Origin: Candidatus Nomurabacteria bacterium GW2011_GWD2_36_14
GTDB taxonomy: Bacteria > Patescibacteriota > Minisyncoccia > Phycocordibacterales > UBA9973
NCBI GenBank assembly: GCA_000991405.1
Contig: LBRL01000001.1
Span: forward strand, 315,200 to 379,199
DNA length: 64,000 bases
Direction: 5' to 3'
Position numbers and translations under genes: made by a program. Each line of letters starts with the position of its first letter. Position 1 is the stretch's first letter. The notes under the pieces are model-generated. The model was given only the letters and a program-made list of their open reading frames with translations, was not told the DNA's origin and did not search any database. Positions 1-64,000 of this stretch are shown piece by piece.

Positions 1-232
1 TATCAGAATTTGCAATGTGCATTTTTTGCACATTGCTTTTCTCATTAATTTCTTTATCTTTTAAAAGATTATTGATATGTTTTGTGATTACAGATCTTTC
101 AACATTAAAAACTAGAGCAATTTGCGCCTGTGTAGCCCATATTGTATCACTCTTAACATCCCCACGAAGCTCTAATGCCCCATTTTTAGTTTGATATATA
201 ACTATTTTATTATTTTTATCTTCTTTTTTCAT
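1..232 (-). CDS. RhuM-like virulence/DNA-binding family protein, N-terminal part; the gene runs off the window start
   Basis: Reverse strand translates as MKKEDKNNKIVIYQTKNGALELRGDVKSDTIWATQAQIALVFNVERSVITKHINNLLKDKEINEKSNVQKMHIANSD, a motif typical of the RhuM family N-terminus. ATG is the complement of 230-232. Confidence 0.5.
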   Translation of the reverse strand, partial: MKKEDKNNKIVIYQTKNGALELRGDVKSDTIWATQAQIALVFNVERSVITKHINNLLKDKEINEKSNVQKMHIANSD

Positions 233-305
233 ATTTACATTTCAATTATACCATAGACACTTATTTAGCAACTTCCAGACATAAGTCCAACTTATGTCCA
301 AATAA

Positions 306-2030
306 CTAATACACCTCATTTTGGTAACATCGTTCACAGTATACTATCTCAGGACGTTCTGGGGCATAAGAAGTTTCAAATTCATTGGTACAGCCTTCTT
401 TCATACATTGTCTATGCCAGAGCTTCATAGGGTTTCGTTGAGCTAAGCGTTCATAATGTCTACAGTTAGGACAGAGACGAGGTAAGGGTAGGTTCATACG
501 TCTGTAGAAGGATAATTCTTCGGGGATAATCTTGAAGGCTTCAGTACATTGTTGATTACAAGTACCCTTATGGGAGCATTCTATGACTTTGTTTAAGATA
601 TCGTTGTCTTGTATGTCATTTATAGAGTCAGGGATGTCTTCTGTGTGGATATCTATAGTATAGTTACGTTCTTCTTTGTCTTTCCATTTGTATCCTTGTT
701 CTAGGGCTTGTTCTTTGGTTAGAGGATAGTATTCTTGAGCGATGGTTTCGTTGTAGGCAAAGGGAGAGAGTTCAGATGGGAAGAATTCACCGTATTTGTA
801 GACTCTACCTTTAGAGTCTATGTAGGGCTGGTCGGACATGTGCTGGATGATTTTGGGAACCAACTCTTCGTACTCTTCCTTGGTGTATTGGCGGTTGAGG
901 ATGCAGTATTGTTTGGAGCGGAGGGAGACGCAGGCGAAGAGATTTTTATTATTTTTAATGCAATAAACAGAATATAAAACATCTAATGAAAATCCAACAA
1001 GAACATCAAAAAATAAATTATGCCCACTGACAGAAGTACTCTCATACATCAATTCCCCTTCTGCTGCGCAAGATAAATCCATACTATCCTTTAAGTCACT
1101 ATCAATATCATTCACAAATTTACAATTTTGAGATTTAAAAATATTAAAGGATTGCTTACAATTATCACAATTCCATATATTATTACCGGTACAATTATTT
1201 GTTTGAATATTACTATTTTCTTTATTAATTGAATCTAACTTTAATTGTTTGAATAATTTAGAAACATTTTCTCTTGCCGAAAAACTTCCATTAATATATT
1301 CTTTTTTTATTTTTTCATATTCATCCTTTGTATATTGCTTATTTAGAATACAATATTTTTGATTTCTTAAATTCGAGCAAAGAATGCAGGAAAAACAACC
1401 TTTACAATTATATAAAAAGTGAGAATCTAAACAATCTTTGCATTTTTCAAGATTACTTGATGTACTTGATTCTTGACTATCAATACACTGATAACATAAA
1501 TCAAGTTTCTTAGAATAACTATTGTCTTGTGAATCTTTTGAAAAGTGACAAGCATTAGAATAAAACACATTCTCTCCATAACCTAAATCAAAACACATAT
1601 AGCTGTTCTTGCTATTCCAAGCGTAATTTATATATGGACAATTAAAATTATTGAGAGAATTTAAACTTTGGCGAGGAACTTTTTTTATCAAATCAAAAAG
1701 CTGATTAAAAAATGGTCTGGAAAAATCATAATCAACACCATAATCCATAGGATCCCAATTGTCACTCCACCAACAATCAACACAATATACAGGAAATGTA
1801 TTTTCAGTTGGATATACTGAAATAATACTCTTTTTACATAAATCACAATTGCTTTTATATAAAGATCTCTCGTTTCTCCAAATCATCCTCCTTATTTTTC
1901 TACATTCTGAACAAAAAGTTGGTGGAGGGACTTTGATTTTCTCGTAGAATAGAAAGTCATCGGGCTCGATAATGAAGTCTTCCTTACAATTCTGACACCC
2001 CAGTACTAAATTTTTATATTCTTTTTCCAT
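306..2030 (-). CDS. Hypothetical Cys-rich protein with internally duplicated zinc-ribbon-like modules
   Basis: 574-aa ORF. The module C-x2-C...F-I...FY...P-P..C-x2-CR...RN...C appears at both termini. The segment YCILN(K/R)QYTK(D/E)EYE is also repeated. I recognise no named family. Confidence 0.5.
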   Translation of the reverse strand: MEKEYKNLVLGCQNCKEDFIIEPDDFLFYEKIKVPPPTFCSECRKIRRMIWRNERSLYKSNCDLCKKSIISVYPTENTFPVYCVDCWWSDNWDPMDYGVDYDFSRPFFNQLFDLIKKVPRQSLNSLNNFNCPYINYAWNSKNSYMCFDLGYGENVFYSNACHFSKDSQDNSYSKKLDLCYQCIDSQESSTSSNLEKCKDCLDSHFLYNCKGCFSCILCSNLRNQKYCILNKQYTKDEYEKIKKEYINGSFSARENVSKLFKQLKLDSINKENSNIQTNNCTGNNIWNCDNCKQSFNIFKSQNCKFVNDIDSDLKDSMDLSCAAEGELMYESTSVSGHNLFFDVLVGFSLDVLYSVYCIKNNKNLFACVSLRSKQYCILNRQYTKEEYEELVPKIIQHMSDQPYIDSKGRVYKYGEFFPSELSPFAYNETIAQEYYPLTKEQALEQGYKWKDKEERNYTIDIHTEDIPDSINDIQDNDILNKVIECSHKGTCNQQCTEAFKIIPEELSFYRRMNLPLPRLCPNCRHYERLAQRNPMKLWHRQCMKEGCTNEFETSYAPERPEIVYCERCYQNEVY

Positions 2031-2153
2031 ATTTTCTATTCACTTCATTAGTATATTTATTTTATCTAAAATCTTATTTAATCGAAAAATTAGTACGGGG
2101 CAAGGTTCTTTATTTCTGATTCCATAGTATTATTATACCAATTCTAACCCCTA

Positions 2154-2906
2154 TTATCCATTTGGGTACATTTTAATTGCTAGTTTCTTACATTCTTCGA
2201 GAATTCCCTCTTCTTCTGGCAAGACAAGCGGAACTTCACGGTGAAATTCGGATACAGTGCCACTCACAAAATCTTTTAGTAGTTCTATTTGAACTTCGTG
2301 TTCTACAAGCAGGACTCGAGCTTGTAAGCTCTCGGCTGTATCGTCAGGTAATATTGGTATTTGTTTTCTTTTTAATACTACACCTTCGTCAAACTTTGCT
2401 GTTACTCGGTGTGCCGTCGCCTCAGTCCAGAAATCTCTCTCTACTTTTTGTACAAAGGAAAGTCTAGCTTGATGCACTCGCATACCATACATACCGACTC
2501 CTCCGAAGTCTAGGTGTCCGGCTTGCCCGCCTGAATTACTTGTATTTTGGCGGGTGTCGAGTGGCCCTGGATGCTGGTTGATAATCATTCCCTCAAATTC
2601 ATTGATTACATTCTCGGGAGTCATTACCATCCAGCCATATTGACCAATGAAGTCCACATTTCTCTTTCTGCATTCCTCTATAATTTTCTCTCCAAATTTT
2701 TCCCGAGTCTCAAAACTTTTCGGATTTATAACTAAAATATCCTCTTCTTTTATTCCAAGTCTGCTGGCCCTCTCTATGCCTCCCGCATTTTCCTTACTCG
2801 CTATGACTAAGGCGGGTATGACACTCGAAAGTACCCCACTATGGCAAGCTTTGATAATAGCTTCCATTGTAGTTCCTCCTCCTGAAATAAGTAATGCAAT
2901 CCTCAT
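2154..2906 (-). CDS. purN: Phosphoribosylglycinamide formyltransferase (PurN-like, with an insertion)
   Basis: N-terminal LISGGGT nucleotide-binding motif, then HPGPL...TAHRV..FDEG.V pattern of the formyl_trans_N family. It is the last gene of the pur cluster. Confidence 0.7.
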   Translation of the reverse strand: MRIALLISGGGTTMEAIIKACHSGVLSSVIPALVIASKENAGGIERASRLGIKEEDILVINPKSFETREKFGEKIIEECRKRNVDFIGQYGWMVMTPENVINEFEGMIINQHPGPLDTRQNTSNSGGQAGHLDFGGVGMYGMRVHQARLSFVQKVERDFWTEATAHRVTAKFDEGVVLKRKQIPILPDDTAESLQARVLLVEHEVQIELLKDFVSGTVSEFHREVPLVLPEEEGILEECKKLAIKMYPNG

Positions 2907-2916
2907 ATATAAAAAA

Positions 2917-4326
2917 TTAATTTTTAAACCTCAAGCTATCATACTTTATCTCTTTTTCATGCTCATATATAGGCAATGGATACTCTCCATTGAAAGCAGA
3001 TAGGCATAGTCGCCCCTTGGGTAATCCTGTAGCTTTTACCATGCCATCGATAGATAAGAAAGTAAGAGAAGTAGCTCCTATGAATTGTCTTGTCTCTTCG
3101 ATTGTCTTCTGTGATGAAATTAAATTTTCTTGACGAGGTGTATCTATACCGTAAAAGTCTGGGAATTTGACAGGAGCAGAAGCAACTAAAAAGTGAACCT
3201 CCTTAGCACCTGAATCAAAGAACATTTTAGCTATATCTCGAGAAGTATTACCGCGAACAATCGAATCATCTATGACTCCTACTCTTTTCCCTGTAACTAA
3301 ACTTCGAAGAACAGTGAGCTTCATTTTTATCTTCTGTTCGCGATTGGCTTGAGTCGGCTCAATAAATGTCCTATGAATATATCTATTCTTATTTAAAGCC
3401 ATTTCAAAAGGAACTCCAGATGCATGAGAATAACCAATAGCAGAAGGAATAGCTGTCTCAGGTACTGGAACGATGAGATCGAGTTTAAGTTTAGGATTTT
3501 CCTTAAATAACATTTTGCCGAAATTTTTACGGACTTCGTAGACAGATTGTCCAAGTATCTTGCAATCATGACGAGAAAAATAAACGAATTCAAAAATATC
3601 AAACTTAGGATCTGCTGTAGCTAATATTGTACTTTTCATACCACTTTTAGAAACAGTCACCAACTCACCAGGGAGAACTTCTCTTAAGAATTTAGCATTA
3701 ACCGTTCGAAGCCCACAGGTCTCTGAAGCGAAAACTGTCTCTTCCCCATTTGTTCCGACTACTAGAGGTCTTATTCCTCTAGGATCACGGAAGGCAACGA
3801 GTTCCTTGGTTGAAAGTGCTACACAAGAAAATGCTCCAGTAAAAAGTGGATACGCCTTCTCTACCGCTTTAGACAGTGACATTCCTTTATCCATATAAAA
3901 CCCAATAGCCTTCGCCATAAGTTCAGAATCTGAATGTCCCTTCGTCACTATTTTATTATTCTTAAGAAAATCTTCCAATGCTTTAGTATTAGGTAGATTG
4001 CCATTGTGAGCAAAAGCAAATTTATCGTTGTGAACAATCGGCTGAGCATGCTTTGTACTAGAACCACGAGAAGTAGAGTAACGGTTGTGTCCAATAGCTG
4101 CGAAACCTTCAAGACTTTTAATTATCTTCTCTGTATATACCTGACTTACAAGTCCTGATTTCTTGTATGAAAATATTTTCTTCCCATCGGTAGATGCTAT
4201 ACCTGTCTGCTCTTGACCCCTATGCTGCAACGCAAAGAGTCCAAAGTAAGCATAACGAGCAGCTTCTTTGCCATCCCAAATTCCAAAAACTGCACATTTT
4301 TCATTTATCCCATTAGAGATTTTCAT
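2917..4326 (-). CDS. purF: Amidophosphoribosyltransferase
   Basis: CAVFGIW...LQHRGQEQTGIA N-terminal nucleophile (Ntn) glutaminase motif plus a PRTase domain. Confidence 0.85.
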   Translation of the reverse strand: MKISNGINEKCAVFGIWDGKEAARYAYFGLFALQHRGQEQTGIASTDGKKIFSYKKSGLVSQVYTEKIIKSLEGFAAIGHNRYSTSRGSSTKHAQPIVHNDKFAFAHNGNLPNTKALEDFLKNNKIVTKGHSDSELMAKAIGFYMDKGMSLSKAVEKAYPLFTGAFSCVALSTKELVAFRDPRGIRPLVVGTNGEETVFASETCGLRTVNAKFLREVLPGELVTVSKSGMKSTILATADPKFDIFEFVYFSRHDCKILGQSVYEVRKNFGKMLFKENPKLKLDLIVPVPETAIPSAIGYSHASGVPFEMALNKNRYIHRTFIEPTQANREQKIKMKLTVLRSLVTGKRVGVIDDSIVRGNTSRDIAKMFFDSGAKEVHFLVASAPVKFPDFYGIDTPRQENLISSQKTIEETRQFIGATSLTFLSIDGMVKATGLPKGRLCLSAFNGEYPLPIYEHEKEIKYDSLRFKN

Positions 4327-4402
4327 AAATATTTTTTTGTAATTTAATAATGTTATAATTCATATATAGTGTTATCTCTAACGGGATTCAATTTTCATTT
4401 CT

Positions 4403-5176
4403 TTATTTATTAAAATAATTTATTGCATTCTTAAATAAAATAAGTCCTGCACCTTCATCTGTTTTTCTTTTTTTATTTTTCTTTGTTTGCCAAAGTGGTG
4501 TTTGATGGAAGAATTGCGCACGTTCAGGATGAGGCATCATACCTAAGACTCGCCCCTGATATCCTAATATCCCTGCAATATCATGCATTGCTCCATTTGG
4601 ATTGGCTTCTAAACTTTGGAATTTGCAAATCTCCCCACTCGTATAAGTGAAAGCTATCTGCTTATTCTTTACCATTTCTTTGTATTCTTTAGAACTTATC
4701 AGGTATCTTCCCTCTCCATGAGCAATCGACAAAGAAATATCCTTTATACCAGTGAGCCAAGGACTCTTCCCTATAGATTTCAAATCTACCCAGCGGTCAA
4801 TATACTGTCCATTCTTGTTGTGAGTGAGAGCTCCCGGCAAAACACCCAGGGAAGTTAATATCTGAAATCCATTACAAATACCAATTGCTAAAGTATCCTG
4901 AGACAAGAATTCTTCTAACTCTTTCGATAAATGATTCTTAAATTTATTGGCATAAGCCTTACCACTACCTGTATCATCTCCATAAGAGAACCCTCCAGGG
5001 AAAACAAGTATCTGGTACTTAGAGAGCATTTTGGGTTCTGTAATCAAATCATTGATATGCACTATGTCAGCCTTGCCTCCGACAGATTCAAATGCAAACT
5101 TTGTTTCCTCTTCGCAGTTGAGTCCGTATCCAGACATTATTAAAATCTTTGGTTTTTTTATAGTATTTTTTTTCAT
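4403..5176 (-). CDS. purQ: Phosphoribosylformylglycinamidine synthase, glutaminase subunit
   Basis: GICNGFQIL catalytic Cys motif and the HPER motif. The gene overlaps purL by 4 nt. Confidence 0.85.
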   Translation of the reverse strand: MKKNTIKKPKILIMSGYGLNCEEETKFAFESVGGKADIVHINDLITEPKMLSKYQILVFPGGFSYGDDTGSGKAYANKFKNHLSKELEEFLSQDTLAIGICNGFQILTSLGVLPGALTHNKNGQYIDRWVDLKSIGKSPWLTGIKDISLSIAHGEGRYLISSKEYKEMVKNKQIAFTYTSGEICKFQSLEANPNGAMHDIAGILGYQGRVLGMMPHPERAQFFHQTPLWQTKKNKKRKTDEGAGLILFKNAINYFNK

Positions 5177-8100
5177 CTCATTTTATTTGAAAACTCATGA
5201 TAAATTGTAAACAACTTTTTAAGGTTTGTATCGATTACTTTTTTATTGTTCTTATCAAGAATAATAAATTTATCATTCTTTAGTACAGTTCCAAGCTTGG
5301 CATATGCAATTCCTTTCACTGCCTTTTCAAATTTAGATATATCTTCCTTTGAAACTGTTACAAGAATTCTACCCTGACTTTCAGAGAAGAGAGCTTCGTC
5401 AACTCCAGAGTAATTGCCTGGAAGATTTTTTAAAGAAATATTTACTCCAAGCATTCCACCAATAGATGCTTTAGCTAAAACAATAGCCAAACCACCAGAA
5501 GTCAAAGAAGTTGCAGAGCGAATCAACTCTTTCGTAATTGCTTTTTCTAGTGCTTGGTAAATTTTCGTATTCTTTTTGAAATCAACTTTCGGCACGTCGT
5601 TACCTATAGCATTTTCATCTCCATTTTTCTTTGAGATCATTTTGTAATATTCGCTTCCCCCCAATTCGTTGAAAGTCTCTCCTAATATATAGATACTGTC
5701 TCCAGCATTTTTAAATGAAGGCGAGACTGTTTTATAAATATCAGGCATAACTCCAATCGCAGAAATAAGAAGTGTGGGAGGTATAGAAATCGCCACAGGA
5801 TTACCAAATTCATCATAACCCTTAAAATCATTAAACATACTATCCTTACCTGAAATAAATGGAGTACCATATCCGACTGCATAATCATAGCAAGCCTTGA
5901 GTGCTTCTATAAGCTCATAGAGTTTATTCTGGTCATAAGAAGAACACCAGCAGAAATTATCCAAGATTGCTAAACCAGAAAGTGAAGCCCCTGCACAAAT
6001 AGCATTACGAATGGCTGTATCTATAGAACAAGCAGCCATATGATAAGTATTAATAAAAGAATAAGTAGGATAAAGCCCGCTTGAAACTACTACTCCCTTC
6101 GAAGAAGAAAGTACAGGTCTGAATACTTGCGCTTCTGTATTTATTCGTCCCCTACCATCTAACGGCTTTAATACAGAAGAAGCTTGAACCTCATGATCAT
6201 ACTGATCTGCGATAAAAGAAAATCCAGCAATATTTTTATCTTTAAGTAATTCTTCGAAAACTTTTGTCCTATTCTCTCCTTTTGGAATTTTCGGAGTACT
6301 ATTATTGTGAACTATAGGAGAACTCTCTAAATGTTTCTTAGGAAGTCCGTCATGCAAAAATTCTAATGAAATATTCATGATTTCTTTTCCATTATAATTC
6401 ACAATACACTTTCCTGAATTGGTGAAAGTACCCACAACTGAAGCTTCTACTCCACGACTATCCATTAATTTATTGAAAGTACTCCATTTCTCTTTTGGTA
6501 CAGATAGAGTCATGCGTTCTTGTGATTCTGAAATCCAAATTTGCCAAGGTTGAAGCCCTGGATACTTCAATGACACTTTCTCTAAATCAACAACAACTCC
6601 TCCACATTCCTTGGCCATCTCTGCGATAGAGCAAGATATTCCTCCTGCACCATTATCCGTAATGCTCGTATATAAATCCATACTACGTGCTTCTTTGACT
6701 ATCGCATCACTTAATTTCTTCTGAGTTATAGGGTCACCTATCTGGACTGCAGTCGCAGGACTTGTAGAATCCATCGCGACAGAAGAAAATGTTGCACCGT
6801 GGATTCCATCGGCTCCCACTCTTCCACCGACTACCACAACAAGGTCACCATTCTGAGCTTCTTTCTCGTGGGAAAGTTTACCATTTATCTTCCTAGGAAT
6901 AATTCCAACTGTCCCTACGAAAACTAAAGGCTTACCTCTAAAACTATCATCGTATTTTACAAATCCAGAAACTGTTGGAATACCAGAACAATTTCCCCCG
7001 ACGTTTACCCCCTTTATGACTCCATCCATTATTCTCTTTGGAGGAAGCATCTTCTGAGTTAAATTCTTGTCTTTATATAATGCTCTCGTATCATACGGAT
7101 TCCCAAAGCAAAATCCATACATATTTGCAACTGGCTTTGCTCCAAGCCCAAATCCAATAGTATCTCTATTGACTCCAACTATCCCTGTAATTGCCCCACC
7201 AAATGGATCTAGGGCCGAAGGACTGTTGTGCGTCTCAACTTTATGTGTAACTAAATAATCTTTATCAAAAACAATTCCACCCGAGTTATCTGAGAAAACT
7301 GAAATACAAAAATCGTCTTTTCCTTTTTGGGCTCTTATTTTATTTGTAGCTCCTTTAATATAAGTTTTATACAAGCCGTCATTAATATCATCAATAGGAT
7401 TGGCGAAAATCGTATGCTTGCAATGTTCAGACCAAGTCTGGGCCAAAGATTCCAGCTCTATGTCTTTGGGATTTCTGCCAAGAGTTTTAAAATAGTCCTT
7501 TATAACTTTCATGGATTCTAGATCCAAAGCAAGTGGACCTCTACGTACACCATCATTCCCCAAAATTCCTTCTTTGCCTATTTTAATAAGCTCTTCATCT
7601 GCAAGTGAAAGAGGAACTTCTATAAAATCTTTCTGTTTAGTTAGGACAACTTTTGGAATCTTTAATGGTAGATTGTTCTCTTTCTTAATTTCTCCGATAT
7701 CATATATATAACCTTTCTCAATCAGTGGATTGTGAAGTGAAAGGGAAACTTTCTTGGCATCTTCACTACTAATTGACCCAGAAATTAAAAAAGCTTTTGA
7801 AGTGAAGACCTCTAAGCTTGTATCATTTTTTATATGCAATAAATCGACAATAGTTTCCTTGGCTGTGTGGGCAACGTTGTCCGTAACTCCAGGCAAAAAA
7901 CCAATTTCTATTATTTGAGAGAAGTTTTTCTCTTTTACCCCCAAGTCCAAAGATGTTGGTAATTCGTTGATTAGAAACTTTTCAAAATTCTGATTCGTAA
8001 GCGATTCCGCTACTTTTGTAAGTTCACCGCTCGATAGTTCTCCATTGATAATGTAGGTGTCAAGAATCGACAAGTGTGTGATTCTACCCTTTAATCCTAA

Positions 8101-8196
8101 ACCTTGCCACGATTTTAAAAATAGCCTAGTTCGGCTATCTTCTCCTTTGGGCAAAACATACAATCGTGAAATCATGTAAGTATTATATAATACCAA
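5173..8196 (-). CDS. purL: Phosphoribosylformylglycinamidine synthase II (PurL) with a ~230-aa N-terminal extension, possibly a PurS-PurL fusion
   Basis: WSEHCKHTIF... core with AIR-synthase-related domains. The N-terminal ~80 aa (LSILDTYIINGELS...VAESL) resemble PurS. Confidence 0.8.
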   Translation of the reverse strand: MVLYNTYMISRLYVLPKGEDSRTRLFLKSWQGLGLKGRITHLSILDTYIINGELSSGELTKVAESLTNQNFEKFLINELPTSLDLGVKEKNFSQIIEIGFLPGVTDNVAHTAKETIVDLLHIKNDTSLEVFTSKAFLISGSISSEDAKKVSLSLHNPLIEKGYIYDIGEIKKENNLPLKIPKVVLTKQKDFIEVPLSLADEELIKIGKEGILGNDGVRRGPLALDLESMKVIKDYFKTLGRNPKDIELESLAQTWSEHCKHTIFANPIDDINDGLYKTYIKGATNKIRAQKGKDDFCISVFSDNSGGIVFDKDYLVTHKVETHNSPSALDPFGGAITGIVGVNRDTIGFGLGAKPVANMYGFCFGNPYDTRALYKDKNLTQKMLPPKRIMDGVIKGVNVGGNCSGIPTVSGFVKYDDSFRGKPLVFVGTVGIIPRKINGKLSHEKEAQNGDLVVVVGGRVGADGIHGATFSSVAMDSTSPATAVQIGDPITQKKLSDAIVKEARSMDLYTSITDNGAGGISCSIAEMAKECGGVVVDLEKVSLKYPGLQPWQIWISESQERMTLSVPKEKWSTFNKLMDSRGVEASVVGTFTNSGKCIVNYNGKEIMNISLEFLHDGLPKKHLESSPIVHNNSTPKIPKGENRTKVFEELLKDKNIAGFSFIADQYDHEVQASSVLKPLDGRGRINTEAQVFRPVLSSSKGVVVSSGLYPTYSFINTYHMAACSIDTAIRNAICAGASLSGLAILDNFCWCSSYDQNKLYELIEALKACYDYAVGYGTPFISGKDSMFNDFKGYDEFGNPVAISIPPTLLISAIGVMPDIYKTVSPSFKNAGDSIYILGETFNELGGSEYYKMISKKNGDENAIGNDVPKVDFKKNTKIYQALEKAITKELIRSATSLTSGGLAIVLAKASIGGMLGVNISLKNLPGNYSGVDEALFSESQGRILVTVSKEDISKFEKAVKGIAYAKLGTVLKNDKFIILDKNNKKVIDTNLKKLFTIYHEFSNKMR

Positions 8197-8259
8197 AAAT
8201 ATAAAAACAAATACCCCAATTTCCTAGCCTACCTTACCAATTTTTGTTACAATATACAC

Positions 8260-9276
8260 ATGGAAACATCTAAAACTGAGAAATACTTTTTATTTGGCCT
8301 TTTGGCCATAGTGCTTGTATTAACATTAGCGATACTTTATCCCTTCTTGGCTATCTTCATCTTGGCTGCTGCTTTTGCTGTGGTTATTAATCCTGTATAT
8401 TTATGGATTAAAAAAAACATCACAAAGAATAAATCAGGGTTTTCTTCTTTTATAACCATGCTCCTTTTCTTGTTTGTTTTATGTGTACCAATATTCTTCA
8501 TAGGAAATGTAATCTTCAAGCAAGCACAAAGTGCCTACCAGTTCATAACTTTAAATGGAGATACTAGTGTCTTTATTCAAAAAGTAGATACCTCTATCAA
8601 CAACTTAATGCCCGATGGATTTACTTTCAATACACATGAAAAAGTTGTAAGTCTTACTTCTTTCCTTTCAAGTAATATTGGGAACTTCTTTACTGCAACT
8701 TTCAATACTATCCTAATGGCGCTACTTACAATCTTTACAATGTTCTACTTACTCAAAGATGGAGAAACATGGAGAGCAGGCTTGGTAAAGATTCTGCCTT
8801 TATCAGAAAAAAATATTAACGAAGTACTTTCTAGTTTGAAAGATTCTGTAAATAGAATCATCAAGGGTTCCTTCTTCATCGCTATCGTTCAAGGTATTCT
8901 ATCTTGGGTTGGACTTTGGATTTTCGGAGTTCCTAATCCTGCATTATGGGGAGTCGTCGCAGGGCTTGCCTCTTTTGTCCCTACACTTGGAACCTCTATT
9001 GTCTTTGTTCCCTCCATATTGTTTTTACTATTTACTGGCATGCAGATACAAGCCTTGGGATTACTTTTATGGGCAATGGTACTCGTAGGAACCGTAGACA
9101 ACATCCTCTCTCCTTATATTATATCGAAAAATACAGAAGTGCCTTCTATCTTCATATTATTCTCAATATTGGGTGGTATCTCTCTAATGGGACCTATAGG
9201 TATCCTTATAGGACCACTTGTTTTAAGCTTACTTTACAGTCTTGTTGCTATTTATAGAAAAGAAGTAATCCGATAA
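8260..9276 (+). CDS. AI-2E family (UPF0118/PerM-like) membrane transporter
   Basis: Eight predicted TM segments and the conserved VP.L....AG..SFVP.LG C-terminal block. Confidence 0.7.
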   Translation: METSKTEKYFLFGLLAIVLVLTLAILYPFLAIFILAAAFAVVINPVYLWIKKNITKNKSGFSSFITMLLFLFVLCVPIFFIGNVIFKQAQSAYQFITLNGDTSVFIQKVDTSINNLMPDGFTFNTHEKVVSLTSFLSSNIGNFFTATFNTILMALLTIFTMFYLLKDGETWRAGLVKILPLSEKNINEVLSSLKDSVNRIIKGSFFIAIVQGILSWVGLWIFGVPNPALWGVVAGLASFVPTLGTSIVFVPSILFLLFTGMQIQALGLLLWAMVLVGTVDNILSPYIISKNTEVPSIFILFSILGGISLMGPIGILIGPLVLSLLYSLVAIYRKEVIR

Positions 9277-9281
9277 GGTTG

Positions 9282-10529
9282 TTATGCTGACATGCCAGCT
9301 ATATACCCTGTCGTCCAACAAATCTGAAGACTATAACCTCCTGAATTTCTACTAATATTAAGTAGATCTCCTGTAATATATAAATTAGGAATTAGTTTTG
9401 AAGACATTGTTTTCATGTTTACTTCTTTAAGTGATACTCCTCCATCTGCTACTACAGATCTCTCATAGCCCATAAGATTTGTAACTTCTATAGGAAGATT
9501 CTTTAGAAGTTTTACAAACTTTTTTCTAGATTCTTTACTTATACTATGTACCTTTATACCAAAATCTAAATCTGTATCGATAAGTTCTATAGCTTTAGTC
9601 ATGCCTTCTGGTACAATTTCTTTCAGAATAGTTCGCCACATTTTATTTTTATTTGCATCGAAAGTTTTAATAACAAATTCTTCTAATTTTCCTTCATTAG
9701 TATCAGGAAAAACATCTATATAAGCTCTCACTAAGCCAGACTGAAGTAAGTCAGAAACTTTACGAGAGCTATTCAAAATAAGCGGACCGGAGAGACCAAA
9801 ATGGGTGAAGAGAATTTTGCCTATTTTTGAAAATTGCTTTTTCCCTTCTAGAAAGAAAGTAATCTTCATAAAAGAAAGAGTTACCCCTGCTAAACTTTTA
9901 ACCCAGGCATCCCTTACTGCGATAGGAACTATGTTGGGGCTTGGAGTTTTCACTTCATGTCCCAAGTCTTTAAGCCAATTAAATCCGTCACCAGTAGCGC
10001 CAGTCTCTGGATGTGAAAGACCACCAGTCGCAAGAATAAAAGATTTCGCAAAATATAATCCATCATTTGTTTCTACAGAATCTACGAGATTATTCTTTAT
10101 ATTTATTTTTATAACTCGGCAATTATTTTTTATTACGACGTGATTTTTGTCTAAATCTTTTTTCAAAAGATTAAAAACGTCCAAAGCCTTCTCTGTAATA
10201 GGAAAGACCCTATTACGAGCTTGAACAACCAAAGGAAGACCTCTTGATTCAAAATATTGAAATGTATCCTTCACTCCAAAAATAGAAAAAGGTGAATAGA
10301 GGAATGGGGCACCTTCACCATAAACTTTTAGCATTTTGTGAATATCGGGTTCAGCATTTGTAATATTGCAACGTCCGCCACCTGTGATTTTAAACTTTTC
10401 TCCCAGGCTTTTGTTCTTATCTAAGATTAGGACAGACTTGGAGCGTGCCCCTGCTACAGCTCCAGCCATCATACCAGAAGCTCCTCCACCAATAACTATA
10501 ATATCCCAAATTTTACTATTATTTTTCAT
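9282..10529 (-). CDS. NAD(P)/FAD-dependent oxidoreductase, HI0933/YhiN (BaiN-like) family
   Basis: DIIVIGGGASGMMAG Rossmann motif followed by ITGGGRCNITN. Confidence 0.7.
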   Translation of the reverse strand: MKNNSKIWDIIVIGGGASGMMAGAVAGARSKSVLILDKNKSLGEKFKITGGGRCNITNAEPDIHKMLKVYGEGAPFLYSPFSIFGVKDTFQYFESRGLPLVVQARNRVFPITEKALDVFNLLKKDLDKNHVVIKNNCRVIKINIKNNLVDSVETNDGLYFAKSFILATGGLSHPETGATGDGFNWLKDLGHEVKTPSPNIVPIAVRDAWVKSLAGVTLSFMKITFFLEGKKQFSKIGKILFTHFGLSGPLILNSSRKVSDLLQSGLVRAYIDVFPDTNEGKLEEFVIKTFDANKNKMWRTILKEIVPEGMTKAIELIDTDLDFGIKVHSISKESRKKFVKLLKNLPIEVTNLMGYERSVVADGGVSLKEVNMKTMSSKLIPNLYITGDLLNISRNSGGYSLQICWTTGYIAGMSA

Positions 10530-11568
10530 TTAAAATCTTCACTAGAGCCATCTCTAAAGGTAATTCATTAATAACGGCATTCTTAAGAGATTGATATGCT
10601 TCAAGTAAGATAGCCAAAGTAGCTGAAGATATATGTTCTGGTTTGTTTGCTATCAGTTCTGTAATGTACAACATGTCGTGTTCAGATATAACTTTCTCTA
10701 TTTCAGTTCTTGTCTTAGGTGCATAGCGAAGCATGAGAGCATATCGAAGTTTTGAAAGAATCATTTTTAAGTAAACTTGCATTTCAATGTTTTGATCACT
10801 GGCCTTCTTTATAGTTATAAAACCTCTCTCAATATCTTTATGAGCTATTGCATTCAAGAATTCATCTACAAGGACTGCATTTGGAGAGCCAGTAACTTCC
10901 TCTATATCAGAAAGACTTATTTGATTACTTCTAGAAAAAGATATAACTTTCTGCAAAGTTCCATAAGCATCACGGAAGGCTCCATCTGCAAGAAGTGCTA
11001 TAAGTCCTGCGCCACCTTCTTCGAGTGTATAGCCTTCTTTCTTAGCGACATTTGTAACGGCTGATGTTAAAATATTGTCTGTAGGCTTTTTAAATATAAA
11101 ACTCTGACACCTAGAAACAATTGTCTCAGGAACTTTCTCAAGCTCAGTAGTAGCAAGTATGAAAATAACATGACTTGGAGGCTCTTCAATAGTCTTAAGG
11201 AGTGCATTCCAAGCATCCTTGGTAAACATATGAACTTCATCGAGAATATAAATCTTGTACTTAGAATCGAAAGGCATTGTTCCCACACTTTCACGAATAC
11301 TGCGGACATCATCAATTCCACGATTCGAAGCTGCATCTAGCTCATATATGTCATTAACAGATGAACCAAGCTCGGAAGCTATTATACGAGCAATGGTTGT
11401 CTTGCCTGTCCCCCGTGGACCACACAGAAGATATGCATGGGAAACTTTCCCAGCCTTAAGTGCTCCCCCTATAGCCTTCACTATATGATCCTGTCCTATA
11501 ACCTCATCCCAGTTCTCTGGGCGGTATTTACGATATAGTGCAATATTAGAATCTTTTTTTTCTTGCAT
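10519..11568 (-). CDS. dnaX: DNA polymerase III subunit gamma/tau (short form)
   Basis: YRKYRP..W.EVIGQ, GPRGTGKTT Walker A, and the DEVHM box. Confidence 0.8.
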   Translation of the reverse strand: MQEKKDSNIALYRKYRPENWDEVIGQDHIVKAIGGALKAGKVSHAYLLCGPRGTGKTTIARIIASELGSSVNDIYELDAASNRGIDDVRSIRESVGTMPFDSKYKIYILDEVHMFTKDAWNALLKTIEEPPSHVIFILATTELEKVPETIVSRCQSFIFKKPTDNILTSAVTNVAKKEGYTLEEGGAGLIALLADGAFRDAYGTLQKVISFSRSNQISLSDIEEVTGSPNAVLVDEFLNAIAHKDIERGFITIKKASDQNIEMQVYLKMILSKLRYALMLRYAPKTRTEIEKVISEHDMLYITELIANKPEHISSATLAILLEAYQSLKNAVINELPLEMALVKILNEK

Positions 11569-11585
11569 AAGTTGATTATAGCAAA

Positions 11586-12626
11586 TTAAAGAGTTTTTAG
11601 AAATTCTTTAATTATAGTTTCTACTTCCTTTGAATTACTAGTGTCCATGAGTTTTACACGAAGCTCCTTGGCCCCATCGAAGCCATTCACATAGGCTTTA
11701 TAATGTTTCTTCATAACGGCAAAGTTTTTAACCTTTCCTAAAAGTTTATCATAGAGCTTTGTGTGTTCAACTAGAACTTTCAATTTTTCTTTTATTGAAA
11801 TTTCTTGGCTCCTTGAGGCCTTGCCTCTGGCTCCCTTGAGGCAAGGCCTCTCCCTGCCAAAAAACCAAGGGTTACCAAAGACAGCTCTGCCTACCATGAT
11901 GCCATCGCAGCCAGTTTCTTTAGCTAACCTTATCCCATCTTCTAAACTTTTGACATCTCCATTGCCTATTATTTTTGTTTTCACCCCCATCTTGTTTCTT
12001 ATTTCTACTACTTCCTTCACGTGCTCCCATCTTGCTGGAACTAGGGACATCTCTTTCCTTGTACGAGCATGCACAGTCAAAGCATCAATATCTTGAGAAA
12101 GCAAAAAAGGAATCCATTCACTTATCTGATTTTTATTATAACCAATACGAGTCTTTACAGATATAGACATACTTTTAGCTTTCTTCTTTTTAGAGTCCTT
12201 TATACCATCCTTCACCGCTTCTATAATCTCTCCGGCTTTCTTTATATCCTTCATCATTGCTGCTCCTGCACCTTGCTTCTCTATAGAACGGTCAGGGCAA
12301 CCCATATTTATATCAATACCGTCAAATCCTAAGTCGGCACAAAGTTTAGAAGCCTCACGCATTTTGACGGGATTGGAAGAAAAAAGTTGAACAACTATTG
12401 GCCTTTCTTTCTCACTATAAAGCAAATCATATTTCAAAACTTCACGTCCCTTGCTTGATAAACCGTCTGCCGATACAAACTCGGTCCACATCACGTCTGG
12501 CTTGCCATACTTGGCAAACATACTTCGAAAAGCCACGTCGGTAACGTCTGCCATTGGCGCTAAACAAAAAAACGGTTTTGGTAATTTATCCCAGAATTTC
12601 ATAAATTTGAAAATTAAAGTCTTCAT
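11586..12626 (-). CDS. dus: tRNA-dihydrouridine synthase
   Basis: LAPMADVTD...FR TIM-barrel Dus motifs. The gene contains an in-frame palindromic insert (see the repeat at 11811-11853). Confidence 0.8.
   Translation of the reverse strand: MKTLIFKFMKFWDKLPKPFFCLAPMADVTDVAFRSMFAKYGKPDVMWTEFVSADGLSSKGREVLKYDLLYSEKERPIVVQLFSSNPVKMREASKLCADLGFDGIDINMGCPDRSIEKQGAGAAMMKDIKKAGEIIEAVKDGIKDSKKKKAKSMSISVKTRIGYNKNQISEWIPFLLSQDIDALTVHARTRKEMSLVPARWEHVKEVVEIRNKMGVKTKIIGNGDVKSLEDGIRLAKETGCDGIMVGRAVFGNPWFFGRERPCLKGARGKASRSQEISIKEKLKVLVEHTKLYDKLLGKVKNFAVMKKHYKAYVNGFDGAKELRVKLMDTSNSKEVETIIKEFLKTL
11811..11853. repeat. GC-rich palindromic insert inside dus (GAGGCCTTGCCTC-N10-GAGGCAAGGCCTC), in frame
   Basis: 13-bp perfect inverted repeat. 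It encodes the extra peptide ...RERPCLKGARGKASRSQE... The same core appears at 28116-28150 and in terminator apices. Confidence 0.6.
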
Positions 12627-12734
12627 AAAATAGCTCTTCTCATCGGGTCCGCATAATTTCTTGCTAGAAATTTGCTCATTGCTCGGGCCGTCGCCCTCCG
12701 CCGGCCCCTCTGATAAGACTATTTTATTTCGTCT

Positions 12735-13598
12735 TTAATTAAACTTATATAGTACCTTATTCTTAAACCTAAGATCTATATATAGAAGAGTATCATACTT
12801 TGAATTTATTTCATTTGCAAATTCTTTCTCCTTCATGGCTGTAGAGAAATTATCCAATATTGTTACCCAATCATTATCTTCCTTGAAAAGTATTTTAGGA
12901 TTTGAATTCCCTTGCGATTTTAAATAAAGAGAATATATGCCATTTGAATCAACAACAAGATAAGATGGATTAAACCCCAAGGATATAACTCCATCCATGA
13001 GTCTCACTAATTCATGGAACCTTTCTTTCTCATACATCTGCGTACCCAACGGATTATTAGCATCTCCTTTTATCTTTGTATAATATTTGAAATATACATC
13101 TCCTGAGAAGTATGGTGCTTTGTCGAAAATATATCCATCATTATTTACAAAGTAACAATTCTCCCCTATCTCTTCCTTATTTAGAGGAATAGATACTCCG
13201 CAATACAAATATGAACCAGTACGCTCTTCTAATTCAACTTTTAAAGTATTGAATCCAGATCTTTTTATTGTAAGTTTTTCTATTCTAGGAAATTCTGTTA
13301 TAAGACTTTTGTAAATCTTATCATGTGGATATACGAGAAAGTTAGAACGAGAAAAGAGCCATACATACTTACCTGACAATTTCACCCTAACACTAGATTC
13401 TATGTCTTTCTCATCTATAATATTATCTCCTATAACTACTATCTTATCTATCACAATCTTTGGATGTGACGAGAAATACGAAAGAGCTCCTACAAGAGAT
13501 ATAAAAAGTATAAAAAATAATATAATTAAACGCAATCGTCGAATTCTACGATTGCGCTTAATCAAAGCTATTCGTGGTGATGTAGGAATATCTTTCAT
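12735..13598 (-). CDS. ftsQ: FtsQ/DivIB-like cell-division protein (POTRA domain)
   Basis: Short cytoplasmic Arg-rich N-terminus, one TM segment, then a POTRA-like beta-rich region. Confidence 0.5.
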   Translation of the reverse strand: MKDIPTSPRIALIKRNRRIRRLRLIILFFILFISLVGALSYFSSHPKIVIDKIVVIGDNIIDEKDIESSVRVKLSGKYVWLFSRSNFLVYPHDKIYKSLITEFPRIEKLTIKRSGFNTLKVELEERTGSYLYCGVSIPLNKEEIGENCYFVNNDGYIFDKAPYFSGDVYFKYYTKIKGDANNPLGTQMYEKERFHELVRLMDGVISLGFNPSYLVVDSNGIYSLYLKSQGNSNPKILFKEDNDWVTILDNFSTAMKEKEFANEINSKYDTLLYIDLRFKNKVLYKFN

Positions 13599-13611
13599 TT
13601 ATTTTTAAAAT

Positions 13612-14871
13612 TTATGAAATAATATCTTTCCCCATGTATTTCTGTAAGACTTCCGGAACTTTTATCGTGCCATCGGCTTGTTGGAAGTTCTCTACCATTG
13701 AAACTAAAATCCTAGGAGTTGGTATAGCTGTGCAATTAAGTGAGTGGGCATAATTCATCTTGCCATTCTCATCCTTATATCTAATATTCATACGACGTGT
13801 CTGAAAATCATGAAAGTAAGAGGCAGAAGAAATCTCTCTATACTTTTCTTCCTTTGGAACCCAGAGTTCTACATCATACTTCTTCACTTGACCCATCCCC
13901 AAATCCCCTCCACAATTTACGACAGTACGATATGGAATTCCCAATGATTCTATAAATTCTTCAGTATTACGATTTATTTCTTCATGGAAAGCTACACTTT
14001 CAGTATGAGAAGCAGTGCATAGAACCACTTGCTCGAGCTTGTAGAATTCATGAACTCTTATCAATCCTTTTACATCCTTTGAGTGACTTCCAGCTTCTCT
14101 TCTATAACAAGGAGAAAATCCTAAATATTTTTTAGGTAACTCTTCAATTTTCAAAATTTCATCCGCATGGAAACCCATAAGTGGAACCTCCGCTGTACCT
14201 GCCAAGAAATCCCCATCTTGAGTTTTATACAAATCATCTTCACCTTGAGGTAAGTACCCTGTACCAAAGAAAGTTTTCCTATTTACAACAATTGGTGGAA
14301 TAAAGGGAGTGAAGCCTTTCTCTGAAAAGAAATCCATCGCATAATTCCAAATAGCCATAGACAAACGAACTCCATCTCCTGTAAGGAAGTAACCCCTGAA
14401 TCCATGAACCTTCACTCCACGTTCAAAGTCAACCATTTTGAGATTGGTCATGAGTTCTATATGATCCTTTGGCTCAAAATTAAAAGATGTTTTCTCTCCC
14501 CAAGCTTTTATCTCTTGATTATCAGCATCACTTTCCCCTTCAGGCACTGACATATCAGGAATATTAGGAACTGTAAGCATCAACGATTGCCATTCTGTCA
14601 TAACGGTTCTTAATTCTTCTTCTTTACCCACTAGCTCTTCTTTTACCATTTTCATTTCTCCTATCATTTGTCCACGAACAGCCATGTCTTTCTCTGTGGC
14701 GATAGAATTATTCATTTTATTCTGCTCTCCTCGCAAGAATTCAACACGTGAAAGAATCTCGAGACGCTTTTCATCAATATCAAGAAGCTTATCTATATCT
14801 ACTTCGATGTGCTTCTTCTTGGCACCCTCTTTAATTATATCTTTATTCTCACGTATGAATTTAATATCTAA
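13612..14871 (-). CDS. serS: Seryl-tRNA synthetase
   Basis: MLDIKFIREN... coiled-coil N-terminal arm plus class II motifs. The ORF track extends to 14907, but those extra codons are encoded by a 12-bp-stem hairpin. The start at 14871 is preferred. Confidence 0.85.
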   Translation of the reverse strand, partial: LDIKFIRENKDIIKEGAKKKHIEVDIDKLLDIDEKRLEILSRVEFLRGEQNKMNNSIATEKDMAVRGQMIGEMKMVKEELVGKEEELRTVMTEWQSLMLTVPNIPDMSVPEGESDADNQEIKAWGEKTSFNFEPKDHIELMTNLKMVDFERGVKVHGFRGYFLTGDGVRLSMAIWNYAMDFFSEKGFTPFIPPIVVNRKTFFGTGYLPQGEDDLYKTQDGDFLAGTAEVPLMGFHADEILKIEELPKKYLGFSPCYRREAGSHSKDVKGLIRVHEFYKLEQVVLCTASHTESVAFHEEINRNTEEFIESLGIPYRTVVNCGGDLGMGQVKKYDVELWVPKEEKYREISSASYFHDFQTRRMNIRYKDENGKMNYAHSLNCTAIPTPRILVSMVENFQQADGTIKVPEVLQKYMGKDIIS

Positions 14872-14886
14872 CATATATATAGTATA

Positions 14887-14923
14887 CCCCAAAGTAAAAT
14901 TTTTCACAAAATTTACTTTGGGG
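14887..14923. promoter_or_regulatory. 12-bp-stem hairpin (CCCCAAAGTAAA...TTTACTTTGGGG) in the serS 5' leader / divergent serS-dprA intergenic region
   Basis: Visible in the sequence. It lies 16 nt upstream of the preferred serS start. Confidence 0.4.
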
Positions 14924-14951
14924 CACGGTAAAAAATGTTATACTATTTAAA

Positions 14952-14983
14952 TTACTAGTCACAAACAACTAATTACTAGAAAC
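14952..14983 (+). promoter_or_regulatory. Direct-repeat box pair TTACTAGTCAC-N10-TTACTAGAAAC ending 7 nt upstream of the dprA ATG
   Basis: aTTACTAGTCACaaacaactaaTTACTAGAAACtaatccc-ATG. Nearly identical to the clpB box. Confidence 0.45.
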
Positions 14984-14990
14984 TAATCCC

Positions 14991-15854
14991 ATGGAAGACG
15001 TCTACAAATTAAAACCGGAACAATTTCCAAAAGCTTTATTAGAGATACCGGAACCGCCGAAAGTTCTATATATACGAGGGAAACTTCCGAGTGAAGATAT
15101 GATCTATTTGGCAGTTGTCGGCTCTCGTAAATACACCTCGTATGGTAGAGATATTTGCGAGAAATTAATAAGAGGACTCAAAGGCTACCCTATAGTCATA
15201 GTCTCAGGGCTTGCTATCGGCATGGATAGTATTGCACATAGAATAGCACTAGATACTGGGCTCACAACGATTGCATTCCCTGGCTCTGGACTTGATAATA
15301 CTGTCCTGCATCCAAGAAGTAATATAAAACTTGCCCAAGAAATAGTAGACAAAGGCGGGTGTGTAATATCAGAACTTGAACCGTCATGCCCAGCAGCTTT
15401 GTACTCTTTTGTAAGAAGAAATAGATTAATGGCCGGAATGGTTAAAGCTGTACTTATAATAGAAGCAGAAGAAAAGTCAGGTACACTTGTCACTGCTCGT
15501 CTTGCTCTCGACTACAACCGCGACGTTCTAGCAGTCCCAGGCTCGGCCTTCTCTTCAAACTCAAATGGGACAAACTGGCTCATCAAACAAGGAGCCACCC
15601 CTGTAACCAACAGTGAGGAAATTCTCATCGCCCTAGGATTCAATATTGAAAAGTCCAAGCAAACAGACAAAGAAAAGTACGCCGACTGCGGAAAAAATGA
15701 AATGAAAATTATTGAACTCTTGCGTGAGCCAATGGAACGCAACGACCTCATCCGTGAACTCGGCATGAACATCGGCGAAGCTAATGCCCTACTCTCCATA
15801 ATGGAACTAAAAGATTTGATTAAGGAAGAATTAGGGGAGATTAGAAAAATTTAA
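14991..15854 (+). CDS. dprA: DNA-processing protein DprA/Smf
   Basis: VVGSRKYTSYGR...SGLAIGMD...AVPG Rossmann-like DprA core. Confidence 0.8.
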   Translation: MEDVYKLKPEQFPKALLEIPEPPKVLYIRGKLPSEDMIYLAVVGSRKYTSYGRDICEKLIRGLKGYPIVIVSGLAIGMDSIAHRIALDTGLTTIAFPGSGLDNTVLHPRSNIKLAQEIVDKGGCVISELEPSCPAALYSFVRRNRLMAGMVKAVLIIEAEEKSGTLVTARLALDYNRDVLAVPGSAFSSNSNGTNWLIKQGATPVTNSEEILIALGFNIEKSKQTDKEKYADCGKNEMKIIELLREPMERNDLIRELGMNIGEANALLSIMELKDLIKEELGEIRKI

Positions 15855-15903
15855 ATAAACAATTATTTGCAAAAATAATTAGAAGGTGTTACTAATATAG
15901 ACA

Positions 15904-18132
15904 ATGAAACTATTAATTGTTGAATCACCATCGAAAGCAAAGACAATAGAAAAATATTTGGACGGCGCTTATACCGTACGCGCCTCTGTTGGACATATAC
16001 GCGACTTACCGAAATCAAATAAAGATGCCATAGATATAGAGGGTGGTTTTATTCCTCGTTATGAAATTTCAAAAGGCAAAGAAAAAGTTGTCCATGATTT
16101 GAAAACTCTTTCAGAAAAAGCGGATACCATAATGCTTGCAACCGACCCGGACCGTGAGGGAGAAGCTATCTCTTGGCATTTAAAAGAACTCTTAGATGCT
16201 GACAAGAAAATAAAAGCCAAGATAAAGCGTGTAGCCTTTCATGAAATTACAAAAGAGGCAGTAGAAGAAGCTTTGAAAAATCCTCGTGATATAGACCAAA
16301 GTCTAGTAAAGGCTCAAGAAGCTCGCAGAGTCCTAGATAGACTTGTAGGATATGACCTATCTGGAATAATCTGGAAGAAAGTCCGATACGGCCTTTCGGC
16401 TGGTAGAGTTCAATCTCCTGCACTCCGTATCATAATGGAAAGGGAAAGAGAAATTCGTGCTTTCATACCTGAACAATATTGGACTCTTGAAGGAAACTTT
16501 GAAACACACAAAAAAAACAAAATAACTTTGTCTTGTGTAGAAGAACCTCGCGACGAAAAAATTGTAAAAAACATTTTGGAACTTGGCAATAAAGAAAAGT
16601 GGTATGTAAAAGATTTGAAAACGAGTGAACAGAAGAGGCAACCTCGTGCTCCTTTTACAACCTCTACCCTTCAACAGACAGCAAGTACTAGACTTGGATT
16701 CTCCCCTTCACGAACAATGCAGGTCGCACAGAAACTTTATGAGCAAGGATTTATAACTTACATGCGTACTGATAGTACCAACTTGAGTCTTGTAGCTCAA
16801 AACCAAATAATTGCACTCGTAGAAAAAAAATATGGTAAAGAATATGCCGAGAAACATACATATAAAGCAAAATCAAAAAATGCTCAAGAAGCCCACGAAG
16901 CAATCCGCCCAACACATATAGAACAATTAAATGCTGGAGCAAATGAAGAGCAACACAAACTTTACCAACTCATATGGGAAAGAGTTGTGTCTTCACAAAT
17001 GTCTGATGCTAAATTATTAAAAACAAAAATAACAGCCAACTTAAAAGAAAATAAGATTCCTGACTTTACTGCCAATGGTTCACGAGTACTTTTCCCCGGG
17101 TGGCTCATATGCGAAACAGGGGCTCGAGGAGAGGATGTAGAACTTCCAGAAGTTACCGTTGGCGAAGAATTAAAGCTTATAGAATTAAATAGTACAGAAA
17201 AGGCCACAGAACCACCCAACCGCTATACTGAAGCAGGGCTTGTGAAAGAGCTTGAAGCTCGTGACATAGGAAGACCTTCTACATATGCATCGATAATGAA
17301 AACTCTCGAAGATAGAGGCTACGTCAGAAAAGAAGGCAAGACATTGTTCCCCACTGACACTGGGGACGTGGTCTCAAGTTTCCTTGAAGAAAATTTCGGT
17401 GAATATATTAGTGATACTTTCACTGCGGATATGGAAGATAAGCTTGACGATATATCAAATGGTAAAAGAGAATATATAAAGACATTGAAAGACTTCTATG
17501 CACCATTCCAAAAAGATGTAAAAGAAAAAGAAAAACTCGCCAAGGCTACAAATATGGGAGAAGCTCCAAGTGACATACTTTGTCCTAAGTGTGAAAGTAG
17601 GATGATAGTTAAACTTTCCCGTGGAGGTAAATTCTACTCTTGTAGCAAATACCCAGACTGCGATGGTGCTAGAACTATCGAAGGAGAAGTTCTAGATGGA
17701 CCAAAAGAAACAGGAGAGATTTGCCCAACTTGTGGGGAGAAGAAAGGTAAAAGTGGTGGAGGAAAACTTGTCATAAGAGTCAGACGTGATGGTGGTGGAA
17801 CTTTCATATCATGTTCTCGTTATCCCAAATGCAAATTTATAAAACAAGACGAAGAAGAAATAAAAAGAAAAATGACAGACATAACTTGCCCAACTTGTAA
17901 TAAAGGCAAAATGATGGAAAGAAAGGGACGCTTTGGAATATTCTATTCGTGTTCCAATTACCCAGATTGTAAAAATGCTATTAAAGCAAAACCCACAGGA
18001 AACATTTGTGAACTCTGTCAGTCACTGATGATGGAAGGTACAAAAACTATTCCGGAAAGATGTAGTAATAAAATGTGTAGAAATCATAACCCGCATAAAC
18101 TTGGCGATAATATAAAATCTAACAAAAAATAA
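15904..18132 (+). CDS. topA: DNA topoisomerase I with C-terminal Zn-ribbon repeats
   Basis: MKLLIVESPSKAKTI Toprim motif, a catalytic Tyr region, and four CxxC...CxxC ribbons. Confidence 0.9.
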   Translation: MKLLIVESPSKAKTIEKYLDGAYTVRASVGHIRDLPKSNKDAIDIEGGFIPRYEISKGKEKVVHDLKTLSEKADTIMLATDPDREGEAISWHLKELLDADKKIKAKIKRVAFHEITKEAVEEALKNPRDIDQSLVKAQEARRVLDRLVGYDLSGIIWKKVRYGLSAGRVQSPALRIIMEREREIRAFIPEQYWTLEGNFETHKKNKITLSCVEEPRDEKIVKNILELGNKEKWYVKDLKTSEQKRQPRAPFTTSTLQQTASTRLGFSPSRTMQVAQKLYEQGFITYMRTDSTNLSLVAQNQIIALVEKKYGKEYAEKHTYKAKSKNAQEAHEAIRPTHIEQLNAGANEEQHKLYQLIWERVVSSQMSDAKLLKTKITANLKENKIPDFTANGSRVLFPGWLICETGARGEDVELPEVTVGEELKLIELNSTEKATEPPNRYTEAGLVKELEARDIGRPSTYASIMKTLEDRGYVRKEGKTLFPTDTGDVVSSFLEENFGEYISDTFTADMEDKLDDISNGKREYIKTLKDFYAPFQKDVKEKEKLAKATNMGEAPSDILCPKCESRMIVKLSRGGKFYSCSKYPDCDGARTIEGEVLDGPKETGEICPTCGEKKGKSGGGKLVIRVRRDGGGTFISCSRYPKCKFIKQDEEEIKRKMTDITCPTCNKGKMMERKGRFGIFYSCSNYPDCKNAIKAKPTGNICELCQSLMMEGTKTIPERCSNKMCRNHNPHKLGDNIKSNKK

Positions 18133-18142
18133 TACACAATAT

Positions 18143-18173
18143 AAAAACTAGCTAAAAAAAGCTAGTTTTTATA
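18143..18173 (+). terminator. Rho-independent terminator after topA
   Basis: aaaaaCTAGCtaaaaaaaGCTAGttttt hairpin plus a T-run. Confidence 0.6.
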
Positions 18174-18178
18174 TAATT

Positions 18179-19657
18179 ATGTCTATGAAACCAAAGGTAG
18201 AAGAAATACTTGATTTAGCCCATAAATTAAAGAAGGAAGACGTTGAGCTTATACAAAGAGCTTACGATTTTGCAAAGAAGGCTCACTCGGGGCAACTTCG
18301 TAAAAGTGGTGAACCATACTTCAACCACGTTTTTGCAACAGCAAAAAACTTGGCTGAATTAGGAATGAAAGCAAAAACAATATCTGCTGGTTTACTTCAT
18401 GATGTCATAGAAGACACTTCTATAACAGAAGAAGATATAAAAAAAGAATTTGGGGAAGAAATACTTTCTCTTATTAGTGGCGTCACCAAGCTAGGAACTG
18501 TTAGATACAAAGGTATCGAGCGTAAGGTTGAAAACTTGAGAAGATTCTTTGTATCTATGGCAGAAGATTTAAGAGTGCTTACTATCAAACTTGCAGATAG
18601 ACTTCATAATATAGAAACTCTTGAACATATCCGCCCTGACAAACAAAAACGTATAGCTCTCGAAACTCTTGAAATATACGCTCCCCTAGCAGACAGACTC
18701 TCTATGGGTCGCTTGAAGGGTCGTCTTGAAGATGCGGCTTTCAGATATGCATACCCTAAAGAATATGAGGAAGTAAAAAAAATGCTCCTAGAGAGAAAGG
18801 ATGCAAAGGAAAGATATTTAATTGAAGTAAGAGACAGACTAAATGAAAAAATATTAGAAGCAAAAATTAAAAATACAAAAATAGACTACCGTCAGAAACA
18901 TTTATATTCTCTTTGGAAAAAACTTCAAAAGTACAATATGGATATCGGTAAGATATATGACATTATCGCAATGCGTGTAATGGTAGATACTGTGTCTGAC
19001 TGCTATCATGTACTAGGTATTATTCACGGAGAATGGACACCCGTACCTAATCGTATTAAAGACTATATTGCAATGCCAAAAGCAAATGGATACCAAAGTC
19101 TTCATACTACAATCTTCACAGGAACCGGCGGAATTGTGGAGATACAGATACGAACCCATGAAATGCATGAACAAGCTGAGAATGGTATAGCAGCACATTT
19201 TATATATAAATCTAATGGTGTAGAGAAAAATCCTGATCTTAAAGAATTAGAATGGGTAAACCGTCTTCATGATTTAAACAAAGAACATGAAGATGAGAAA
19301 CCAAAAGAATTTTTAGAAAAAATTCATATGAATTTCTTTAAAGATAGAGTTTTCATATTTACACCAAAGGGTGACATTATCGACCTACCTGATGGCTCTT
19401 CAATTATAGACTTTGCTTATGCCATACACACAGATATAGGAAATCATGCTCAGGGAGCAAGAGTAAATGGGAAAAATTCATCATTGGGAACTGTCCTTAA
19501 AACTCATGATATAGTAGAAATACAAGTAAATAAAAATACAAACCCAACATCTAAATGGCTTGACTATGCAAAGACGACTCTCGCTCGTAGAGAAATAAAT
19601 GCCTATTTAAAACAGCATAGTCTCCTGTCTAAATTCCTATCATTCGGGAAAAACTAA
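18179..19657 (+). CDS. rel: (p)ppGpp synthetase/hydrolase RelA/SpoT homologue (HD + synthetase + TGS, no ACT domain)
   Basis: HD motif region LLHDVIEDT, synthetase GYQSLHT motif, and a TGS domain. Confidence 0.8.
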   Translation: MSMKPKVEEILDLAHKLKKEDVELIQRAYDFAKKAHSGQLRKSGEPYFNHVFATAKNLAELGMKAKTISAGLLHDVIEDTSITEEDIKKEFGEEILSLISGVTKLGTVRYKGIERKVENLRRFFVSMAEDLRVLTIKLADRLHNIETLEHIRPDKQKRIALETLEIYAPLADRLSMGRLKGRLEDAAFRYAYPKEYEEVKKMLLERKDAKERYLIEVRDRLNEKILEAKIKNTKIDYRQKHLYSLWKKLQKYNMDIGKIYDIIAMRVMVDTVSDCYHVLGIIHGEWTPVPNRIKDYIAMPKANGYQSLHTTIFTGTGGIVEIQIRTHEMHEQAENGIAAHFIYKSNGVEKNPDLKELEWVNRLHDLNKEHEDEKPKEFLEKIHMNFFKDRVFIFTPKGDIIDLPDGSSIIDFAYAIHTDIGNHAQGARVNGKNSSLGTVLKTHDIVEIQVNKNTNPTSKWLDYAKTTLARREINAYLKQHSLLSKFLSFGKN

Positions 19658-19662
19658 AAATA

Positions 19663-19700
19663 AACTAAAAACTTACAGGCCTTGCCTGTAAGTTTTTAGT
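19663..19700. terminator. Bidirectional terminator hairpin between rel and parB
   Basis: aaaaaCTTACAGGCcttGCCTGTAAGttttt. The apex is 'aggccttgcct'. Confidence 0.6.
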
Positions 19701-19703
19701 TTA

Positions 19704-20748
19704 TTAGATTGAAAAATTCTTAATATTATAGAGGTCTACATCTTCCTCTGCCTTTTTCACCTCTTCATTAGTACGATCGTCTATTAAATGCATATCATCT
19801 TGTGAATCTTCTACTATCAAAACCTCTCCATCAGGTACTGAAACTTCCACCTCCCCTGCTTTATTCTCTGCCTCTTTCTGAGAGATAAATTTCTCAAGCA
19901 TTAGATTAGGGTTACCACCTTCATTATTTTTTGATTTAATGATATCGAGAATTGTACGAAGATCATCGTTGGTAAAGAAGTCGATAGTGATATACCCTCC
20001 ATTTTCTTTCCTTTCTATGTGAACTCTCGTACCAAGGGTTTCCTGAAGCTTCCCTTCTATTTCGCTTATTTCTGGGTCTTGAATATACTCCTTCTTTCGA
20101 ACCTTATCAAAGGCAATTTTGCGAGCAATCTTCTCTGCGTCACGGACAGTGAGCTTCTTCCACATGATTTCTTTGAAAAGCACAGACTGCTCATCGGGCC
20201 TATCGGAAAGCATAAGGATAGGACGTGTATGGCCTTCGCTTATTTTACCAGCAGATAGAGCATCAAGCATTTCTTGTGGAAGTGCAAGTAGACGAAGAGT
20301 GTTGGAGACGTACTCGCGACTCTTCCCCATTTTTTGACCAATCTGAGTATGATTAAATTTAAACTCTTCTACAAGTCGGAAGAATGCACGAGCACGCTCG
20401 ACTGCATTCAAATCTTCGCGTTGAAGATTCTCAATAATAGAAAGTTCAAGCTTGGCCATGTTGTCGTCTCCCACACGAATAATAGCTGGGACTTGTGTGA
20501 GCCCAGCAAGCTTTGAAGCTCGGAGCCTTCTCTCTCCAGCGATGAGCTCGTACTCTACTACTATACCTTCGTCTTCTTTAACTATCTCAATACGAGAAAC
20601 TGTAAGCGGTTGCAAAATACCATACTGACGAATCGAATCAGCCAAATCTCTCAACCTTGCTTCGTCAAACTCACGACGAGGCTGAAAAGGGTTCGGCTTA
20701 ATCTTTTCTATATCTATCCAAAAAATTGAATTACTATAAAGTTGTGAC
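19704..20748 (-). CDS. parB: Chromosome partitioning protein ParB/Spo0J
   Basis: ILQPLTV...GERRLRA ParB box and an HTH. The ORF track extends to 20825. The MSQLYS start at 20748 is preferred. Confidence 0.8.
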
Positions 20749-20852
20749 ATATCTTGTATTTTAGCATATTTTTTAAATGTTGAAAAATAAATAACAAATT
20801 GAAATACATAATTACTTATAGTCAATACAAACAGTTAATAACACAAAGCACT

Positions 20853-20882
20853 TTGACTTAAAGTAAGTTAAGATGATATAAT
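20853..20882 (+). promoter_or_regulatory. Sigma70-like promoter (TTGACT-18-TGnTATAAT); the ATG lies 7 nt after the -10, implying a leaderless mRNA
   Basis: ttgact at 20853-58. Extended -10 tgatataat at 20874-82. ATG at 20889. Confidence 0.5.
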
Positions 20883-20888
20883 ATATAC

Positions 20889-21533
20889 ATGGCAAAAATA
20901 GAAAAAAGCCAATATAAAAAGATTAAAAAAATGTATACTGAAGGCAATACAATGTCGGATATAGCAAAATATTTTAAAGTACCTCTTGATGCAATTGTAT
21001 ACGCCATGAGAAAAGCCAAAATCCCCCGTCGATCAATGAGTATGGTTCAAAAAATACGATTCATAAAAAAGCCAGCTTCATTTCAGATTCGTAAAATAAA
21101 TAATGAAAAATCTAAAAAAATTTTAATTGCGGGACTAATGTTATATTGGGCTGAAGGATATAAAACCTCAAAGAGTAGCGGAGTTGATTTTGCAAACAGT
21201 GACTCTGATATGATAATTACTTTTATGAAATTTCTAAGAACTTGCTATAAGCTCGACGAAAAACGTCTGCATGTTTTATTATATTGCTACAATGATCAAA
21301 GTATTTCAGAATTAATGCAATTTTGGAGTAAAAAAACCGGAATCCCAAGTGAACAATTTTCAAAACCATACGTTAGAGAAAAAATTAATACAAATTCAAG
21401 ACAAATGAAGTATGGATTAGTACATATTCGATATAGTGACAAAAAATTAATTTTTGATATACTAAAGCGTATCAATATTTTAAAGAAAGAATTATGCGTC
21501 GGTGGTGGAGTGGTCTATCACAGGAGTCTGTAA
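20889..21533 (+). CDS. HTH-containing protein with a degenerate LAGLIDADG-like motif (LAGLMLYWAEGYK); its 3' end overlaps tRNA-Tyr
   Basis: 214-aa ORF. It has an N-terminal HTH-like region and a single LAG-...-EG motif. The last 38 nt, including the stop codon, lie inside the tRNA-Tyr gene. Confidence 0.4.
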   Translation: MAKIEKSQYKKIKKMYTEGNTMSDIAKYFKVPLDAIVYAMRKAKIPRRSMSMVQKIRFIKKPASFQIRKINNEKSKKILIAGLMLYWAEGYKTSKSSGVDFANSDSDMIITFMKFLRTCYKLDEKRLHVLLYCYNDQSISELMQFWSKKTGIPSEQFSKPYVREKINTNSRQMKYGLVHIRYSDKKLIFDILKRINILKKELCVGGGVVYHRSL

Positions 21534-21578
21534 AACTCCCGCCTTCGGGCTTCGTTGGTTCGAATCCAACCCGGCGCA
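21496..21578 (+). tRNA. tRNA-Tyr (anticodon GTA), class II with a long variable arm
   Basis: Acceptor GCGTCGG/CCGGCGC, anticodon loop CTGTAAA, T-arm GTTGGTTCGAATCCAAC, discriminator A. Confidence 0.8.
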
Positions 21579-21855
21579 CAAAAGAAAAAAGAGGAGCAAC
21601 TTGTTGTGCTCCTCCAATAAACTATATACATATATAAGCGCAGTTACTCACCCTACATATATTAAACTTCTTGACTCAGAAGTTGCTCTTAAGAAATAGA
21701 AACACCTCACAGATGTGAGTATGAACATCTTTCTAATCAATACAATAAAAGAGTCATTTCTAATGCATTGTGCTTGTTTTTCCCTTTACGAGTATACTTG
21801 TTTTTGAGCTATATAGTTCATTCATAGATTACTATAATTTCACCTTTTGTCAAAC

Positions 21856-21888
21856 CAAAAATCGTGAGGCAAGGCCTCACGATTTTTG
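21856..21888. terminator. Bidirectional terminator hairpin (tRNA-Tyr side and NUDIX side)
   Basis: aaaaatCGTGAGGCaagGCCTCACGatttttg. Confidence 0.6.
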
Positions 21889-22407
21889 TTAATCTTCAGG
21901 TAATTCTTCTACCTCTTGTATTTTCACTTCTCTTTTCAGTTCTTTCTGGAATGGAGTGTAGTGGGACTCTACTAGAACCTTCTTACCACTCAAAATATAT
22001 GGGAAGAATTCTCTATCTGCTGGCATCATTTTGTCATAAGGTAAATCAGTGAAATTAAAGAAAGTTGGAGTTATCATAGCTCCGTCTTCTGTCTCTTTGG
22101 GTTCTCCCTTCCAATCTTTCACCAAGAAAAAGTGGACCCGTGATACGAACATACTTCCATCACTTTTCTCATTATGAAAGTCCACAATAGCTACTTTCTC
22201 TAAATTTTCTATCTTTGCTTTTAATCCAGATTCTTCTTCAAGCTCCCTTATTGCACTTTCTAAGATAGTTTCTCCGTCTTCCACTCCTCCTCCGTAGCCA
22301 TTCCAGCAACCCATACCTATCTTCCTTGTCTTCATACCAAGAAGAACTTTCCCTTCTTTTACAGGAAGGCAAACCGTGGCAACAAATAAAACCTTTTCTT
22401 CTTGCAT
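21889..22407 (-). CDS. NUDIX hydrolase (MutT-like)
   Basis: Nudix box GGGVEDGETILESAIRELEEESG. The MQEEK start at 22407 is preferred over the ORF start at 22443. Confidence 0.7.
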   Translation of the reverse strand: MQEEKVLFVATVCLPVKEGKVLLGMKTRKIGMGCWNGYGGGVEDGETILESAIRELEEESGLKAKIENLEKVAIVDFHNEKSDGSMFVSRVHFFLVKDWKGEPKETEDGAMITPTFFNFTDLPYDKMMPADREFFPYILSGKKVLVESHYTPFQKELKREVKIQEVEELPED

Positions 22408-22465
22408 AAGAGTAATTATATATTTACTAAAACAAAAATACAAATTACTGTCTATAAAATAATAC

Positions 22466-23098
22466 TTATACTTGTGGAGCTCTCCAGAAAATTCTTTCTA
22501 GTATAGAATTCCCCTTCTTGGCTTGTACCATATTTGCATATTTTTCACCTTTTCTAATACATTTATTAAGAATAACTTTATCCTCAAATGCTTTAATATT
22601 CCCAGTATAGAAAGCTCCTAGAACCTTAGCACCAAAGTATAAGAACACACCTCTTAGCCAAAAAGAAGGAAAAGCAAAGAAAAGAATAGTTTCAGCCCAA
22701 TTTGGAGTTCCCCCAGATACAAGAAAATAAGTCCTAAGATAAGATAGCTTCCCTACTGGTTGTCCAAACTTATTACGCTCGGTTAAATCTAAGGCTAGAA
22801 ATCTAATCCTATCTATAAAATTTTTCAATCGTGCTGGAACCGAAAAATTATAAGTCGGAGTTGCTATAACGAGCCCGTCAGAATTTTTAATTTTATTAAT
22901 AAGATCTCTAAACTTTTCTTCATGCAAAGCAGGGCCAACACTATTCTCATAATTATAGAAATCAATAGGGATGTCTTCTAAGTATATCTTCTCTACTTCA
23001 ATACCAGCAACTTTATTCATCCCAACAATAAAATTGTCGAGCATTGTATCAGAATTCCTATTACGTGAAGGAGAGGAAGATAAGGCTATTATTTTCAT
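22466..23098 (-). CDS. NAD(P)H-dependent FMN reductase / flavodoxin-like fold protein
   Basis: MKIIALSSSP...LVIATPTYNFSVPARLKNFIDR motif. Confidence 0.65.
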   Translation of the reverse strand: MKIIALSSSPSRNRNSDTMLDNFIVGMNKVAGIEVEKIYLEDIPIDFYNYENSVGPALHEEKFRDLINKIKNSDGLVIATPTYNFSVPARLKNFIDRIRFLALDLTERNKFGQPVGKLSYLRTYFLVSGGTPNWAETILFFAFPSFWLRGVFLYFGAKVLGAFYTGNIKAFEDKVILNKCIRKGEKYANMVQAKKGNSILERIFWRAPQV

Positions 23099-23113
23099 AA
23101 ATTAATACTTTTA

Positions 23114-23644
23114 TTAAGAATTACTCTTAACTAACTCTACACTTATATCCAAATCAACATTATCAGAAACAACTATTTCACCTTTATCTAAAGTAGCACT
23201 CCAGTTCAACCCAAAATCCTTACGATTAATAGTTCCCGAAGCATCAAAACTCATAACACTCTCTTTGTTCATATTCTCTCCAGCCCCATTTAGCTTCACA
23301 TCTAGACTAACCTCTTTAATTACCCCATGTATATCCAAATCTCCGGTCATAACAAAACTATCCTTCCCATTCTCTATTATTTTTTTTGACATGAAAGATA
23401 ATATAGGGAATTTAGTAACGTCAAAAAAATCTGGAGACATCAGATGTCCATCTCTATCAGCATTATTGGTACTTATACTATTGGTTTCGGCCTTGAACTT
23501 TATTGAGGCTTTAGTAAAGTCACTGTCCTCCATCTCTACACTTCCATCAAATTTATTAAATTGACCTCTAATATTTGAAATCATTAAATGTTTTACTTTA
23601 AAACCTATTATTGAATGCATTGTGTCTATATTCCACTTATTCAT
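23114..23644 (-). CDS. YceI-like domain protein
   Basis: IGFKVKH..ISNIRGQF...GDLDIHGV YceI signature. Confidence 0.75.
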   Translation of the reverse strand: MNKWNIDTMHSIIGFKVKHLMISNIRGQFNKFDGSVEMEDSDFTKASIKFKAETNSISTNNADRDGHLMSPDFFDVTKFPILSFMSKKIIENGKDSFVMTGDLDIHGVIKEVSLDVKLNGAGENMNKESVMSFDASGTINRKDFGLNWSATLDKGEIVVSDNVDLDISVELVKSNS

Positions 23645-23704
23645 GTTATTTTATACTTCTATTAATTTATTAATAATATTATTGTAATCTATTTACTTTA
23701 CTTT

Positions 23705-23718
23705 GTAAAGTACTTTAC
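23705..23718. promoter_or_regulatory. Perfect 14-nt palindrome GTAAAGTACTTTAC in the divergent yceI/hxlR intergenic region; candidate HxlR-type operator
   Basis: The palindrome is visible in the sequence. It lies ~15 nt upstream of the regulator ORF. Confidence 0.35.
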
Positions 23719-23732
23719 TTGTTAAAGCATAA

Positions 23733-24047
23733 ATGTTAATATCTGTCTATAATATGAACAAGAGTAAACATAGTAAATGCCCAATAGCAAAAGTTGCATT
23801 ATTGTTATCAGATCCTTGGACAATGCTTATAATTCGCGATATTTTAAACAAAAAAATGAGATTTGGAGATCTTGAGAGTTCCTTAGAAAGTATTAGCACA
23901 AGAACACTAACTAAAAAAATTAAACAATTAGAATTAGAAGGAATTATTGAGAAAACAGAACACTATTATACAATTACAAAAAAAGGTTCTGGGTTGAATA
24001 CTATAATAAAATCTATGTCTAAATATGGACAAAAATATTATAAATAA
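23733..24047 (+). CDS. HxlR-family winged-HTH transcriptional regulator
   Basis: CPIAKVALLLSDPWTMLIIRDIL...FGDL...IS.RTLTKKIKQLE pattern. Confidence 0.7.
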   Translation: MLISVYNMNKSKHSKCPIAKVALLLSDPWTMLIIRDILNKKMRFGDLESSLESISTRTLTKKIKQLELEGIIEKTEHYYTITKKGSGLNTIIKSMSKYGQKYYK

Positions 24048-24052
24048 ACAAT

Positions 24053-24085
24053 AAATACCTGATTATTTAATCAGGTGTTTATTAT
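24053..24085. terminator. Terminator hairpin between hxlR and clpB
   Basis: ACCTGATTAtttaaTCAGGT followed by a T-rich run. Confidence 0.5.
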
Positions 24086-26779
24086 TTATTTCACTCCTAT
24101 TCTTCCCTTTACTCTTACATTTGATACCATTGTCCCCTTCTTCATCTCTACTATAATTTCCTTATTTTTCATTGTGACGTTTACAATATCTCCCTTCTTC
24201 ACCCCCTTGCCTATTATAAATGTCGCCACAGGATTAAGTATTTTATCTTGTATGAGTCTACCTAGTGGCCTTGCTCCATAGTGAGGGTTGTAGCCTTCCT
24301 TTGCCAAGTAAGTGAGCGCATCATTTGAAATTTCAAAACCAATTTCTTTAGCCTTTAATCTATCCACTACCACCTTTATCTTCAAATCTACAATGTGCCT
24401 GATAGCTTCAAGGGAAAGAATATCAAAAACAATTGTATCGTCGAGTCTATTTAAGAATTCTGGACGGAAATAATCCTTCAATGATTCTAATACTTTTTCT
24501 TTAGTCTGGGTATACTCATCTACTTTTGATTTATTGGTGAAGCCTAAAGTCTCCATCTTCTCGATAAACTGTGAACCAATATTTGAAGTAAGGATTATAA
24601 TCGTATTCTTAAAGTTCACTATTCTACCCTTGGCATCTGTCAGACGTCCTTCGTCAAGAACTTGCAGAAGCACGTTGAAAACTTCTGGGTGAGCTTTCTC
24701 AATCTCGTCAAAAAGAATTACAGAATACGGTCGGTGACGCACAGCTTCTGTAAGGTTGCCTGACTCATCATAACCAACATAGCCCGGTGGTGAGCCGATG
24801 AGCTTGGAGACACTATGACGCTCCATGTATTCACTCATATCCACTCTGATCAAGGCCTTGTCATCGTTGAACATGAATTCCGATAAAGCTTTCGTAAGCT
24901 CAGTTTTCCCTACACCTGTAGGACCCAAGAAGATAAATGAGCCGATGGGCTTGTTGGGATCTGAAATTCCAGCTCTATTCCTGCGAACAACATTTGCAAT
25001 TTTCTTAATAGCTTCATCTTGCCCTATTACACGAGCCCGGAGAACATCTTCTATGTTGGCCAACTTTTCTCTTTCTTCCTCAAGCATTTTCGAAAGTGGA
25101 ATACTTGTCCACATAGAAACGACTTCAGCAATATCTTCGGCGGTAATTTCTTCTTTCAGAATTCTTCGAGACTTTTGTAACTTCTTAAGTTTGGCAAGCT
25201 TGGTATCTAACTTCTTCTTCAAGTCTGGAATCTCTCCATAACGTATTTCAGCAACTCGTGCCAAGTCCGCGTGCATTTCGGCATTCTCCCCTTCGAGACG
25301 CAAAGTTTCTAATTCTTTTTTAATACCGCGAATCTCTACGACTGTCTCTTTCTCATTTTTCCATTTGAGTTCTAGCTCGTGAGTCTTTTCTTTCAAGTTA
25401 CCTATTTCTTTGTCTATATCTTTGACACGTGCATGAGCCTTCTTGCTTGATTCAGTTTTACCTGAGTCTCTGCCAATCTCATTTAGCAATGCTTCCTTCT
25501 CTATTTCGAAACGCATAATTTTGCGATGAGCATCTTCTAGAACTGGAGGCTTGTTTTCAAGTGCGATACGGAGAGCCGAAGAAGCTTCATCGATAAGATC
25601 CACAGCTTTATCGGGAAGATATCTGTTTGTAATATAGCGAGTAGAGAGAGTTACCGCAGAAACTATAGCATCATCTGTAATTCGAACTCCATGGAAAAGT
25701 TCATACTTCTCCTTGAGTCCACGAAGAATGGCAATAGTATCGTCCACACTTGGCTCGTCGATAAATATAGGTTGGAACCTTCTTGCAAGTGCAGGATCCT
25801 TCTCTATATGCTTCTGGTATTCCTTTAAAGTTGTCGCACCTATAGCACGAAGCTCTCCTCGAGCGAGTGCAGGCTTTAGCATATTGGAAGCATCGAGAGA
25901 TCCTTCAGAGCTTCCTGCTCCGACAATAGTATGGATCTCATCTATGAAGAGTATAATTTTGCCTTCAGCCTTCTCTATTTCTTTCAAGATACCACGAAGT
26001 CTCTCTTCAAATTCTCCTCTGTACTTGGTACCGGCAAGAAGAAGTCCCAAATCTAAGGATACAACTTCTTTGTCTTTCAAACTTTCAGGTACATCATTTT
26101 TAGCAATTCTTTGTGCCAAAGCTTCTGCGACTGCCGTCTTACCAGTACCTGCCTCGCCTATAAGTATAGGGTTATTCTTCGTACGACGAGAAAGTATCTG
26201 CATCATACGCATGATCTCAGTATCACGCCCTATGACTGGGTCAAGCTTGTCTTGACGAGCAAGCAAAGTAAGATTCCTTGTAAATTTGTTGATGAGTTTG
26301 GGTTGCTTGGGAGTGTTTACCTCACTACCCTTCTCTTTCCTAAGCTGGTTTAGAACTTCTAGAACTTGGTCTTTATTGATTTTAAATTTGCCAAGTAACT
26401 CTCGTGCCTCACCCGGAGTTTCAAGTAGAGAGAAGAACAAATGCTCAGTTGATACAAAGTCATCCTTCATATCAGTCGCTATCTTGCTAGAGCTTTCGAT
26501 AACTTGAGCTAAGTCTGGAGTAAGATACAGTTGATATGATGGAGACAAGGTATTCCTATTCTCAGGTGACTCTATCATGTCACTTAAGTTGTCTACTAAG
26601 AGAGTCGTATCGATATCCATTTTCTCTAGTATTGATATAACTACTGAATCTTCTTGAATAAGAAGCGATATGAGTAGGTGTAGAGTGTTCACATGATTCT
26701 GCCCACGTTCAATAGCCAGCTCGTGAGCCTTTCTAATAACTTCTTTGGCTTTAGTTGTAAAATGATTGAATGGGGGCAT
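24086..26779 (-). CDS. clpB: ATP-dependent chaperone ClpB
   Basis: Two AAA+ modules (GEAGTGKTA; GPTGVGKTE) with a long coiled-coil middle domain and a Clp_N repeat region. Confidence 0.9.
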   Translation of the reverse strand: MPPFNHFTTKAKEVIRKAHELAIERGQNHVNTLHLLISLLIQEDSVVISILEKMDIDTTLLVDNLSDMIESPENRNTLSPSYQLYLTPDLAQVIESSSKIATDMKDDFVSTEHLFFSLLETPGEARELLGKFKINKDQVLEVLNQLRKEKGSEVNTPKQPKLINKFTRNLTLLARQDKLDPVIGRDTEIMRMMQILSRRTKNNPILIGEAGTGKTAVAEALAQRIAKNDVPESLKDKEVVSLDLGLLLAGTKYRGEFEERLRGILKEIEKAEGKIILFIDEIHTIVGAGSSEGSLDASNMLKPALARGELRAIGATTLKEYQKHIEKDPALARRFQPIFIDEPSVDDTIAILRGLKEKYELFHGVRITDDAIVSAVTLSTRYITNRYLPDKAVDLIDEASSALRIALENKPPVLEDAHRKIMRFEIEKEALLNEIGRDSGKTESSKKAHARVKDIDKEIGNLKEKTHELELKWKNEKETVVEIRGIKKELETLRLEGENAEMHADLARVAEIRYGEIPDLKKKLDTKLAKLKKLQKSRRILKEEITAEDIAEVVSMWTSIPLSKMLEEEREKLANIEDVLRARVIGQDEAIKKIANVVRRNRAGISDPNKPIGSFIFLGPTGVGKTELTKALSEFMFNDDKALIRVDMSEYMERHSVSKLIGSPPGYVGYDESGNLTEAVRHRPYSVILFDEIEKAHPEVFNVLLQVLDEGRLTDAKGRIVNFKNTIIILTSNIGSQFIEKMETLGFTNKSKVDEYTQTKEKVLESLKDYFRPEFLNRLDDTIVFDILSLEAIRHIVDLKIKVVVDRLKAKEIGFEISNDALTYLAKEGYNPHYGARPLGRLIQDKILNPVATFIIGKGVKKGDIVNVTMKNKEIIVEMKKGTMVSNVRVKGRIGVK

Positions 26780-26785
26780 AAATTA

Positions 26786-26817
26786 GGTTCTAGTAACTAG
26801 GTTCTAGTGACTAGTAA
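26786..26817 (-). promoter_or_regulatory. Direct-repeat box pair TTACTAGTCAC-N10-TTACTAGAACC ending 6 nt upstream of the clpB ATG
   Basis: Minus-strand reading: tTTACTAGTCACtagaacctagTTACTAGAACCtaattt-ATG. The dprA box at 14952-14983 is nearly identical. Confidence 0.45.
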
Positions 26818-26833
26818 AGATATTAATAAAAAA

Positions 26834-27415
26834 TTATTGCGTTACTTTTGATTCATCAGTCTTTGCTGATGTTTCAATAATAGCTTTCTTCTCTGAAATT
26901 TTTAAAATACTAAATCCGTTCGTAAACTTCTTCAAAACCGTTGCATCAAAGTCTGTCTTATTTAAAATTACTTTATACTTTAAACTATCAGTCAATATAG
27001 ATGAATCCACAAGCACTAGCCCTACATCTGAAATTATAATACCTTGTCCAAGTTCTTTTGTTGTTGTAGGGGTCTCAGCTGTACCATCTGTAGCAGAAAG
27101 TGTGGATTGATTCGTTGCCTCTGTGACAGGAATACTACTGTCTATTGCATAGATAGACACGACAGCATCTCCATCTCCAAGGACAATACTTCCATTTTGT
27201 GTATTTGTAGTTGGAGTACTTTCCTTCACTTGCGTTTCTACTGTTGTTACTTTCTCTATAGTTCTTTGAATTACGTTATTTATAGTCTGTGGTATGGCTT
27301 TCGGCATCTGATTCATAAGCGAGACAGTCACAATACCCGTAGCAATAGACACTACAAAAGTAATCAGGAGTGTAAGTAAAACCAGCTGTTTTTTGTCTAA
27401 ATCTTTAATATCCAT
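26834..27415 (-). CDS. Hypothetical membrane-anchored protein
   Basis: N-terminal TM segment. It has a Thr-rich linker and a GQGIIISDVGLVLV segment faintly resembling a trypsin-like fold. No catalytic motifs are seen. Confidence 0.35.
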   Translation of the reverse strand: MDIKDLDKKQLVLLTLLITFVVSIATGIVTVSLMNQMPKAIPQTINNVIQRTIEKVTTVETQVKESTPTTNTQNGSIVLGDGDAVVSIYAIDSSIPVTEATNQSTLSATDGTAETPTTTKELGQGIIISDVGLVLVDSSILTDSLKYKVILNKTDFDATVLKKFTNGFSILKISEKKAIIETSAKTDESKVTQ

Positions 27416-27437
27416 CTTTCTATTCTATCATATCTAC

Positions 27438-28706
27438 TTATTTTTTCCACTTTTTATATTTATCTAAAATCTTAGTTATAGTAAGGATGAATTTATCTAT
27501 GTCAGTCTTTTTGGTATCACGTCCGAGGGTGATGCGGAGCGAGCCTTCTTCGCCTTTATAAGTTTCTCCTTTAGCCTTTCTTATTTCTGTTATCACATAC
27601 GATTCATCATCCTCTCCACTTTTGCACGCCGACTTGGCAGAAACTTCTATCCCCTTGGCATCAAGCTCTATTACCAGAAGCTCGCTTGAAATGTTAGATA
27701 TTGAAATATTTATATTATTCGGAAGTCTGTTTTTTGTATTACCATTTAAAACTATTTTAAAGTTATCATTGTTTATTTTTAACAATTTACCAATCGTATA
27801 GTCGCGAAGTTTAGTGAGTCTCTCTGCTTCTTTCACTTTCATTTTGTTTGCAATTTCAAATGCTAAAGATAATCCTGCAATCGAAGAGACATTTTCAGTT
27901 CCAGAACGTAATCCAAATTCTTGCTCTCCTCCACTATAGATAGGAGAAAGCTTTATACCTCTTTTCTTATACAAGACACCTACTCCTTTGGGTCCATAAA
28001 TTTTCGAACCGTTAAAAGAAAGCATATCTACACCCAGCTTATCTACATTTGAAATATCTAAATAATTAATTGCTTGGGTCGCATCAGTATGAAATAAGGG
28101 ATAAGAAGCGGGAAAAGGCCTTGCCTCAAGAGAGTCCGAGGCAAGGCCTTGAGGAGCTCCCTTCCCTTTTCTATAATGCCTTATCTCTTTCGCAATTTCT
28201 TGGATTGGTTCAATTGTACCGATTTCATTGTTGGCATACATTATTGAAATAAGAGCTGTGTTACTTCTTATAGCCTCTTTTATATCTTTCGGATTAACTA
28301 TTCCATTTTCATTTACTTTTATATAAGTTACTTCGGCCCTTCCTCTCTCTTCTAATAATTTAAAATTCATTATGACTGCCGGATGTTCTATGGTACTTGT
28401 AATAATGTGAGGAATGTGGCCCTTGTTGTTCAATTGATAATTATTTACAACACCTAGGATAACCATGGCAATACTCTCCGTACTACTTCCAGTAAAGATG
28501 ATTTCATCGCCGTGAGCATTCATACCCCTTGCTATCTTTTCTCTTGCTTCTTCTATAATGGTTCTAGATTTTACTCCACCGCTATGAATAGAAGTAGCAT
28601 TGGCAAAAAGCTTTTTTTCATAAAAAGACATAAGTCGAAGTACCCTCTTGTCTATAGGAGTGGCAGAAGCATAATCGAGGTAAGTTTTGTGAATATTTTT
28701 AGCCAT
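27438..28706 (-). CDS. Cysteine desulfurase family (IscS/NifS-like, class V aminotransferase)
   Basis: YLDYASATP...SFNGSKIYGPKGVG PLP-lysine region. The gene contains an in-frame palindromic insert (28116-28150). Confidence 0.75.
   Translation of the reverse strand: MAKNIHKTYLDYASATPIDKRVLRLMSFYEKKLFANATSIHSGGVKSRTIIEEAREKIARGMNAHGDEIIFTGSSTESIAMVILGVVNNYQLNNKGHIPHIITSTIEHPAVIMNFKLLEERGRAEVTYIKVNENGIVNPKDIKEAIRSNTALISIMYANNEIGTIEPIQEIAKEIRHYRKGKGAPQGLASDSLEARPFPASYPLFHTDATQAINYLDISNVDKLGVDMLSFNGSKIYGPKGVGVLYKKRGIKLSPIYSGGEQEFGLRSGTENVSSIAGLSLAFEIANKMKVKEAERLTKLRDYTIGKLLKINNDNFKIVLNGNTKNRLPNNINISISNISSELLVIELDAKGIEVSAKSACKSGEDDESYVITEIRKAKGETYKGEEGSLRITLGRDTKKTDIDKFILTITKILDKYKKWKK
28116..28150. 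repeat. GC-rich palindromic insert inside the iscS-like gene (AGGCCTTGCCTC-N11-GAGGCAAGGCCT), in frame
   Basis: 12-bp perfect inverted repeat encoding ...GKGAPQGLASDSLEARPFPAS... Confidence 0.6.
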
Positions 28707-28916
28707 ATATTAATTATATCATAGAGTCTAAATTTAGCCCTCCACCCAAAAAAGTTGTAAAAAAAGCCTTATTGGTATATACTCTTTTAAGTTATGTGTC
28801 CCGTTTGAAGCTATGGTTTCAACAGAAAACGGGTAAATAAATGTAAACTTATTATTTTAAGCTAACTTGCAAAAATGGTTTATTTTAATAATAAACCATG
28901 ACTTGCTTCTATTGGG

Positions 28917-29360
28917 ATGACTATTTCTATTCTTATTTATATTCTATCGGGTGTTGTAGTTGTATTGTTGTTATGGATAAGTCTGACAGAGTACAGATTT
29001 AAGAAATTTTTCGCTGGAACCAAGGCTCGCAATCTCGAGGAGGTTATGATTCTTTTGGGTGAACAAATGAAGGAACTTAAAGAGAAACAAGAAAAAACAA
29101 ATGAACATTTAGAGATTGTCGATACCCGCTTGAACAAATCTGTAAGAAATATAGAAACAGTTCGATTTAATCCTTTTGAAGATGCTGGAAGTAACCAAAG
29201 CTTCGCTATCTCATTCTTAAATGATGAGGGTAACGGAGTAGTAATGTCTAGCCTCTATGCTCGTGATCGTATGAGTATATTTGCAAAACCGATAGTAGGA
29301 GGTAAATCAGAATTTGAATTATCTATCGAAGAAAAAGAAGTTTTAGAAAAATCAAAATAA
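28917..29360 (+). CDS. DUF4446-like small membrane protein
   Basis: N-terminal TM segment. VRFNPFEDAGSNQSFAISFLNDEGNGVVMSSLYARD matches my recollection of the DUF4446 family. Confidence 0.45.
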   Translation: MTISILIYILSGVVVVLLLWISLTEYRFKKFFAGTKARNLEEVMILLGEQMKELKEKQEKTNEHLEIVDTRLNKSVRNIETVRFNPFEDAGSNQSFAISFLNDEGNGVVMSSLYARDRMSIFAKPIVGGKSEFELSIEEKEVLEKSK

Positions 29361-30871
29361 TGAATTCAGATAAAACAAAAACAAATATAAAAGCAAGACC
29401 CCCCGTCGTCGTAGTCATGGGGCATGTTGATCATGGTAAGTCTACATTGCTTGACTACATCCGTAAGTCCAATACTGTCGAGGGTGAAGCAGGTGGTATT
29501 ACTCAGAGTATTAGTGCATATGAAGTATTCCATAAAGATGAAAGTAAAACAGATAGAAAGATTACTTTCCTAGACACACCTGGACATGAAGCTTTCTCTA
29601 AAATGCGAGCTCGAGGTGCATTTGCAGCCGACATAGCCATATTGGTTGTCTCTGCGGAAGATTCTGTAAAAGCTCAAACCCTTGAAGCATACAATACTAT
29701 TATAGAAAGCAAGATTCCTTATATCGTTGCTATCAACAAGATAGACAGACCAAATGCAAATGTAGAAAAAACTAAAATGGACCTTGTAGAGAAAGGTATC
29801 TATCTAGAAGGCTTAGGTGGAGACATTCCTTTTGTACCTATTTCTGCCAAAGTAGGAACTGGAGTAGATGAGCTTCTAGATATGATACTTCTAGTTTCCG
29901 ATATACAAGCCTTCACAGGAGACTCCTCATTAAATGCGTCAGGAATAATCATAGAAGCCAATCGTGAACCAAAACGTGGAATCAGTGCTACGTGCATTAT
30001 AAAGAATGGGACACTTAAGTCGGGAATGATAGTAGTAGCAGGGACTGCACTTGTCTCTACTCGTATGATGGAAAACTTCTTAGGTAAGCCGATCAAAGAA
30101 GCAACTTTCTCCTCCCCCATCTTACTTACAGGTTTTGAGTCAATGCCAGAAGTCGGAAGTACTTTCGAATCATTTGTAAGTAAAAAGGAGGCCGAAAATT
30201 ATATTGAAATAATGAAAAGTGCTCTACTTGAAAACAAAACGGCAGTCAAGTACAGAGCTCCTACTGGGAAAATAATTCCTATAATAATTAAAACCGATGT
30301 TGTAGGATCGATGGATGCAATAGAAAAAGAAATAAGTAAATTAAACAATGAAGAAATTTCTTATAAAATTATTAGTTTTGGGGTTGGAGCTATCAATGAG
30401 TCCGATCTTAAAATGGCCAATGCCAACAAAGAGACTATTGTTGTCGGATTCAATACCAAGCTTGATGCTGGTGCACGCGACCTAAATGAAACTCTTAAAA
30501 TAAATGTAGAGGTGTTCGATATTATATACAAGCTTACAGACTGGTTGAAAATATTAATAGATGAAAGAAGGCCGAGAATAGAAACAGTCGAGGTGACTGG
30601 ATCTCTGAAGATAATAAGAACTTTTGGGGCGACAAAAGACAAGCAAGTCGTCGGAGGAAAAGTTATCAACGGTAGAATCGTAAATGGTGGCCAAGTCCGT
30701 ATTATGCGTCGTGACTTTGAAATAGGACACGGAAAGATAGTGGAGCTTCAGCAGAATAAAATAAAAGCCAAGGAAGTCCTTGAGGAAAGTGAGTGTGGAG
30801 TACAAGTAGAAACAAAGATTACAATAGCTCCAGGTGATGTCCTCGAAGCCTTCATAATAACCATAAAATAA
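29360..30871 (+). CDS. infB: Translation initiation factor IF-2 (short form lacking the N-terminal domains)
   Basis: [17 protein letters not shown]-domain, [12 protein letters not shown], and C-terminal beta-barrels. Confidence 0.85.
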
Positions 30872-30872
30872 G

Positions 30873-31199
30873 ATGTCCGAATATCGAACAGAGAAAATAA
30901 CAAATCATATTAAGGAGCTTGCTGCTACTTTCATAGAAAGAGAAGCGGGTCCTACTTCCCTTATCACTGTCACTCGTGTGCTTCTTTCTCCTGACAATAA
31001 AAGAGCCAAGATTATGATCAGCGTCCTTCCTCGCGAGAAAGAGAACGCTGCGTTTGGATTCATCAGGAGGAACTTGGGTGACTTGCGCAAACACGTGAAG
31101 AAAGGGCTCAAGATAAACCCTATCCCCTTTCTTGAAGTTGAAATAGATGAAGGTGAAAAGAATCGTCAACGAATTGACGAATTGTTGATTCAAGGTTAA
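30873..31199 (+). CDS. rbfA: Ribosome-binding factor A
   Basis: KH-like RbfA pattern (ITVTRV.LS.D...A.I..S). It is in the canonical infB-rbfA arrangement. Confidence 0.8.
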   Translation: MSEYRTEKITNHIKELAATFIEREAGPTSLITVTRVLLSPDNKRAKIMISVLPREKENAAFGFIRRNLGDLRKHVKKGLKINPIPFLEVEIDEGEKNRQRIDELLIQG

Positions 31200-31249
31200 A
31201 AATTAGTTGCTAGGTTCTAGTTTCTAGTTTATAGTAGAAAAATAAGTAA

Positions 31250-31321
31250 GGCCTGGTAGCCAAGTGGTAAGGCAGAGATCTGCAAAATCTCTATGCGGCG
31301 GTTCAATTCCGCCCCAGGCCT
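31250..31321 (+). tRNA. tRNA-Cys (anticodon GCA)
   Basis: Acceptor GGCCTGG/CCAGGCC, anticodon loop CTGCAAA, T-arm GGCGGTTCAATTCCGCC, discriminator T. Confidence 0.85.
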
Positions 31322-31441
31322 CAGCAGGGAGTATGCAAACTACTTTGCATACGTGGCGGAATTGAAAGACTTTTCATTATTTGTTTAATAACAAATTGAA
31401 AAGTACCCGCGACCGTTGGGCGAAATTCCGCCCCAGGCCTC
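31322..31441 (+). mobile_element. Miniature element 3' of tRNA-Cys. It ends with a 16-bp direct repeat of the tRNA 3' end (attccgccccaggcct) and may be an att-like remnant.
   Basis: Perfect hairpin GTATGCAAActaCTTTGCATAC (31331-52), then GAAAGACTT, then GTACCCGCG (31403-11), then a copy of tRNA-Cys 31305-31320 at 31425-31440. Confidence 0.45.
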
Positions 31442-31547
31442 CCTAAAGTAAATTTAGTAAAATTTACTCGGGCGAACAATTTTTAACAAAATTGTTTTAG
31501 CCAAATAAGTAGCAATTTTTATAATTTTTTGCTAGTATGTTTTATAT

Positions 31548-31631
31548 GCCGGGGTGGCGAAATTGGTAGACGCACTGCTCTTAGGAAGCAGCGAGAGTAA
31601 TCTCATGAAAGTTCAAGTCTTTTCCCCGGCA
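31548..31631 (+). tRNA. tRNA-Leu (anticodon TAG), class II
   Basis: Acceptor GCCGGGG/CCCCGGC, anticodon loop CTTAGGA, long variable arm, discriminator A. Confidence 0.85.
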
Positions 31632-31835
31632 CATATTAAAAAACATTATGAAAATAGTGTTTTTTATATGATGTCGGGGAGTAAGCAAACTTCTTTGCTT
31701 ACGTAGAAGACTTGCACAGCGGAGTCATATTTTCTTACCAAAGAAAATAGATGAGCTGGTGACCAGACAAAACTTTTTGACGAAAAAGTTTTAGTCGAGG
31801 TCAAGAAGCGTACCCGCGGTCTTTTCCCCGGCACC
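31632..31835 (+). mobile_element. Second miniature element, homologous to the one after tRNA-Cys. It ends with a 15-bp direct repeat of the tRNA-Leu 3' end (gtcttttccccggca).
   Basis: Hairpin GTAAGCAAActtCTTTGCTTAC (31681-702), then GAAGACTT, then GTACCCGCG (31810-18), then a copy of tRNA-Leu 31617-31631 at 31819-31833. The repeat overlaps the 3' end of the LAGLIDADG ORF. Confidence 0.45.
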
Positions 31836-32483
31836 AAGTTTTTTGGATTGCTTCAAAATTTTAAAGGCTATATTTCTTTTCCTAGATAAAGAAGTATTTT
31901 TACCTTTATATATAAATTGTAAAACTTTTATACTATCTTCTTTTGCAAAAGTTAATGTATAAACTGATGATTCTTTAGGTAGACAAATTGAACCACCTTT
32001 AACTTCAAATAATTCAATACAAGATTTTAATATCCACTCTAGAAATAATTTACTAGCTGAACAAAGCCTTACCTTGTATTGAGGATGCTTACTTTCCTTA
32101 TGTTTTGAAATTGTAATACTTCCATCTCCATCAATACATCCTCGAAGAAAATCTTTAAAATATTCTTTTGGTATTTTTAATTCATTTATCGTTTTAGATT
32201 TTTTGGGAGTAATTCCTATACTTAATAAAAACTCAAAAAAGTTTTTATCTCCAAATTGTAAAACATAATATTTCTTATCTTTTGATCCACCCCGAGCCTT
32301 TTTGCCAATAAGGTTGTTGATTCCTAAACATTTCTTACAATTTAACAGCATTTCTTCATCTTTTGAAGTAATATGAATATGCCGTAAATCTGGAGATAGA
32401 TTACCATCTGTAGCAATTACTCCTATAACATAAGCAAAATCACCATTCCATTTTATTTTCACATTCCCCTTTCGATATGCCAT
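31791..32483 (-). CDS. LAGLIDADG homing endonuclease (two-motif, monomeric type)
   Basis: Motif 1 VIGVIATDGNL and motif 2 LRGCIDGDGSI, ~105 aa apart. The last ~14 codons are read through the tRNA-Leu 3'-end repeat. Confidence 0.75.
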   Translation of the reverse strand: MAYRKGNVKIKWNGDFAYVIGVIATDGNLSPDLRHIHITSKDEEMLLNCKKCLGINNLIGKKARGGSKDKKYYVLQFGDKNFFEFLLSIGITPKKSKTINELKIPKEYFKDFLRGCIDGDGSITISKHKESKHPQYKVRLCSASKLFLEWILKSCIELFEVKGGSICLPKESSVYTLTFAKEDSIKVLQFIYKGKNTSLSRKRNIAFKILKQSKKLGAGEKTAGTLLDLD

Positions 32484-32570
32484 ACACCCATTATACTAAA
32501 ACATATAGCGTCTGCCAATAAAAATATTAATTATATTTCATTTATGAATGCTTCATGCTAAACTACCCTT

Positions 32571-33440
32571 ATGTCCCTCGAAAAGACTGCTCTTAAAACT
32601 ACATACTTTAGTATTCTAAGTAATGCTCTTCTAGCTATCATCAAATGGACGGCTGGTTACTTTGGCCACTCTTACGCCCTTATCGCTGATGCCATAGAAT
32701 CCACCACAGACATCTTTTCTTCTGCTTTGGTACTCTTCGGTATCAAATATTCAAGTAAACCTGCCGACAAGAATCACCCATACGGACACGGAAGAATAGA
32801 GCCACTCGTCACTTTTCTAGTTGTAGGTTTTCTAATTATTTCTGCAATTATCATAGCTCGCCAAGCCATCATAAATATTGGAACTCCCCACGAATTACCA
32901 AAGTTTTATACTTTATTCATCTTGGCTGGAATTATAATATGGAAAGAAGCTTCTTATCGATTAGTCGTCAGGAAAAGTAAGGAAACCAAAAGCTCATCTC
33001 TCAAGGCCGACGCTTGGCATCATAGAAGCGACGCTATCACCTCTGTAGCTGCATTTATAGGTATCACTATTGCACTTATCTTAGGCAAAGGCTACGAATC
33101 TGCTGATGATTGGGCCGCACTCTTTGCAGCAGGTTTCATCCTGTATAATTGCTATCTTATATTTCGCCCTGCATTAGGAGAAGTTATGGATGAGCATACC
33201 CATGATGATGTTGTCATGAAAGTGAGAGAAATATCTAAAATAGTAGAAGGCGTCATAGAGACAGAGAAATGCTTCATTAGAAAGACGGGCATGAAGTACC
33301 ATGTTGACCTACATATTGTTGTCGATGGAGCGATATCAGTAAAGGAAGGCCACGCAATATCACACGTACTGAAGGATAAAATAAAGGAAGAAATGCCAGA
33401 AATTTCCAATATTTTAATTCACATTGAACCTAAAAATTAA
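32571..33440 (+). CDS. Cation diffusion facilitator (CDF) family transporter
   Basis: Six TM segments, HSYALIADA...HPYGHGR..., and a C-terminal cytoplasmic domain. Confidence 0.8.
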   Translation: MSLEKTALKTTYFSILSNALLAIIKWTAGYFGHSYALIADAIESTTDIFSSALVLFGIKYSSKPADKNHPYGHGRIEPLVTFLVVGFLIISAIIIARQAIINIGTPHELPKFYTLFILAGIIIWKEASYRLVVRKSKETKSSSLKADAWHHRSDAITSVAAFIGITIALILGKGYESADDWAALFAAGFILYNCYLIFRPALGEVMDEHTHDDVVMKVREISKIVEGVIETEKCFIRKTGMKYHVDLHIVVDGAISVKEGHAISHVLKDKIKEEMPEISNILIHIEPKN

Positions 33441-33485
33441 CTCCAAAATTTGCAAATTTAAGTAAAATATAGTACTATACAAATT

Positions 33486-33719
33486 ATGACGATTATTGCT
33501 AATATATTGCCTTATATACAAATAATACTATCTATCATCCTAATCACCGCTATTTTGCTACAGCAATCTGACGCTGGTGTAGGAGGAGTACTTGGAGGAG
33601 GAGACGGGGGTGGACTTTACCACACACGCCGTGGCTTTGAAAAGTTCCTTTTCGTTTTGACTATAGTCATTGCTATTCTATTGACTGCTTCAGCACTTAT
33701 CGCAATATTCGTTAAGTAG
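33486..33719 (+). CDS. secG: Preprotein translocase subunit SecG
   Basis: 77 aa with two TM segments and a Gly-rich loop LLQQSDAGVGGVLGGG. Confidence 0.7.
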   Translation: MTIIANILPYIQIILSIILITAILLQQSDAGVGGVLGGGDGGGLYHTRRGFEKFLFVLTIVIAILLTASALIAIFVK

Positions 33720-33772
33720 TTTTTTCTACGTAATATAACAACTAATAAAATTATACTCTCAAAGAGTGCATT

Positions 33773-35569
33773 ATGCATAAATTTCTTTCATTTATAAAAG
33801 AATTTCAAATTCCAAAAAAGCAAAACCTTAGAGATGCACTAGCTTCATTCTCTAGAAAAGAATTTTACATTTTCGCAACTATCGTTGTGGTTGCTCTTGT
33901 TGCTATGGTTGTCATGCTAAATGCTATCAACAATAAATTCCTAGTAGACGTACCTATGAATGGTGGATCCGTCACAGAAGGTATTATCGGTATGCCTACC
34001 CTCGTCAATCCAGTACTCGCAATTTCTGATGCAGATAAAGACTTGGTATCTCTAGTCTATAGTGGCCTAGTAAGGAGACAGCCTGACGGCACATATATCC
34101 CCGACTTGGCAGAATCTTATACAATCTCTCCCGATGGGCTTACATATACTTTCATCCTTAGAAAAGATGCTAAATTCCATGATGGAGTGAAGGTTACAGC
34201 CAATGACGTAGTCTACACTATAGACAAGATCAAGGACCCAACAGTGAAAAGTCCTCGCGTCGGATGGAATGTAGTATCAGTGGAGAAGAAAGATGATCGC
34301 ACCATAGTCTTCACTTTGAACAAAGCCTACATATCTTTCTTAGACAATATGACTCTCGGTATCTTACCAGAGCATATCTGGAAGGAAAAGGAGTCTCAGT
34401 TCAATATCTCCCCTTACAATATTAAAGCTATCGGATCAGGACCTTACCAGATCAAGTCTGTCGCAAAGAATAGTGACGGGATTCCACAAAAGTATGTATT
34501 GAAAAGTTTTTCAAAATTTACGCTTGGAGTTCCTCATATCAAGACCTTAAATATCGTTTCATTTTCAAATGAAAAAGATTTAGTGGATGCTATCTCAAAC
34601 GGCTCCATAGACCAAGCAGGTGGTATAAGTCCTAAGAATGCAATAGATATCAACAAAGATTCATACACTATACACACCGCTTCTACCCCTAGAATATTTG
34701 GATTATTTTATAACAGTCTAAACAACAAAATATTTGCAGATCCAAATATTGTCAAAGCCTTTGATTATGCATTAAATAGGCAAGAAGTCATCGACAATGT
34801 CCTATATGGATATGGGACAATAACCAGCAATCCTATCCCAGACACCATTTTGAAAAATGATACAGTAGTGAGAGAAGATTCTGAATCTATCAAGAAGGCC
34901 AACGACCTTCTAGATAAGAGTGGCTGGATTATAGGTGCTGATGGCTTGCGTACAAAAGGAGGTACAACAACTATTACCAAGACAAAGAAGGTTGGCAAGA
35001 AGACCGTAACTGAAAAAGTGAAGGTGAATAGCGGTCCAGTAACTACTCTTGAATTCTCTCTGACAACCCTAGATACACCCGAATTCAAGCAAGCCGCTGA
35101 AATCATCAAGAAGCAATTGGGTAGAGTAGGTGTAAGAGTCAACACAGAGAAGGTTTACGAAATGGGACCACTAAACAAGATCATTCAGAATCGCGAATAT
35201 GAGGCTCTCTTCTTCGGACAGAGGATCACCCACGAGTCTGACTTATTCTTGTTCTGGCACTCATCTCAGAATAAAGATCCCGGACTCAATATATCTATGT
35301 ATAGCAATGCTAAGGTAGATAAAATACTTGAAGATGCCCAGAAGACAATCTTGCTTGATGATAGAATAAATAAATATAAAAGTTTCATTGAAGAATTTAA
35401 TAAAGATATCCCTGCTCTATTGATATATTCTCCGAAGTATTTATATGCCACAACAATTGAGCTCAATAATATAAATATCAACACATTAATAAACCCATCC
35501 GATAGATTTGCATCTATATATACATGGTATGCAGACAAAGATCGTGTGTGGAAAATCTTTACTAAATAA
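33773..35569 (+). CDS. ABC transporter substrate-binding protein, family 5 (peptide/nickel type), membrane-anchored
   Basis: N-terminal TM anchor, then an SBP_bac_5-like fold with a conserved Y..A..W.....DG.T.TF.LR.....DG block. Confidence 0.6.
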   Translation: MHKFLSFIKEFQIPKKQNLRDALASFSRKEFYIFATIVVVALVAMVVMLNAINNKFLVDVPMNGGSVTEGIIGMPTLVNPVLAISDADKDLVSLVYSGLVRRQPDGTYIPDLAESYTISPDGLTYTFILRKDAKFHDGVKVTANDVVYTIDKIKDPTVKSPRVGWNVVSVEKKDDRTIVFTLNKAYISFLDNMTLGILPEHIWKEKESQFNISPYNIKAIGSGPYQIKSVAKNSDGIPQKYVLKSFSKFTLGVPHIKTLNIVSFSNEKDLVDAISNGSIDQAGGISPKNAIDINKDSYTIHTASTPRIFGLFYNSLNNKIFADPNIVKAFDYALNRQEVIDNVLYGYGTITSNPIPDTILKNDTVVREDSESIKKANDLLDKSGWIIGADGLRTKGGTTTITKTKKVGKKTVTEKVKVNSGPVTTLEFSLTTLDTPEFKQAAEIIKKQLGRVGVRVNTEKVYEMGPLNKIIQNREYEALFFGQRITHESDLFLFWHSSQNKDPGLNISMYSNAKVDKILEDAQKTILLDDRINKYKSFIEEFNKDIPALLIYSPKYLYATTIELNNININTLINPSDRFASIYTWYADKDRVWKIFTK

Positions 35570-35577
35570 ATAATAAT

Positions 35578-37572
35578 ATGGAAGAAAAACCAAAAACAAA
35601 TAGAAATGACGGAAATAAAAAAAGTAATTTCCAATTTAGAAAAACAAATACTATAAGAGTTATACATAAGGCAGGAACTCCTAAGGTAGACTCTATGTTC
35701 AAGCCAACAAACCGTCAGCCATTGAAGGGTAATCACGCTCAATCCGACAACAAAAACAAGACCATGAGTCGCGGAAGCTACCAATATGGCACCAACAAAG
35801 GTGGTAGACGTCCTCGTATGGCAACCCCAGTACCTCCTAAAGAGAATGCCGTCGTTGTCCGTAAGAACAAGACTACCCTTATCCCCCCACCTGAAGATGG
35901 TGTTATCCGTATAATTCCCCTCGGTGGTGTAGAAGAAATAGGCAAGAATATGACCGCTATTGAGATTGGAGATGATATCATTGTCATCGACGCAGGTATG
36001 CAATTCAAGACTGAAGATACTCCCGGTATAGACTACATCATCCCCAATACTACCTACCTCGAAGAGCGTAAGGATAAAATACGCGCAATGCTAGTCACCC
36101 ACGGACACCTAGACCACATAGGGGGCATACCTCTAGTTATGAGCCGTATAGGCAACCCACCTCTGTATTCTAGAAATCTTTCAGTCTTGGTCATGAAGAA
36201 ACGCCAAGAAGAATTCTCTCACCTCCCTCTACTCAATGCTCACATCATAGAGAAGGATTCTGTGATATATGTAGGTAAGCTTCGCATACGATTCTTTGGT
36301 GTGACTCACACCATGCCTGACTCAATGGGCATAGTTATCGAAACACCATATGGAAGTATTGTAACTCCCGGAGACTACAAGCTTGACCAGATAGATGGGA
36401 AAGTGTCAGAAGAAGAGGAGAAAGAGTACGCCTTTTTCGACAAAGAAAAAGTTCTTCTACTATTGACCGACTCTACAAATATAGAAAACGAAGGATTCTC
36501 TATACCTGAAGTTTGGGTTCATGAAGGTTTGGGTAAATTAATACGACAAGGAACTGGCCGAATTATTATCTCTGCCTTTGCTTCTTCTATTACTCGACTT
36601 ATGAAGATAGTAGAGATTGCAGAATCACTAGGCAAGAAGGTAATCCTAGATGGTAGATCACTAAAGACCAACATGGAAGTCTGCGAAGCAGCTGGAATCT
36701 TCAAGCCCAAGAAAGGCACCATAATACCCATAGAAGATGTAGACAAGTACCCTCCTAATAAAATCCTTATCATGATGACAGGTGCCCAAGGTGAAGAATT
36801 CGCAGCTCTCAATCGTGCTGCCAATAAGACTCACAAGAAGTTTACCATCCGCCCCGGAGATACTATCATCCTCTCCTCTTCTATTGTCCCAGGGAATGAA
36901 ATAGCCGTTCAGCATTTGAAGGACAATCTGACTCGCCACGGTATACGTATTATAAGTTATCGTACAAGTGAAGATACTATCCATGCCACAGGTCACGGCA
37001 ACCAAGAAGATATAAAATGGCTACACAAGAAGACGCATCCCAAGTTCTTTATCCCTATTCATGGGTGGCACTCAATGCTCGTCAAACACAAGGAAGTGGC
37101 TATGTCCTTAGGCATGTCTGAAGAAAACATTATAGTCCCCGACAACGGCTCTATTATAGAAATAGTAGACAATGGTTCTAAGATGATTCTCCGCAAAGAG
37201 AAAGCTCCCGCAGGAGCTATGATGGTAGACGGCTTCTCTATAGGCGATGAGCAAGATGTAGTCATCAGAGACAGAGTCATGCTAGCCCAAGATGGAATGT
37301 TCGTACTTATAGCTACTATTGACTCCAATACGGGTAAGCTTCGCAAGTCTCCAGACATCATCTCTAGAGGATTTATATATCTAAAAGAGAATCAAGAGCT
37401 ACTTCACCAAGTCAGACTTATCATCAAGCAAACTATTGAGGAAGGAACAATTGGTATGAATCCTATAAATTTTGATAATATCAAGACAAATCTAGGAGAC
37501 AATATCTCGAAGTTCCTCTTCCAGAAGACAGCCAAGAGACCACTTGTAATTCCAGTATTATTAAGTATTTAA
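35578..37572 (+). CDS. rnj: Ribonuclease J with a ~110-aa basic, low-complexity N-terminal extension
   Basis: IRIIPLGGVEEIGKNM, HGHLDHIGG metallo-beta-lactamase motif, a beta-CASP domain, and a C-terminal domain. Confidence 0.85.
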   Translation: MEEKPKTNRNDGNKKSNFQFRKTNTIRVIHKAGTPKVDSMFKPTNRQPLKGNHAQSDNKNKTMSRGSYQYGTNKGGRRPRMATPVPPKENAVVVRKNKTTLIPPPEDGVIRIIPLGGVEEIGKNMTAIEIGDDIIVIDAGMQFKTEDTPGIDYIIPNTTYLEERKDKIRAMLVTHGHLDHIGGIPLVMSRIGNPPLYSRNLSVLVMKKRQEEFSHLPLLNAHIIEKDSVIYVGKLRIRFFGVTHTMPDSMGIVIETPYGSIVTPGDYKLDQIDGKVSEEEEKEYAFFDKEKVLLLLTDSTNIENEGFSIPEVWVHEGLGKLIRQGTGRIIISAFASSITRLMKIVEIAESLGKKVILDGRSLKTNMEVCEAAGIFKPKKGTIIPIEDVDKYPPNKILIMMTGAQGEEFAALNRAANKTHKKFTIRPGDTIILSSSIVPGNEIAVQHLKDNLTRHGIRIISYRTSEDTIHATGHGNQEDIKWLHKKTHPKFFIPIHGWHSMLVKHKEVAMSLGMSEENIIVPDNGSIIEIVDNGSKMILRKEKAPAGAMMVDGFSIGDEQDVVIRDRVMLAQDGMFVLIATIDSNTGKLRKSPDIISRGFIYLKENQELLHQVRLIIKQTIEEGTIGMNPINFDNIKTNLGDNISKFLFQKTAKRPLVIPVLLSI

Positions 37573-37582
37573 ACAAAATTGT

Positions 37583-38770
37583 ATGTCACCAAAAATAAAA
37601 AGAATGTATGCTCTGTCATTTATATTTACTTTACATATATCAATTTCGGCTTATATTAGCTCCATCTTCCTAACAGGAATTATGAAAGAAAGCTTTATAG
37701 GAATCCTATACACGATAGCTTCACTCATTACCCTCATCCTTCTGACAAAGAGTTCAAGTATACTGAAGAATTTGGGCAACAAAAAACTAACTCTCATTTT
37801 TCTATTGGTGAACATATTATCGCTAGCAGGACTTATAACTAGTAGTAATCCATATATCATAGGATCTTCATTTATATTGTTTACCATAACGAATACTCTG
37901 GTATTTTTCTGTATTGATATATTCATAGAGCATTTTGGAGACCCGCTAACTATCGGTAAGACTAGAGGCCTATACCTGACTGTTATAAATATCGCATGGA
38001 TGCTATCTCCACTTATTGCCGTGACTCTAATCACGAAAGAAGGTGGGTACAAAGCTATCTTTACCCTCGCTTTCTTCATGGCAGTGGCAATGACTATTGG
38101 ACTACTTTTCTCTATAAAAACTTTCAAGGACAAGGTGTACAAGAAGACCCCCTTCTTGGAAACTTATAAATACCTAAAGACCAATCATCATATGTTGGCT
38201 ATCACTATCATCAACTTCATCCTGCAATTCTTCTTTGCGTGGATGGTTGTCTATACTCCTATATACCTTTATAATCATATGCATTTCAACTGGACACAAA
38301 TAGGAGTAATGTTTACCATTATGCTCGCTCCTTTCATTATCTTAGGGTTGCCAGTAGGAACACTTATTGACAAATACCATGTGAGGAAGAGAACACTTCT
38401 ATACATAGGCTTTGTCATTATAATCACCTCAACATTTTTGATTGCTTTTATAACGACTAGAAGCGTAGCCATCTGGGCATTGGTACTATTTATCACTCGT
38501 GTTGGAGCAAGTATCATAGAAACAACTTCAGAAACATACTTCTTCACTCATATAAGAGAAGAAGATGCTTATCTCTTAGGAGTGTTCCGCGATATGAACC
38601 CTGTCGCATATATTATCGCTCCAATGATAGCAACTCTTGTATTCCTAGTACTACCATTTAAATTCCTCTTTGTTATATTGAGTATTATATTACTGGCAGG
38701 ACTTTACTATATACCAAAGCTTAAACACAATCATGACCCCGCACAAACTTTTCAAGAACAAACATTATAA
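37583..38770 (+). CDS. MFS-type transporter
   Basis: About 12 predicted TM helices in a 6+6 arrangement. Confidence 0.55.
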   Translation: MSPKIKRMYALSFIFTLHISISAYISSIFLTGIMKESFIGILYTIASLITLILLTKSSSILKNLGNKKLTLIFLLVNILSLAGLITSSNPYIIGSSFILFTITNTLVFFCIDIFIEHFGDPLTIGKTRGLYLTVINIAWMLSPLIAVTLITKEGGYKAIFTLAFFMAVAMTIGLLFSIKTFKDKVYKKTPFLETYKYLKTNHHMLAITIINFILQFFFAWMVVYTPIYLYNHMHFNWTQIGVMFTIMLAPFIILGLPVGTLIDKYHVRKRTLLYIGFVIIITSTFLIAFITTRSVAIWALVLFITRVGASIIETTSETYFFTHIREEDAYLLGVFRDMNPVAYIIAPMIATLVFLVLPFKFLFVILSIILLAGLYYIPKLKHNHDPAQTFQEQTL

Positions 38771-38823
38771 TTAATATAGACTATCTTTTTACAAAATATA
38801 TTAAAAAGTTTAGGCGGACAAGT

Positions 38824-39531
38824 ATGGAATACCCAATACGAATAAATAAATATCTTGCATTAAAAAACTATGCTACCCGAAAAGGTGCCGATGAACTGAT
38901 CAAAAAAGGTTTCGTATTTATCAATGGCCGGAAGGCTGTGCTGGGGGATCAAGTATACAGAGATGAAGATGTAACAGTAAGTGATAAAGTTCCTAAGAAA
39001 GATTATGTATACTACGCTTACAATAAAGCTGTAGGGGTATCGACCAACCCAGATGTGAAAACAAAAGATATATTGAAAGTTACGAAGTTCAAGGAAGCAG
39101 TCTTCCCTATCGGCAGACTCGACAAAGATTCGCGTGGACTTATACTTATGACCAACGATGGACGAGTGACGGACAGACTCCTCTCACCTCTTTATGTTCA
39201 CGAGAAGGAATACGTGGTAAAAGTAGAACCAAATTTCTCAGATAAATTTATAGAACTTATGGGTGGTGGTGTACACTTTGATAAATTCATAAGTCGCAAG
39301 TGTAAAGTCTGGAGGAATACAGCTAAGTCTAAGGACACCTTCAATATCGTGCTCACAGAGGGCAAGAAACGCCAAATCAGACGTATGTGTGAAGCTTTGC
39401 ATCACAAAGTTGTCGACTTAAAGCGTATTCGTATTATGAACATAGAACTAGGAAAACTAAACGAGGGAGAATATAGAGACATAAAGGGAGCGGAGCTAGA
39501 CACTTTACTAAAATCTTTGAAATTAAGATAA
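38824..39531 (+). CDS. Pseudouridine synthase, RsuA/RluB family (S4 domain + catalytic domain)
   Basis: S4-like IRINKYLA... and the catalytic-Asp motif PIGRLDKDSRGLILMTNDG. Confidence 0.75.
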   Translation: MEYPIRINKYLALKNYATRKGADELIKKGFVFINGRKAVLGDQVYRDEDVTVSDKVPKKDYVYYAYNKAVGVSTNPDVKTKDILKVTKFKEAVFPIGRLDKDSRGLILMTNDGRVTDRLLSPLYVHEKEYVVKVEPNFSDKFIELMGGGVHFDKFISRKCKVWRNTAKSKDTFNIVLTEGKKRQIRRMCEALHHKVVDLKRIRIMNIELGKLNEGEYRDIKGAELDTLLKSLKLR

Positions 39532-39537
39532 ATACAT

Positions 39538-39568
39538 AAAGAGCCCGACCTTCGGTCGGGCTCTTTAT
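39538..39568. terminator. Bidirectional terminator hairpin
   Basis: aaaGAGCCCGACCttcgGTCGGGCTCttta. Confidence 0.6.
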
Positions 39569-39584
39569 GTTAGAATATTAGACT

Positions 39585-42500
39585 TTACTGTAAGTCAGCA
39601 GTTGCTGTCATAAGACTACCTCTTCCAAAGAATCCATCAGATCTAATCTTGTGTTCGGCCTGCCAAGCCTTAACCTTATTGGCCGTTCCTCTTCCAAAGA
39701 TTCCATCAGCATCTATACCAAGGAAAGCTTGAAGAATTTTGACATCATCCCCTCTTGTACCTTGTCGTAGAGTTCTATTGATCTTTGCTAAATCTTCTGC
39801 GTCAACAGTATTGTCACTTCCTGCAGAAACATCTGCACTTTTTGAAGCACCCGTACACTGGTATTTAACTATACAACCACTTGCATCTTTGACTGCTTCT
39901 GTCTGATAAGCACCACAAGATACTGGTGCAACATATGTAGGACAAGTATTTGTTGATGAAGAATTAATTGTGAAATAATTATTACTTTCGTCAGAAATAC
40001 CCTTATAGTCAGAAATTGATATTTTGAATTTTTTACTACCAATAGCAAGTATATCTTTCAATCCATCATACCCTACTATTTTATCAGTAATAAACGTGTA
40101 AATTCCAGTATTTAATACAGTATTGGCTACTTTAGAACCATCAGTATTTTTTGTAAAACCTGCAAGAGGAAAAGAAACTCCAGATTGATCAGTCAAATAC
40201 GCATAAACTCCTGTTCCTGAAATATTACAAGTAGACCACCCAACTGTAATTTGTTGTCCTGTAGTAAATGCTTCTCCTCCATTTGGAGTAGCAACAGTTA
40301 TAAATGGAGAACTATTTGAAGGACACATTACAGATTCATTAGATTTAATTGTAAATGAACTATCGGAATTATCGCCTGCAACATTTTGACCATCATAAGA
40401 GGCTTGTTGTATAATACCAATCTTGTAATATTTACCACTTTGAGGAGTACAATTTTTTATACTATAATCATCATTCTTTATTGTTACTAGTTCATATCCA
40501 TCATTTGTGGATAATAAACTGCTATTATTTAAATCACAACCCTTTGCTGTATTGCCGTTATCAAACAGACCTGACAAAGAAATTCTTATTTTTTCATTTG
40601 CATCAAGATTAGAACTCTTCCACTTTACTTCAATTTTATCTCCAACTTTATAAACCTCCCCACCATTTGGACTCAAGACTGTAATCGAAGGAGTAGTAGT
40701 TCCACATGGCAATGTTGTAAATGTTCCATCAGAAGTGTAACCTGTACCAACTGTATTTGATAATGCCCCATAGAAGTAATACTTTGTACCACAAGTTAAA
40801 CCTGTTACAGAAACATTATAAAAATCTGTTGATATAGTATAATCAGTGCCCTTAACTGGAGTTGAAGGACGAGGAGTTTTACCATAATAAATGTATCCAA
40901 TAGAAGAATTAGAAACAGGATAACCCATTAATATGACATTTGCTCCTAATACGGCAGAAGTCTGAGTAACTGACGTTGCTAATGGATTTGAGACAACGGG
41001 GACAGATGGAGTGGTTGAGGAAGCCCTAATTGAAAATGTATTATCAGATTCATCTTGAGAAACATAACCTGCCGGCCCATTAAATTTTACTAAAATTTTA
41101 TATCCATTAGATAAATTAGAATTTGACGGGATGGTTAGAGTAATAGAATCATCACCTACAACTTCTGCCCTAAAAGAACCAAAATTATAAGTATCACTAT
41201 ATGCATTTTTTAAAAAAACTGAAACAGTATCACCTACCTGTGAATCATTATTTGTCATTTTATATTTCACTGTAATTTGCTGACCAACAGTATATTGCTC
41301 TCCTCCATTTGGAGAAAGAAGTGTAATTGAGGGAGATACTGAGGCTGGAGTTGTAAAGGAAGAAGTGCTTCCACAAAATGGAGAACTTATAGATCCCTGA
41401 CCAGTAGAAAGAGACGTTGCAGCAACGCAAGCTCTATAAGAATATTTTGTATTTGGCAACAAGGTTTTAATATCAAATTGATAAGTAAAATCTCCACTCA
41501 TACTAATTGAAGAATTACTTACATTTGCCTTGCTTGAGTTTGGTAAATTAGAATACACTCCATACTCAAACCATACTGTAGCACCATTGTAATTAAAAAT
41601 TCCACCAATATTTGATTGACCATTGTTTACAAGCTTACCTCTAAATTCTCCTTCATTACTATATGGATAAGTATAAGCATAATTACTATCAACAACTCCC
41701 CCCAATGTTGTAAATGTTCCCTCTGGTGAATATCCAGTTCCTGTGGCATTTGTTGCATATCCGCGGAATTTGTATGTTGTATTGGGAGTTAAGCTAGTGG
41801 CATATACTAACGTCTGCTGACTAGCTGATTTAACACAAGTAGCACCATTTGTTTTACTTGGAGCAGAAATACTTGCACTGTAGCAAACTCCATTTTCTAA
41901 TATAGTGAGAGGATACCCATTGCTTGTTACTGTCGCACCTAGCATTGCTCTATTTTCTGTAATACTTTGAGACGTAGGATATGATACAGTTGGAACACTA
42001 GAATAAGCACAACTGACTTGCTGAGTTGCTAAGCCTTCACAACTTCCACCATTTAAAGGAGCTGGGTTTGTACAATATCTTACTTGTGTTTGACCATTAC
42101 TTGTACAACTTCCAGAATTAGTCCAATCTGTCCAACCACCGGGAACAGGAGTTACTGAGGCTGGGGTTGTAAAACTTACTGTATTGCTCCAATTGGTAGC
42201 TGTGTCATTTATAGCATAACTAATTGCTAAATATTTTGTATTTGGAGTCAATCCTGTTCTATTTTGTGAGAATGGTCCAGTAGTTTTCCCTGCATCATTT
42301 AAGCAATTACTCATAGGACCTTGTGTCTCAAGTCCATAACAAGTACCGCGAGCTATAAGTAAAGCTGGGTAGCCTAAAGATACAACGCTTGAAGATATTG
42401 TAACTCCAGTAGATGTAAAATTAGAAACAGTAGTAGTCCCTAAAGTTGGAGGTTGTGGAATATCTGCGACAGAACCCTTCAGGCTTATTTTCAATGAAGC

Positions 42501-42620
42501 AATCTCCCTCTGTAGATTTTGTATTTTTAGTAAAGTGTCACTCAACACAGATGCATGCACTTGCCCGATCCCTACAGAAAGGAATCCGAAAATGAACAGC
42601 CCAACCAGTAACTTTTTCAT
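39585..42620 (-). CDS. Large secreted surface protein with FN3-like repeats, SPNGGE-motif domains and a C-terminal peptidoglycan-binding (PG_binding_1-like) domain
   Basis: Signal peptide MKKLLVGLFIFGFLSVGIGQVHA. There are repeated TxYxF/Y...G.GYS..G.FTT blocks and three (L/V)SPNGGE...W modules. The C-terminal end has DDVKILQAFLGIDADGIFGRGTANKVKAWQ. Confidence 0.55.
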   Translation of the reverse strand: MKKLLVGLFIFGFLSVGIGQVHASVLSDTLLKIQNLQREIASLKISLKGSVADIPQPPTLGTTTVSNFTSTGVTISSSVVSLGYPALLIARGTCYGLETQGPMSNCLNDAGKTTGPFSQNRTGLTPNTKYLAISYAINDTATNWSNTVSFTTPASVTPVPGGWTDWTNSGSCTSNGQTQVRYCTNPAPLNGGSCEGLATQQVSCAYSSVPTVSYPTSQSITENRAMLGATVTSNGYPLTILENGVCYSASISAPSKTNGATCVKSASQQTLVYATSLTPNTTYKFRGYATNATGTGYSPEGTFTTLGGVVDSNYAYTYPYSNEGEFRGKLVNNGQSNIGGIFNYNGATVWFEYGVYSNLPNSSKANVSNSSISMSGDFTYQFDIKTLLPNTKYSYRACVAATSLSTGQGSISSPFCGSTSSFTTPASVSPSITLLSPNGGEQYTVGQQITVKYKMTNNDSQVGDTVSVFLKNAYSDTYNFGSFRAEVVGDDSITLTIPSNSNLSNGYKILVKFNGPAGYVSQDESDNTFSIRASSTTPSVPVVSNPLATSVTQTSAVLGANVILMGYPVSNSSIGYIYYGKTPRPSTPVKGTDYTISTDFYNVSVTGLTCGTKYYFYGALSNTVGTGYTSDGTFTTLPCGTTTPSITVLSPNGGEVYKVGDKIEVKWKSSNLDANEKIRISLSGLFDNGNTAKGCDLNNSSLLSTNDGYELVTIKNDDYSIKNCTPQSGKYYKIGIIQQASYDGQNVAGDNSDSSFTIKSNESVMCPSNSSPFITVATPNGGEAFTTGQQITVGWSTCNISGTGVYAYLTDQSGVSFPLAGFTKNTDGSKVANTVLNTGIYTFITDKIVGYDGLKDILAIGSKKFKISISDYKGISDESNNYFTINSSSTNTCPTYVAPVSCGAYQTEAVKDASGCIVKYQCTGASKSADVSAGSDNTVDAEDLAKINRTLRQGTRGDDVKILQAFLGIDADGIFGRGTANKVKAWQAEHKIRSDGFFGRGSLMTATADLQ

Positions 42621-42715
42621 GTTATTTTATAAAGTCACATTGTTATTATGACTTAAAAATTATGATTATTAATATGAGTATATTATACAATAATAGTTAG
42701 TACCCTGCAAACGAA

Positions 42716-42743
42716 AGCTCCCCTAAGCAAGGCTTGGGGGAGC
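42716..42743 (-). terminator. Terminator hairpin downstream of rpsR
   Basis: AGCTCCCCtaagcaaggcttGGGGGAGCT. The apex is 'aagcaaggctt'. Confidence 0.5.
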
Positions 42744-42800
42744 TATTTAAATATGCTTATTTAGCAATGTAGGGCTAAACCAAATTGGTCGCCCGATTGC

Positions 42801-43001
42801 CTACTTGGCAATATAGGGTAGTAATCCCATGAATCGAGCACGCTTGATAGCTATGGCTAGCTTGCGTTGATTCTTGGCTGTTACATCTGTCCTCTTGCGA
42901 GACTGCATACGAGCACTAGGAGTTATAAAGCGTCGTAGAAGTTCTACGTCTTTATAGTCTATGTGCTTTATGTTATTTGATGAAAAATAATCTTGTTTCA
43001 T
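42801..43001 (-). CDS. rpsR: 30S ribosomal protein S18
   Basis: IDYKDVELLRRFI....RKLAIAIKRARFMGLLPY. The MKQDYF start at 43001 is preferred over the ORF start at 43043. Confidence 0.85.
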   Translation of the reverse strand: MKQDYFSSNNIKHIDYKDVELLRRFITPSARMQSRKRTDVTAKNQRKLAIAIKRARFMGLLPYIAK

Positions 43002-43004
43002 ATT

Positions 43005-43034
43005 AGTGATAAGGGAATAGTGAGAAGCGAATAG
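43005..43034. repeat. Repeat family copy A (agtgataagggaatagtgagaagcgaatag) between the 4HB gene and rpsR
   Basis: It is a direct repeat of 43435-43468 and inverted relative to 43492-43510 and 44044-44063. Confidence 0.6.
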
Positions 43035-43042
43035 CAAACTCA

Positions 43043-43414
43043 TTAGTCCTGTTTTAATTTTTTAATAATAACTGATAATAATTTTTCAACTTCAATGACC
43101 AATATTAATGCTCTGTTTACATTAATTTTTGGATACATTTCATTGCATAAAATTAATTGTGTTTCTAATTCAGCAGAAGATCCATATGCAATAATGAGAA
43201 ATCGTACAAAATCTCTTGTTCCTCTTTTATGTCCCTCTGCAATATTACTCGGAATAGAGATAGCACTTCTTTTCATTTGGGAATTAAGACTGTACATTTC
43301 TTCATGAGGTAACTTTTTAGAAATATCATATATTTCTTTTGCTAATTCCATGGCTTTTTGCCAAACTATAAGTTCTTTAAATGAAGTAAGCATAAAAAAT
43401 AAATTTATTTTCAC
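43043..43414 (-). CDS. Four-helix-bundle protein (23S rRNA intervening-sequence protein family, TIGR02436-like), inserted between ssb and rpsR
   Basis: WQKA.ELAKEIY.....P.EE.YSL.SQM.RSAISIPSNIAEG..R....DF.RFL.IA.GS..ELETQL. GTG at 43414 and ATG at 43393 are alternative starts. Confidence 0.75.
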   Translation of the reverse strand: MKINLFFMLTSFKELIVWQKAMELAKEIYDISKKLPHEEMYSLNSQMKRSAISIPSNIAEGHKRGTRDFVRFLIIAYGSSAELETQLILCNEMYPKINVNRALILVIEVEKLLSVIIKKLKQD

Positions 43415-43434
43415 TATCCTCTTTACTCTTGATT

Positions 43435-43468
43435 AGTGACAAGTGGATAGTGGTAAGCGAACAGTGAG
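43435..43468. repeat. Repeat family copy B (agtgacaagtggatagtggtaagcgaacagtgag)
   Basis: Direct repeat of copy A with ~5 mismatches over 30 nt. The two copies flank the 4HB gene. Confidence 0.6.
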
Positions 43469-43491
43469 ATTTTTAATTAATTATTCTCCCC

Positions 43492-43519
43492 CCACTATTC
43501 CCTTTACTCTATTCCCTTT
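43492..43519. repeat. Repeat family copy C, inverted orientation (ccactattccctttactct attcccttt)
   Basis: The reverse complement aagggaatagtgg matches aagggaatagtgag in copy A. Together with copy A this makes a ~13-bp inverted pair bracketing the 4HB ORF. Confidence 0.6.
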
Positions 43520-43522
43520 TTA

Positions 43523-43963
43523 CTAGAAAGGTATATCCTCTGCATTTATCTGCTCTTCTGGGTACTCTATGGTATCTATCTCCTCTTCTTTTTTAGAAGC
43601 AGGTGCTTGTGAAGAAGGTGAAGACGAACCACTTGGCTTGGAACCAAATTGCACAGTATCTGCAATAACTTCTGTACGATACTTCTTAGTATTTGTGGCA
43701 GCATCATCCCAGCTTCGAGTCTCCATGCGCCCTTCGACTAGTATCTGACTTCCCTTCTTCATATAAGTAGCTACGTTCTCTGCTGTCTTGCCCCATACTA
43801 CTATATTGTGATAATCAGTCTTCTCTTGTCTTACTCCATTGGCATCTTTGTAAGTACGATTGGTGGCAATACTGAAAGTACAAACTTTATTTCCTGATGC
43901 TATGGCCTTTAATTCTGGATCACGAGTTAAATTCCCTATAAGAATTGCTTTGTTTAAATACAT
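43523..43963 (-). CDS. ssb: Single-stranded DNA-binding protein
   Basis: OB-fold NKAILIGNLTRDPEL...W motif and an acidic C-terminal tail ending in EDIPF. Confidence 0.85.
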   Translation of the reverse strand: MYLNKAILIGNLTRDPELKAIASGNKVCTFSIATNRTYKDANGVRQEKTDYHNIVVWGKTAENVATYMKKGSQILVEGRMETRSWDDAATNTKKYRTEVIADTVQFGSKPSGSSSPSSQAPASKKEEEIDTIEYPEEQINAEDIPF

Positions 43964-43983
43964 ATAATTAGTGTTTAGGGTAT

Positions 43984-44013
43984 AGAGTAAAGCGTATAGT
44001 GAATACGAAACTC
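43984..44013. repeat. Repeat family copy D (agagtaaagcgtatagtgaatacgaaactc)
   Basis: The agagtaaag-N-atagtg core is shared with the reverse complement of copy C. Confidence 0.5.
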
Positions 44014-44043
44014 AATTCCCAAAATTTATTTAGCTAATAAACC

Positions 44044-44076
44044 CTCACTATTCCCTTTACTCTACTCACTATCCCC
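44044..44076. repeat. Repeat family copy E, inverted orientation (ctcactattccctttactct actcactatcccc)
   Basis: ctcactattccctt is the exact reverse complement of aagggaatagtgag in copy A. Confidence 0.6.
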
Positions 44077-44083
44077 TAAAACA

Positions 44084-44587
44084 TTATACCACAAGAGCAT
44101 CAATTTCCTTGTCTACTTCTTCTACGTTAAGAGGTAAAGATTCCTCTGTTTTTGGAGTAAAACGACGCTTTGAAGCATCTGTTTTACCATATGCACGTTT
44201 GGTAGACATAGTACTCTCACGAACAGTCTTAATCATAAGATAACGAACAAGCTTTTCGTTTTTATCTAAGAATTCTTTTATAATCTTGCCATTTGCAGTT
44301 GTACACTCAAACTTTACCCAACCGAAATACCCATAAGAAAACTTCTGTTTCTTGTTAGCGATAGAACGAGACATCTCGTATGCTAGTTCTAACATCTTAG
44401 GATACTCATCAGAAATGAATACCGCTCCGTGGTCTCCCAAGGAGTCCTTCAATGCTGTGACTTCTCCTCCAAGATTCTCTTCTGGAATACTTGGAATCAT
44501 TATATAACCTACTTCATAAATAGAAGACTTTGCATCTGTAGTATCTACATCTGCTCCGTTATCTACAACTTCTTTTACTTTTGCCAT
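44084..44587 (-). CDS. rpsF: 30S ribosomal protein S6 (with a short N-terminal extension)
   Basis: YEVGYIMIPS...GG.V.......G.RKLAY-like S6 pattern. It is the first gene of the rpsF-ssb-rpsR operon. Confidence 0.7.
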   Translation of the reverse strand: MAKVKEVVDNGADVDTTDAKSSIYEVGYIMIPSIPEENLGGEVTALKDSLGDHGAVFISDEYPKMLELAYEMSRSIANKKQKFSYGYFGWVKFECTTANGKIIKEFLDKNEKLVRYLMIKTVRESTMSTKRAYGKTDASKRRFTPKTEESLPLNVEEVDKEIDALVV

Positions 44588-44712
44588 GTATATTTAGCGT
44601 AAATACGCTTAATTTATTACTTTTAATATCATTTCACTATGGACCAGTGTGTACCGGTTATAAGACCGGGACAAATGAAATGTAGAGTCATACTAACAGA
44701 TATTGGACTAAA

Positions 44713-44793
44713 TGTCCACTCCCACACCTATATTTTTATTGCAGGTATTTAAACCTGCGTTGAAAACTATAAAAATATAGGTGTGGGAGTCCA
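44713..44793. repeat. 20-bp perfect inverted repeat (actcccacacctatattttt / aaaaatataggtgtgggagt) enclosing a small hairpin gcaggtatttaaacctgc
   Basis: Visible in the sequence. It lies between the end of the giant fibre gene and the rpsF start. Confidence 0.6.
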
Positions 44794-44869
44794 CTTTTTC
44801 TATAGGTTGCTTTGCATAGTATTTTAACTCTACTGGATAAAATAGGTCTTTTATCTCCAGTACACTATG

Positions 44870-47800
44870 CTATTCTTCTGTATTTGATAGAGCAACAGGT
44901 GTTTCTGGTGCTACGGTTGGAGACACTTCTACGGCTTCTGGCTCTGGTACTACTACTGGCTCTGGAGCGACAGGCTCGCTTGAAGTGGGAGGAGTAGTGT
45001 CCTCTGTAGTAGTATCCTCTACTTCAGTATCAGTAGTAACTGTCGTATCAGGAGTAACCACTGGATCAGGTGTTGGTTCTGGGTCTGGAATTGTTTGAGG
45101 TTCTGGGATTTGAGTATGGGTGTTCTTAAATTCTTGAATCATTATTCGAAGTTGATCCTCATTTAAACATTCATTATCACTAGTACAAAATTCTTTCGTT
45201 TCTACTCTGTCGCTCTTCATAATTTTCGCAAAAATAATTTCAATTCCATTTGTTGCACTTGCTAACCAACCTTTCAAATTAGATATAAAAGAAGTATTGA
45301 TATCAATATTTTCTATGCTTGTAATCTTCAAATTCATTTCCTTGATAGCTTCTATGGTATAAGGGATTAGGTTGGTATAGGAGATGGATTTAAGATTTAG
45401 CCCTGTAATAGGATCAACTTTCGGATCAGTGAAGACCAAGCTTGGGAAGATTTGCTCCATCTCTTGAGCAATGAAGCCGATGTGCCGAGCATCCGTATCT
45501 GACTCAGAATTCCAATTGTAATTTACTGGAGTTAAGTAAGTGAGCTTTTCGAGGGTAGACTTACCATTCATATCGGGAATTGTTTTAAGAATAAATTCTA
45601 TGTCTTCTAGTGTAGTAATATTCTTCTTTAAGTTTATATCAGAAGAACAGACCAACGCTGTCGTCAGAGGGCTTATATCGCAATACCCCGTCGAACTAGT
45701 AAAGCGAGCAACCGTCCCCACCACCGAAGCCCCTCCAACATAGAGTACATTCCCTGTTCCTATCGTAGCCGTATTGCTCCCATTCCCCACCGCATTGTAC
45801 CCTATCACGATTTCATTCTGATTATTATCTGCACCTGCTTTAGTATCTCTACCGATATATACTCCATAATCGGAAGTAGTGTTGGCGGTTGTGCCGTCGG
45901 CAATGTATCTACCTGACCTATAACCTAGTGCAGTATTAGAACTTCCTGTTGTATTTAAGTTGAGAGAGCCATATCCATCAGCAGTATTAGAATCTCCTGT
46001 CGTGTTAGAATAAAGGGATTCAATTCCATTTGCCGTATTGTTACTTCCTGTAGTATTGGAATAAAGGGAACGTTCTCCATTTGAGGTATTGTAGTTTCCT
46101 GTAGTATTGGAATATAGTGAAGCATATCCATTTGCAGTGTTATAAAATCCTGTGGTATTTGAGTAAAGGGAAGAATGTCCATAAGCAGTGTTGTAATATC
46201 CTGTGGTGTTAGTTGTTAGAGAATATGCTCCATTTGCAGTGTTGTAAATTCCTGTGGTATTAGCTAAAAAAGAATTTAACCCATTTGCAGTATTTTGATA
46301 CCCCGTAGTATTATATCTTCCTGCCCCCACCCCTATAAATGTATTCCCTGAAGCAGTATTTGCTCTCATTTCAATACGAGCTGTACCATCGGAAGATTTA
46401 AGATTGACAAGAGGAGTGGAGACAGCAGTGAGTGACTTGATAGAGATGACTATTGTTCCGTCGAAGTCTGTTGTAGGAGTGATGGTAAGTGAAGCAGTAG
46501 AAGTTGTAGTTGGACCCCATGCTCCTGTAGCTGTTAGACTTGAAGCACTCTGTCCTCCAAATCCGATTGTGAATGAACCTGCTGTTCTACCTGTAACAGT
46601 GTAAGCTATTTGGTATTTGGTAGCATTGACTGCAACTTTATCATGCGAAAGTACAGAGGTGTTACCTACTGTATGAGTCCAGCCTGTAGCAAAGTCCCCT
46701 GTCCAGTCTGTAGAAGTCCATCCTGTATCTAGTAGAAATTCTGCTGAGTAAGTAGGCAAATCATTGACTGCTAATCCCTGAATGTCGAGCTTCCCTGTGG
46801 GGGTGGTGGTGCCGATGCCGACGTTGCCAAGGTTATTTATCCTTAAATTTGTAGCCCCATTACTATTGAAGTTATAAGTCATGTAGCCATCTGAATCCTG
46901 ACCGTTAAAAGTAGTGGTGACATCCGTAACTTCAATTTGTTGATAGGTATTATTTTCAAATCCGGGACGAGTTATTCTCATGTTTCCGATAACATCCAAT
47001 TTTCCTAAGGGACTCGTCGTCCCAATCCCGACATTGCCAGAATAATCAATTCTCATTCTTTCGGTCGATACTGTATTATAATTTCCTGTGCCAAAAGATA
47101 ATGATACTCGAGGAGACGCTGGGTATCCGCTTGCAGAATCATCATTTATAGCTTTAATAAAACCAACACTATGAGCACCTATTCCTGTTGAATCTGATGT
47201 ATTAAAATCAATCTGTCCTAATATATCATTATGTATCCAAGAAGAACCACTACGAGAATCTTTAATAGTTAATACTGGGATAGAACCTTCTAAGTGGAAA
47301 AGTGATGCTGGATTCGTCGTCCCAATACCGACAGAGCCAGATCCATTTATTCTCATTCTTTCAACTATTCCTGTTCCATTTAGATAGTTACTGAAAGACA
47401 AGTAACTTGTCCCTCCGGTTGATTCTCTTATTCCCGCTATTTGGGAACCAACTGTCTCATCAGTAGAACTCGTAAAATGAATTATTTCTCCTGCTCCATC
47501 TGTGGCAGAATCAGAATCTAGAATTAAAAGTTTTTGTGGAGTTCCTAACGTGTTTTGAACATGTAATTTTGATCCAGGTGCCGTTGTCCCAATACCGACG
47601 GAGCCATTCATGTCTATTCTTACCTTTTCATTATATCCACCAGTTGCATTATTTGTTGAAAAACTTATATAACCACCACTTCCTGTCCAACCTGTGCCAT
47701 CACTACTATCTAAACCAAAATTAAGACCACCATTGGTGCTTGGTGCTCTATATGATTTATAATGAGAAACACCAATATCTGTAAAATAACTTGCGGAACT

Positions 47801-50263
47801 ACCTTGAATACGTAATACATCAGTATCATCTGAAATATCACCGAAAATATGTAATTTTTGTTGAGGCGTCGTCGTCCCAATCCCTACCTTCCCATCATTG
47901 AGTATCGTCATCGCTTCAGTTGCTCCATTGTTCCCTACTAGGAAATGCATATCGGCTCCTGTGGCTCCAACACCGGAGGTGGTTTGAAGAGTTAGGTCTG
48001 AAGTAGTAGCAGAACCTCCGAGAATTAGAGGAGTTGTGATGTTGGTTGTAAATACAGGACTCTCTAGGAATGCAAATGTCTTTCTTGCTCCTCCTGTTGT
48101 AATTGTTCCATAGTATGCATCAGTTAGAAACTCTACTGCTCCTGCTTCTGGAGTTGTAAGTAATGTCCCTGAAGTGAATTTTAGTGGAGCAGTTCCTGCT
48201 GTGGCTGTTCCTGCTTTCAAATGCAAGGCTGCTGTAGGAGATGATGTTCCAATCCCGAGGTTTCCGACAAAGTAATTATTGCCTGCACCGAGAACGTTAA
48301 GATTTTGGGCAATGGTTGTGGAAGCGTTGATGGTTAAGGTTTGAAGAGAGGGTGTGGAATTAAACATTCCATAAAGCAAAGCTCCTGCTTTATCACCAGC
48401 AGTATTTGCTCGGTCTTGATTGTCAACATAGAAAGAGTTAGAACCAAGTTCATATGCACCTGCAAACATTCCAAACATTACATTACTATTTCCAAATAGA
48501 TTATATCCTGCTCTATATCCTACAGCTGTGTTATATGAATATGGAGTAGAGCCATTATAGCCAGTTTCTGCACCAATAAGAGTATTTTGTATAAAGACAC
48601 CGGTACCACTATAACCAGCACCATCCCCAATTGCTGTGTTGTTGCTTCCTGTGGTATTGGTGCAGAGAGCACAATCCCCAATTGCTGTGTTGGAGCTTCC
48701 TGTGGTGTTGGAGTAGAGAGACTTACCCCCATTCGCTGTGTTGTAATATCCTGTGGTGTTGGAGTAGAGAGAATTATAACCATTTGCTGTGTTTCTGTAT
48801 CCTGTTGTGTTGGAGTAGAGAGAATGATATCCTACTGCAGTGTTGGCATCAGCTGCGTTAGTTGAAGTTCCAGAGCCTGAAGTTCCTGCTTGATAACCAA
48901 GAAAAGTGTTATATTGAGCTCCTGTCACAATATTGAGTCCTGCATCTTGGCCTACTTTAACATTGAAGTCTGTATTATCTTGAGATAATGGTAAATTATT
49001 TATTGCTGATGTTGTAATATTATACGTACCAAGATTTAGATTTGCATTTGCTCCAGTGTATGGGACATACGAACCAAGTGAGCTTGCTGTTGCATAATAA
49101 CTTCCATGTTGTCCGTCTAGTAAATCGGCGTTTAAGTTTGTAACAAGGCCTGTGTTGGAAGTGGTGAAAGTATTAGCACCTAGAGCTATGTTACCTCCCA
49201 TAGTAAATCCTGCTACTGTGCCTGTGAAGGTAGGACTAGTAAACATTGTGGCTTTGCTTTCGTTGGTTACATTTCCTAGCCCGACGTCAGTTGCTGTGAC
49301 AGTACTCCATGCTGGGACTGCGCCGTTGGTACCTGTGCCTGTCATACTTAAGAAGTTCTTGGTTGTTGTTGTATTGGGAGCAAGTAAGGTAGACGTATCT
49401 GTATCGGACTGATATGGGAGGGAGCCTAAGAGAGTGGTGGAATTGCCACCTGTCAGATTATTGGCCTTGGTGATAGTTCCGACAACGGAAGCATTGAGGT
49501 TTGGAATTGTGACAACACCACTGCCAAAAGTTACAGGCCTGTTGGTAGTAGTATTGATAGACAGTGTCCCGCTTGCATTGGTTCCGTCAATCAGAGGATT
49601 AGTACCAGAGAGGTTGATAGTGTTGCCAGTTATAGTTGTGGTCCCTGTAAATGTCGGGCTGTTTAAAGTTCCACTTTCGGTAATATCATTTGAGTTATTG
49701 GAAATATTTTTATTAACAGAATCATAAATGCGATCAACTTGAAGAGAATTGAAAGAAGCATTGTTGGAGTTAGACCGCTCTAGATTCTGTAGGCGAACAA
49801 TAATACTCGGATCAGTCTGGTTTATAAAAATCGTAGTAGGTCGCTCAATGATACGCTCAACAACTTTAGTTGGAGTTAGTATTTGAGTTGGCAATAATTT
49901 GGTATTGGCTTCTACTTTGTCTTTCGTTTCTATTTTATTTTTCGCTTCTACTTTTTTATTTATTTTTAATACTTTAGGTTGAGTGGCTACAACAGTAGAA
50001 ACTTTTGGTTTAGAATCAGATAAATTAATAAATTCTTTTACTTTATTCCCTATTTGATCTATGAATTCTTTGTATTTATCAAAGGTGGGAGATGTTAATT
50101 GTCTGAATGAGTAGGGAGTATTTAATTCTTGTGTATTTATCTCTGTGTTTGTCTGCGTATCAGACACAGCAAAAGCATTGGTATAAAAACCGAAAAATAA
50201 TACCAAATATAACATCAACAATAGTTTAACTAAGTAAATTTTTGATGACCTAAAATTATTCAT
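44870..50263 (-). CDS. Giant (1797-aa) secreted fibre-like protein with Hep_Hag/YadA-head-like 14-aa repeats, G(N/S)VGIGTT.P..L(H/D)V repeats, a C-terminal peptidase-S74 intramolecular-chaperone-like domain, and a Pro/Thr/Glu-rich tail
   Basis: Signal peptide. Repeats such as NTANGYNSLYSNTTGYY occur about 12 times, and GNVGIGTTTPTGKLDIQG occurs 6 times. Near the C-terminus, SDINLKKNITTLEDIEFILKTIP...YNW.....HIGFIAQEMEQIFPSLV matches the S74 chaperone signature. Confidence 0.6.
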   Translation of the reverse strand: MNNFRSSKIYLVKLLLMLYLVLFFGFYTNAFAVSDTQTNTEINTQELNTPYSFRQLTSPTFDKYKEFIDQIGNKVKEFINLSDSKPKVSTVVATQPKVLKINKKVEAKNKIETKDKVEANTKLLPTQILTPTKVVERIIERPTTIFINQTDPSIIVRLQNLERSNSNNASFNSLQVDRIYDSVNKNISNNSNDITESGTLNSPTFTGTTTITGNTINLSGTNPLIDGTNASGTLSINTTTNRPVTFGSGVVTIPNLNASVVGTITKANNLTGGNSTTLLGSLPYQSDTDTSTLLAPNTTTTKNFLSMTGTGTNGAVPAWSTVTATDVGLGNVTNESKATMFTSPTFTGTVAGFTMGGNIALGANTFTTSNTGLVTNLNADLLDGQHGSYYATASSLGSYVPYTGANANLNLGTYNITTSAINNLPLSQDNTDFNVKVGQDAGLNIVTGAQYNTFLGYQAGTSGSGTSTNAADANTAVGYHSLYSNTTGYRNTANGYNSLYSNTTGYYNTANGGKSLYSNTTGSSNTAIGDCALCTNTTGSNNTAIGDGAGYSGTGVFIQNTLIGAETGYNGSTPYSYNTAVGYRAGYNLFGNSNVMFGMFAGAYELGSNSFYVDNQDRANTAGDKAGALLYGMFNSTPSLQTLTINASTTIAQNLNVLGAGNNYFVGNLGIGTSSPTAALHLKAGTATAGTAPLKFTSGTLLTTPEAGAVEFLTDAYYGTITTGGARKTFAFLESPVFTTNITTPLILGGSATTSDLTLQTTSGVGATGADMHFLVGNNGATEAMTILNDGKVGIGTTTPQQKLHIFGDISDDTDVLRIQGSSASYFTDIGVSHYKSYRAPSTNGGLNFGLDSSDGTGWTGSGGYISFSTNNATGGYNEKVRIDMNGSVGIGTTAPGSKLHVQNTLGTPQKLLILDSDSATDGAGEIIHFTSSTDETVGSQIAGIRESTGGTSYLSFSNYLNGTGIVERMRINGSGSVGIGTTNPASLFHLEGSIPVLTIKDSRSGSSWIHNDILGQIDFNTSDSTGIGAHSVGFIKAINDDSASGYPASPRVSLSFGTGNYNTVSTERMRIDYSGNVGIGTTSPLGKLDVIGNMRITRPGFENNTYQQIEVTDVTTTFNGQDSDGYMTYNFNSNGATNLRINNLGNVGIGTTTPTGKLDIQGLAVNDLPTYSAEFLLDTGWTSTDWTGDFATGWTHTVGNTSVLSHDKVAVNATKYQIAYTVTGRTAGSFTIGFGGQSASSLTATGAWGPTTTSTASLTITPTTDFDGTIVISIKSLTAVSTPLVNLKSSDGTARIEMRANTASGNTFIGVGAGRYNTTGYQNTANGLNSFLANTTGIYNTANGAYSLTTNTTGYYNTAYGHSSLYSNTTGFYNTANGYASLYSNTTGNYNTSNGERSLYSNTTGSNNTANGIESLYSNTTGDSNTADGYGSLNLNTTGSSNTALGYRSGRYIADGTTANTTSDYGVYIGRDTKAGADNNQNEIVIGYNAVGNGSNTATIGTGNVLYVGGASVVGTVARFTSSTGYCDISPLTTALVCSSDINLKKNITTLEDIEFILKTIPDMNGKSTLEKLTYLTPVNYNWNSESDTDARHIGFIAQEMEQIFPSLVFTDPKVDPITGLNLKSISYTNLIPYTIEAIKEMNLKITSIENIDINTSFISNLKGWLASATNGIEIIFAKIMKSDRVETKEFCTSDNECLNEDQLRIMIQEFKNTHTQIPEPQTIPDPEPTPDPVVTPDTTVTTDTEVEDTTTEDTTPPTSSEPVAPEPVVVPEPEAVEVSPTVAPETPVALSNTEE

Positions 50264-50338
50264 CTATAACTTATATTATATTAAATATATATAATATAAG
50301 CAATCAAAAATAAGGCTAAAGTGTGTATTTGTATGCTT

Positions 50339-51265
50339 TTAGAATTTAAAAAGTCGCTTGGCATTTAGGACTATCTGCTTGGCTACAATTTCTTCGTCTA
50401 ATCCTTTTATTTGAGCTATTTTAGCAACTATGTCCTTCACATATGAAGGTTCATTCCTCTGCCCTCTGTGGGGTACTGGAGCCACGTACGGGCTATCTGT
50501 ATCGGCGAGAATCATATCAAGCGGTGTCTCTCTTATGACCGCTTCATAATCACAAATCTCAGGCTTTGGCTTGTACGTTATAGGACCAGCGAAAGATACA
50601 AGTATGCCTATCTCTACGAACCTCTTCATGTCTTCTACACTTCCAGCAAAGAAGTGTGATACTCCCTTATAATATGGAAGTCCGACTTCCATATTATTCG
50701 GAAGTCGGACTTCCGAATGTTTTTTAATGAGTTCATAAATATCAAAATAAGCGTTGTGAGTTTTGTTAGTAGAATGATTGCGGACATGAAGCATCAAGGG
50801 TAAACCAAGCTCGTTGGCAAGTTCAATTTGAGCAATGAACGCAACTTTCTGTTTCTCTATACTATCTTCGTCCATATGGTAATAATCAAGTCCACACTCA
50901 CCTACTCCTACTACCTTCCCCCGTTTTGCAAGTTCTCTGTACTTATCTTTATCAAAAATTTCCCCACGAGAAACAAAACCTTGTTCATTCCTTTTCCCGT
51001 CTGTAGCTAATGCAGAGTCGGGGCTTCCCAGTTCCTCTTGATCATGATATGAAGCTCCTGTATGTATAGGATGAAGACCAATACAAGCATACACTCCCTC
51101 CCCATATTCATTGGTCATTTCTACTGCCTTCTTGGAAGTATCATATTGGGTGCCAATATTTATAACCCAAGTGTCATTTTCCAAAGCACGCGAAACAACC
51201 TCATCTCGATCTTCCTCGAATGCTTTGAAGTTCGTATGTGCATGTATGTCGATGTATTTAGGCAT
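50339..51265 (-). CDS. tatD: TatD-family metal-dependent hydrolase/DNase
   Basis: IDIHAHTNF...GLHP...GECGLDY...HVR..H motifs. The start at 51265 is preferred. The gene contains an in-frame palindromic duplication at 50676-50719. Confidence 0.8.
   Translation of the reverse strand: MPKYIDIHAHTNFKAFEEDRDEVVSRALENDTWVINIGTQYDTSKKAVEMTNEYGEGVYACIGLHPIHTGASYHDQEELGSPDSALATDGKRNEQGFVSRGEIFDKDKYRELAKRGKVVGVGECGLDYYHMDEDSIEKQKVAFIAQIELANELGLPLMLHVRNHSTNKTHNAYFDIYELIKKHSEVRLPNNMEVGLPYYKGVSHFFAGSVEDMKRFVEIGILVSFAGPITYKPKPEICDYEAVIRETPLDMILADTDSPYVAPVPHRGQRNEPSYVKDIVAKIAQIKGLDEEIVAKQIVLNAKRLFKF
50676..50719. repeat. Tandem inverted palindromes within tatD (ggaagtccgacttcc ... ttcggaagtcggacttccgaa), encoding the duplicated peptide MEVGLPNNMEVGLP
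   Basis: The palindromes are visible in the sequence, and the duplicated peptide is seen in the translation. Confidence 0.6.
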
Positions 51266-51271
51266 AAGATA

Positions 51272-51300
51272 ATTACTAGTTACCAATTACTGATTACTAA
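51272..51300 (-). promoter_or_regulatory. TTAGTAATCAG-N-GGTAACTAGTAAT box ending 7 nt upstream of the tatD ATG; a variant of the dprA/clpB box
   Basis: Minus-strand reading: aattagtaatcagtaattggtaactagtaattatctt-ATG. Confidence 0.3.
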
Positions 51301-51308
51301 TTAAAAAG

Positions 51309-52748
51309 TTACTTTCTTAAAAATAATGGAGTTTCGGGCTTTTTGTTTTGTTTGATTAGTTCCTTTAGCTTTATGTTTGTTTCGGGCATTATAGGATTCA
51401 GCATGCGGGCTATCACATACAATTTCAAAATCAAATCTTTTATCATTTCCTTCCCTTTCTCTTCATCAACTTTTACAACTTTAAATGGCTGTGTGTCCTG
51501 AATAATCTTATCTAATTCAGCAATCTTTTCCCACACATAATCTGTCGCTTTTTTAATATCAAAAGATTCATAAAATTTAAAGTATTCTGTAAAATCAGAA
51601 ACTTCGGGAATTTCTGGACACTTCTCCAAATACTTTTCAGACAAAGTCAAAATACGAGAAGCTAGATTCCCCAACCCGTTGGCTAATCCTGAATTGTAAG
51701 AATCTTTGAATCTCTCTATAGTGAAAGGACTATCCTCAAAGCTTCCCACTTCACGAAGAAGAAAGTATCGGAGAGCATCAGTACCGTATTCTTTAACTAC
51801 GTCGCGTGGATCTACCACATTGCCAAGGGTCTTTGACATACGTATTCCTCCATCACCAGTTATAAATCCATTTACAACTATCTGATGTGAATTCTCTACC
51901 CCTGCTGCCATCAGCATGGCTTGCCACATAGCACTCTGGAAGCGAGTGTTGTCCTTGCCACAGTATTGAGTAGGAGTTCCGTTGACCCAATACTTTTCAA
52001 AATTACCATCAGTCTTTGGCCAGCCAAGAGTTGATATATAGTTTACAAGTGCATCAAACCATACATACATGACTTGTGTGTCGTCCCCAGGTACTGCTAT
52101 ACCCCAAGGCATCTTCTCTTTCAAGCGTGAAATAGAGAAGTCTTGTAACCCACTTTTCACAAAGTTTTTGATTTCATTCAAACGAAAATCCGGAATAACA
52201 AAATTTGGATTTTTATCATAAAATTCCAAAAGCTTATCCCCAAATGCGGAATATTTAAAGAAGTAATTTTCTTCATTTATTATTTTCAGATCTATTCCTG
52301 GATGCTCTGGACAGTAGCCATTCACAAGCTCACCATCAGTCTTCTCACTTTCACACCCCACACAATACTTGGCTTCATAATTTTTCTTATAAATATAGCC
52401 GTTGTCAGAGACTCTCTTCCAGAATTCTTGAGCGGCTTTCTCATGATGCTTGTCTGTTGTACGAATAAAGTGTATATCATCTACCACGCCAAACATTTTC
52501 AACTGCTCTTTAAAAACTTCAAATCCTTGATCTACGAACTCTTGGGCTGAAATACCTTGCTCCTTTGCTTTCTCAAATATTTTCAATCCATGCTCGTCAG
52601 TACCAGTATTGAAGTAGACATCATAACCCAAGAGTTTCTTGTAGCGTACTATGGTATCAGCCCGCACAAACTCTAAAGCGTGCCCCATGTGAAGCGGAGC
52701 ATTGACGTAAGGTAATGTAGTTGTGAGATAAAACGGAGTATTTTTCAT
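51309..52748 (-). CDS. metG: Methionyl-tRNA synthetase (short form, without the C-terminal tRNA-binding domain)
   Basis: PYVNAPLHMGH (HIGH motif), Zn knuckle CPEHPGI..C, and KMSKS as RMSKTLGN. Confidence 0.9.
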   Translation of the reverse strand: MKNTPFYLTTTLPYVNAPLHMGHALEFVRADTIVRYKKLLGYDVYFNTGTDEHGLKIFEKAKEQGISAQEFVDQGFEVFKEQLKMFGVVDDIHFIRTTDKHHEKAAQEFWKRVSDNGYIYKKNYEAKYCVGCESEKTDGELVNGYCPEHPGIDLKIINEENYFFKYSAFGDKLLEFYDKNPNFVIPDFRLNEIKNFVKSGLQDFSISRLKEKMPWGIAVPGDDTQVMYVWFDALVNYISTLGWPKTDGNFEKYWVNGTPTQYCGKDNTRFQSAMWQAMLMAAGVENSHQIVVNGFITGDGGIRMSKTLGNVVDPRDVVKEYGTDALRYFLLREVGSFEDSPFTIERFKDSYNSGLANGLGNLASRILTLSEKYLEKCPEIPEVSDFTEYFKFYESFDIKKATDYVWEKIAELDKIIQDTQPFKVVKVDEEKGKEMIKDLILKLYVIARMLNPIMPETNIKLKELIKQNKKPETPLFLRK

Positions 52749-52751
52749 AAA

Positions 52752-53819
52752 TTAATTATTTCTCGCTTCGATTTTTTTCTTTTCTAAATCATCAAAAAAT
52801 TCAATCAAACAAACTGCTGTCGGTACAGCTAAAAATACTCCCCAAATACCAGCAAGTTCAGCTCCGATCAAAACAGAGAGGATCACAACTAAAGGAGAAA
52901 TTCCCGTAGCTTTTTTAACTATTAATGGATAAATCAAATAAGTTTCAAATTGACCAAGAATAAAATAAAAGCAAAGCACAATAGCAGAGATAGTAACACC
53001 TCCATCCAAATAAGCAAACAAGACAGCTGGGATAGTTGCCACAATAAGACCAAATGGTACGAGCTCAGCAATAACAACTATCAAAGCTAAAATGAGAGAA
53101 TATTTAACTCCAATAATAGTGAGTCCTAGATAAGCCAGAACTCCAACAATCATACCCATGAGCAATTGCCCCTGCATCCATAAGCCAATCTTTCTCTCAG
53201 TTCTGGCCCATAAACCGATAACGTATTCTTCGTGAATATCGGGGGTGACAATTCGTAAAAAGTTTTCAATTCCTTTATCAGTGATAGATAAATAAAAAGA
53301 AATAATCAAGATCAGTAGAAGATTTACAACACCCCCAAAAGCTCCTCCAAAAACATTAAAGAACCCGCCAGATAGACTCATGACTAAACCTTGGATACTT
53401 TTTATAACTTCTCCGAGAGATGCATTGTGTGAAATCGTCGAGACAACTGTTTTAGCTCCTGAGATAGTCTCCGTTTGAAATGAATTTAAAATACTACTAT
53501 CTGGAATGTATTTAGCAAGTTGACCTACAAGATCTGACATTTCCGAGATAAATACCGGAACAAATACAGATAGAAGCGAAACGATAATGGCAATAGAAAT
53601 AACGTATATCAGGATAACTGCAGCTGTTCGATTCTTGACATATTTGTTCATTTTCCCTACTGCATAAACGACGAAGGAAGCCACAACAATAGAAGTCAAA
53701 ACTATTAAAATCAGATTTGTTAGTTTAAAAATAGCGTAAAAAACTAAACCAAAAAGGATAACACGCAAAATTGAATCATTTGAAATTGAGATACGTATAT
53801 TTTTATTGTTTTCTGACAT
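52752..53819 (-). CDS. AI-2E family (UPF0118) membrane transporter, second paralogue
   Basis: Multi-TM protein with conserved C-terminal blocks. Confidence 0.65.
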   Translation of the reverse strand: MSENNKNIRISISNDSILRVILFGLVFYAIFKLTNLILIVLTSIVVASFVVYAVGKMNKYVKNRTAAVILIYVISIAIIVSLLSVFVPVFISEMSDLVGQLAKYIPDSSILNSFQTETISGAKTVVSTISHNASLGEVIKSIQGLVMSLSGGFFNVFGGAFGGVVNLLLILIISFYLSITDKGIENFLRIVTPDIHEEYVIGLWARTERKIGLWMQGQLLMGMIVGVLAYLGLTIIGVKYSLILALIVVIAELVPFGLIVATIPAVLFAYLDGGVTISAIVLCFYFILGQFETYLIYPLIVKKATGISPLVVILSVLIGAELAGIWGVFLAVPTAVCLIEFFDDLEKKKIEARNN

Positions 53820-53852
53820 ATTGCTATTTTATCACAAAATAGCTCTTTATGC

Positions 53853-55124
53853 CTAGAATTTAAGAATACCTTCAAATTGAGATTGATCTTTATATGGGCC
53901 GATGATTGCTAGATTTAAATTCTTCGTTTTGAAAATAATTTTGGCCATTTTTTGAATATCCTCGGGTGTCACCTTTTTGATTTCTTTTATTTTATCTTCA
54001 AGAGTTTTTATTTCTCCTTTCATAAGTTCCTGTCCTCCGTAAAAGTTGGCAATATCGTCTGTCGCTTCGAGAGACATCTTCATGTTTCCTATTATTAGGG
54101 ACTTCACTTTATCGAGTTCTTTGTCTGTAACTTTTTCTTTTATAAGCAAATTGCATTCTTTAATAATTTCTTTTATTACCTCTTCTGTTCTTGTATTGTT
54201 TACTCCGGCTGATATCTGGAAAGCTCCATGATCAAGTGAGGCTTGATTATAAGCTCTGACATAATAAGCCACCCCCATTTCCTCACGAAGTTTAGTGAAG
54301 AGCCTTGAACTCATACCCGCACCGAGCACTCCTGCAAGCATAGAGAGTGTGGTGTTCCTCTTGTCAAATAAATCAAAAGTTCTAACTCCTAGCACAAAGT
54401 GAGTCTGATCTGTCTCTTTGTATTTTATTAAAATATTTGGTTTATCTTGACTGTCTTTTGTCTTGGGTTTCTTGCCACTTTTATTTACAGGTACATCTTT
54501 AAAATATTTTGTAATTTCCTTGTAAACTTCTTCACTGGTGATATTCCCGGAAACTATCACGACAGTATTCTCGGCTACATAGTGAGTCTTCTTGTAATTT
54601 ACAAAGTTATCCCTTACCATTTTATAAATATTTTCTTTCGTTCCTAGAGTACTCCTACCTGCAGGCTGATCACCATACAAGACTTCTGTAAATAAATCTT
54701 GCACGTGGGAAGCTGGCATATCCTCGTACATATTTATCTCTTCGACTATCACACCTTTCTCTTTCTCCATTTCTGTTTCAGGGAAAGTAGAATTCAAATA
54801 TACATCCGTTACAATATCAAACATTTGCTTGAAGTTCTTAGAATCACCTTTCGCATAGTACCCTGTATATTCACTCCCCGTAAAAGCATTATACTGACAC
54901 CCTAGAGAGTCCAGCTCGTGAGCTATGACCTGCACAGACGGACGCTTTGTGGTCCCCTTGAAGCACATATGCTCTAGGAAGTGGGAGATGCCGTTTATCT
55001 CCTTCTGTTCATAGTCGCTCCCCGTACCCACTAGTACTAGTACCGTGACTGTCGGATTGTCTTTCATTGGTATTGTCACTACCCTCAAACCATTTTTATA
55101 TACTTTCTTTTTTGCTTTTAACAT
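53853..55124 (-). CDS. M16-family zinc peptidase (pitrilysin/insulinase-like)
   Basis: HFLEHMCFKGT inverted zincin HxxEH motif. Confidence 0.8.
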   Translation of the reverse strand: MLKAKKKVYKNGLRVVTIPMKDNPTVTVLVLVGTGSDYEQKEINGISHFLEHMCFKGTTKRPSVQVIAHELDSLGCQYNAFTGSEYTGYYAKGDSKNFKQMFDIVTDVYLNSTFPETEMEKEKGVIVEEINMYEDMPASHVQDLFTEVLYGDQPAGRSTLGTKENIYKMVRDNFVNYKKTHYVAENTVVIVSGNITSEEVYKEITKYFKDVPVNKSGKKPKTKDSQDKPNILIKYKETDQTHFVLGVRTFDLFDKRNTTLSMLAGVLGAGMSSRLFTKLREEMGVAYYVRAYNQASLDHGAFQISAGVNNTRTEEVIKEIIKECNLLIKEKVTDKELDKVKSLIIGNMKMSLEATDDIANFYGGQELMKGEIKTLEDKIKEIKKVTPEDIQKMAKIIFKTKNLNLAIIGPYKDQSQFEGILKF

Positions 55125-55154
55125 GAAGCCATTTTAGCACATTTCTTAACTATC

Positions 55155-55194
55155 AAAAAATCTCCCCCTAGGCAAGGCCTAGGGGAGATTTTTT
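55155..55194. terminator. Terminator hairpin
   Basis: aaaaaaTCTCCCCCTAGGCaagGCCTAGGGGAGAtttttt. The apex is 'aggcaaggcct'. Confidence 0.6.
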
Positions 55195-55197
55195 GAA

Positions 55198-55464
55198 TTA
55201 TTTAGATTCTAAATCTTCAATTTCTTTCTTGTAGGAGTCTATTTTATTATCAATCATTGATAATGATAATTTAACTTCTTCTGACAATTCACTGTCTATT
55301 AAATTGTGTTTCTCTAGTATCCTTTCTTTTGCTTCTTGAGCAATTTTAATTTTTTCATTCAATCCAGAAATTGTCATAATTTCTGGATTTTTTTCTTGAG
55401 GAATATTATTTAAATAACCTTCTTCTTTTGTTTTTTCCATATTTTTAAAATTAATATCAAACAT
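55198..55464 (-). CDS. Hypothetical small coiled-coil protein
   Basis: 88-aa ORF in an operon position between glyQS and the terminator. Lys/Glu-rich heptads. No family recognised. Confidence 0.3.
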   Translation of the reverse strand: MFDINFKNMEKTKEEGYLNNIPQEKNPEIMTISGLNEKIKIAQEAKERILEKHNLIDSELSEEVKLSLSMIDNKIDSYKKEIEDLESK

Positions 55465-55492
55465 AAAATTTAAATAATTTATTAATAATAAC

Positions 55493-56902
55493 CTAATTCA
55501 TCCTCTCTTTTATATAGTCCACAATATCTTCTTTTTTAATTCTCTCTTGCTGGCCTGTATCACGGTCACGAATAGTTACAGAATCATCGGACAAAGTATC
55601 AAAGTCTATAACAATACACCAAGGTGTACCTATCTCATCTTGTCTTCGGTATCGCTTGCCTATGTTACCATTATCGTCCCAGACCACCCAGCCAAATTCT
55701 TTCTTTAGTTCTCCATATACACTTTTAGCATAAGTTACAAGCTCTGGTTTATTCTTGAGTAGTGGTGATACACAAGCTTTATAAGGAGCAACAGATGGAG
55801 GTAATTTTAGGTAAACTCTCACATTATTTCCTTCGCCACTTGCCCCGTCGGAAGTACTCTTTCCTTCGGGGTCTTCTCTATAACATGAACACAATGTTGC
55901 AAGTATAGCTCTGTCTACACTGATAGTAGGCTCAATAACGTGAGGAATAAATTTCTCGCCGGTAGCTTCGTCCATCATCCACATAGATTCACCCGAGAAT
56001 TCCTGATGCCTCTTCAGATCAAAGTCTCCTCTATGAGAGAGCCCTGTTAGTTCCTTTGTTCCAAAGGGATATTCAAATTCTAAGTCAACAGTCTTGCGAC
56101 TATAGTGGGCACGAGCAGTCTCAGGATGTTCTAGAGGATGAAGCTTGGCTGTATCAACTCCAATCTTGGAAAGCCATTCCTTTTGTTCTAACAAGAAGTT
56201 GTCAAAGTAAGCCTCCCAAGGAGAAGTCGGGTGTATAAAATATTCAAATTCCATTATTTCAAATTCGCGTAGTCTATAAATAAAGTCACGAGGTGTAATC
56301 TCATTCCTAAATGCCTTCCCTATCTGCGCGATACCAAAAGGAATTTTGGGCGATAAAGATTGCAAAACATTTTTAAAGTTTACAAACATACTCTGAGCTT
56401 CTTCTGGGCGCAAGAAAGTATGGACGGATGTTTCTTCAACTGCACCCATCTTTGTCTCGAGCATAAGATTGAACTTACGAACATCGGAATACTTATTTCC
56501 ATCTGGACTCTTTAGTTCTAACTCTTTTATTTTCTGATCCATCTCTTCTACTGTAAGCTTCTCAGCATTTACTCCAGCATCTTCGAGAATATGGTCAGCA
56601 CGATACCTTTTCTTGGTTACTAAATCATCTACCAAAGGATCTATGAATTCACTTGTGTGTCCTGAAGCATCCCAAACTCTTGGGTGCATAAGTATAGGGG
56701 TGTCTATAAGATAAATATTTTCTCTATTCTTAACAAAGTATTCAATCCAAGAATCCTCAATGTTCTTTTTCAAAAGAGAACCTAAGGGTCCATAATCGAA
56801 AGTTCCAGCCAGTCCTCCATAAATCTCAGACCCCGGATATACAAATCCCCTTCTTTTACAAAGTGATATAATCTTTTCCATTAATTTTTCGTCTTTTTCC
56901 AT
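55493..56902 (-). CDS. glyQS: Glycyl-tRNA synthetase (alpha2 dimeric type)
   Basis: RRGFVYPGSEIYGG...G.YDYGPLG class II motifs and a C-terminal anticodon-binding domain. The gene contains a repeat insert at 55843-55874. Confidence 0.85.
   Translation of the reverse strand: MEKDEKLMEKIISLCKRRGFVYPGSEIYGGLAGTFDYGPLGSLLKKNIEDSWIEYFVKNRENIYLIDTPILMHPRVWDASGHTSEFIDPLVDDLVTKKRYRADHILEDAGVNAEKLTVEEMDQKIKELELKSPDGNKYSDVRKFNLMLETKMGAVEETSVHTFLRPEEAQSMFVNFKNVLQSLSPKIPFGIAQIGKAFRNEITPRDFIYRLREFEIMEFEYFIHPTSPWEAYFDNFLLEQKEWLSKIGVDTAKLHPLEHPETARAHYSRKTVDLEFEYPFGTKELTGLSHRGDFDLKRHQEFSGESMWMMDEATGEKFIPHVIEPTISVDRAILATLCSCYREDPEGKSTSDGASGEGNNVRVYLKLPPSVAPYKACVSPLLKNKPELVTYAKSVYGELKKEFGWVVWDDNGNIGKRYRRQDEIGTPWCIVIDFDTLSDDSVTIRDRDTGQQERIKKEDIVDYIKERMN
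55843..55874. repeat. 32-nt GC-rich repeat GCCCCGTCGGAAGTACTCTTTCCTTCGGGGTC inside glyQS, in frame
   Basis: 31 of 32 positions match 61358-61389 in ileS. It encodes DPEGKSTSDGASG. Confidence 0.65.
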
Positions 56903-56904
56903 AT

Positions 56905-58773
56905 TTAATTTATAACACGTTCCTGCCCTGATTGAAAGCTTGGGTCGCCAGTCAAGAAAGTGTTAATCGGGCCTCTCTTACTGCTAATACTTGTACCAGT
57001 AAATGCATCCGTCCCAGTCAAGAACAAATCCTTCATAAGTTGAGGTACACTTCCGACTTGAGAAAGCGATGGAGTAAGAGCAATAGTGAACGTCGCTTCA
57101 CGATTCAAGCTTCCTCCTGTATTTGCTTTGACAGATCCAATATTCCAAATGACTTCACGTGTTGATTCATTGTAGGAAATATTCTCACGTGGAGATACAG
57201 GAGCCACCCACTTCACATATACAGGTATCGAGGCTCTTGCGACAGCACCACTCACAGCATTGGTAGAGTTCGAAAGAGTCCAAGTTACATTGTACTGTGT
57301 TTCTTTCTCAGCCTTGGGAGGTAGAGCTCCACTCTTAAACGTGGCCGAAGAGGCTATCTGGAAGTCAGATAAGACCTTCACAATCTTCTTTGAGAAATTG
57401 TTCACATCTGTATAAGTAGAACCGAGTGATGGTTGCTTGCCTTTTATACTTACATCGAAAGTCATCTGTGGGTCTTTCACAACATTCTGTCCTCCAATCA
57501 ATGACAAGGATTTAAGACTGAAGCTGACTTCCCCCTTCTCTCCCGGCTCAATATCTGACAATGTCCACACAGAATTCTTGTCCCACACGATACGATTATT
57601 GAAAGAGTCATAGAATCCTTCTTGTGAATTAATAGATGACCTGTCTACGACGTTACCTCCAATATTTGCAATAATCTCTCCGTCTGTAATCCTGTTGGGT
57701 AAATTGTTGGCCCATGCAATTCGTACGTTGATGGTCTCTCCTGCAGAAGTTGTATCGGCGACTAGGATATTGGCTTCAATGAAAGGCTTCACTATAGTCA
57801 CACTATGTAGGATAGAACTATATACCACATCAACAGTAGATCTATCGGTGGGTCTGGTCGTCCCTGCATACACGTGGAAGACTTGCTGGTCTTGATCTAG
57901 TCCTATGATTCTACCTTTTACCACCACCGAGACTGGGTTCGTCAGACTAAGAGCACTCAAGCTCCAAATAGAATTACCGAAAGTTGGAGCAGGCACTGCA
58001 CTTTCATAAATAAAATTATTGGGGTAAGTTAATTGCATTACAGTATCACCATTAGGTAATGCCGTATTCAAAGTTGCCTTAACTGTAAACATTACTGGTT
58101 GATCTGAAGTCACAGTATCTGGAGCTTCTATAGACAGAGTTAGGGGGGATAAGCTTATATTGACTCCATAATTTATTTCCTTTGTGAAGATGGCATTGGA
58201 ACCTTCGGGGTGATAGTCAAGCTTGATATTTACATTGCGATCTGTCTTCTCATCTCCATACAAAATAACTTTTATATCTTTGGTGATAGTCTCACCCGGC
58301 TTGATAGTCCCTATATCTATACGTGGTAATCTGGTCACGTCAGCTACATTGTCGCTAGCTCCGCTAGGGTAAGATATTTGTAGATTTGCAAGTACAAGGT
58401 TCGTCTTGTTGCGGTTCACTATTTCTACTTGCAAAGGAAGCTCCTCCCCTCCTTTAGTAAAGGCACTACCGGCAACTTTGATATCTATATTGTCGCTTGA
58501 GACAGAAGTCCCTCCTGTATAAAATTTATACGAAGCAACCCCCACTGCTATCACAAAGAAGATGATGGCAAAAATAAAGAACTTTTTAAAAATAGATGTC
58601 TTAGGTTTTTTCATTACGTTCATAGAGTTAGTAAATTCTTCATTCTTCCATTCTTGATCTACCTTATGTTCTATCGGGTGAAGTATGCCTTCCTTAGATC
58701 TGTGAGTCACAGTATCTCTTGGCTCATAAAGGCGACGCTTAATATCTTCAATTTTATTTTCATTTTCTTGCAT
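56905..58773 (-). CDS. Hypothetical membrane-anchored protein with a large beta-rich extracytoplasmic domain
   Basis: About 65 aa of cytoplasmic N-terminus, one TM segment (FFIFAIIFFVIAVGVA), then 540 aa with no recognised motif. It is co-oriented with recO and glyQS. Confidence 0.35.
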   Translation of the reverse strand: MQENENKIEDIKRRLYEPRDTVTHRSKEGILHPIEHKVDQEWKNEEFTNSMNVMKKPKTSIFKKFFIFAIIFFVIAVGVASYKFYTGGTSVSSDNIDIKVAGSAFTKGGEELPLQVEIVNRNKTNLVLANLQISYPSGASDNVADVTRLPRIDIGTIKPGETITKDIKVILYGDEKTDRNVNIKLDYHPEGSNAIFTKEINYGVNISLSPLTLSIEAPDTVTSDQPVMFTVKATLNTALPNGDTVMQLTYPNNFIYESAVPAPTFGNSIWSLSALSLTNPVSVVVKGRIIGLDQDQQVFHVYAGTTRPTDRSTVDVVYSSILHSVTIVKPFIEANILVADTTSAGETINVRIAWANNLPNRITDGEIIANIGGNVVDRSSINSQEGFYDSFNNRIVWDKNSVWTLSDIEPGEKGEVSFSLKSLSLIGGQNVVKDPQMTFDVSIKGKQPSLGSTYTDVNNFSKKIVKVLSDFQIASSATFKSGALPPKAEKETQYNVTWTLSNSTNAVSGAVARASIPVYVKWVAPVSPRENISYNESTREVIWNIGSVKANTGGSLNREATFTIALTPSLSQVGSVPQLMKDLFLTGTDAFTGTSISSKRGPINTFLTGDPSFQSGQERVIN

Positions 58774-58797
58774 GTCTATTATTATATCATAATTAAT

Positions 58798-59382
58798 TTA
58801 AAGTTGACTCTCGTTCAGAGCTTTATTGATATGAGAGATTATAGACCTTTTCTCTCGAAGCAAGGTTTCCGTCTGACTCAAGTCTATCTTCCCTCCGAGG
58901 TAGTCGGTGAGCATGAGCGAGTCCCCGATATAACCCAGTGCATTCATAATACGAAGCACCAGATGAAGCTCAAGTGCCTCACGAGAAGATGCAGATACAT
59001 TCATGTCATCGAGCAAGAACAGGACTTGTATAAAGTCATCAAATATCTTCTCATTGGATTCTTCTCCATCGCAAAGTCTTTCAAGAAGTTTACTTATTCG
59101 AGCAATCATTAGAAGCGATCTCTTAGAAGAGCGAGCGAAAGGAAAGGTGGAAATATTTGAAGCTGTTGTTATCCGCCATATATCCTTGCCTCTGACGAAG
59201 TCAATATGAGAATACGACAAGTCCTGCAGAGAGAATCGAAGTTTTGACTTATGAAGTCTTATGCCTTGCACCATCGCCCGCACCAAGCCCATCTCACGTG
59301 TATAAACCGTCAGCATCTTATTCGCCTCACCTTTATTGTGAGAACTTAGTACAAATCCATGTGTGTGATAAATATGATGCAT
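58798..59382 (-). CDS. recO: DNA repair protein RecO (short)
   Basis: N-terminal OB-fold pattern GFVL......GE.....V.T...G.....V.G.R.....L. Confidence 0.55.
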   Translation of the reverse strand: MHHIYHTHGFVLSSHNKGEANKMLTVYTREMGLVRAMVQGIRLHKSKLRFSLQDLSYSHIDFVRGKDIWRITTASNISTFPFARSSKRSLLMIARISKLLERLCDGEESNEKIFDDFIQVLFLLDDMNVSASSREALELHLVLRIMNALGYIGDSLMLTDYLGGKIDLSQTETLLREKRSIISHINKALNESQL

Positions 59383-60020
59383 TATATTTCTTCTTCTTTG
59401 CCTATTTCTAATTTCCTAAAAAGAATATCATCTTCTTTTAAAATTGTTTCTGGAATTCTCCATGCTGAAGTTGAGAAGTCCTGCAATATCGCATCATGCA
59501 CTCCGAAGCAAATCCTGGGTCTAATATGCTTTGCGTATTCTATCGCTTCAGATAGTTTCATCCATGGACCTGCTACAGGGAGAGCAAGTATATCCACGTC
59601 TACATCTGGGTAACTGAAAGAGTCTCCTGCATAGCAGAGATTATCTATCATGTAGCCAGTATTTTGAACTCTTCCGAAATCTTCATATATCTGTGCATGG
59701 ATATTACCAAAACCAGAGATAATAATTCCTTCCAATTCATACTTTTCTCCTTCTTCTACTTTTATATATGGTATACCATTTTGATCTAGAATATTTCCGA
59801 CAGAAGTATTGGTTATCACAACAGCACTTGGATTGTTTTTCAAAACATCCTTCAGAGAATCCACATGCAAATGGTCTTGGTGTTCGTGTGTAATCAGAAT
59901 CGCATTTATATTGGTTTCTCCAACTTGGAGTATCGAATAAGCCCCAGGATCGGTCATAATTCTGACCCCCTCTTTAGGTTCCACTACGAAACAGCAATGC
60001 CCAAGTTTCTTAATCTTCAT
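59382..60020 (-). CDS. MBL-fold metal-dependent hydrolase
   Basis: ILITHEHQDHLH motif (HxHxDH). Confidence 0.7.
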   Translation of the reverse strand: MKIKKLGHCCFVVEPKEGVRIMTDPGAYSILQVGETNINAILITHEHQDHLHVDSLKDVLKNNPSAVVITNTSVGNILDQNGIPYIKVEEGEKYELEGIIISGFGNIHAQIYEDFGRVQNTGYMIDNLCYAGDSFSYPDVDVDILALPVAGPWMKLSEAIEYAKHIRPRICFGVHDAILQDFSTSAWRIPETILKEDDILFRKLEIGKEEEI

Positions 60021-60024
60021 CTTT

Positions 60025-63000
60025 CTATTTTACCAAATTTACAACAAATACTAAACCATCAATTTTTATTTCCCTAAATGCTTCAGTAGAAGCATCGGGC
60101 GATCCAATTTCATTGGATTTAGCCTCACCAGAATTATCCTTAAATTGTAAGTCTTTTGCACCGACAGCTTTCAGAAGCTCGTTTTTCCATTTGTTTATGA
60201 GTTCTTGTCCATCTACAGAAGTTTCAATTTCAAGAGCTATTATATCGTTTGGATTAAGTCCTGCTTTCTTTCTCATATCCTGAATAGCACGGACAAGCTC
60301 ACGGTAGTTCCCTTCTTGTTTTAACTCTTCTGTAATATTAGTATCTAGTTCAACTTTTAATTCTTCGCCTTTTATAAATTCTATTTTTTTAATATTTAAT
60401 TCGTCTTTTAAAATTTCAATATACTCATTACCTAATTTATAATCTACTTGAATATTATTTGATTCATTATTTAATAAATATGTAACTAACAATTTATTGA
60501 GTGGCTGACGAACAGGAATATTATTCTTTTGACGTTGTTGTAATCCAAGAGTTACAATTTCTCGTGTTGTTTCCATATTTATACGAACTTCTGAATGCCA
60601 AAATTCTCTTTTTGATTCTGGCCATTCTACAAGATGCACACTTTCTTTATCCTCTTCATTCTTTAATTTCTGCCAAATATCTTCAGAAGCAAACGGTGCA
60701 AATGGAGCCATAAGTGTCACCAATGTTTTTAATACATAATACAATGTTTGTTTAGCCTCAACATCCCCATCCTTAAGTCTTTCACGGCTTCGACGAACAT
60801 ACCAAGTAGATAAGTCATCCATAAAGTCGCGAATTGCTCGAACGGGTTCTAGAAGTTTATAATTTTCCATATTTTTAGTAATCGTATCTGTAAGCTCTGA
60901 CAGACGAGCAATAATCCACTTGTCCAAAGTGTTTCCTGACTCAATTTTAGTAGTTGAACTACTAAAATTTTTCTCTAGGCTTTTATCTCGATAAAGCTCG
61001 TAAAAAGCTAAAACGTTATATAGCAAATTAAAAACTTTACTATGAAGTTCCGCTACTGTCTTCTCATCAAAACTTTTAGCTTCGCCAGGTTGATTGACTC
61101 CATACATCCAAAGACGAAGGGTATCTACTCCGTATTTATGCATCATCTCCCAAGGGTCTACAATGTTGCCAAGACTCTTACTCATCTTCTTTCCATTGGC
61201 ATCAAGAAGAAGCCCCAGACAAATCACATTCTTGTATGCCTTGCCCTTACCCATAAGTACACCCACAGCATGTAGTGTATAGAACCATCCACGAGTCTGA
61301 TCGAGTGCTTCTGATATAAAATCAGCAGGATATAAAATCTGTTGTTCTTTATTCCCTGCCCCGTTGGAAGTACTCTTTCCTTCGGGGTCAAATGGATAAT
61401 GGTCTTGTGAGAATGGCATTGTACCTGAGTCCAACCAGACATCCAGAACTTCTTTCTCTCTTTTTAAATTTCCTCCGCAACTACATACCAAGCTTATCTC
61501 ATCTATAAAAGGCTTATGTAGATCAAGCTCATAATTCTCATTATGAGGAAGAGCTACAAAGTTCAATTCTCTTATCTCAGCATTTCTCAAGTATGGAGGA
61601 AAGTTTTCGTCAGTCGGTAATGTCTCGTAAGAGAAGCCTTGCACCACATGACACAGTGCACTAGTCTCCCCAGCATGACCTATGAGAAGAATATTCTTAC
61701 CAGAGTATTGGCTATCTATTTCATAAATCATTTTCCCTACTCGATTAATAACTTGCGAATAACTCTCTCCGTTTGGCATCGCTTCAAATGGATGCTCCTT
61801 ATACTGATTGCAATAAAATTCTTCGAAAGCTTCTCGCGACTTTCCTTGATAATCCGAACTTACATCCCATTCTTTCTCAAGATCGTTATAAATAACTTTA
61901 TCCAGTGGATAGCCAATCTGCTCACAAAGAATTTTTGTTGTTTCTCTAGCTCTCTCTAGAGGGGATGCTATGATGACATCAATTTTCTCTTTAAAATTTT
62001 TAGAACTTTCTATTACTTGCTCTACCCCAAATTTTGTAAGTTTGCAATTATTAGCTTCTTCATCATTCATTACAGTCTCGCTAACATTACATTCTGCCTG
62101 TCCATGACGCATGACCCAGTACTTGTTCCCTGACTTTTTAACTTTTGACTTTAAACTTTCTAAACTACCTACAACTTCCCTATTATTACATTCCGCACAA
62201 GTCCAAATAGGTAAAGGTGTACCCCAATAACGCTCACGAGAGATAGCCCAATCCTTTATGTCTTTCAACCATTCACCGAAACGCCCTTCTTTAATATATG
62301 AAGGCTCCCAATTTATACTTTTATTTTCTTCTATCAACTGATTTTTAATTTTCGGATCTGACATCTTGATATACCAAGAATCACGAGCATAGTATATAAG
62401 TGCCGTCTTACAACGCCAGCAGTGTGGGTATGAGTGCTCATACTTTTCTTTCTTAAACAGAAGTCCTCGGTGTGCTAAATCTTTTATAATATCTACAGCC
62501 ACCTCCTCGTCGCGAACAAATCGCCCTTCAAGAAAGTCTGTACCTGCTAAATACTTTCCATCAAGTCCTACCATGTGATGCTTCGGTAAGCCTACTTCAT
62601 TACCCAAAGCAAAGTCATCTTGCCCATACATGACAGCCGTATGCACAACTCCTGTACCATCTTCTGTAGTTACAAAATCCGCCGAGTAAACCTTGAATGC
62701 TTTTTCAAGCTTGGGCTTCTCAGTATCTGAAATAGTATTTGAAAGATATGGATATAGAGGTTCGTATTCTAAGCGTGTAAGTATAATGTGTGGTATAGTC
62801 TCCCATGTTGAAAAATTATCCTGTTTATACTCAGAAAAAATTTTATTAGCTAATTCTTCTGCTAAAATATAAAATTCATTTCCAACTTTAACTTTAATAT
62901 ATTCAATATCTTTACCTATCGCTAGTGCTACGTTTCCAGGAAGAGTCCAAGGTGTCGTTGTCCAAGCAAGTATATAAGTATTATCCTGTCCTTTCACTTT

Positions 63001-63627
63001 AAATTTCGCATATACAGACAAATCTTTCACATCCATATACCCTTGAGCAAGTTCATGCGAGGAAAGAGTCGTACCACAACGAGGACACCAAGGCACAACC
63101 TTGTAGTCTTTATAAATCAATCCTTGTTTATCTGTTTCTTTTATAACATTCCAAACGGACTCAATATAATCATTGTGATAAGTCACGTAGGCATTCTTCT
63201 GGTCTACCCAGTAACCCATACGTTCAGTGAATTTCTCCCAGAGATCAACATACTCCCAGACACTTTCTTTGCATTCTTTATTGAACTTTGCAATTCCGTA
63301 TTCTTCAATAGCTTTCTTGGAAGTTAGTCCCAACTTCTTCTCAACTTGAAGTTCAACAGGAAGTCCATGAGTATCCCAGCCACCCTTACGACGCACATGA
63401 TATCCTCGCATAGTTTTATAACGAGGAATCACATCTTTGAAAGCACGAGCCTCCAAGTGGTGAATTCCCGGCTTGCCATTGGCAGTTGGAGGACCCTCGT
63501 AGAAAACATACTCACCCTTCGGAGCATCTTTCTCCAAGCTCTTTTCGAAAATTTTATTTTCTTTCCAGAATTTTAAAACTTCCTCTTCTCTTAAAGCTCC
63601 CGCTGATTTTTTGTTTTCTTCACTCAT
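60025..63627 (-). CDS. ileS: Isoleucyl-tRNA synthetase carrying an inserted histidine-phosphatase (PGAM-type) domain
   Basis: HIGH as PGIHHL and KMSKS as KMSKSLGN. The editing domain and Zn motifs are present. About 190 aa (RHGQ...SPLERARET...GHAGE) are inserted between ...PIWTCAECNN and ...LHKPFIDEI. A second repeat insert lies at 61358-61389. Confidence 0.9.
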   Translation of the reverse strand: MSEENKKSAGALREEEVLKFWKENKIFEKSLEKDAPKGEYVFYEGPPTANGKPGIHHLEARAFKDVIPRYKTMRGYHVRRKGGWDTHGLPVELQVEKKLGLTSKKAIEEYGIAKFNKECKESVWEYVDLWEKFTERMGYWVDQKNAYVTYHNDYIESVWNVIKETDKQGLIYKDYKVVPWCPRCGTTLSSHELAQGYMDVKDLSVYAKFKVKGQDNTYILAWTTTPWTLPGNVALAIGKDIEYIKVKVGNEFYILAEELANKIFSEYKQDNFSTWETIPHIILTRLEYEPLYPYLSNTISDTEKPKLEKAFKVYSADFVTTEDGTGVVHTAVMYGQDDFALGNEVGLPKHHMVGLDGKYLAGTDFLEGRFVRDEEVAVDIIKDLAHRGLLFKKEKYEHSYPHCWRCKTALIYYARDSWYIKMSDPKIKNQLIEENKSINWEPSYIKEGRFGEWLKDIKDWAISRERYWGTPLPIWTCAECNNREVVGSLESLKSKVKKSGNKYWVMRHGQAECNVSETVMNDEEANNCKLTKFGVEQVIESSKNFKEKIDVIIASPLERARETTKILCEQIGYPLDKVIYNDLEKEWDVSSDYQGKSREAFEEFYCNQYKEHPFEAMPNGESYSQVINRVGKMIYEIDSQYSGKNILLIGHAGETSALCHVVQGFSYETLPTDENFPPYLRNAEIRELNFVALPHNENYELDLHKPFIDEISLVCSCGGNLKREKEVLDVWLDSGTMPFSQDHYPFDPEGKSTSNGAGNKEQQILYPADFISEALDQTRGWFYTLHAVGVLMGKGKAYKNVICLGLLLDANGKKMSKSLGNIVDPWEMMHKYGVDTLRLWMYGVNQPGEAKSFDEKTVAELHSKVFNLLYNVLAFYELYRDKSLEKNFSSSTTKIESGNTLDKWIIARLSELTDTITKNMENYKLLEPVRAIRDFMDDLSTWYVRRSRERLKDGDVEAKQTLYYVLKTLVTLMAPFAPFASEDIWQKLKNEEDKESVHLVEWPESKREFWHSEVRINMETTREIVTLGLQQRQKNNIPVRQPLNKLLVTYLLNNESNNIQVDYKLGNEYIEILKDELNIKKIEFIKGEELKVELDTNITEELKQEGNYRELVRAIQDMRKKAGLNPNDIIALEIETSVDGQELINKWKNELLKAVGAKDLQFKDNSGEAKSNEIGSPDASTEAFREIKIDGLVFVVNLVK
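61358..61389. repeat. 32-nt GC-rich repeat GCCCCGTTGGAAGTACTCTTTCCTTCGGGGTC inside ileS, in frame
   Basis: Near-identical copy of the glyQS repeat. It encodes DPEGKSTSNGAG. Confidence 0.65.
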
Positions 63628-63629
63628 AT

Positions 63630-63950
63630 GTTTTTTATTAATTATCTATAATAATTTATTAATTTTCTCTTTCTACATATATACGCCCCTGCGTATATAT
63701 GTAATCTGTATAAAAAAACTCGTCCACGTACAACAATTACAATAATTGCTATACAAGGACGAGCTTCTATGCTTTCGCATGTAGACCGTGGTACCACCTC
63801 GTTTTTTACCCGCCGAATTGCGCGGGACTTCTCATTTAAAGGGTTCTACTTGCTTTATAAATAAAGCTTTCTTCCCAATACTTGCCCCGTTAAATTTGTT
63901 CTTTATTTAACTGGGGCGAAGAGTGATATCTCTTCTTCGTATACTTAAAT
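63630..63950 (-). promoter_or_regulatory. Candidate T-box riboswitch leader of ileS (Ile specifier AUC)
   Basis: Minus-strand transcript contains AACGAGGUGGUACCACGG, matching the T-box consensus AGGGUGGNACCGCGG. The UGGU matches discriminator A. A downstream hairpin CUCGUCC...GGACGAG plus a U-run is at plus 63711-63763. An upstream hairpin GAAGAG-AUAUCA-CUCUUC presents AUC-A in its loop (plus ~63921-63940). Confidence 0.5.
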
Positions 63951-64000
63951 AATAGCATTAAAATGATAATTTGCAAGAAAAATGATTTTGGTGTAATATC

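Follow-up and report, generated by a model that had tools for sequence, protein, structure and literature searches.

The isoleucyl-tRNA synthetase (IleRS) encoded in the window, by which we mean the whole 64,000-nucleotide stretch of Candidatus Nomurabacteria DNA analyzed here, carries a histidine-phosphatase domain in the loop of its CP2 zinc knuckle. At least 342 species-level genomes of Patescibacteria share this nested architecture, the catalytic residues of the guest domain are intact, the domain is under purifying selection, and in sister lineages a separate phosphatase gene lies at the same locus. The reading that we favor, and to which we give about an even chance, is that the protein is bifunctional: a housekeeping type-2 synthetase (IleRS2) bearing an autonomous branch-1 phosphatase that would act in trans on a small metabolite or nucleotide.

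The host synthetase

What kind of synthetase hosts the phosphatase? The whole protein matches the IleRS equivalog TIGR00392 in two stretches (884.8 bits; cutoff 621.4), aligns with T. thermophilus IleRS (1ILE) at 786 bits, and contains the Pfam domains tRNA-synt_1, Anticodon_1 and DUF5915, the last of which is the IleRS2-type C-terminus. The CP1 editing-site motifs are retained in nearly all of 120 homologues (WTTTPWT in 118, GTG[VI]VH in 119 and the Asp in 117), the CP1 Zn motifs are invariant in the same set, and the WLDSG/WFDSG and DQTRGWF substrate-pocket motifs are conserved. Judged by the equivalog match, the KMSKS loop, the editing motifs, the zinc sites and a T-box-like leader, the aminoacylation side is a genuine, intact type-2 IleRS. 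The support that the leader lends to a housekeeping role is indirect. It matches RF00230 at 19.7 bits (E = 0.022), below the gathering score of 93; the T-box 12-mer lies upstream of ileS in 26 of 53 related loci, and in five of the five related loci tested the match is 34–55 bits (E = 7e-4 to 2.5e-9), in every case below 93. Because the 12-mer and a terminator-like stem are present and the score is under threshold, we call the leader T-box-like rather than a certified RF00230 member.

The class I signature of the host is GIHH, as it is in 110 of the 120 homologues. GXHH, in which the first and third positions of HXGH are swapped, marks the IleRS2 variant that is hyper-resistant to mupirocin (PMC10485003). 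With G54-I-H-H57 and a DUF5915 C-terminus, the host falls within the sequence definition of GXHH-class IleRS2, and we note that the phosphatase-bearing IleRS proteins combine the inserted domain with this hyper-resistance motif. The host scores 778–779 against a cutoff of 1900 with the MupA/MupB exception models and 319 against 1999 with NF040702 (IleRS with an N-acetyltransferase domain); the Pfam search found no GNAT domain.

Table 1. Features of the ileS locus, in window coordinates
Feature	Position	Strand	Support
T-box-like leader upstream of ileS: GGTGGTACCACG, downstream stem and U-run	63752..63962	minus	RF00230, 19.7 bits
ileS, 1200-aa type-2 IleRS, host protein	60025..63627	minus	single uninterrupted ORF
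Class I signature G54-I-H-H57, non-canonical GXHH replacing HXGH	63457..63468	minus	sequence
First Cys pair of CP2 zinc knuckle, C477-x-x-C480, N-terminal anchor	62188..62199	minus	120/120
Inserted histidine-phosphatase module, aa 499–700	61528..62133	minus	net insertion relative to canonical IleRS2
Pfam His_Phos_1 (PF00300), aa 504–671	61615..62118	minus	82.4 bits, E = 4.2e-23
RHG motif: R507, H508 (predicted phospho-accepting nucleophile), G509	62101..62109	minus	120/120
N514, phosphate-pocket Asn	62086..62088	minus	120/120
R559, second phosphate-pocket Arg, in SPLERARET	61951..61953	minus	120/120
E586, predicted general acid/base	61870..61872	minus	120/120
H651, C-terminal pocket His, in GHAGE	61675..61677	minus	120/120
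Second Cys pair of zinc knuckle, C715-x-C717, C-terminal anchor	61477..61485	minus	aligns to CAC of 1ILE
KMSKS loop of IleRS, aa 814–818	61174..61188	minus	120/120 homologues

Position and boundaries of the insert

In the alignment to 1ILE, query residues 13–498 correspond to T. thermophilus residues 13–482, and query residues 701–1035 correspond to residues 488–819. The gap between the two blocks (query 498–701, T. thermophilus 482–488) therefore represents a net insertion of about 200 residues in place of about six. The first-pass annotation had recognized a PGAM-family domain within a 1200-residue IleRS, a description borne out by the PF00300 and TIGR00392 matches, and its interval of 61560–62121 (aa 503–689, minus strand) is the core of the phosphatase domain. 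It had also put some 190 residues in the place of a zinc-knuckle linker. The place is right, and two small corrections apply to the size: 220 residues separate the two flanking strings that it quoted, RYWGTPLPIWTCAECNN (aa 466–482) and LHKPFIDEISLVCSCGG (aa 703–719), and the net insertion is about 200 residues. The helix REVVGSLESLKSK belongs to canonical IleRS2 and lies outside the insert.

The CP2 zinc knuckle has two Cys pairs, and the insert occupies the loop that separates them. The first pair, C477-x-x-C480, matches a CxxC in T. thermophilus IleRS; in the second pair, C715 is found in 119 and C717 in all 120 of the homologues. We propose that the phosphatase is looped out of the knuckle and that the Cys pairs hold the loop together at its base, which would leave the aminoacylation core undisturbed. 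A basic linker, K-x-K-[TV]-K-K-S-G-N-K-Y, is conserved and H695 and D702 are invariant among the 120 homologues, which suggests that the domain may be oriented in one set way on the body of IleRS. The AF2 model of the full-length protein reached a pTM of 0.47, with pLDDT of 23–45 in the Rossmann core, from an alignment that was probably shallow; these values are too low to orient the phosphatase pocket.

Could a chimeric contig or a frameshift have joined two genes? The organism is of metagenome type and many of the related database entries are fragmentary and come from short contigs, as an assembly or gene-calling artefact might have it. However, the gene is one uninterrupted ORF, with IleRS sequence in the same frame before and after the insert, and separate projects have recovered the same architecture in hundreds of independent assemblies, some of them with contigs of 0.3–0.7 Mb. 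The artefact reading is effectively refuted.

Family and catalytic residues

The PF00300 match covers profile positions 2–167 of 194, is nested between two tRNA-synt_1 stretches, and by its score (cutoff 21.7) is far beyond chance. The AF2 model of the insert alone (pLDDT 85.5, pTM 0.83) has PspA, GpgP, CobC and PhoE as Foldseek neighbors (probability 1.00, E ~1e-11, TM 0.66–0.71). We note that the structural neighbors of the insert are all small-substrate phosphatases. The RHG(Q), SPLERARET and GHAGE signature reported by the first-pass annotation is present at aa 507–510, 555–563 and 650–654, respectively, and the catalytic His, the Arg pair and the C-terminal His (H508, R507, R559 and H651) are invariant in the 120 homologues, as is T563. 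The insert is not, as had been allowed for, a divergent connective peptide devoid of PGAM catalytic residues. Conservation extends further still: R559 is present in 100% of embedded and free-standing relatives and H651 in 100% of distant relatives, and among 150 distant representatives the RH pair is kept in each scorable domain copy, with Glu or Asp at the position of E586. On profile, motif and model evidence, we assign the insert to the branch-1 histidine phosphatases (PGAM superfamily), and within these to the small PhoE/CobC/PspA/GpgP type. By analogy with the family mechanism, H508 would attack a phosphomonoester whose phosphate is held by R507, R559, N514 and H651, E586 would protonate the leaving group, and the resulting phospho-histidine intermediate would then be hydrolyzed.

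Every curated NCBIfam equivalog is missed. The scores and cutoffs are 49.4 and 225 for NF038349 (dPGM_arch), 28.1 and 316 for NF002339, and 26.3 and 261 for NF002901 among the dPGM models; 53.3 and 162.9, and 49.4 and 250, for the alpha-ribazole phosphatase (CobC) models TIGR03162 and NF011580; 26.4 and 350 for PspA (NF045917); 27.7 and 277 for phosphoserine phosphatase 1 (NF009994); and 24.4 and 74.5 for SixA (TIGR00249), whose match is confined to aa 504–583. A true dPGM, CobC, PspA or SixA identity was rejected on these scores, and a substrate cannot be transferred to the insert from any of these families. Is the insert nevertheless the organism's glycolytic dPGM, or does IleRS carry some other mutase of core metabolism? 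Membership in the PGAM superfamily would suit such a role, as would the reduced genomes of the CPR, which often contain fused genes. The dPGM models nonetheless fall far below their cutoffs (dPGM_arch 49 against 225, PRK01295 28 against 316, GpmB 26 against 261), the size of about 170–200 residues is that of the short phosphatases, and phosphatases are also the best matches in the PDB, where the mutases align over the N-terminal half only (approximately the first 100 residues). We consider the mutase reading very unlikely; of the earlier description "phosphatase or mutase module", the first term can be kept and the second dropped.

Selection on the insert

The dN/dS ratio is 0.04 for the insert and 0.10–0.11 for the remainder of the protein. 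Mean identity is 46% in the insert and 75% in the core, with the catalytic residues still present in 120 of 120 homologues, and the full catalytic set is retained in every tandem copy of the relatives that carry two to four copies. The insert is acidic (net charge −7.7, pI 5.5), and an electrostatic tRNA-binding role was set aside as the main idea for that reason. The first-pass annotation had also entertained a catalytically dead structural insert. Class Ia synthetases do tolerate many lineage-specific insertions, and at long range the insert diverges more quickly than the core, as a lineage-specific CP peptide with a structural or tRNA-binding role might. Against this stand the invariant catalytic set, extending to all tandem copies, the dN/dS of 0.04 and the acidic surface; a dead spacer is unlikely on these grounds, and we leave very little probability to it.

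Distribution and insertion sites

The domain is present in all 120 best matches, and its recurrence in the IleRS of related CPR genomes, which the first-pass annotation had raised, is amply documented by the genome count given above; the CPR origin that the annotation had assumed is confirmed as well. A word-index search with the insert alone returned nine matches; the relatives of the insert came from an exhaustive search of representatives, 330 of which match it at E ≤ 1e-30, and in 111 of the top 150 the domain is embedded. The number of copies per protein varies from one to four among relatives, and there are at least four insertion sites in IleRS (A, A', B and C). Site B follows KMSKS, where the anticodon-binding domain begins; site C, by structural reasoning, would be a loop away from the active-site face. 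The same domain family is occasionally inserted in ValRS. In a nearest-neighbor analysis of domain copies, whose resolution is low at 30–45% identity, the ValRS copies are closest to one another and the free-standing proteins encoded next to ileS group together.

The claim that this architecture is undescribed holds for the searchable literature, in which we found it nowhere, and a 2026 survey of 96,219 IleRS architectures does not mention a phosphatase insert. The proteins themselves are abundant in public databases, where their names are generic: some are called IleRS, and many have no other NCBI name than "class I tRNA ligase family protein".

The ileS locus

Seven of ten free-standing relatives are encoded directly upstream of a genuine, insert-less ileS. 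The split order is argS-phos-ileS-recO and the nested order is argS-ileS[phos]-recO, a relationship from which we infer that the nested domain may have originated by relocation within a conserved locus. No T-box motif was found upstream of the free-standing phosphatase gene in any split locus. Both recO and orf622 are as syntenic with ileS as the phosphatase gene is; given this rigid synteny, gene adjacency is only weak evidence for functional coupling, and we down-weighted it as proof. An MBL-fold hydrolase is encoded 4 nt downstream of ileS; it was considered as a phosphodiesterase partner and rejected, being present in only 7 of 61 related loci. The PADLOC defence families yielded no match for the insert, its free-standing relatives or the MBL protein, and the conserved locus contains no kinase gene.

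Possible functions of the tethered phosphatase

Why would a phosphatase be tethered to a synthetase? We favor a small-molecule phosphomonoesterase over an enzyme of bound tRNA because of the acidic surface, the variable cap and the variable insertion sites. Among embedded and free-standing relatives, conservation is limited to the generic phosphate-pocket residues. Hydrolysis of a nucleotide or alarmone, as suggested earlier, is possible. Attachment to IleRS or ValRS would provide obligatory 1:1 co-expression and co-localization, here under T-box control, and would involve no geometry-specific hand-over at the synthetic site.

Repeated insertion at the IleRS sites and in ValRS nevertheless looks like selection for physical linkage, which makes a direct role in aminoacylation conceivable; we rank it lower and regard it as rather unlikely. 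The phosphatase would then be a third active site of Patescibacteria class Ia synthetases that removes a blocking or poisoning phosphate, either a 3'-phosphate or 3'-pyrophosphate at the tRNA CCA end (left by toxSAS toxins or nucleases) or a phosphorylated adenine nucleotide, alarmone or by-product competing for the ATP site. Pyrophosphorylation of the CCA end is an established block to charging (PMC11559606; 10.1101/2021.04.30.441581). Direct coupling would be in keeping with the recruitment of the family to several IleRS sites, to ValRS and to a gene abutting or overlapping ileS, with the conserved linker residues, and with expression governed by a T-box-like leader, a sensor of uncharged tRNA-Ile. 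On the other hand, the insert is acidic rather than basic and its conserved residues stop at the generic pocket, the insertion sites are not equivalent (B comes after KMSKS, and C would face away from the active site), tandem copies are hard to square with one positioned site, PADLOC offers no defence match, and rigid synteny makes adjacency a weak argument.

Branch-1 histidine phosphatases also include protein phosphatases; SixA, PGAM5 and Sts act on protein targets. The insert could accordingly be a regulatory module that dephosphorylates phospho-His, -Ser or -Thr of IleRS or of a translation component, or a phosphometabolite sensor that modulates IleRS. The weak SixA similarity (24 bits) points in this direction, and a tether to a specific protein suits a dedicated target. 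We find this improbable: the SixA score misses its cutoff, the nearest neighbors in sequence and structure are small-molecule phosphatases with a cap subdomain, the conserved locus lacks a kinase, and tandem copies are left unexplained.

Few enzymes have been studied as thoroughly as the aminoacyl-tRNA synthetases, in which the known nested catalytic domain is the one for editing. To our knowledge, the catalytic body of a bacterial synthetase very rarely contains a foreign enzyme. In the present case an apparently active phosphatase is fixed in an essential IleRS across hundreds of species of a major uncultivated radiation. The comparative pattern is unusual: some lineages encode the phosphatase as its own gene at the locus where others nest it, the insertion sites number at least four, as many as four copies occur in tandem, and the domain also reaches ValRS. 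One outcome would be a previously unrecognized step in the charging of tRNA or in its protection; the other would be a clean natural case of a neighboring gene turned nested domain in a reduced genome. Were the phosphatase a third active site, charging would depend on, or be protected by, in-built dephosphorylation, a new category of synthetase accessory activity beside editing, and this would account for the repeated recruitment to IleRS and ValRS and for the ileS-adjacent gene.

Comparison with known systems

The host is collinear over its full length with 1ILE and with Priestia megaterium IleRS2 (8C8U-W; 786 and 785 bits), and shares with type-2 IleRS the CP1 editing domain, two zinc sites, KMSKS and the ARD/DUF5915 C-terminus. 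Whereas the 1ILE knuckle holds about six residues, the host carries an enzyme domain of about 200 residues there. The closest relatives of the insert outside IleRS are the free-standing Patescibacteria phosphatases P0005, P0206, P0273 and P0274 (150–185 bits to the insert profile), which share its catalytic set and the argS/ileS locus. Unlike the insert, these are separate polypeptides of about 195 residues, and their partner IleRS belong to different IleRS2 sub-types (HYGH/KLSKK or GVHH/EMHKS), in which the knuckle loop is short and a T-box motif is absent from the locus.

Among proteins of known structure, the small branch-1 phosphatases PspA (4IJ5, the best PDB match), PhoE/YhfR (1EBB and 1H2E), CobC (6E4B and 6NRU), GpgP (4PZ9) and the riboflavin-pathway HFP (9MMH) have the fold and size of the insert, with sequence-profile E values of 6e-21 to 1e-17 at about 20% identity. 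Small branch-1 histidine phosphatases are usually dimeric. They are free-standing, whereas the insert is nested in a synthetase of monomeric type.

Aminoacyl-tRNA synthetases are preferred insertion hosts (PMC13114784). The CP1 editing domain of Ile/Val/LeuRS and the domain of NF040702 are likewise catalytic domains hosted by the class Ia Rossmann/CP scaffold; unlike CP1 editing, the guest described here is a phosphatase, which is not known to take part in the chemistry of amino acids or tRNA. Finally, the best NCBIfam phosphatase match, the Rv2228c-type RNase H/acid phosphatase NF005567 (60 bits; cutoff 326), is an earlier case in which an enzyme of nucleic acids and a CobC-like His_Phos_1 domain share one polypeptide. 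That protein is an end-to-end fusion with a different partner enzyme, whereas the IleRS phosphatase is a nested insertion.

A histidine phosphatase is nested in the zinc knuckle of IleRS

The window's ileS matches the equivalog TIGR00392 in two stretches (NCBIfam, 884.8 bits against a cutoff of 621.4), and Pfam likewise finds tRNA-synt_1 in two stretches (E = 2e-113), together with Anticodon_1 and DUF5915, the C-terminus of type-2 IleRS. The first-pass annotation had proposed a PGAM-family domain inside this enzyme at 61560-62121, which corresponds to aa 503-689, and the sequence strings that it quoted are found where it placed them. The nested domain is confirmed by the Pfam arrangement and by the alignment with the canonical T. 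thermophilus IleRS2 (1ILE, 786 bits), in which query residues 13-498 pair with Tth 13-482 and query residues 701-1035 with Tth 488-819. Because the alignment breaks cleanly at 498/701, the net insertion is about 200 residues replacing about six. The insert is flanked by the two halves of the zinc knuckle, CxxC (C477, C480) before and CxC (C715, C717) after, in a region now named CP2 (PMC10485003; 2026 preprint on 96,219 IleRS). The antisense ORF opposite the phosphatase-coding segment is most probably spurious, a shadow of the AT-rich strand that codes.

Features of the ileS locus and other ORFs of the window
Feature	Window position	Residues	Strand	Observation
ileS ORF	60025-63627	1200 aa	minus	single unbroken ORF
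Net insertion	61528-62133	499-700	minus	~200 residues in place of ~6 of 1ILE
His_Phos_1 (PF00300)		504-671		between two tRNA-synt_1 stretches; Pfam 82.4 bits, E = 4e-23
Class I signature G-I-H-H (GXHH)	63457-63468	54-57	minus	from sequence
T-box-like leader upstream of ileS	63752-63962		minus	exact GGTGGTACCACG box; Rfam 19.7 bits, sub-threshold
Stem and U-run accompanying the leader	~63715-63765		minus
Antisense ORF	61639-61959	106 aa	plus	TTG start
MBL-fold hydrolase	59382-60020		minus	Lactamase_B_3, E = 5e-22; starts 4 nt past ileS stop
Syntenic block	55493-59382		minus	see text
orf622	56905-58773	622 aa		no Pfam match; N-terminal hydrophobic segment apparent
PurL (FGAM synthase II)	5173-8196	1007 aa	minus	519 bits, slightly below 526 cutoff
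Large ORF	39585-42620	1011 aa	minus	no NCBIfam family at E <= 1e-20
Large ORF	44870-50263	1797 aa	minus

Conservation was read from the best 120 full-length homologues (61-100% identity). KMSKS, the CP1 zinc Cys pairs, the editing motifs (WTTTPWT, GTG[VI]VH, Asp338) and the pocket motifs (W[LF]DSG, DQTRGWF) vary little or not at all, and GIHH replaces HXGH in 110 of these insert-bearing proteins, with VLHT at the same columns in five. The GXHH variant confers mupirocin hyper-resistance on IleRS2 with activity little reduced (PMC10485003). Upstream of ileS, the exact 12-mer GGTGGTACCACG recurs in 26 of 53 related loci, and Rfam T-box matches of 34-55 bits (E 7e-4 to 2.5e-9) were obtained in all five related Patescibacteria loci tested; the Rfam model appears to under-score these CPR leaders. 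Judged from sequence, and with ileS copies considered within the 64-kb window, the host looks like the housekeeping IleRS, which would be induced by uncharged tRNA-Ile.

The phosphatase is intact and under selection

An AF2 model of the insert by itself is confident (pLDDT 85.5, pTM 0.83); the full-length model is of too low quality to show pocket geometry. Every Foldseek neighbour of the insert model is a small histidine phosphatase of branch 1 (E ~1e-11, TM ~0.7), namely H. thermophilus phosphoserine phosphatase PspA, mycobacterial GpgP, a riboflavin-pathway HFP, CobC and PhoE, and a sequence profile of the insert points to the same enzymes (4IJ5 at E = 6e-21). R507, H508, G509, N514, R559, T563, E586 and H651, which make up the family's full phosphate pocket with its nucleophile and general acid, do not vary in any of the 120 homologues; among them are the predicted nucleophile His, the Arg pair and the C-terminal His that the first-pass annotation had singled out. 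That annotation also entertained a catalytically dead structural insert. Mean identity to the query is indeed only 46% in the insert against 75% in the IleRS core; because the catalytic residues are invariant despite this divergence, and because dN/dS against the two closest relatives is 0.04 in the insert (0.10-0.11 in the remainder of the gene), a dead spacer or structural element is judged very unlikely. These data show that the insert is a folded branch-1 histidine phosphatase whose catalytic apparatus is intact and which strong purifying selection maintains; it loops out from a surface element clamped by zinc, in an IleRS that is itself intact.

What is its substrate class? The insert scores below the NCBIfam equivalog cutoffs for dPGM (49 vs 225), CobC (53 vs 163), PspA (26 vs 350), SixA (24 vs 74.5) and RNase H/acid phosphatase (60 vs 326). 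Since it reaches no curated equivalog cutoff, homology assigns no substrate and gives a phosphatase-type label only. Thus, of the 'phosphatase or mutase module' first suggested, the phosphatase type stands and the true mutase does not; a glycolytic mutase, which superfamily membership might suggest and the dPGM score opposes, is highly improbable.

Distribution, insertion sites and locus history

The same insert recurs in related CPR genomes, with at least 342 loci in a profile scan of GTDB species genomes (best match among those listed, Ca. Nomurabacteria GW2011_GWE2_34_25, 91% identity). In a 5.8-billion-protein collection, PF00300 lies inside IleRS in all 120 best matches, the named carriers being Nomurabacteria, Paceibacterota and other Patescibacteria; we give practically no credence to the nested architecture being an artefact. 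When 1.8 billion cluster representatives were searched exhaustively with an HMM, 330 proteins reached E <= 1e-30; among the best 150, a larger protein surrounds the domain in 111, and the other 39 stand free at ~190 aa. Carriers are named 'isoleucine--tRNA ligase' or merely 'class I tRNA ligase family protein', the latter being the NCBI name of P0014, P0026, P0037, P0040, P0042 and others, possibly because the insertion disturbs equivalog naming. With such names, an essential gene is systematically under-annotated in MAGs of Patescibacteria.

Two or three phosphatase domains occur in some IleRS, and four in one protein; each scorable copy in relatives keeps the full catalytic set. At least four sites are used: the knuckle loop (A, the site in the window's IleRS), directly after the second Cys pair (A'), past KMSKS in the loop after 'TYA..D' at the start of the anticodon-binding domain (B), and after WFESGSMPYA/HYPF.N (C). 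The 1161-aa protein P0130 is a ValRS (411 bits to valS vs 199 to ileS) that holds four His_Phos_1 domains in tandem or nearly so, one before DWCISRQ and three after WWGHRIPVWY, their catalytic residues all intact; PF00300 also occurs in five more ValRS-type clusters (P0278-P0282). We also note P0200 (1066 aa), a eukaryote-like IleRS2 whose ORF stops before KMSKS and holds three extra domains: an IS200-like Y1 transposase (aa 340-461, inside the CP1 region), the phosphatase (680-854) and, past the HFPFEN loop, a GNAT acetyltransferase (935-1063). Two readings suggest themselves: a gene in decay, or a hotspot where domains are captured in frame.

Where contigs were retrieved, 7 of 10 free-standing close relatives lie directly upstream of ileS, overlapping it or 8-113 nt apart. 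The four complete downstream ileS genes score above the ileS cutoff (711-932 bits) and lack the insert; these partners belong to other IleRS2 sub-types (HYGH...KLSKK, GVHH...EMHKS). The split order is argS-phosphatase-ileS-recO and the nested order argS-ileS[phosphatase]-recO-orf622-class II aaRS, with recO in 55 of 61 loci, orf622 in 53 of 61 and argS upstream in ~50. By their shared argS/ileS/recO order, both states occupy one ancestral locus, the phosphatase having moved between 'gene beside ileS' and 'domain within ileS', in one direction or the other.

The synteny argS-ileS-(variable gene)-recO-orf622-class II aaRS is rigid clade-wide (the window and related loci L001-L080). In the window the variable gene encodes an MBL-fold hydrolase, rejected as an IleRS partner and read as variable cargo because it occupies the position in just 7 of 61 related loci. 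Loci L086 (5001-6162) and L081 (2616-6613) have in common the phosphatase gene and a set of downstream genes (175-aa, 127-aa, DUF7619/CLIPPER, M16 peptidase); since L086 lacks the intervening ileS, a free-standing phosphatase can persist without it. Elsewhere in the window, the PurL match begins at residue ~227, leaving an N-terminal extension of ~220 aa without explanation; many CPR genomes would not be expected to carry genes for purine biosynthesis.

Mechanism

By the family mechanism, a phosphomonoester would be held by R507, R559, N514 and H651 and would transiently phosphorylate H508, with E586 as general acid/base. The inserted domain is acidic (mean net charge -7.7, pI 5.5), and embedded and free-standing forms share only the generic pocket as conserved residues, the cap region being variable. 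Together with structurally non-equivalent insertion sites and variable copy number, these features favour an autonomous small-molecule phosphatase merely tethered to IleRS, the leading proposal, which we regard as evenly balanced. They fit poorly with a single pocket precisely aimed at a bound CCA end, and so weigh against a direct role in aminoacylation, in which the domain would, for example, free tRNA 3' ends of a phosphate or pyrophosphate block such as toxSAS toxins install, or destroy a phosphorylated ATP-site competitor. That direct role, although doubtful, is a serious rival: the repeated recruitment of the same family to IleRS and ValRS, T-box control and the conserved linker (K497, K498, S499, N501, Y503, H695, D702 in the 120-homologue alignment) look like selection for physical linkage. 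Adjacency to ileS alone is weak evidence of a functional link, because synteny is rigid throughout the lineage. A protein phosphatase or sensor seems very unlikely.

Comparison with known systems

The first-pass view that this architecture is not described holds for the literature searched: in full-text searches, which covered subscription journals in part and leave 'undescribed' provisional, no synthetase was described as carrying a histidine phosphatase. None appears in a 2026 domain-insertion survey that discusses aaRS hosts (PMC13114784), nor, for IleRS, in a 2026 preprint annotating the architectures of 96,219 sequences. Precedents exist for each element: the CP1 editing domain is a catalytic module nested in a synthetase, NF040702 (IleRS with a GNAT domain, a family that the window's IleRS does not match) carries an extra domain, and Rv2228c-type RNase H/acid phosphatase fusions carry a fused phosphatase. 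As a synthetase the protein is an ordinary GXHH-type IleRS2, and as a phosphatase the insert looks like ordinary PhoE/CobC/PspA-like domains. It is their combination that is unusual, and the window's IleRS is a class Ia synthetase hosting a nested domain peculiar to its lineage.
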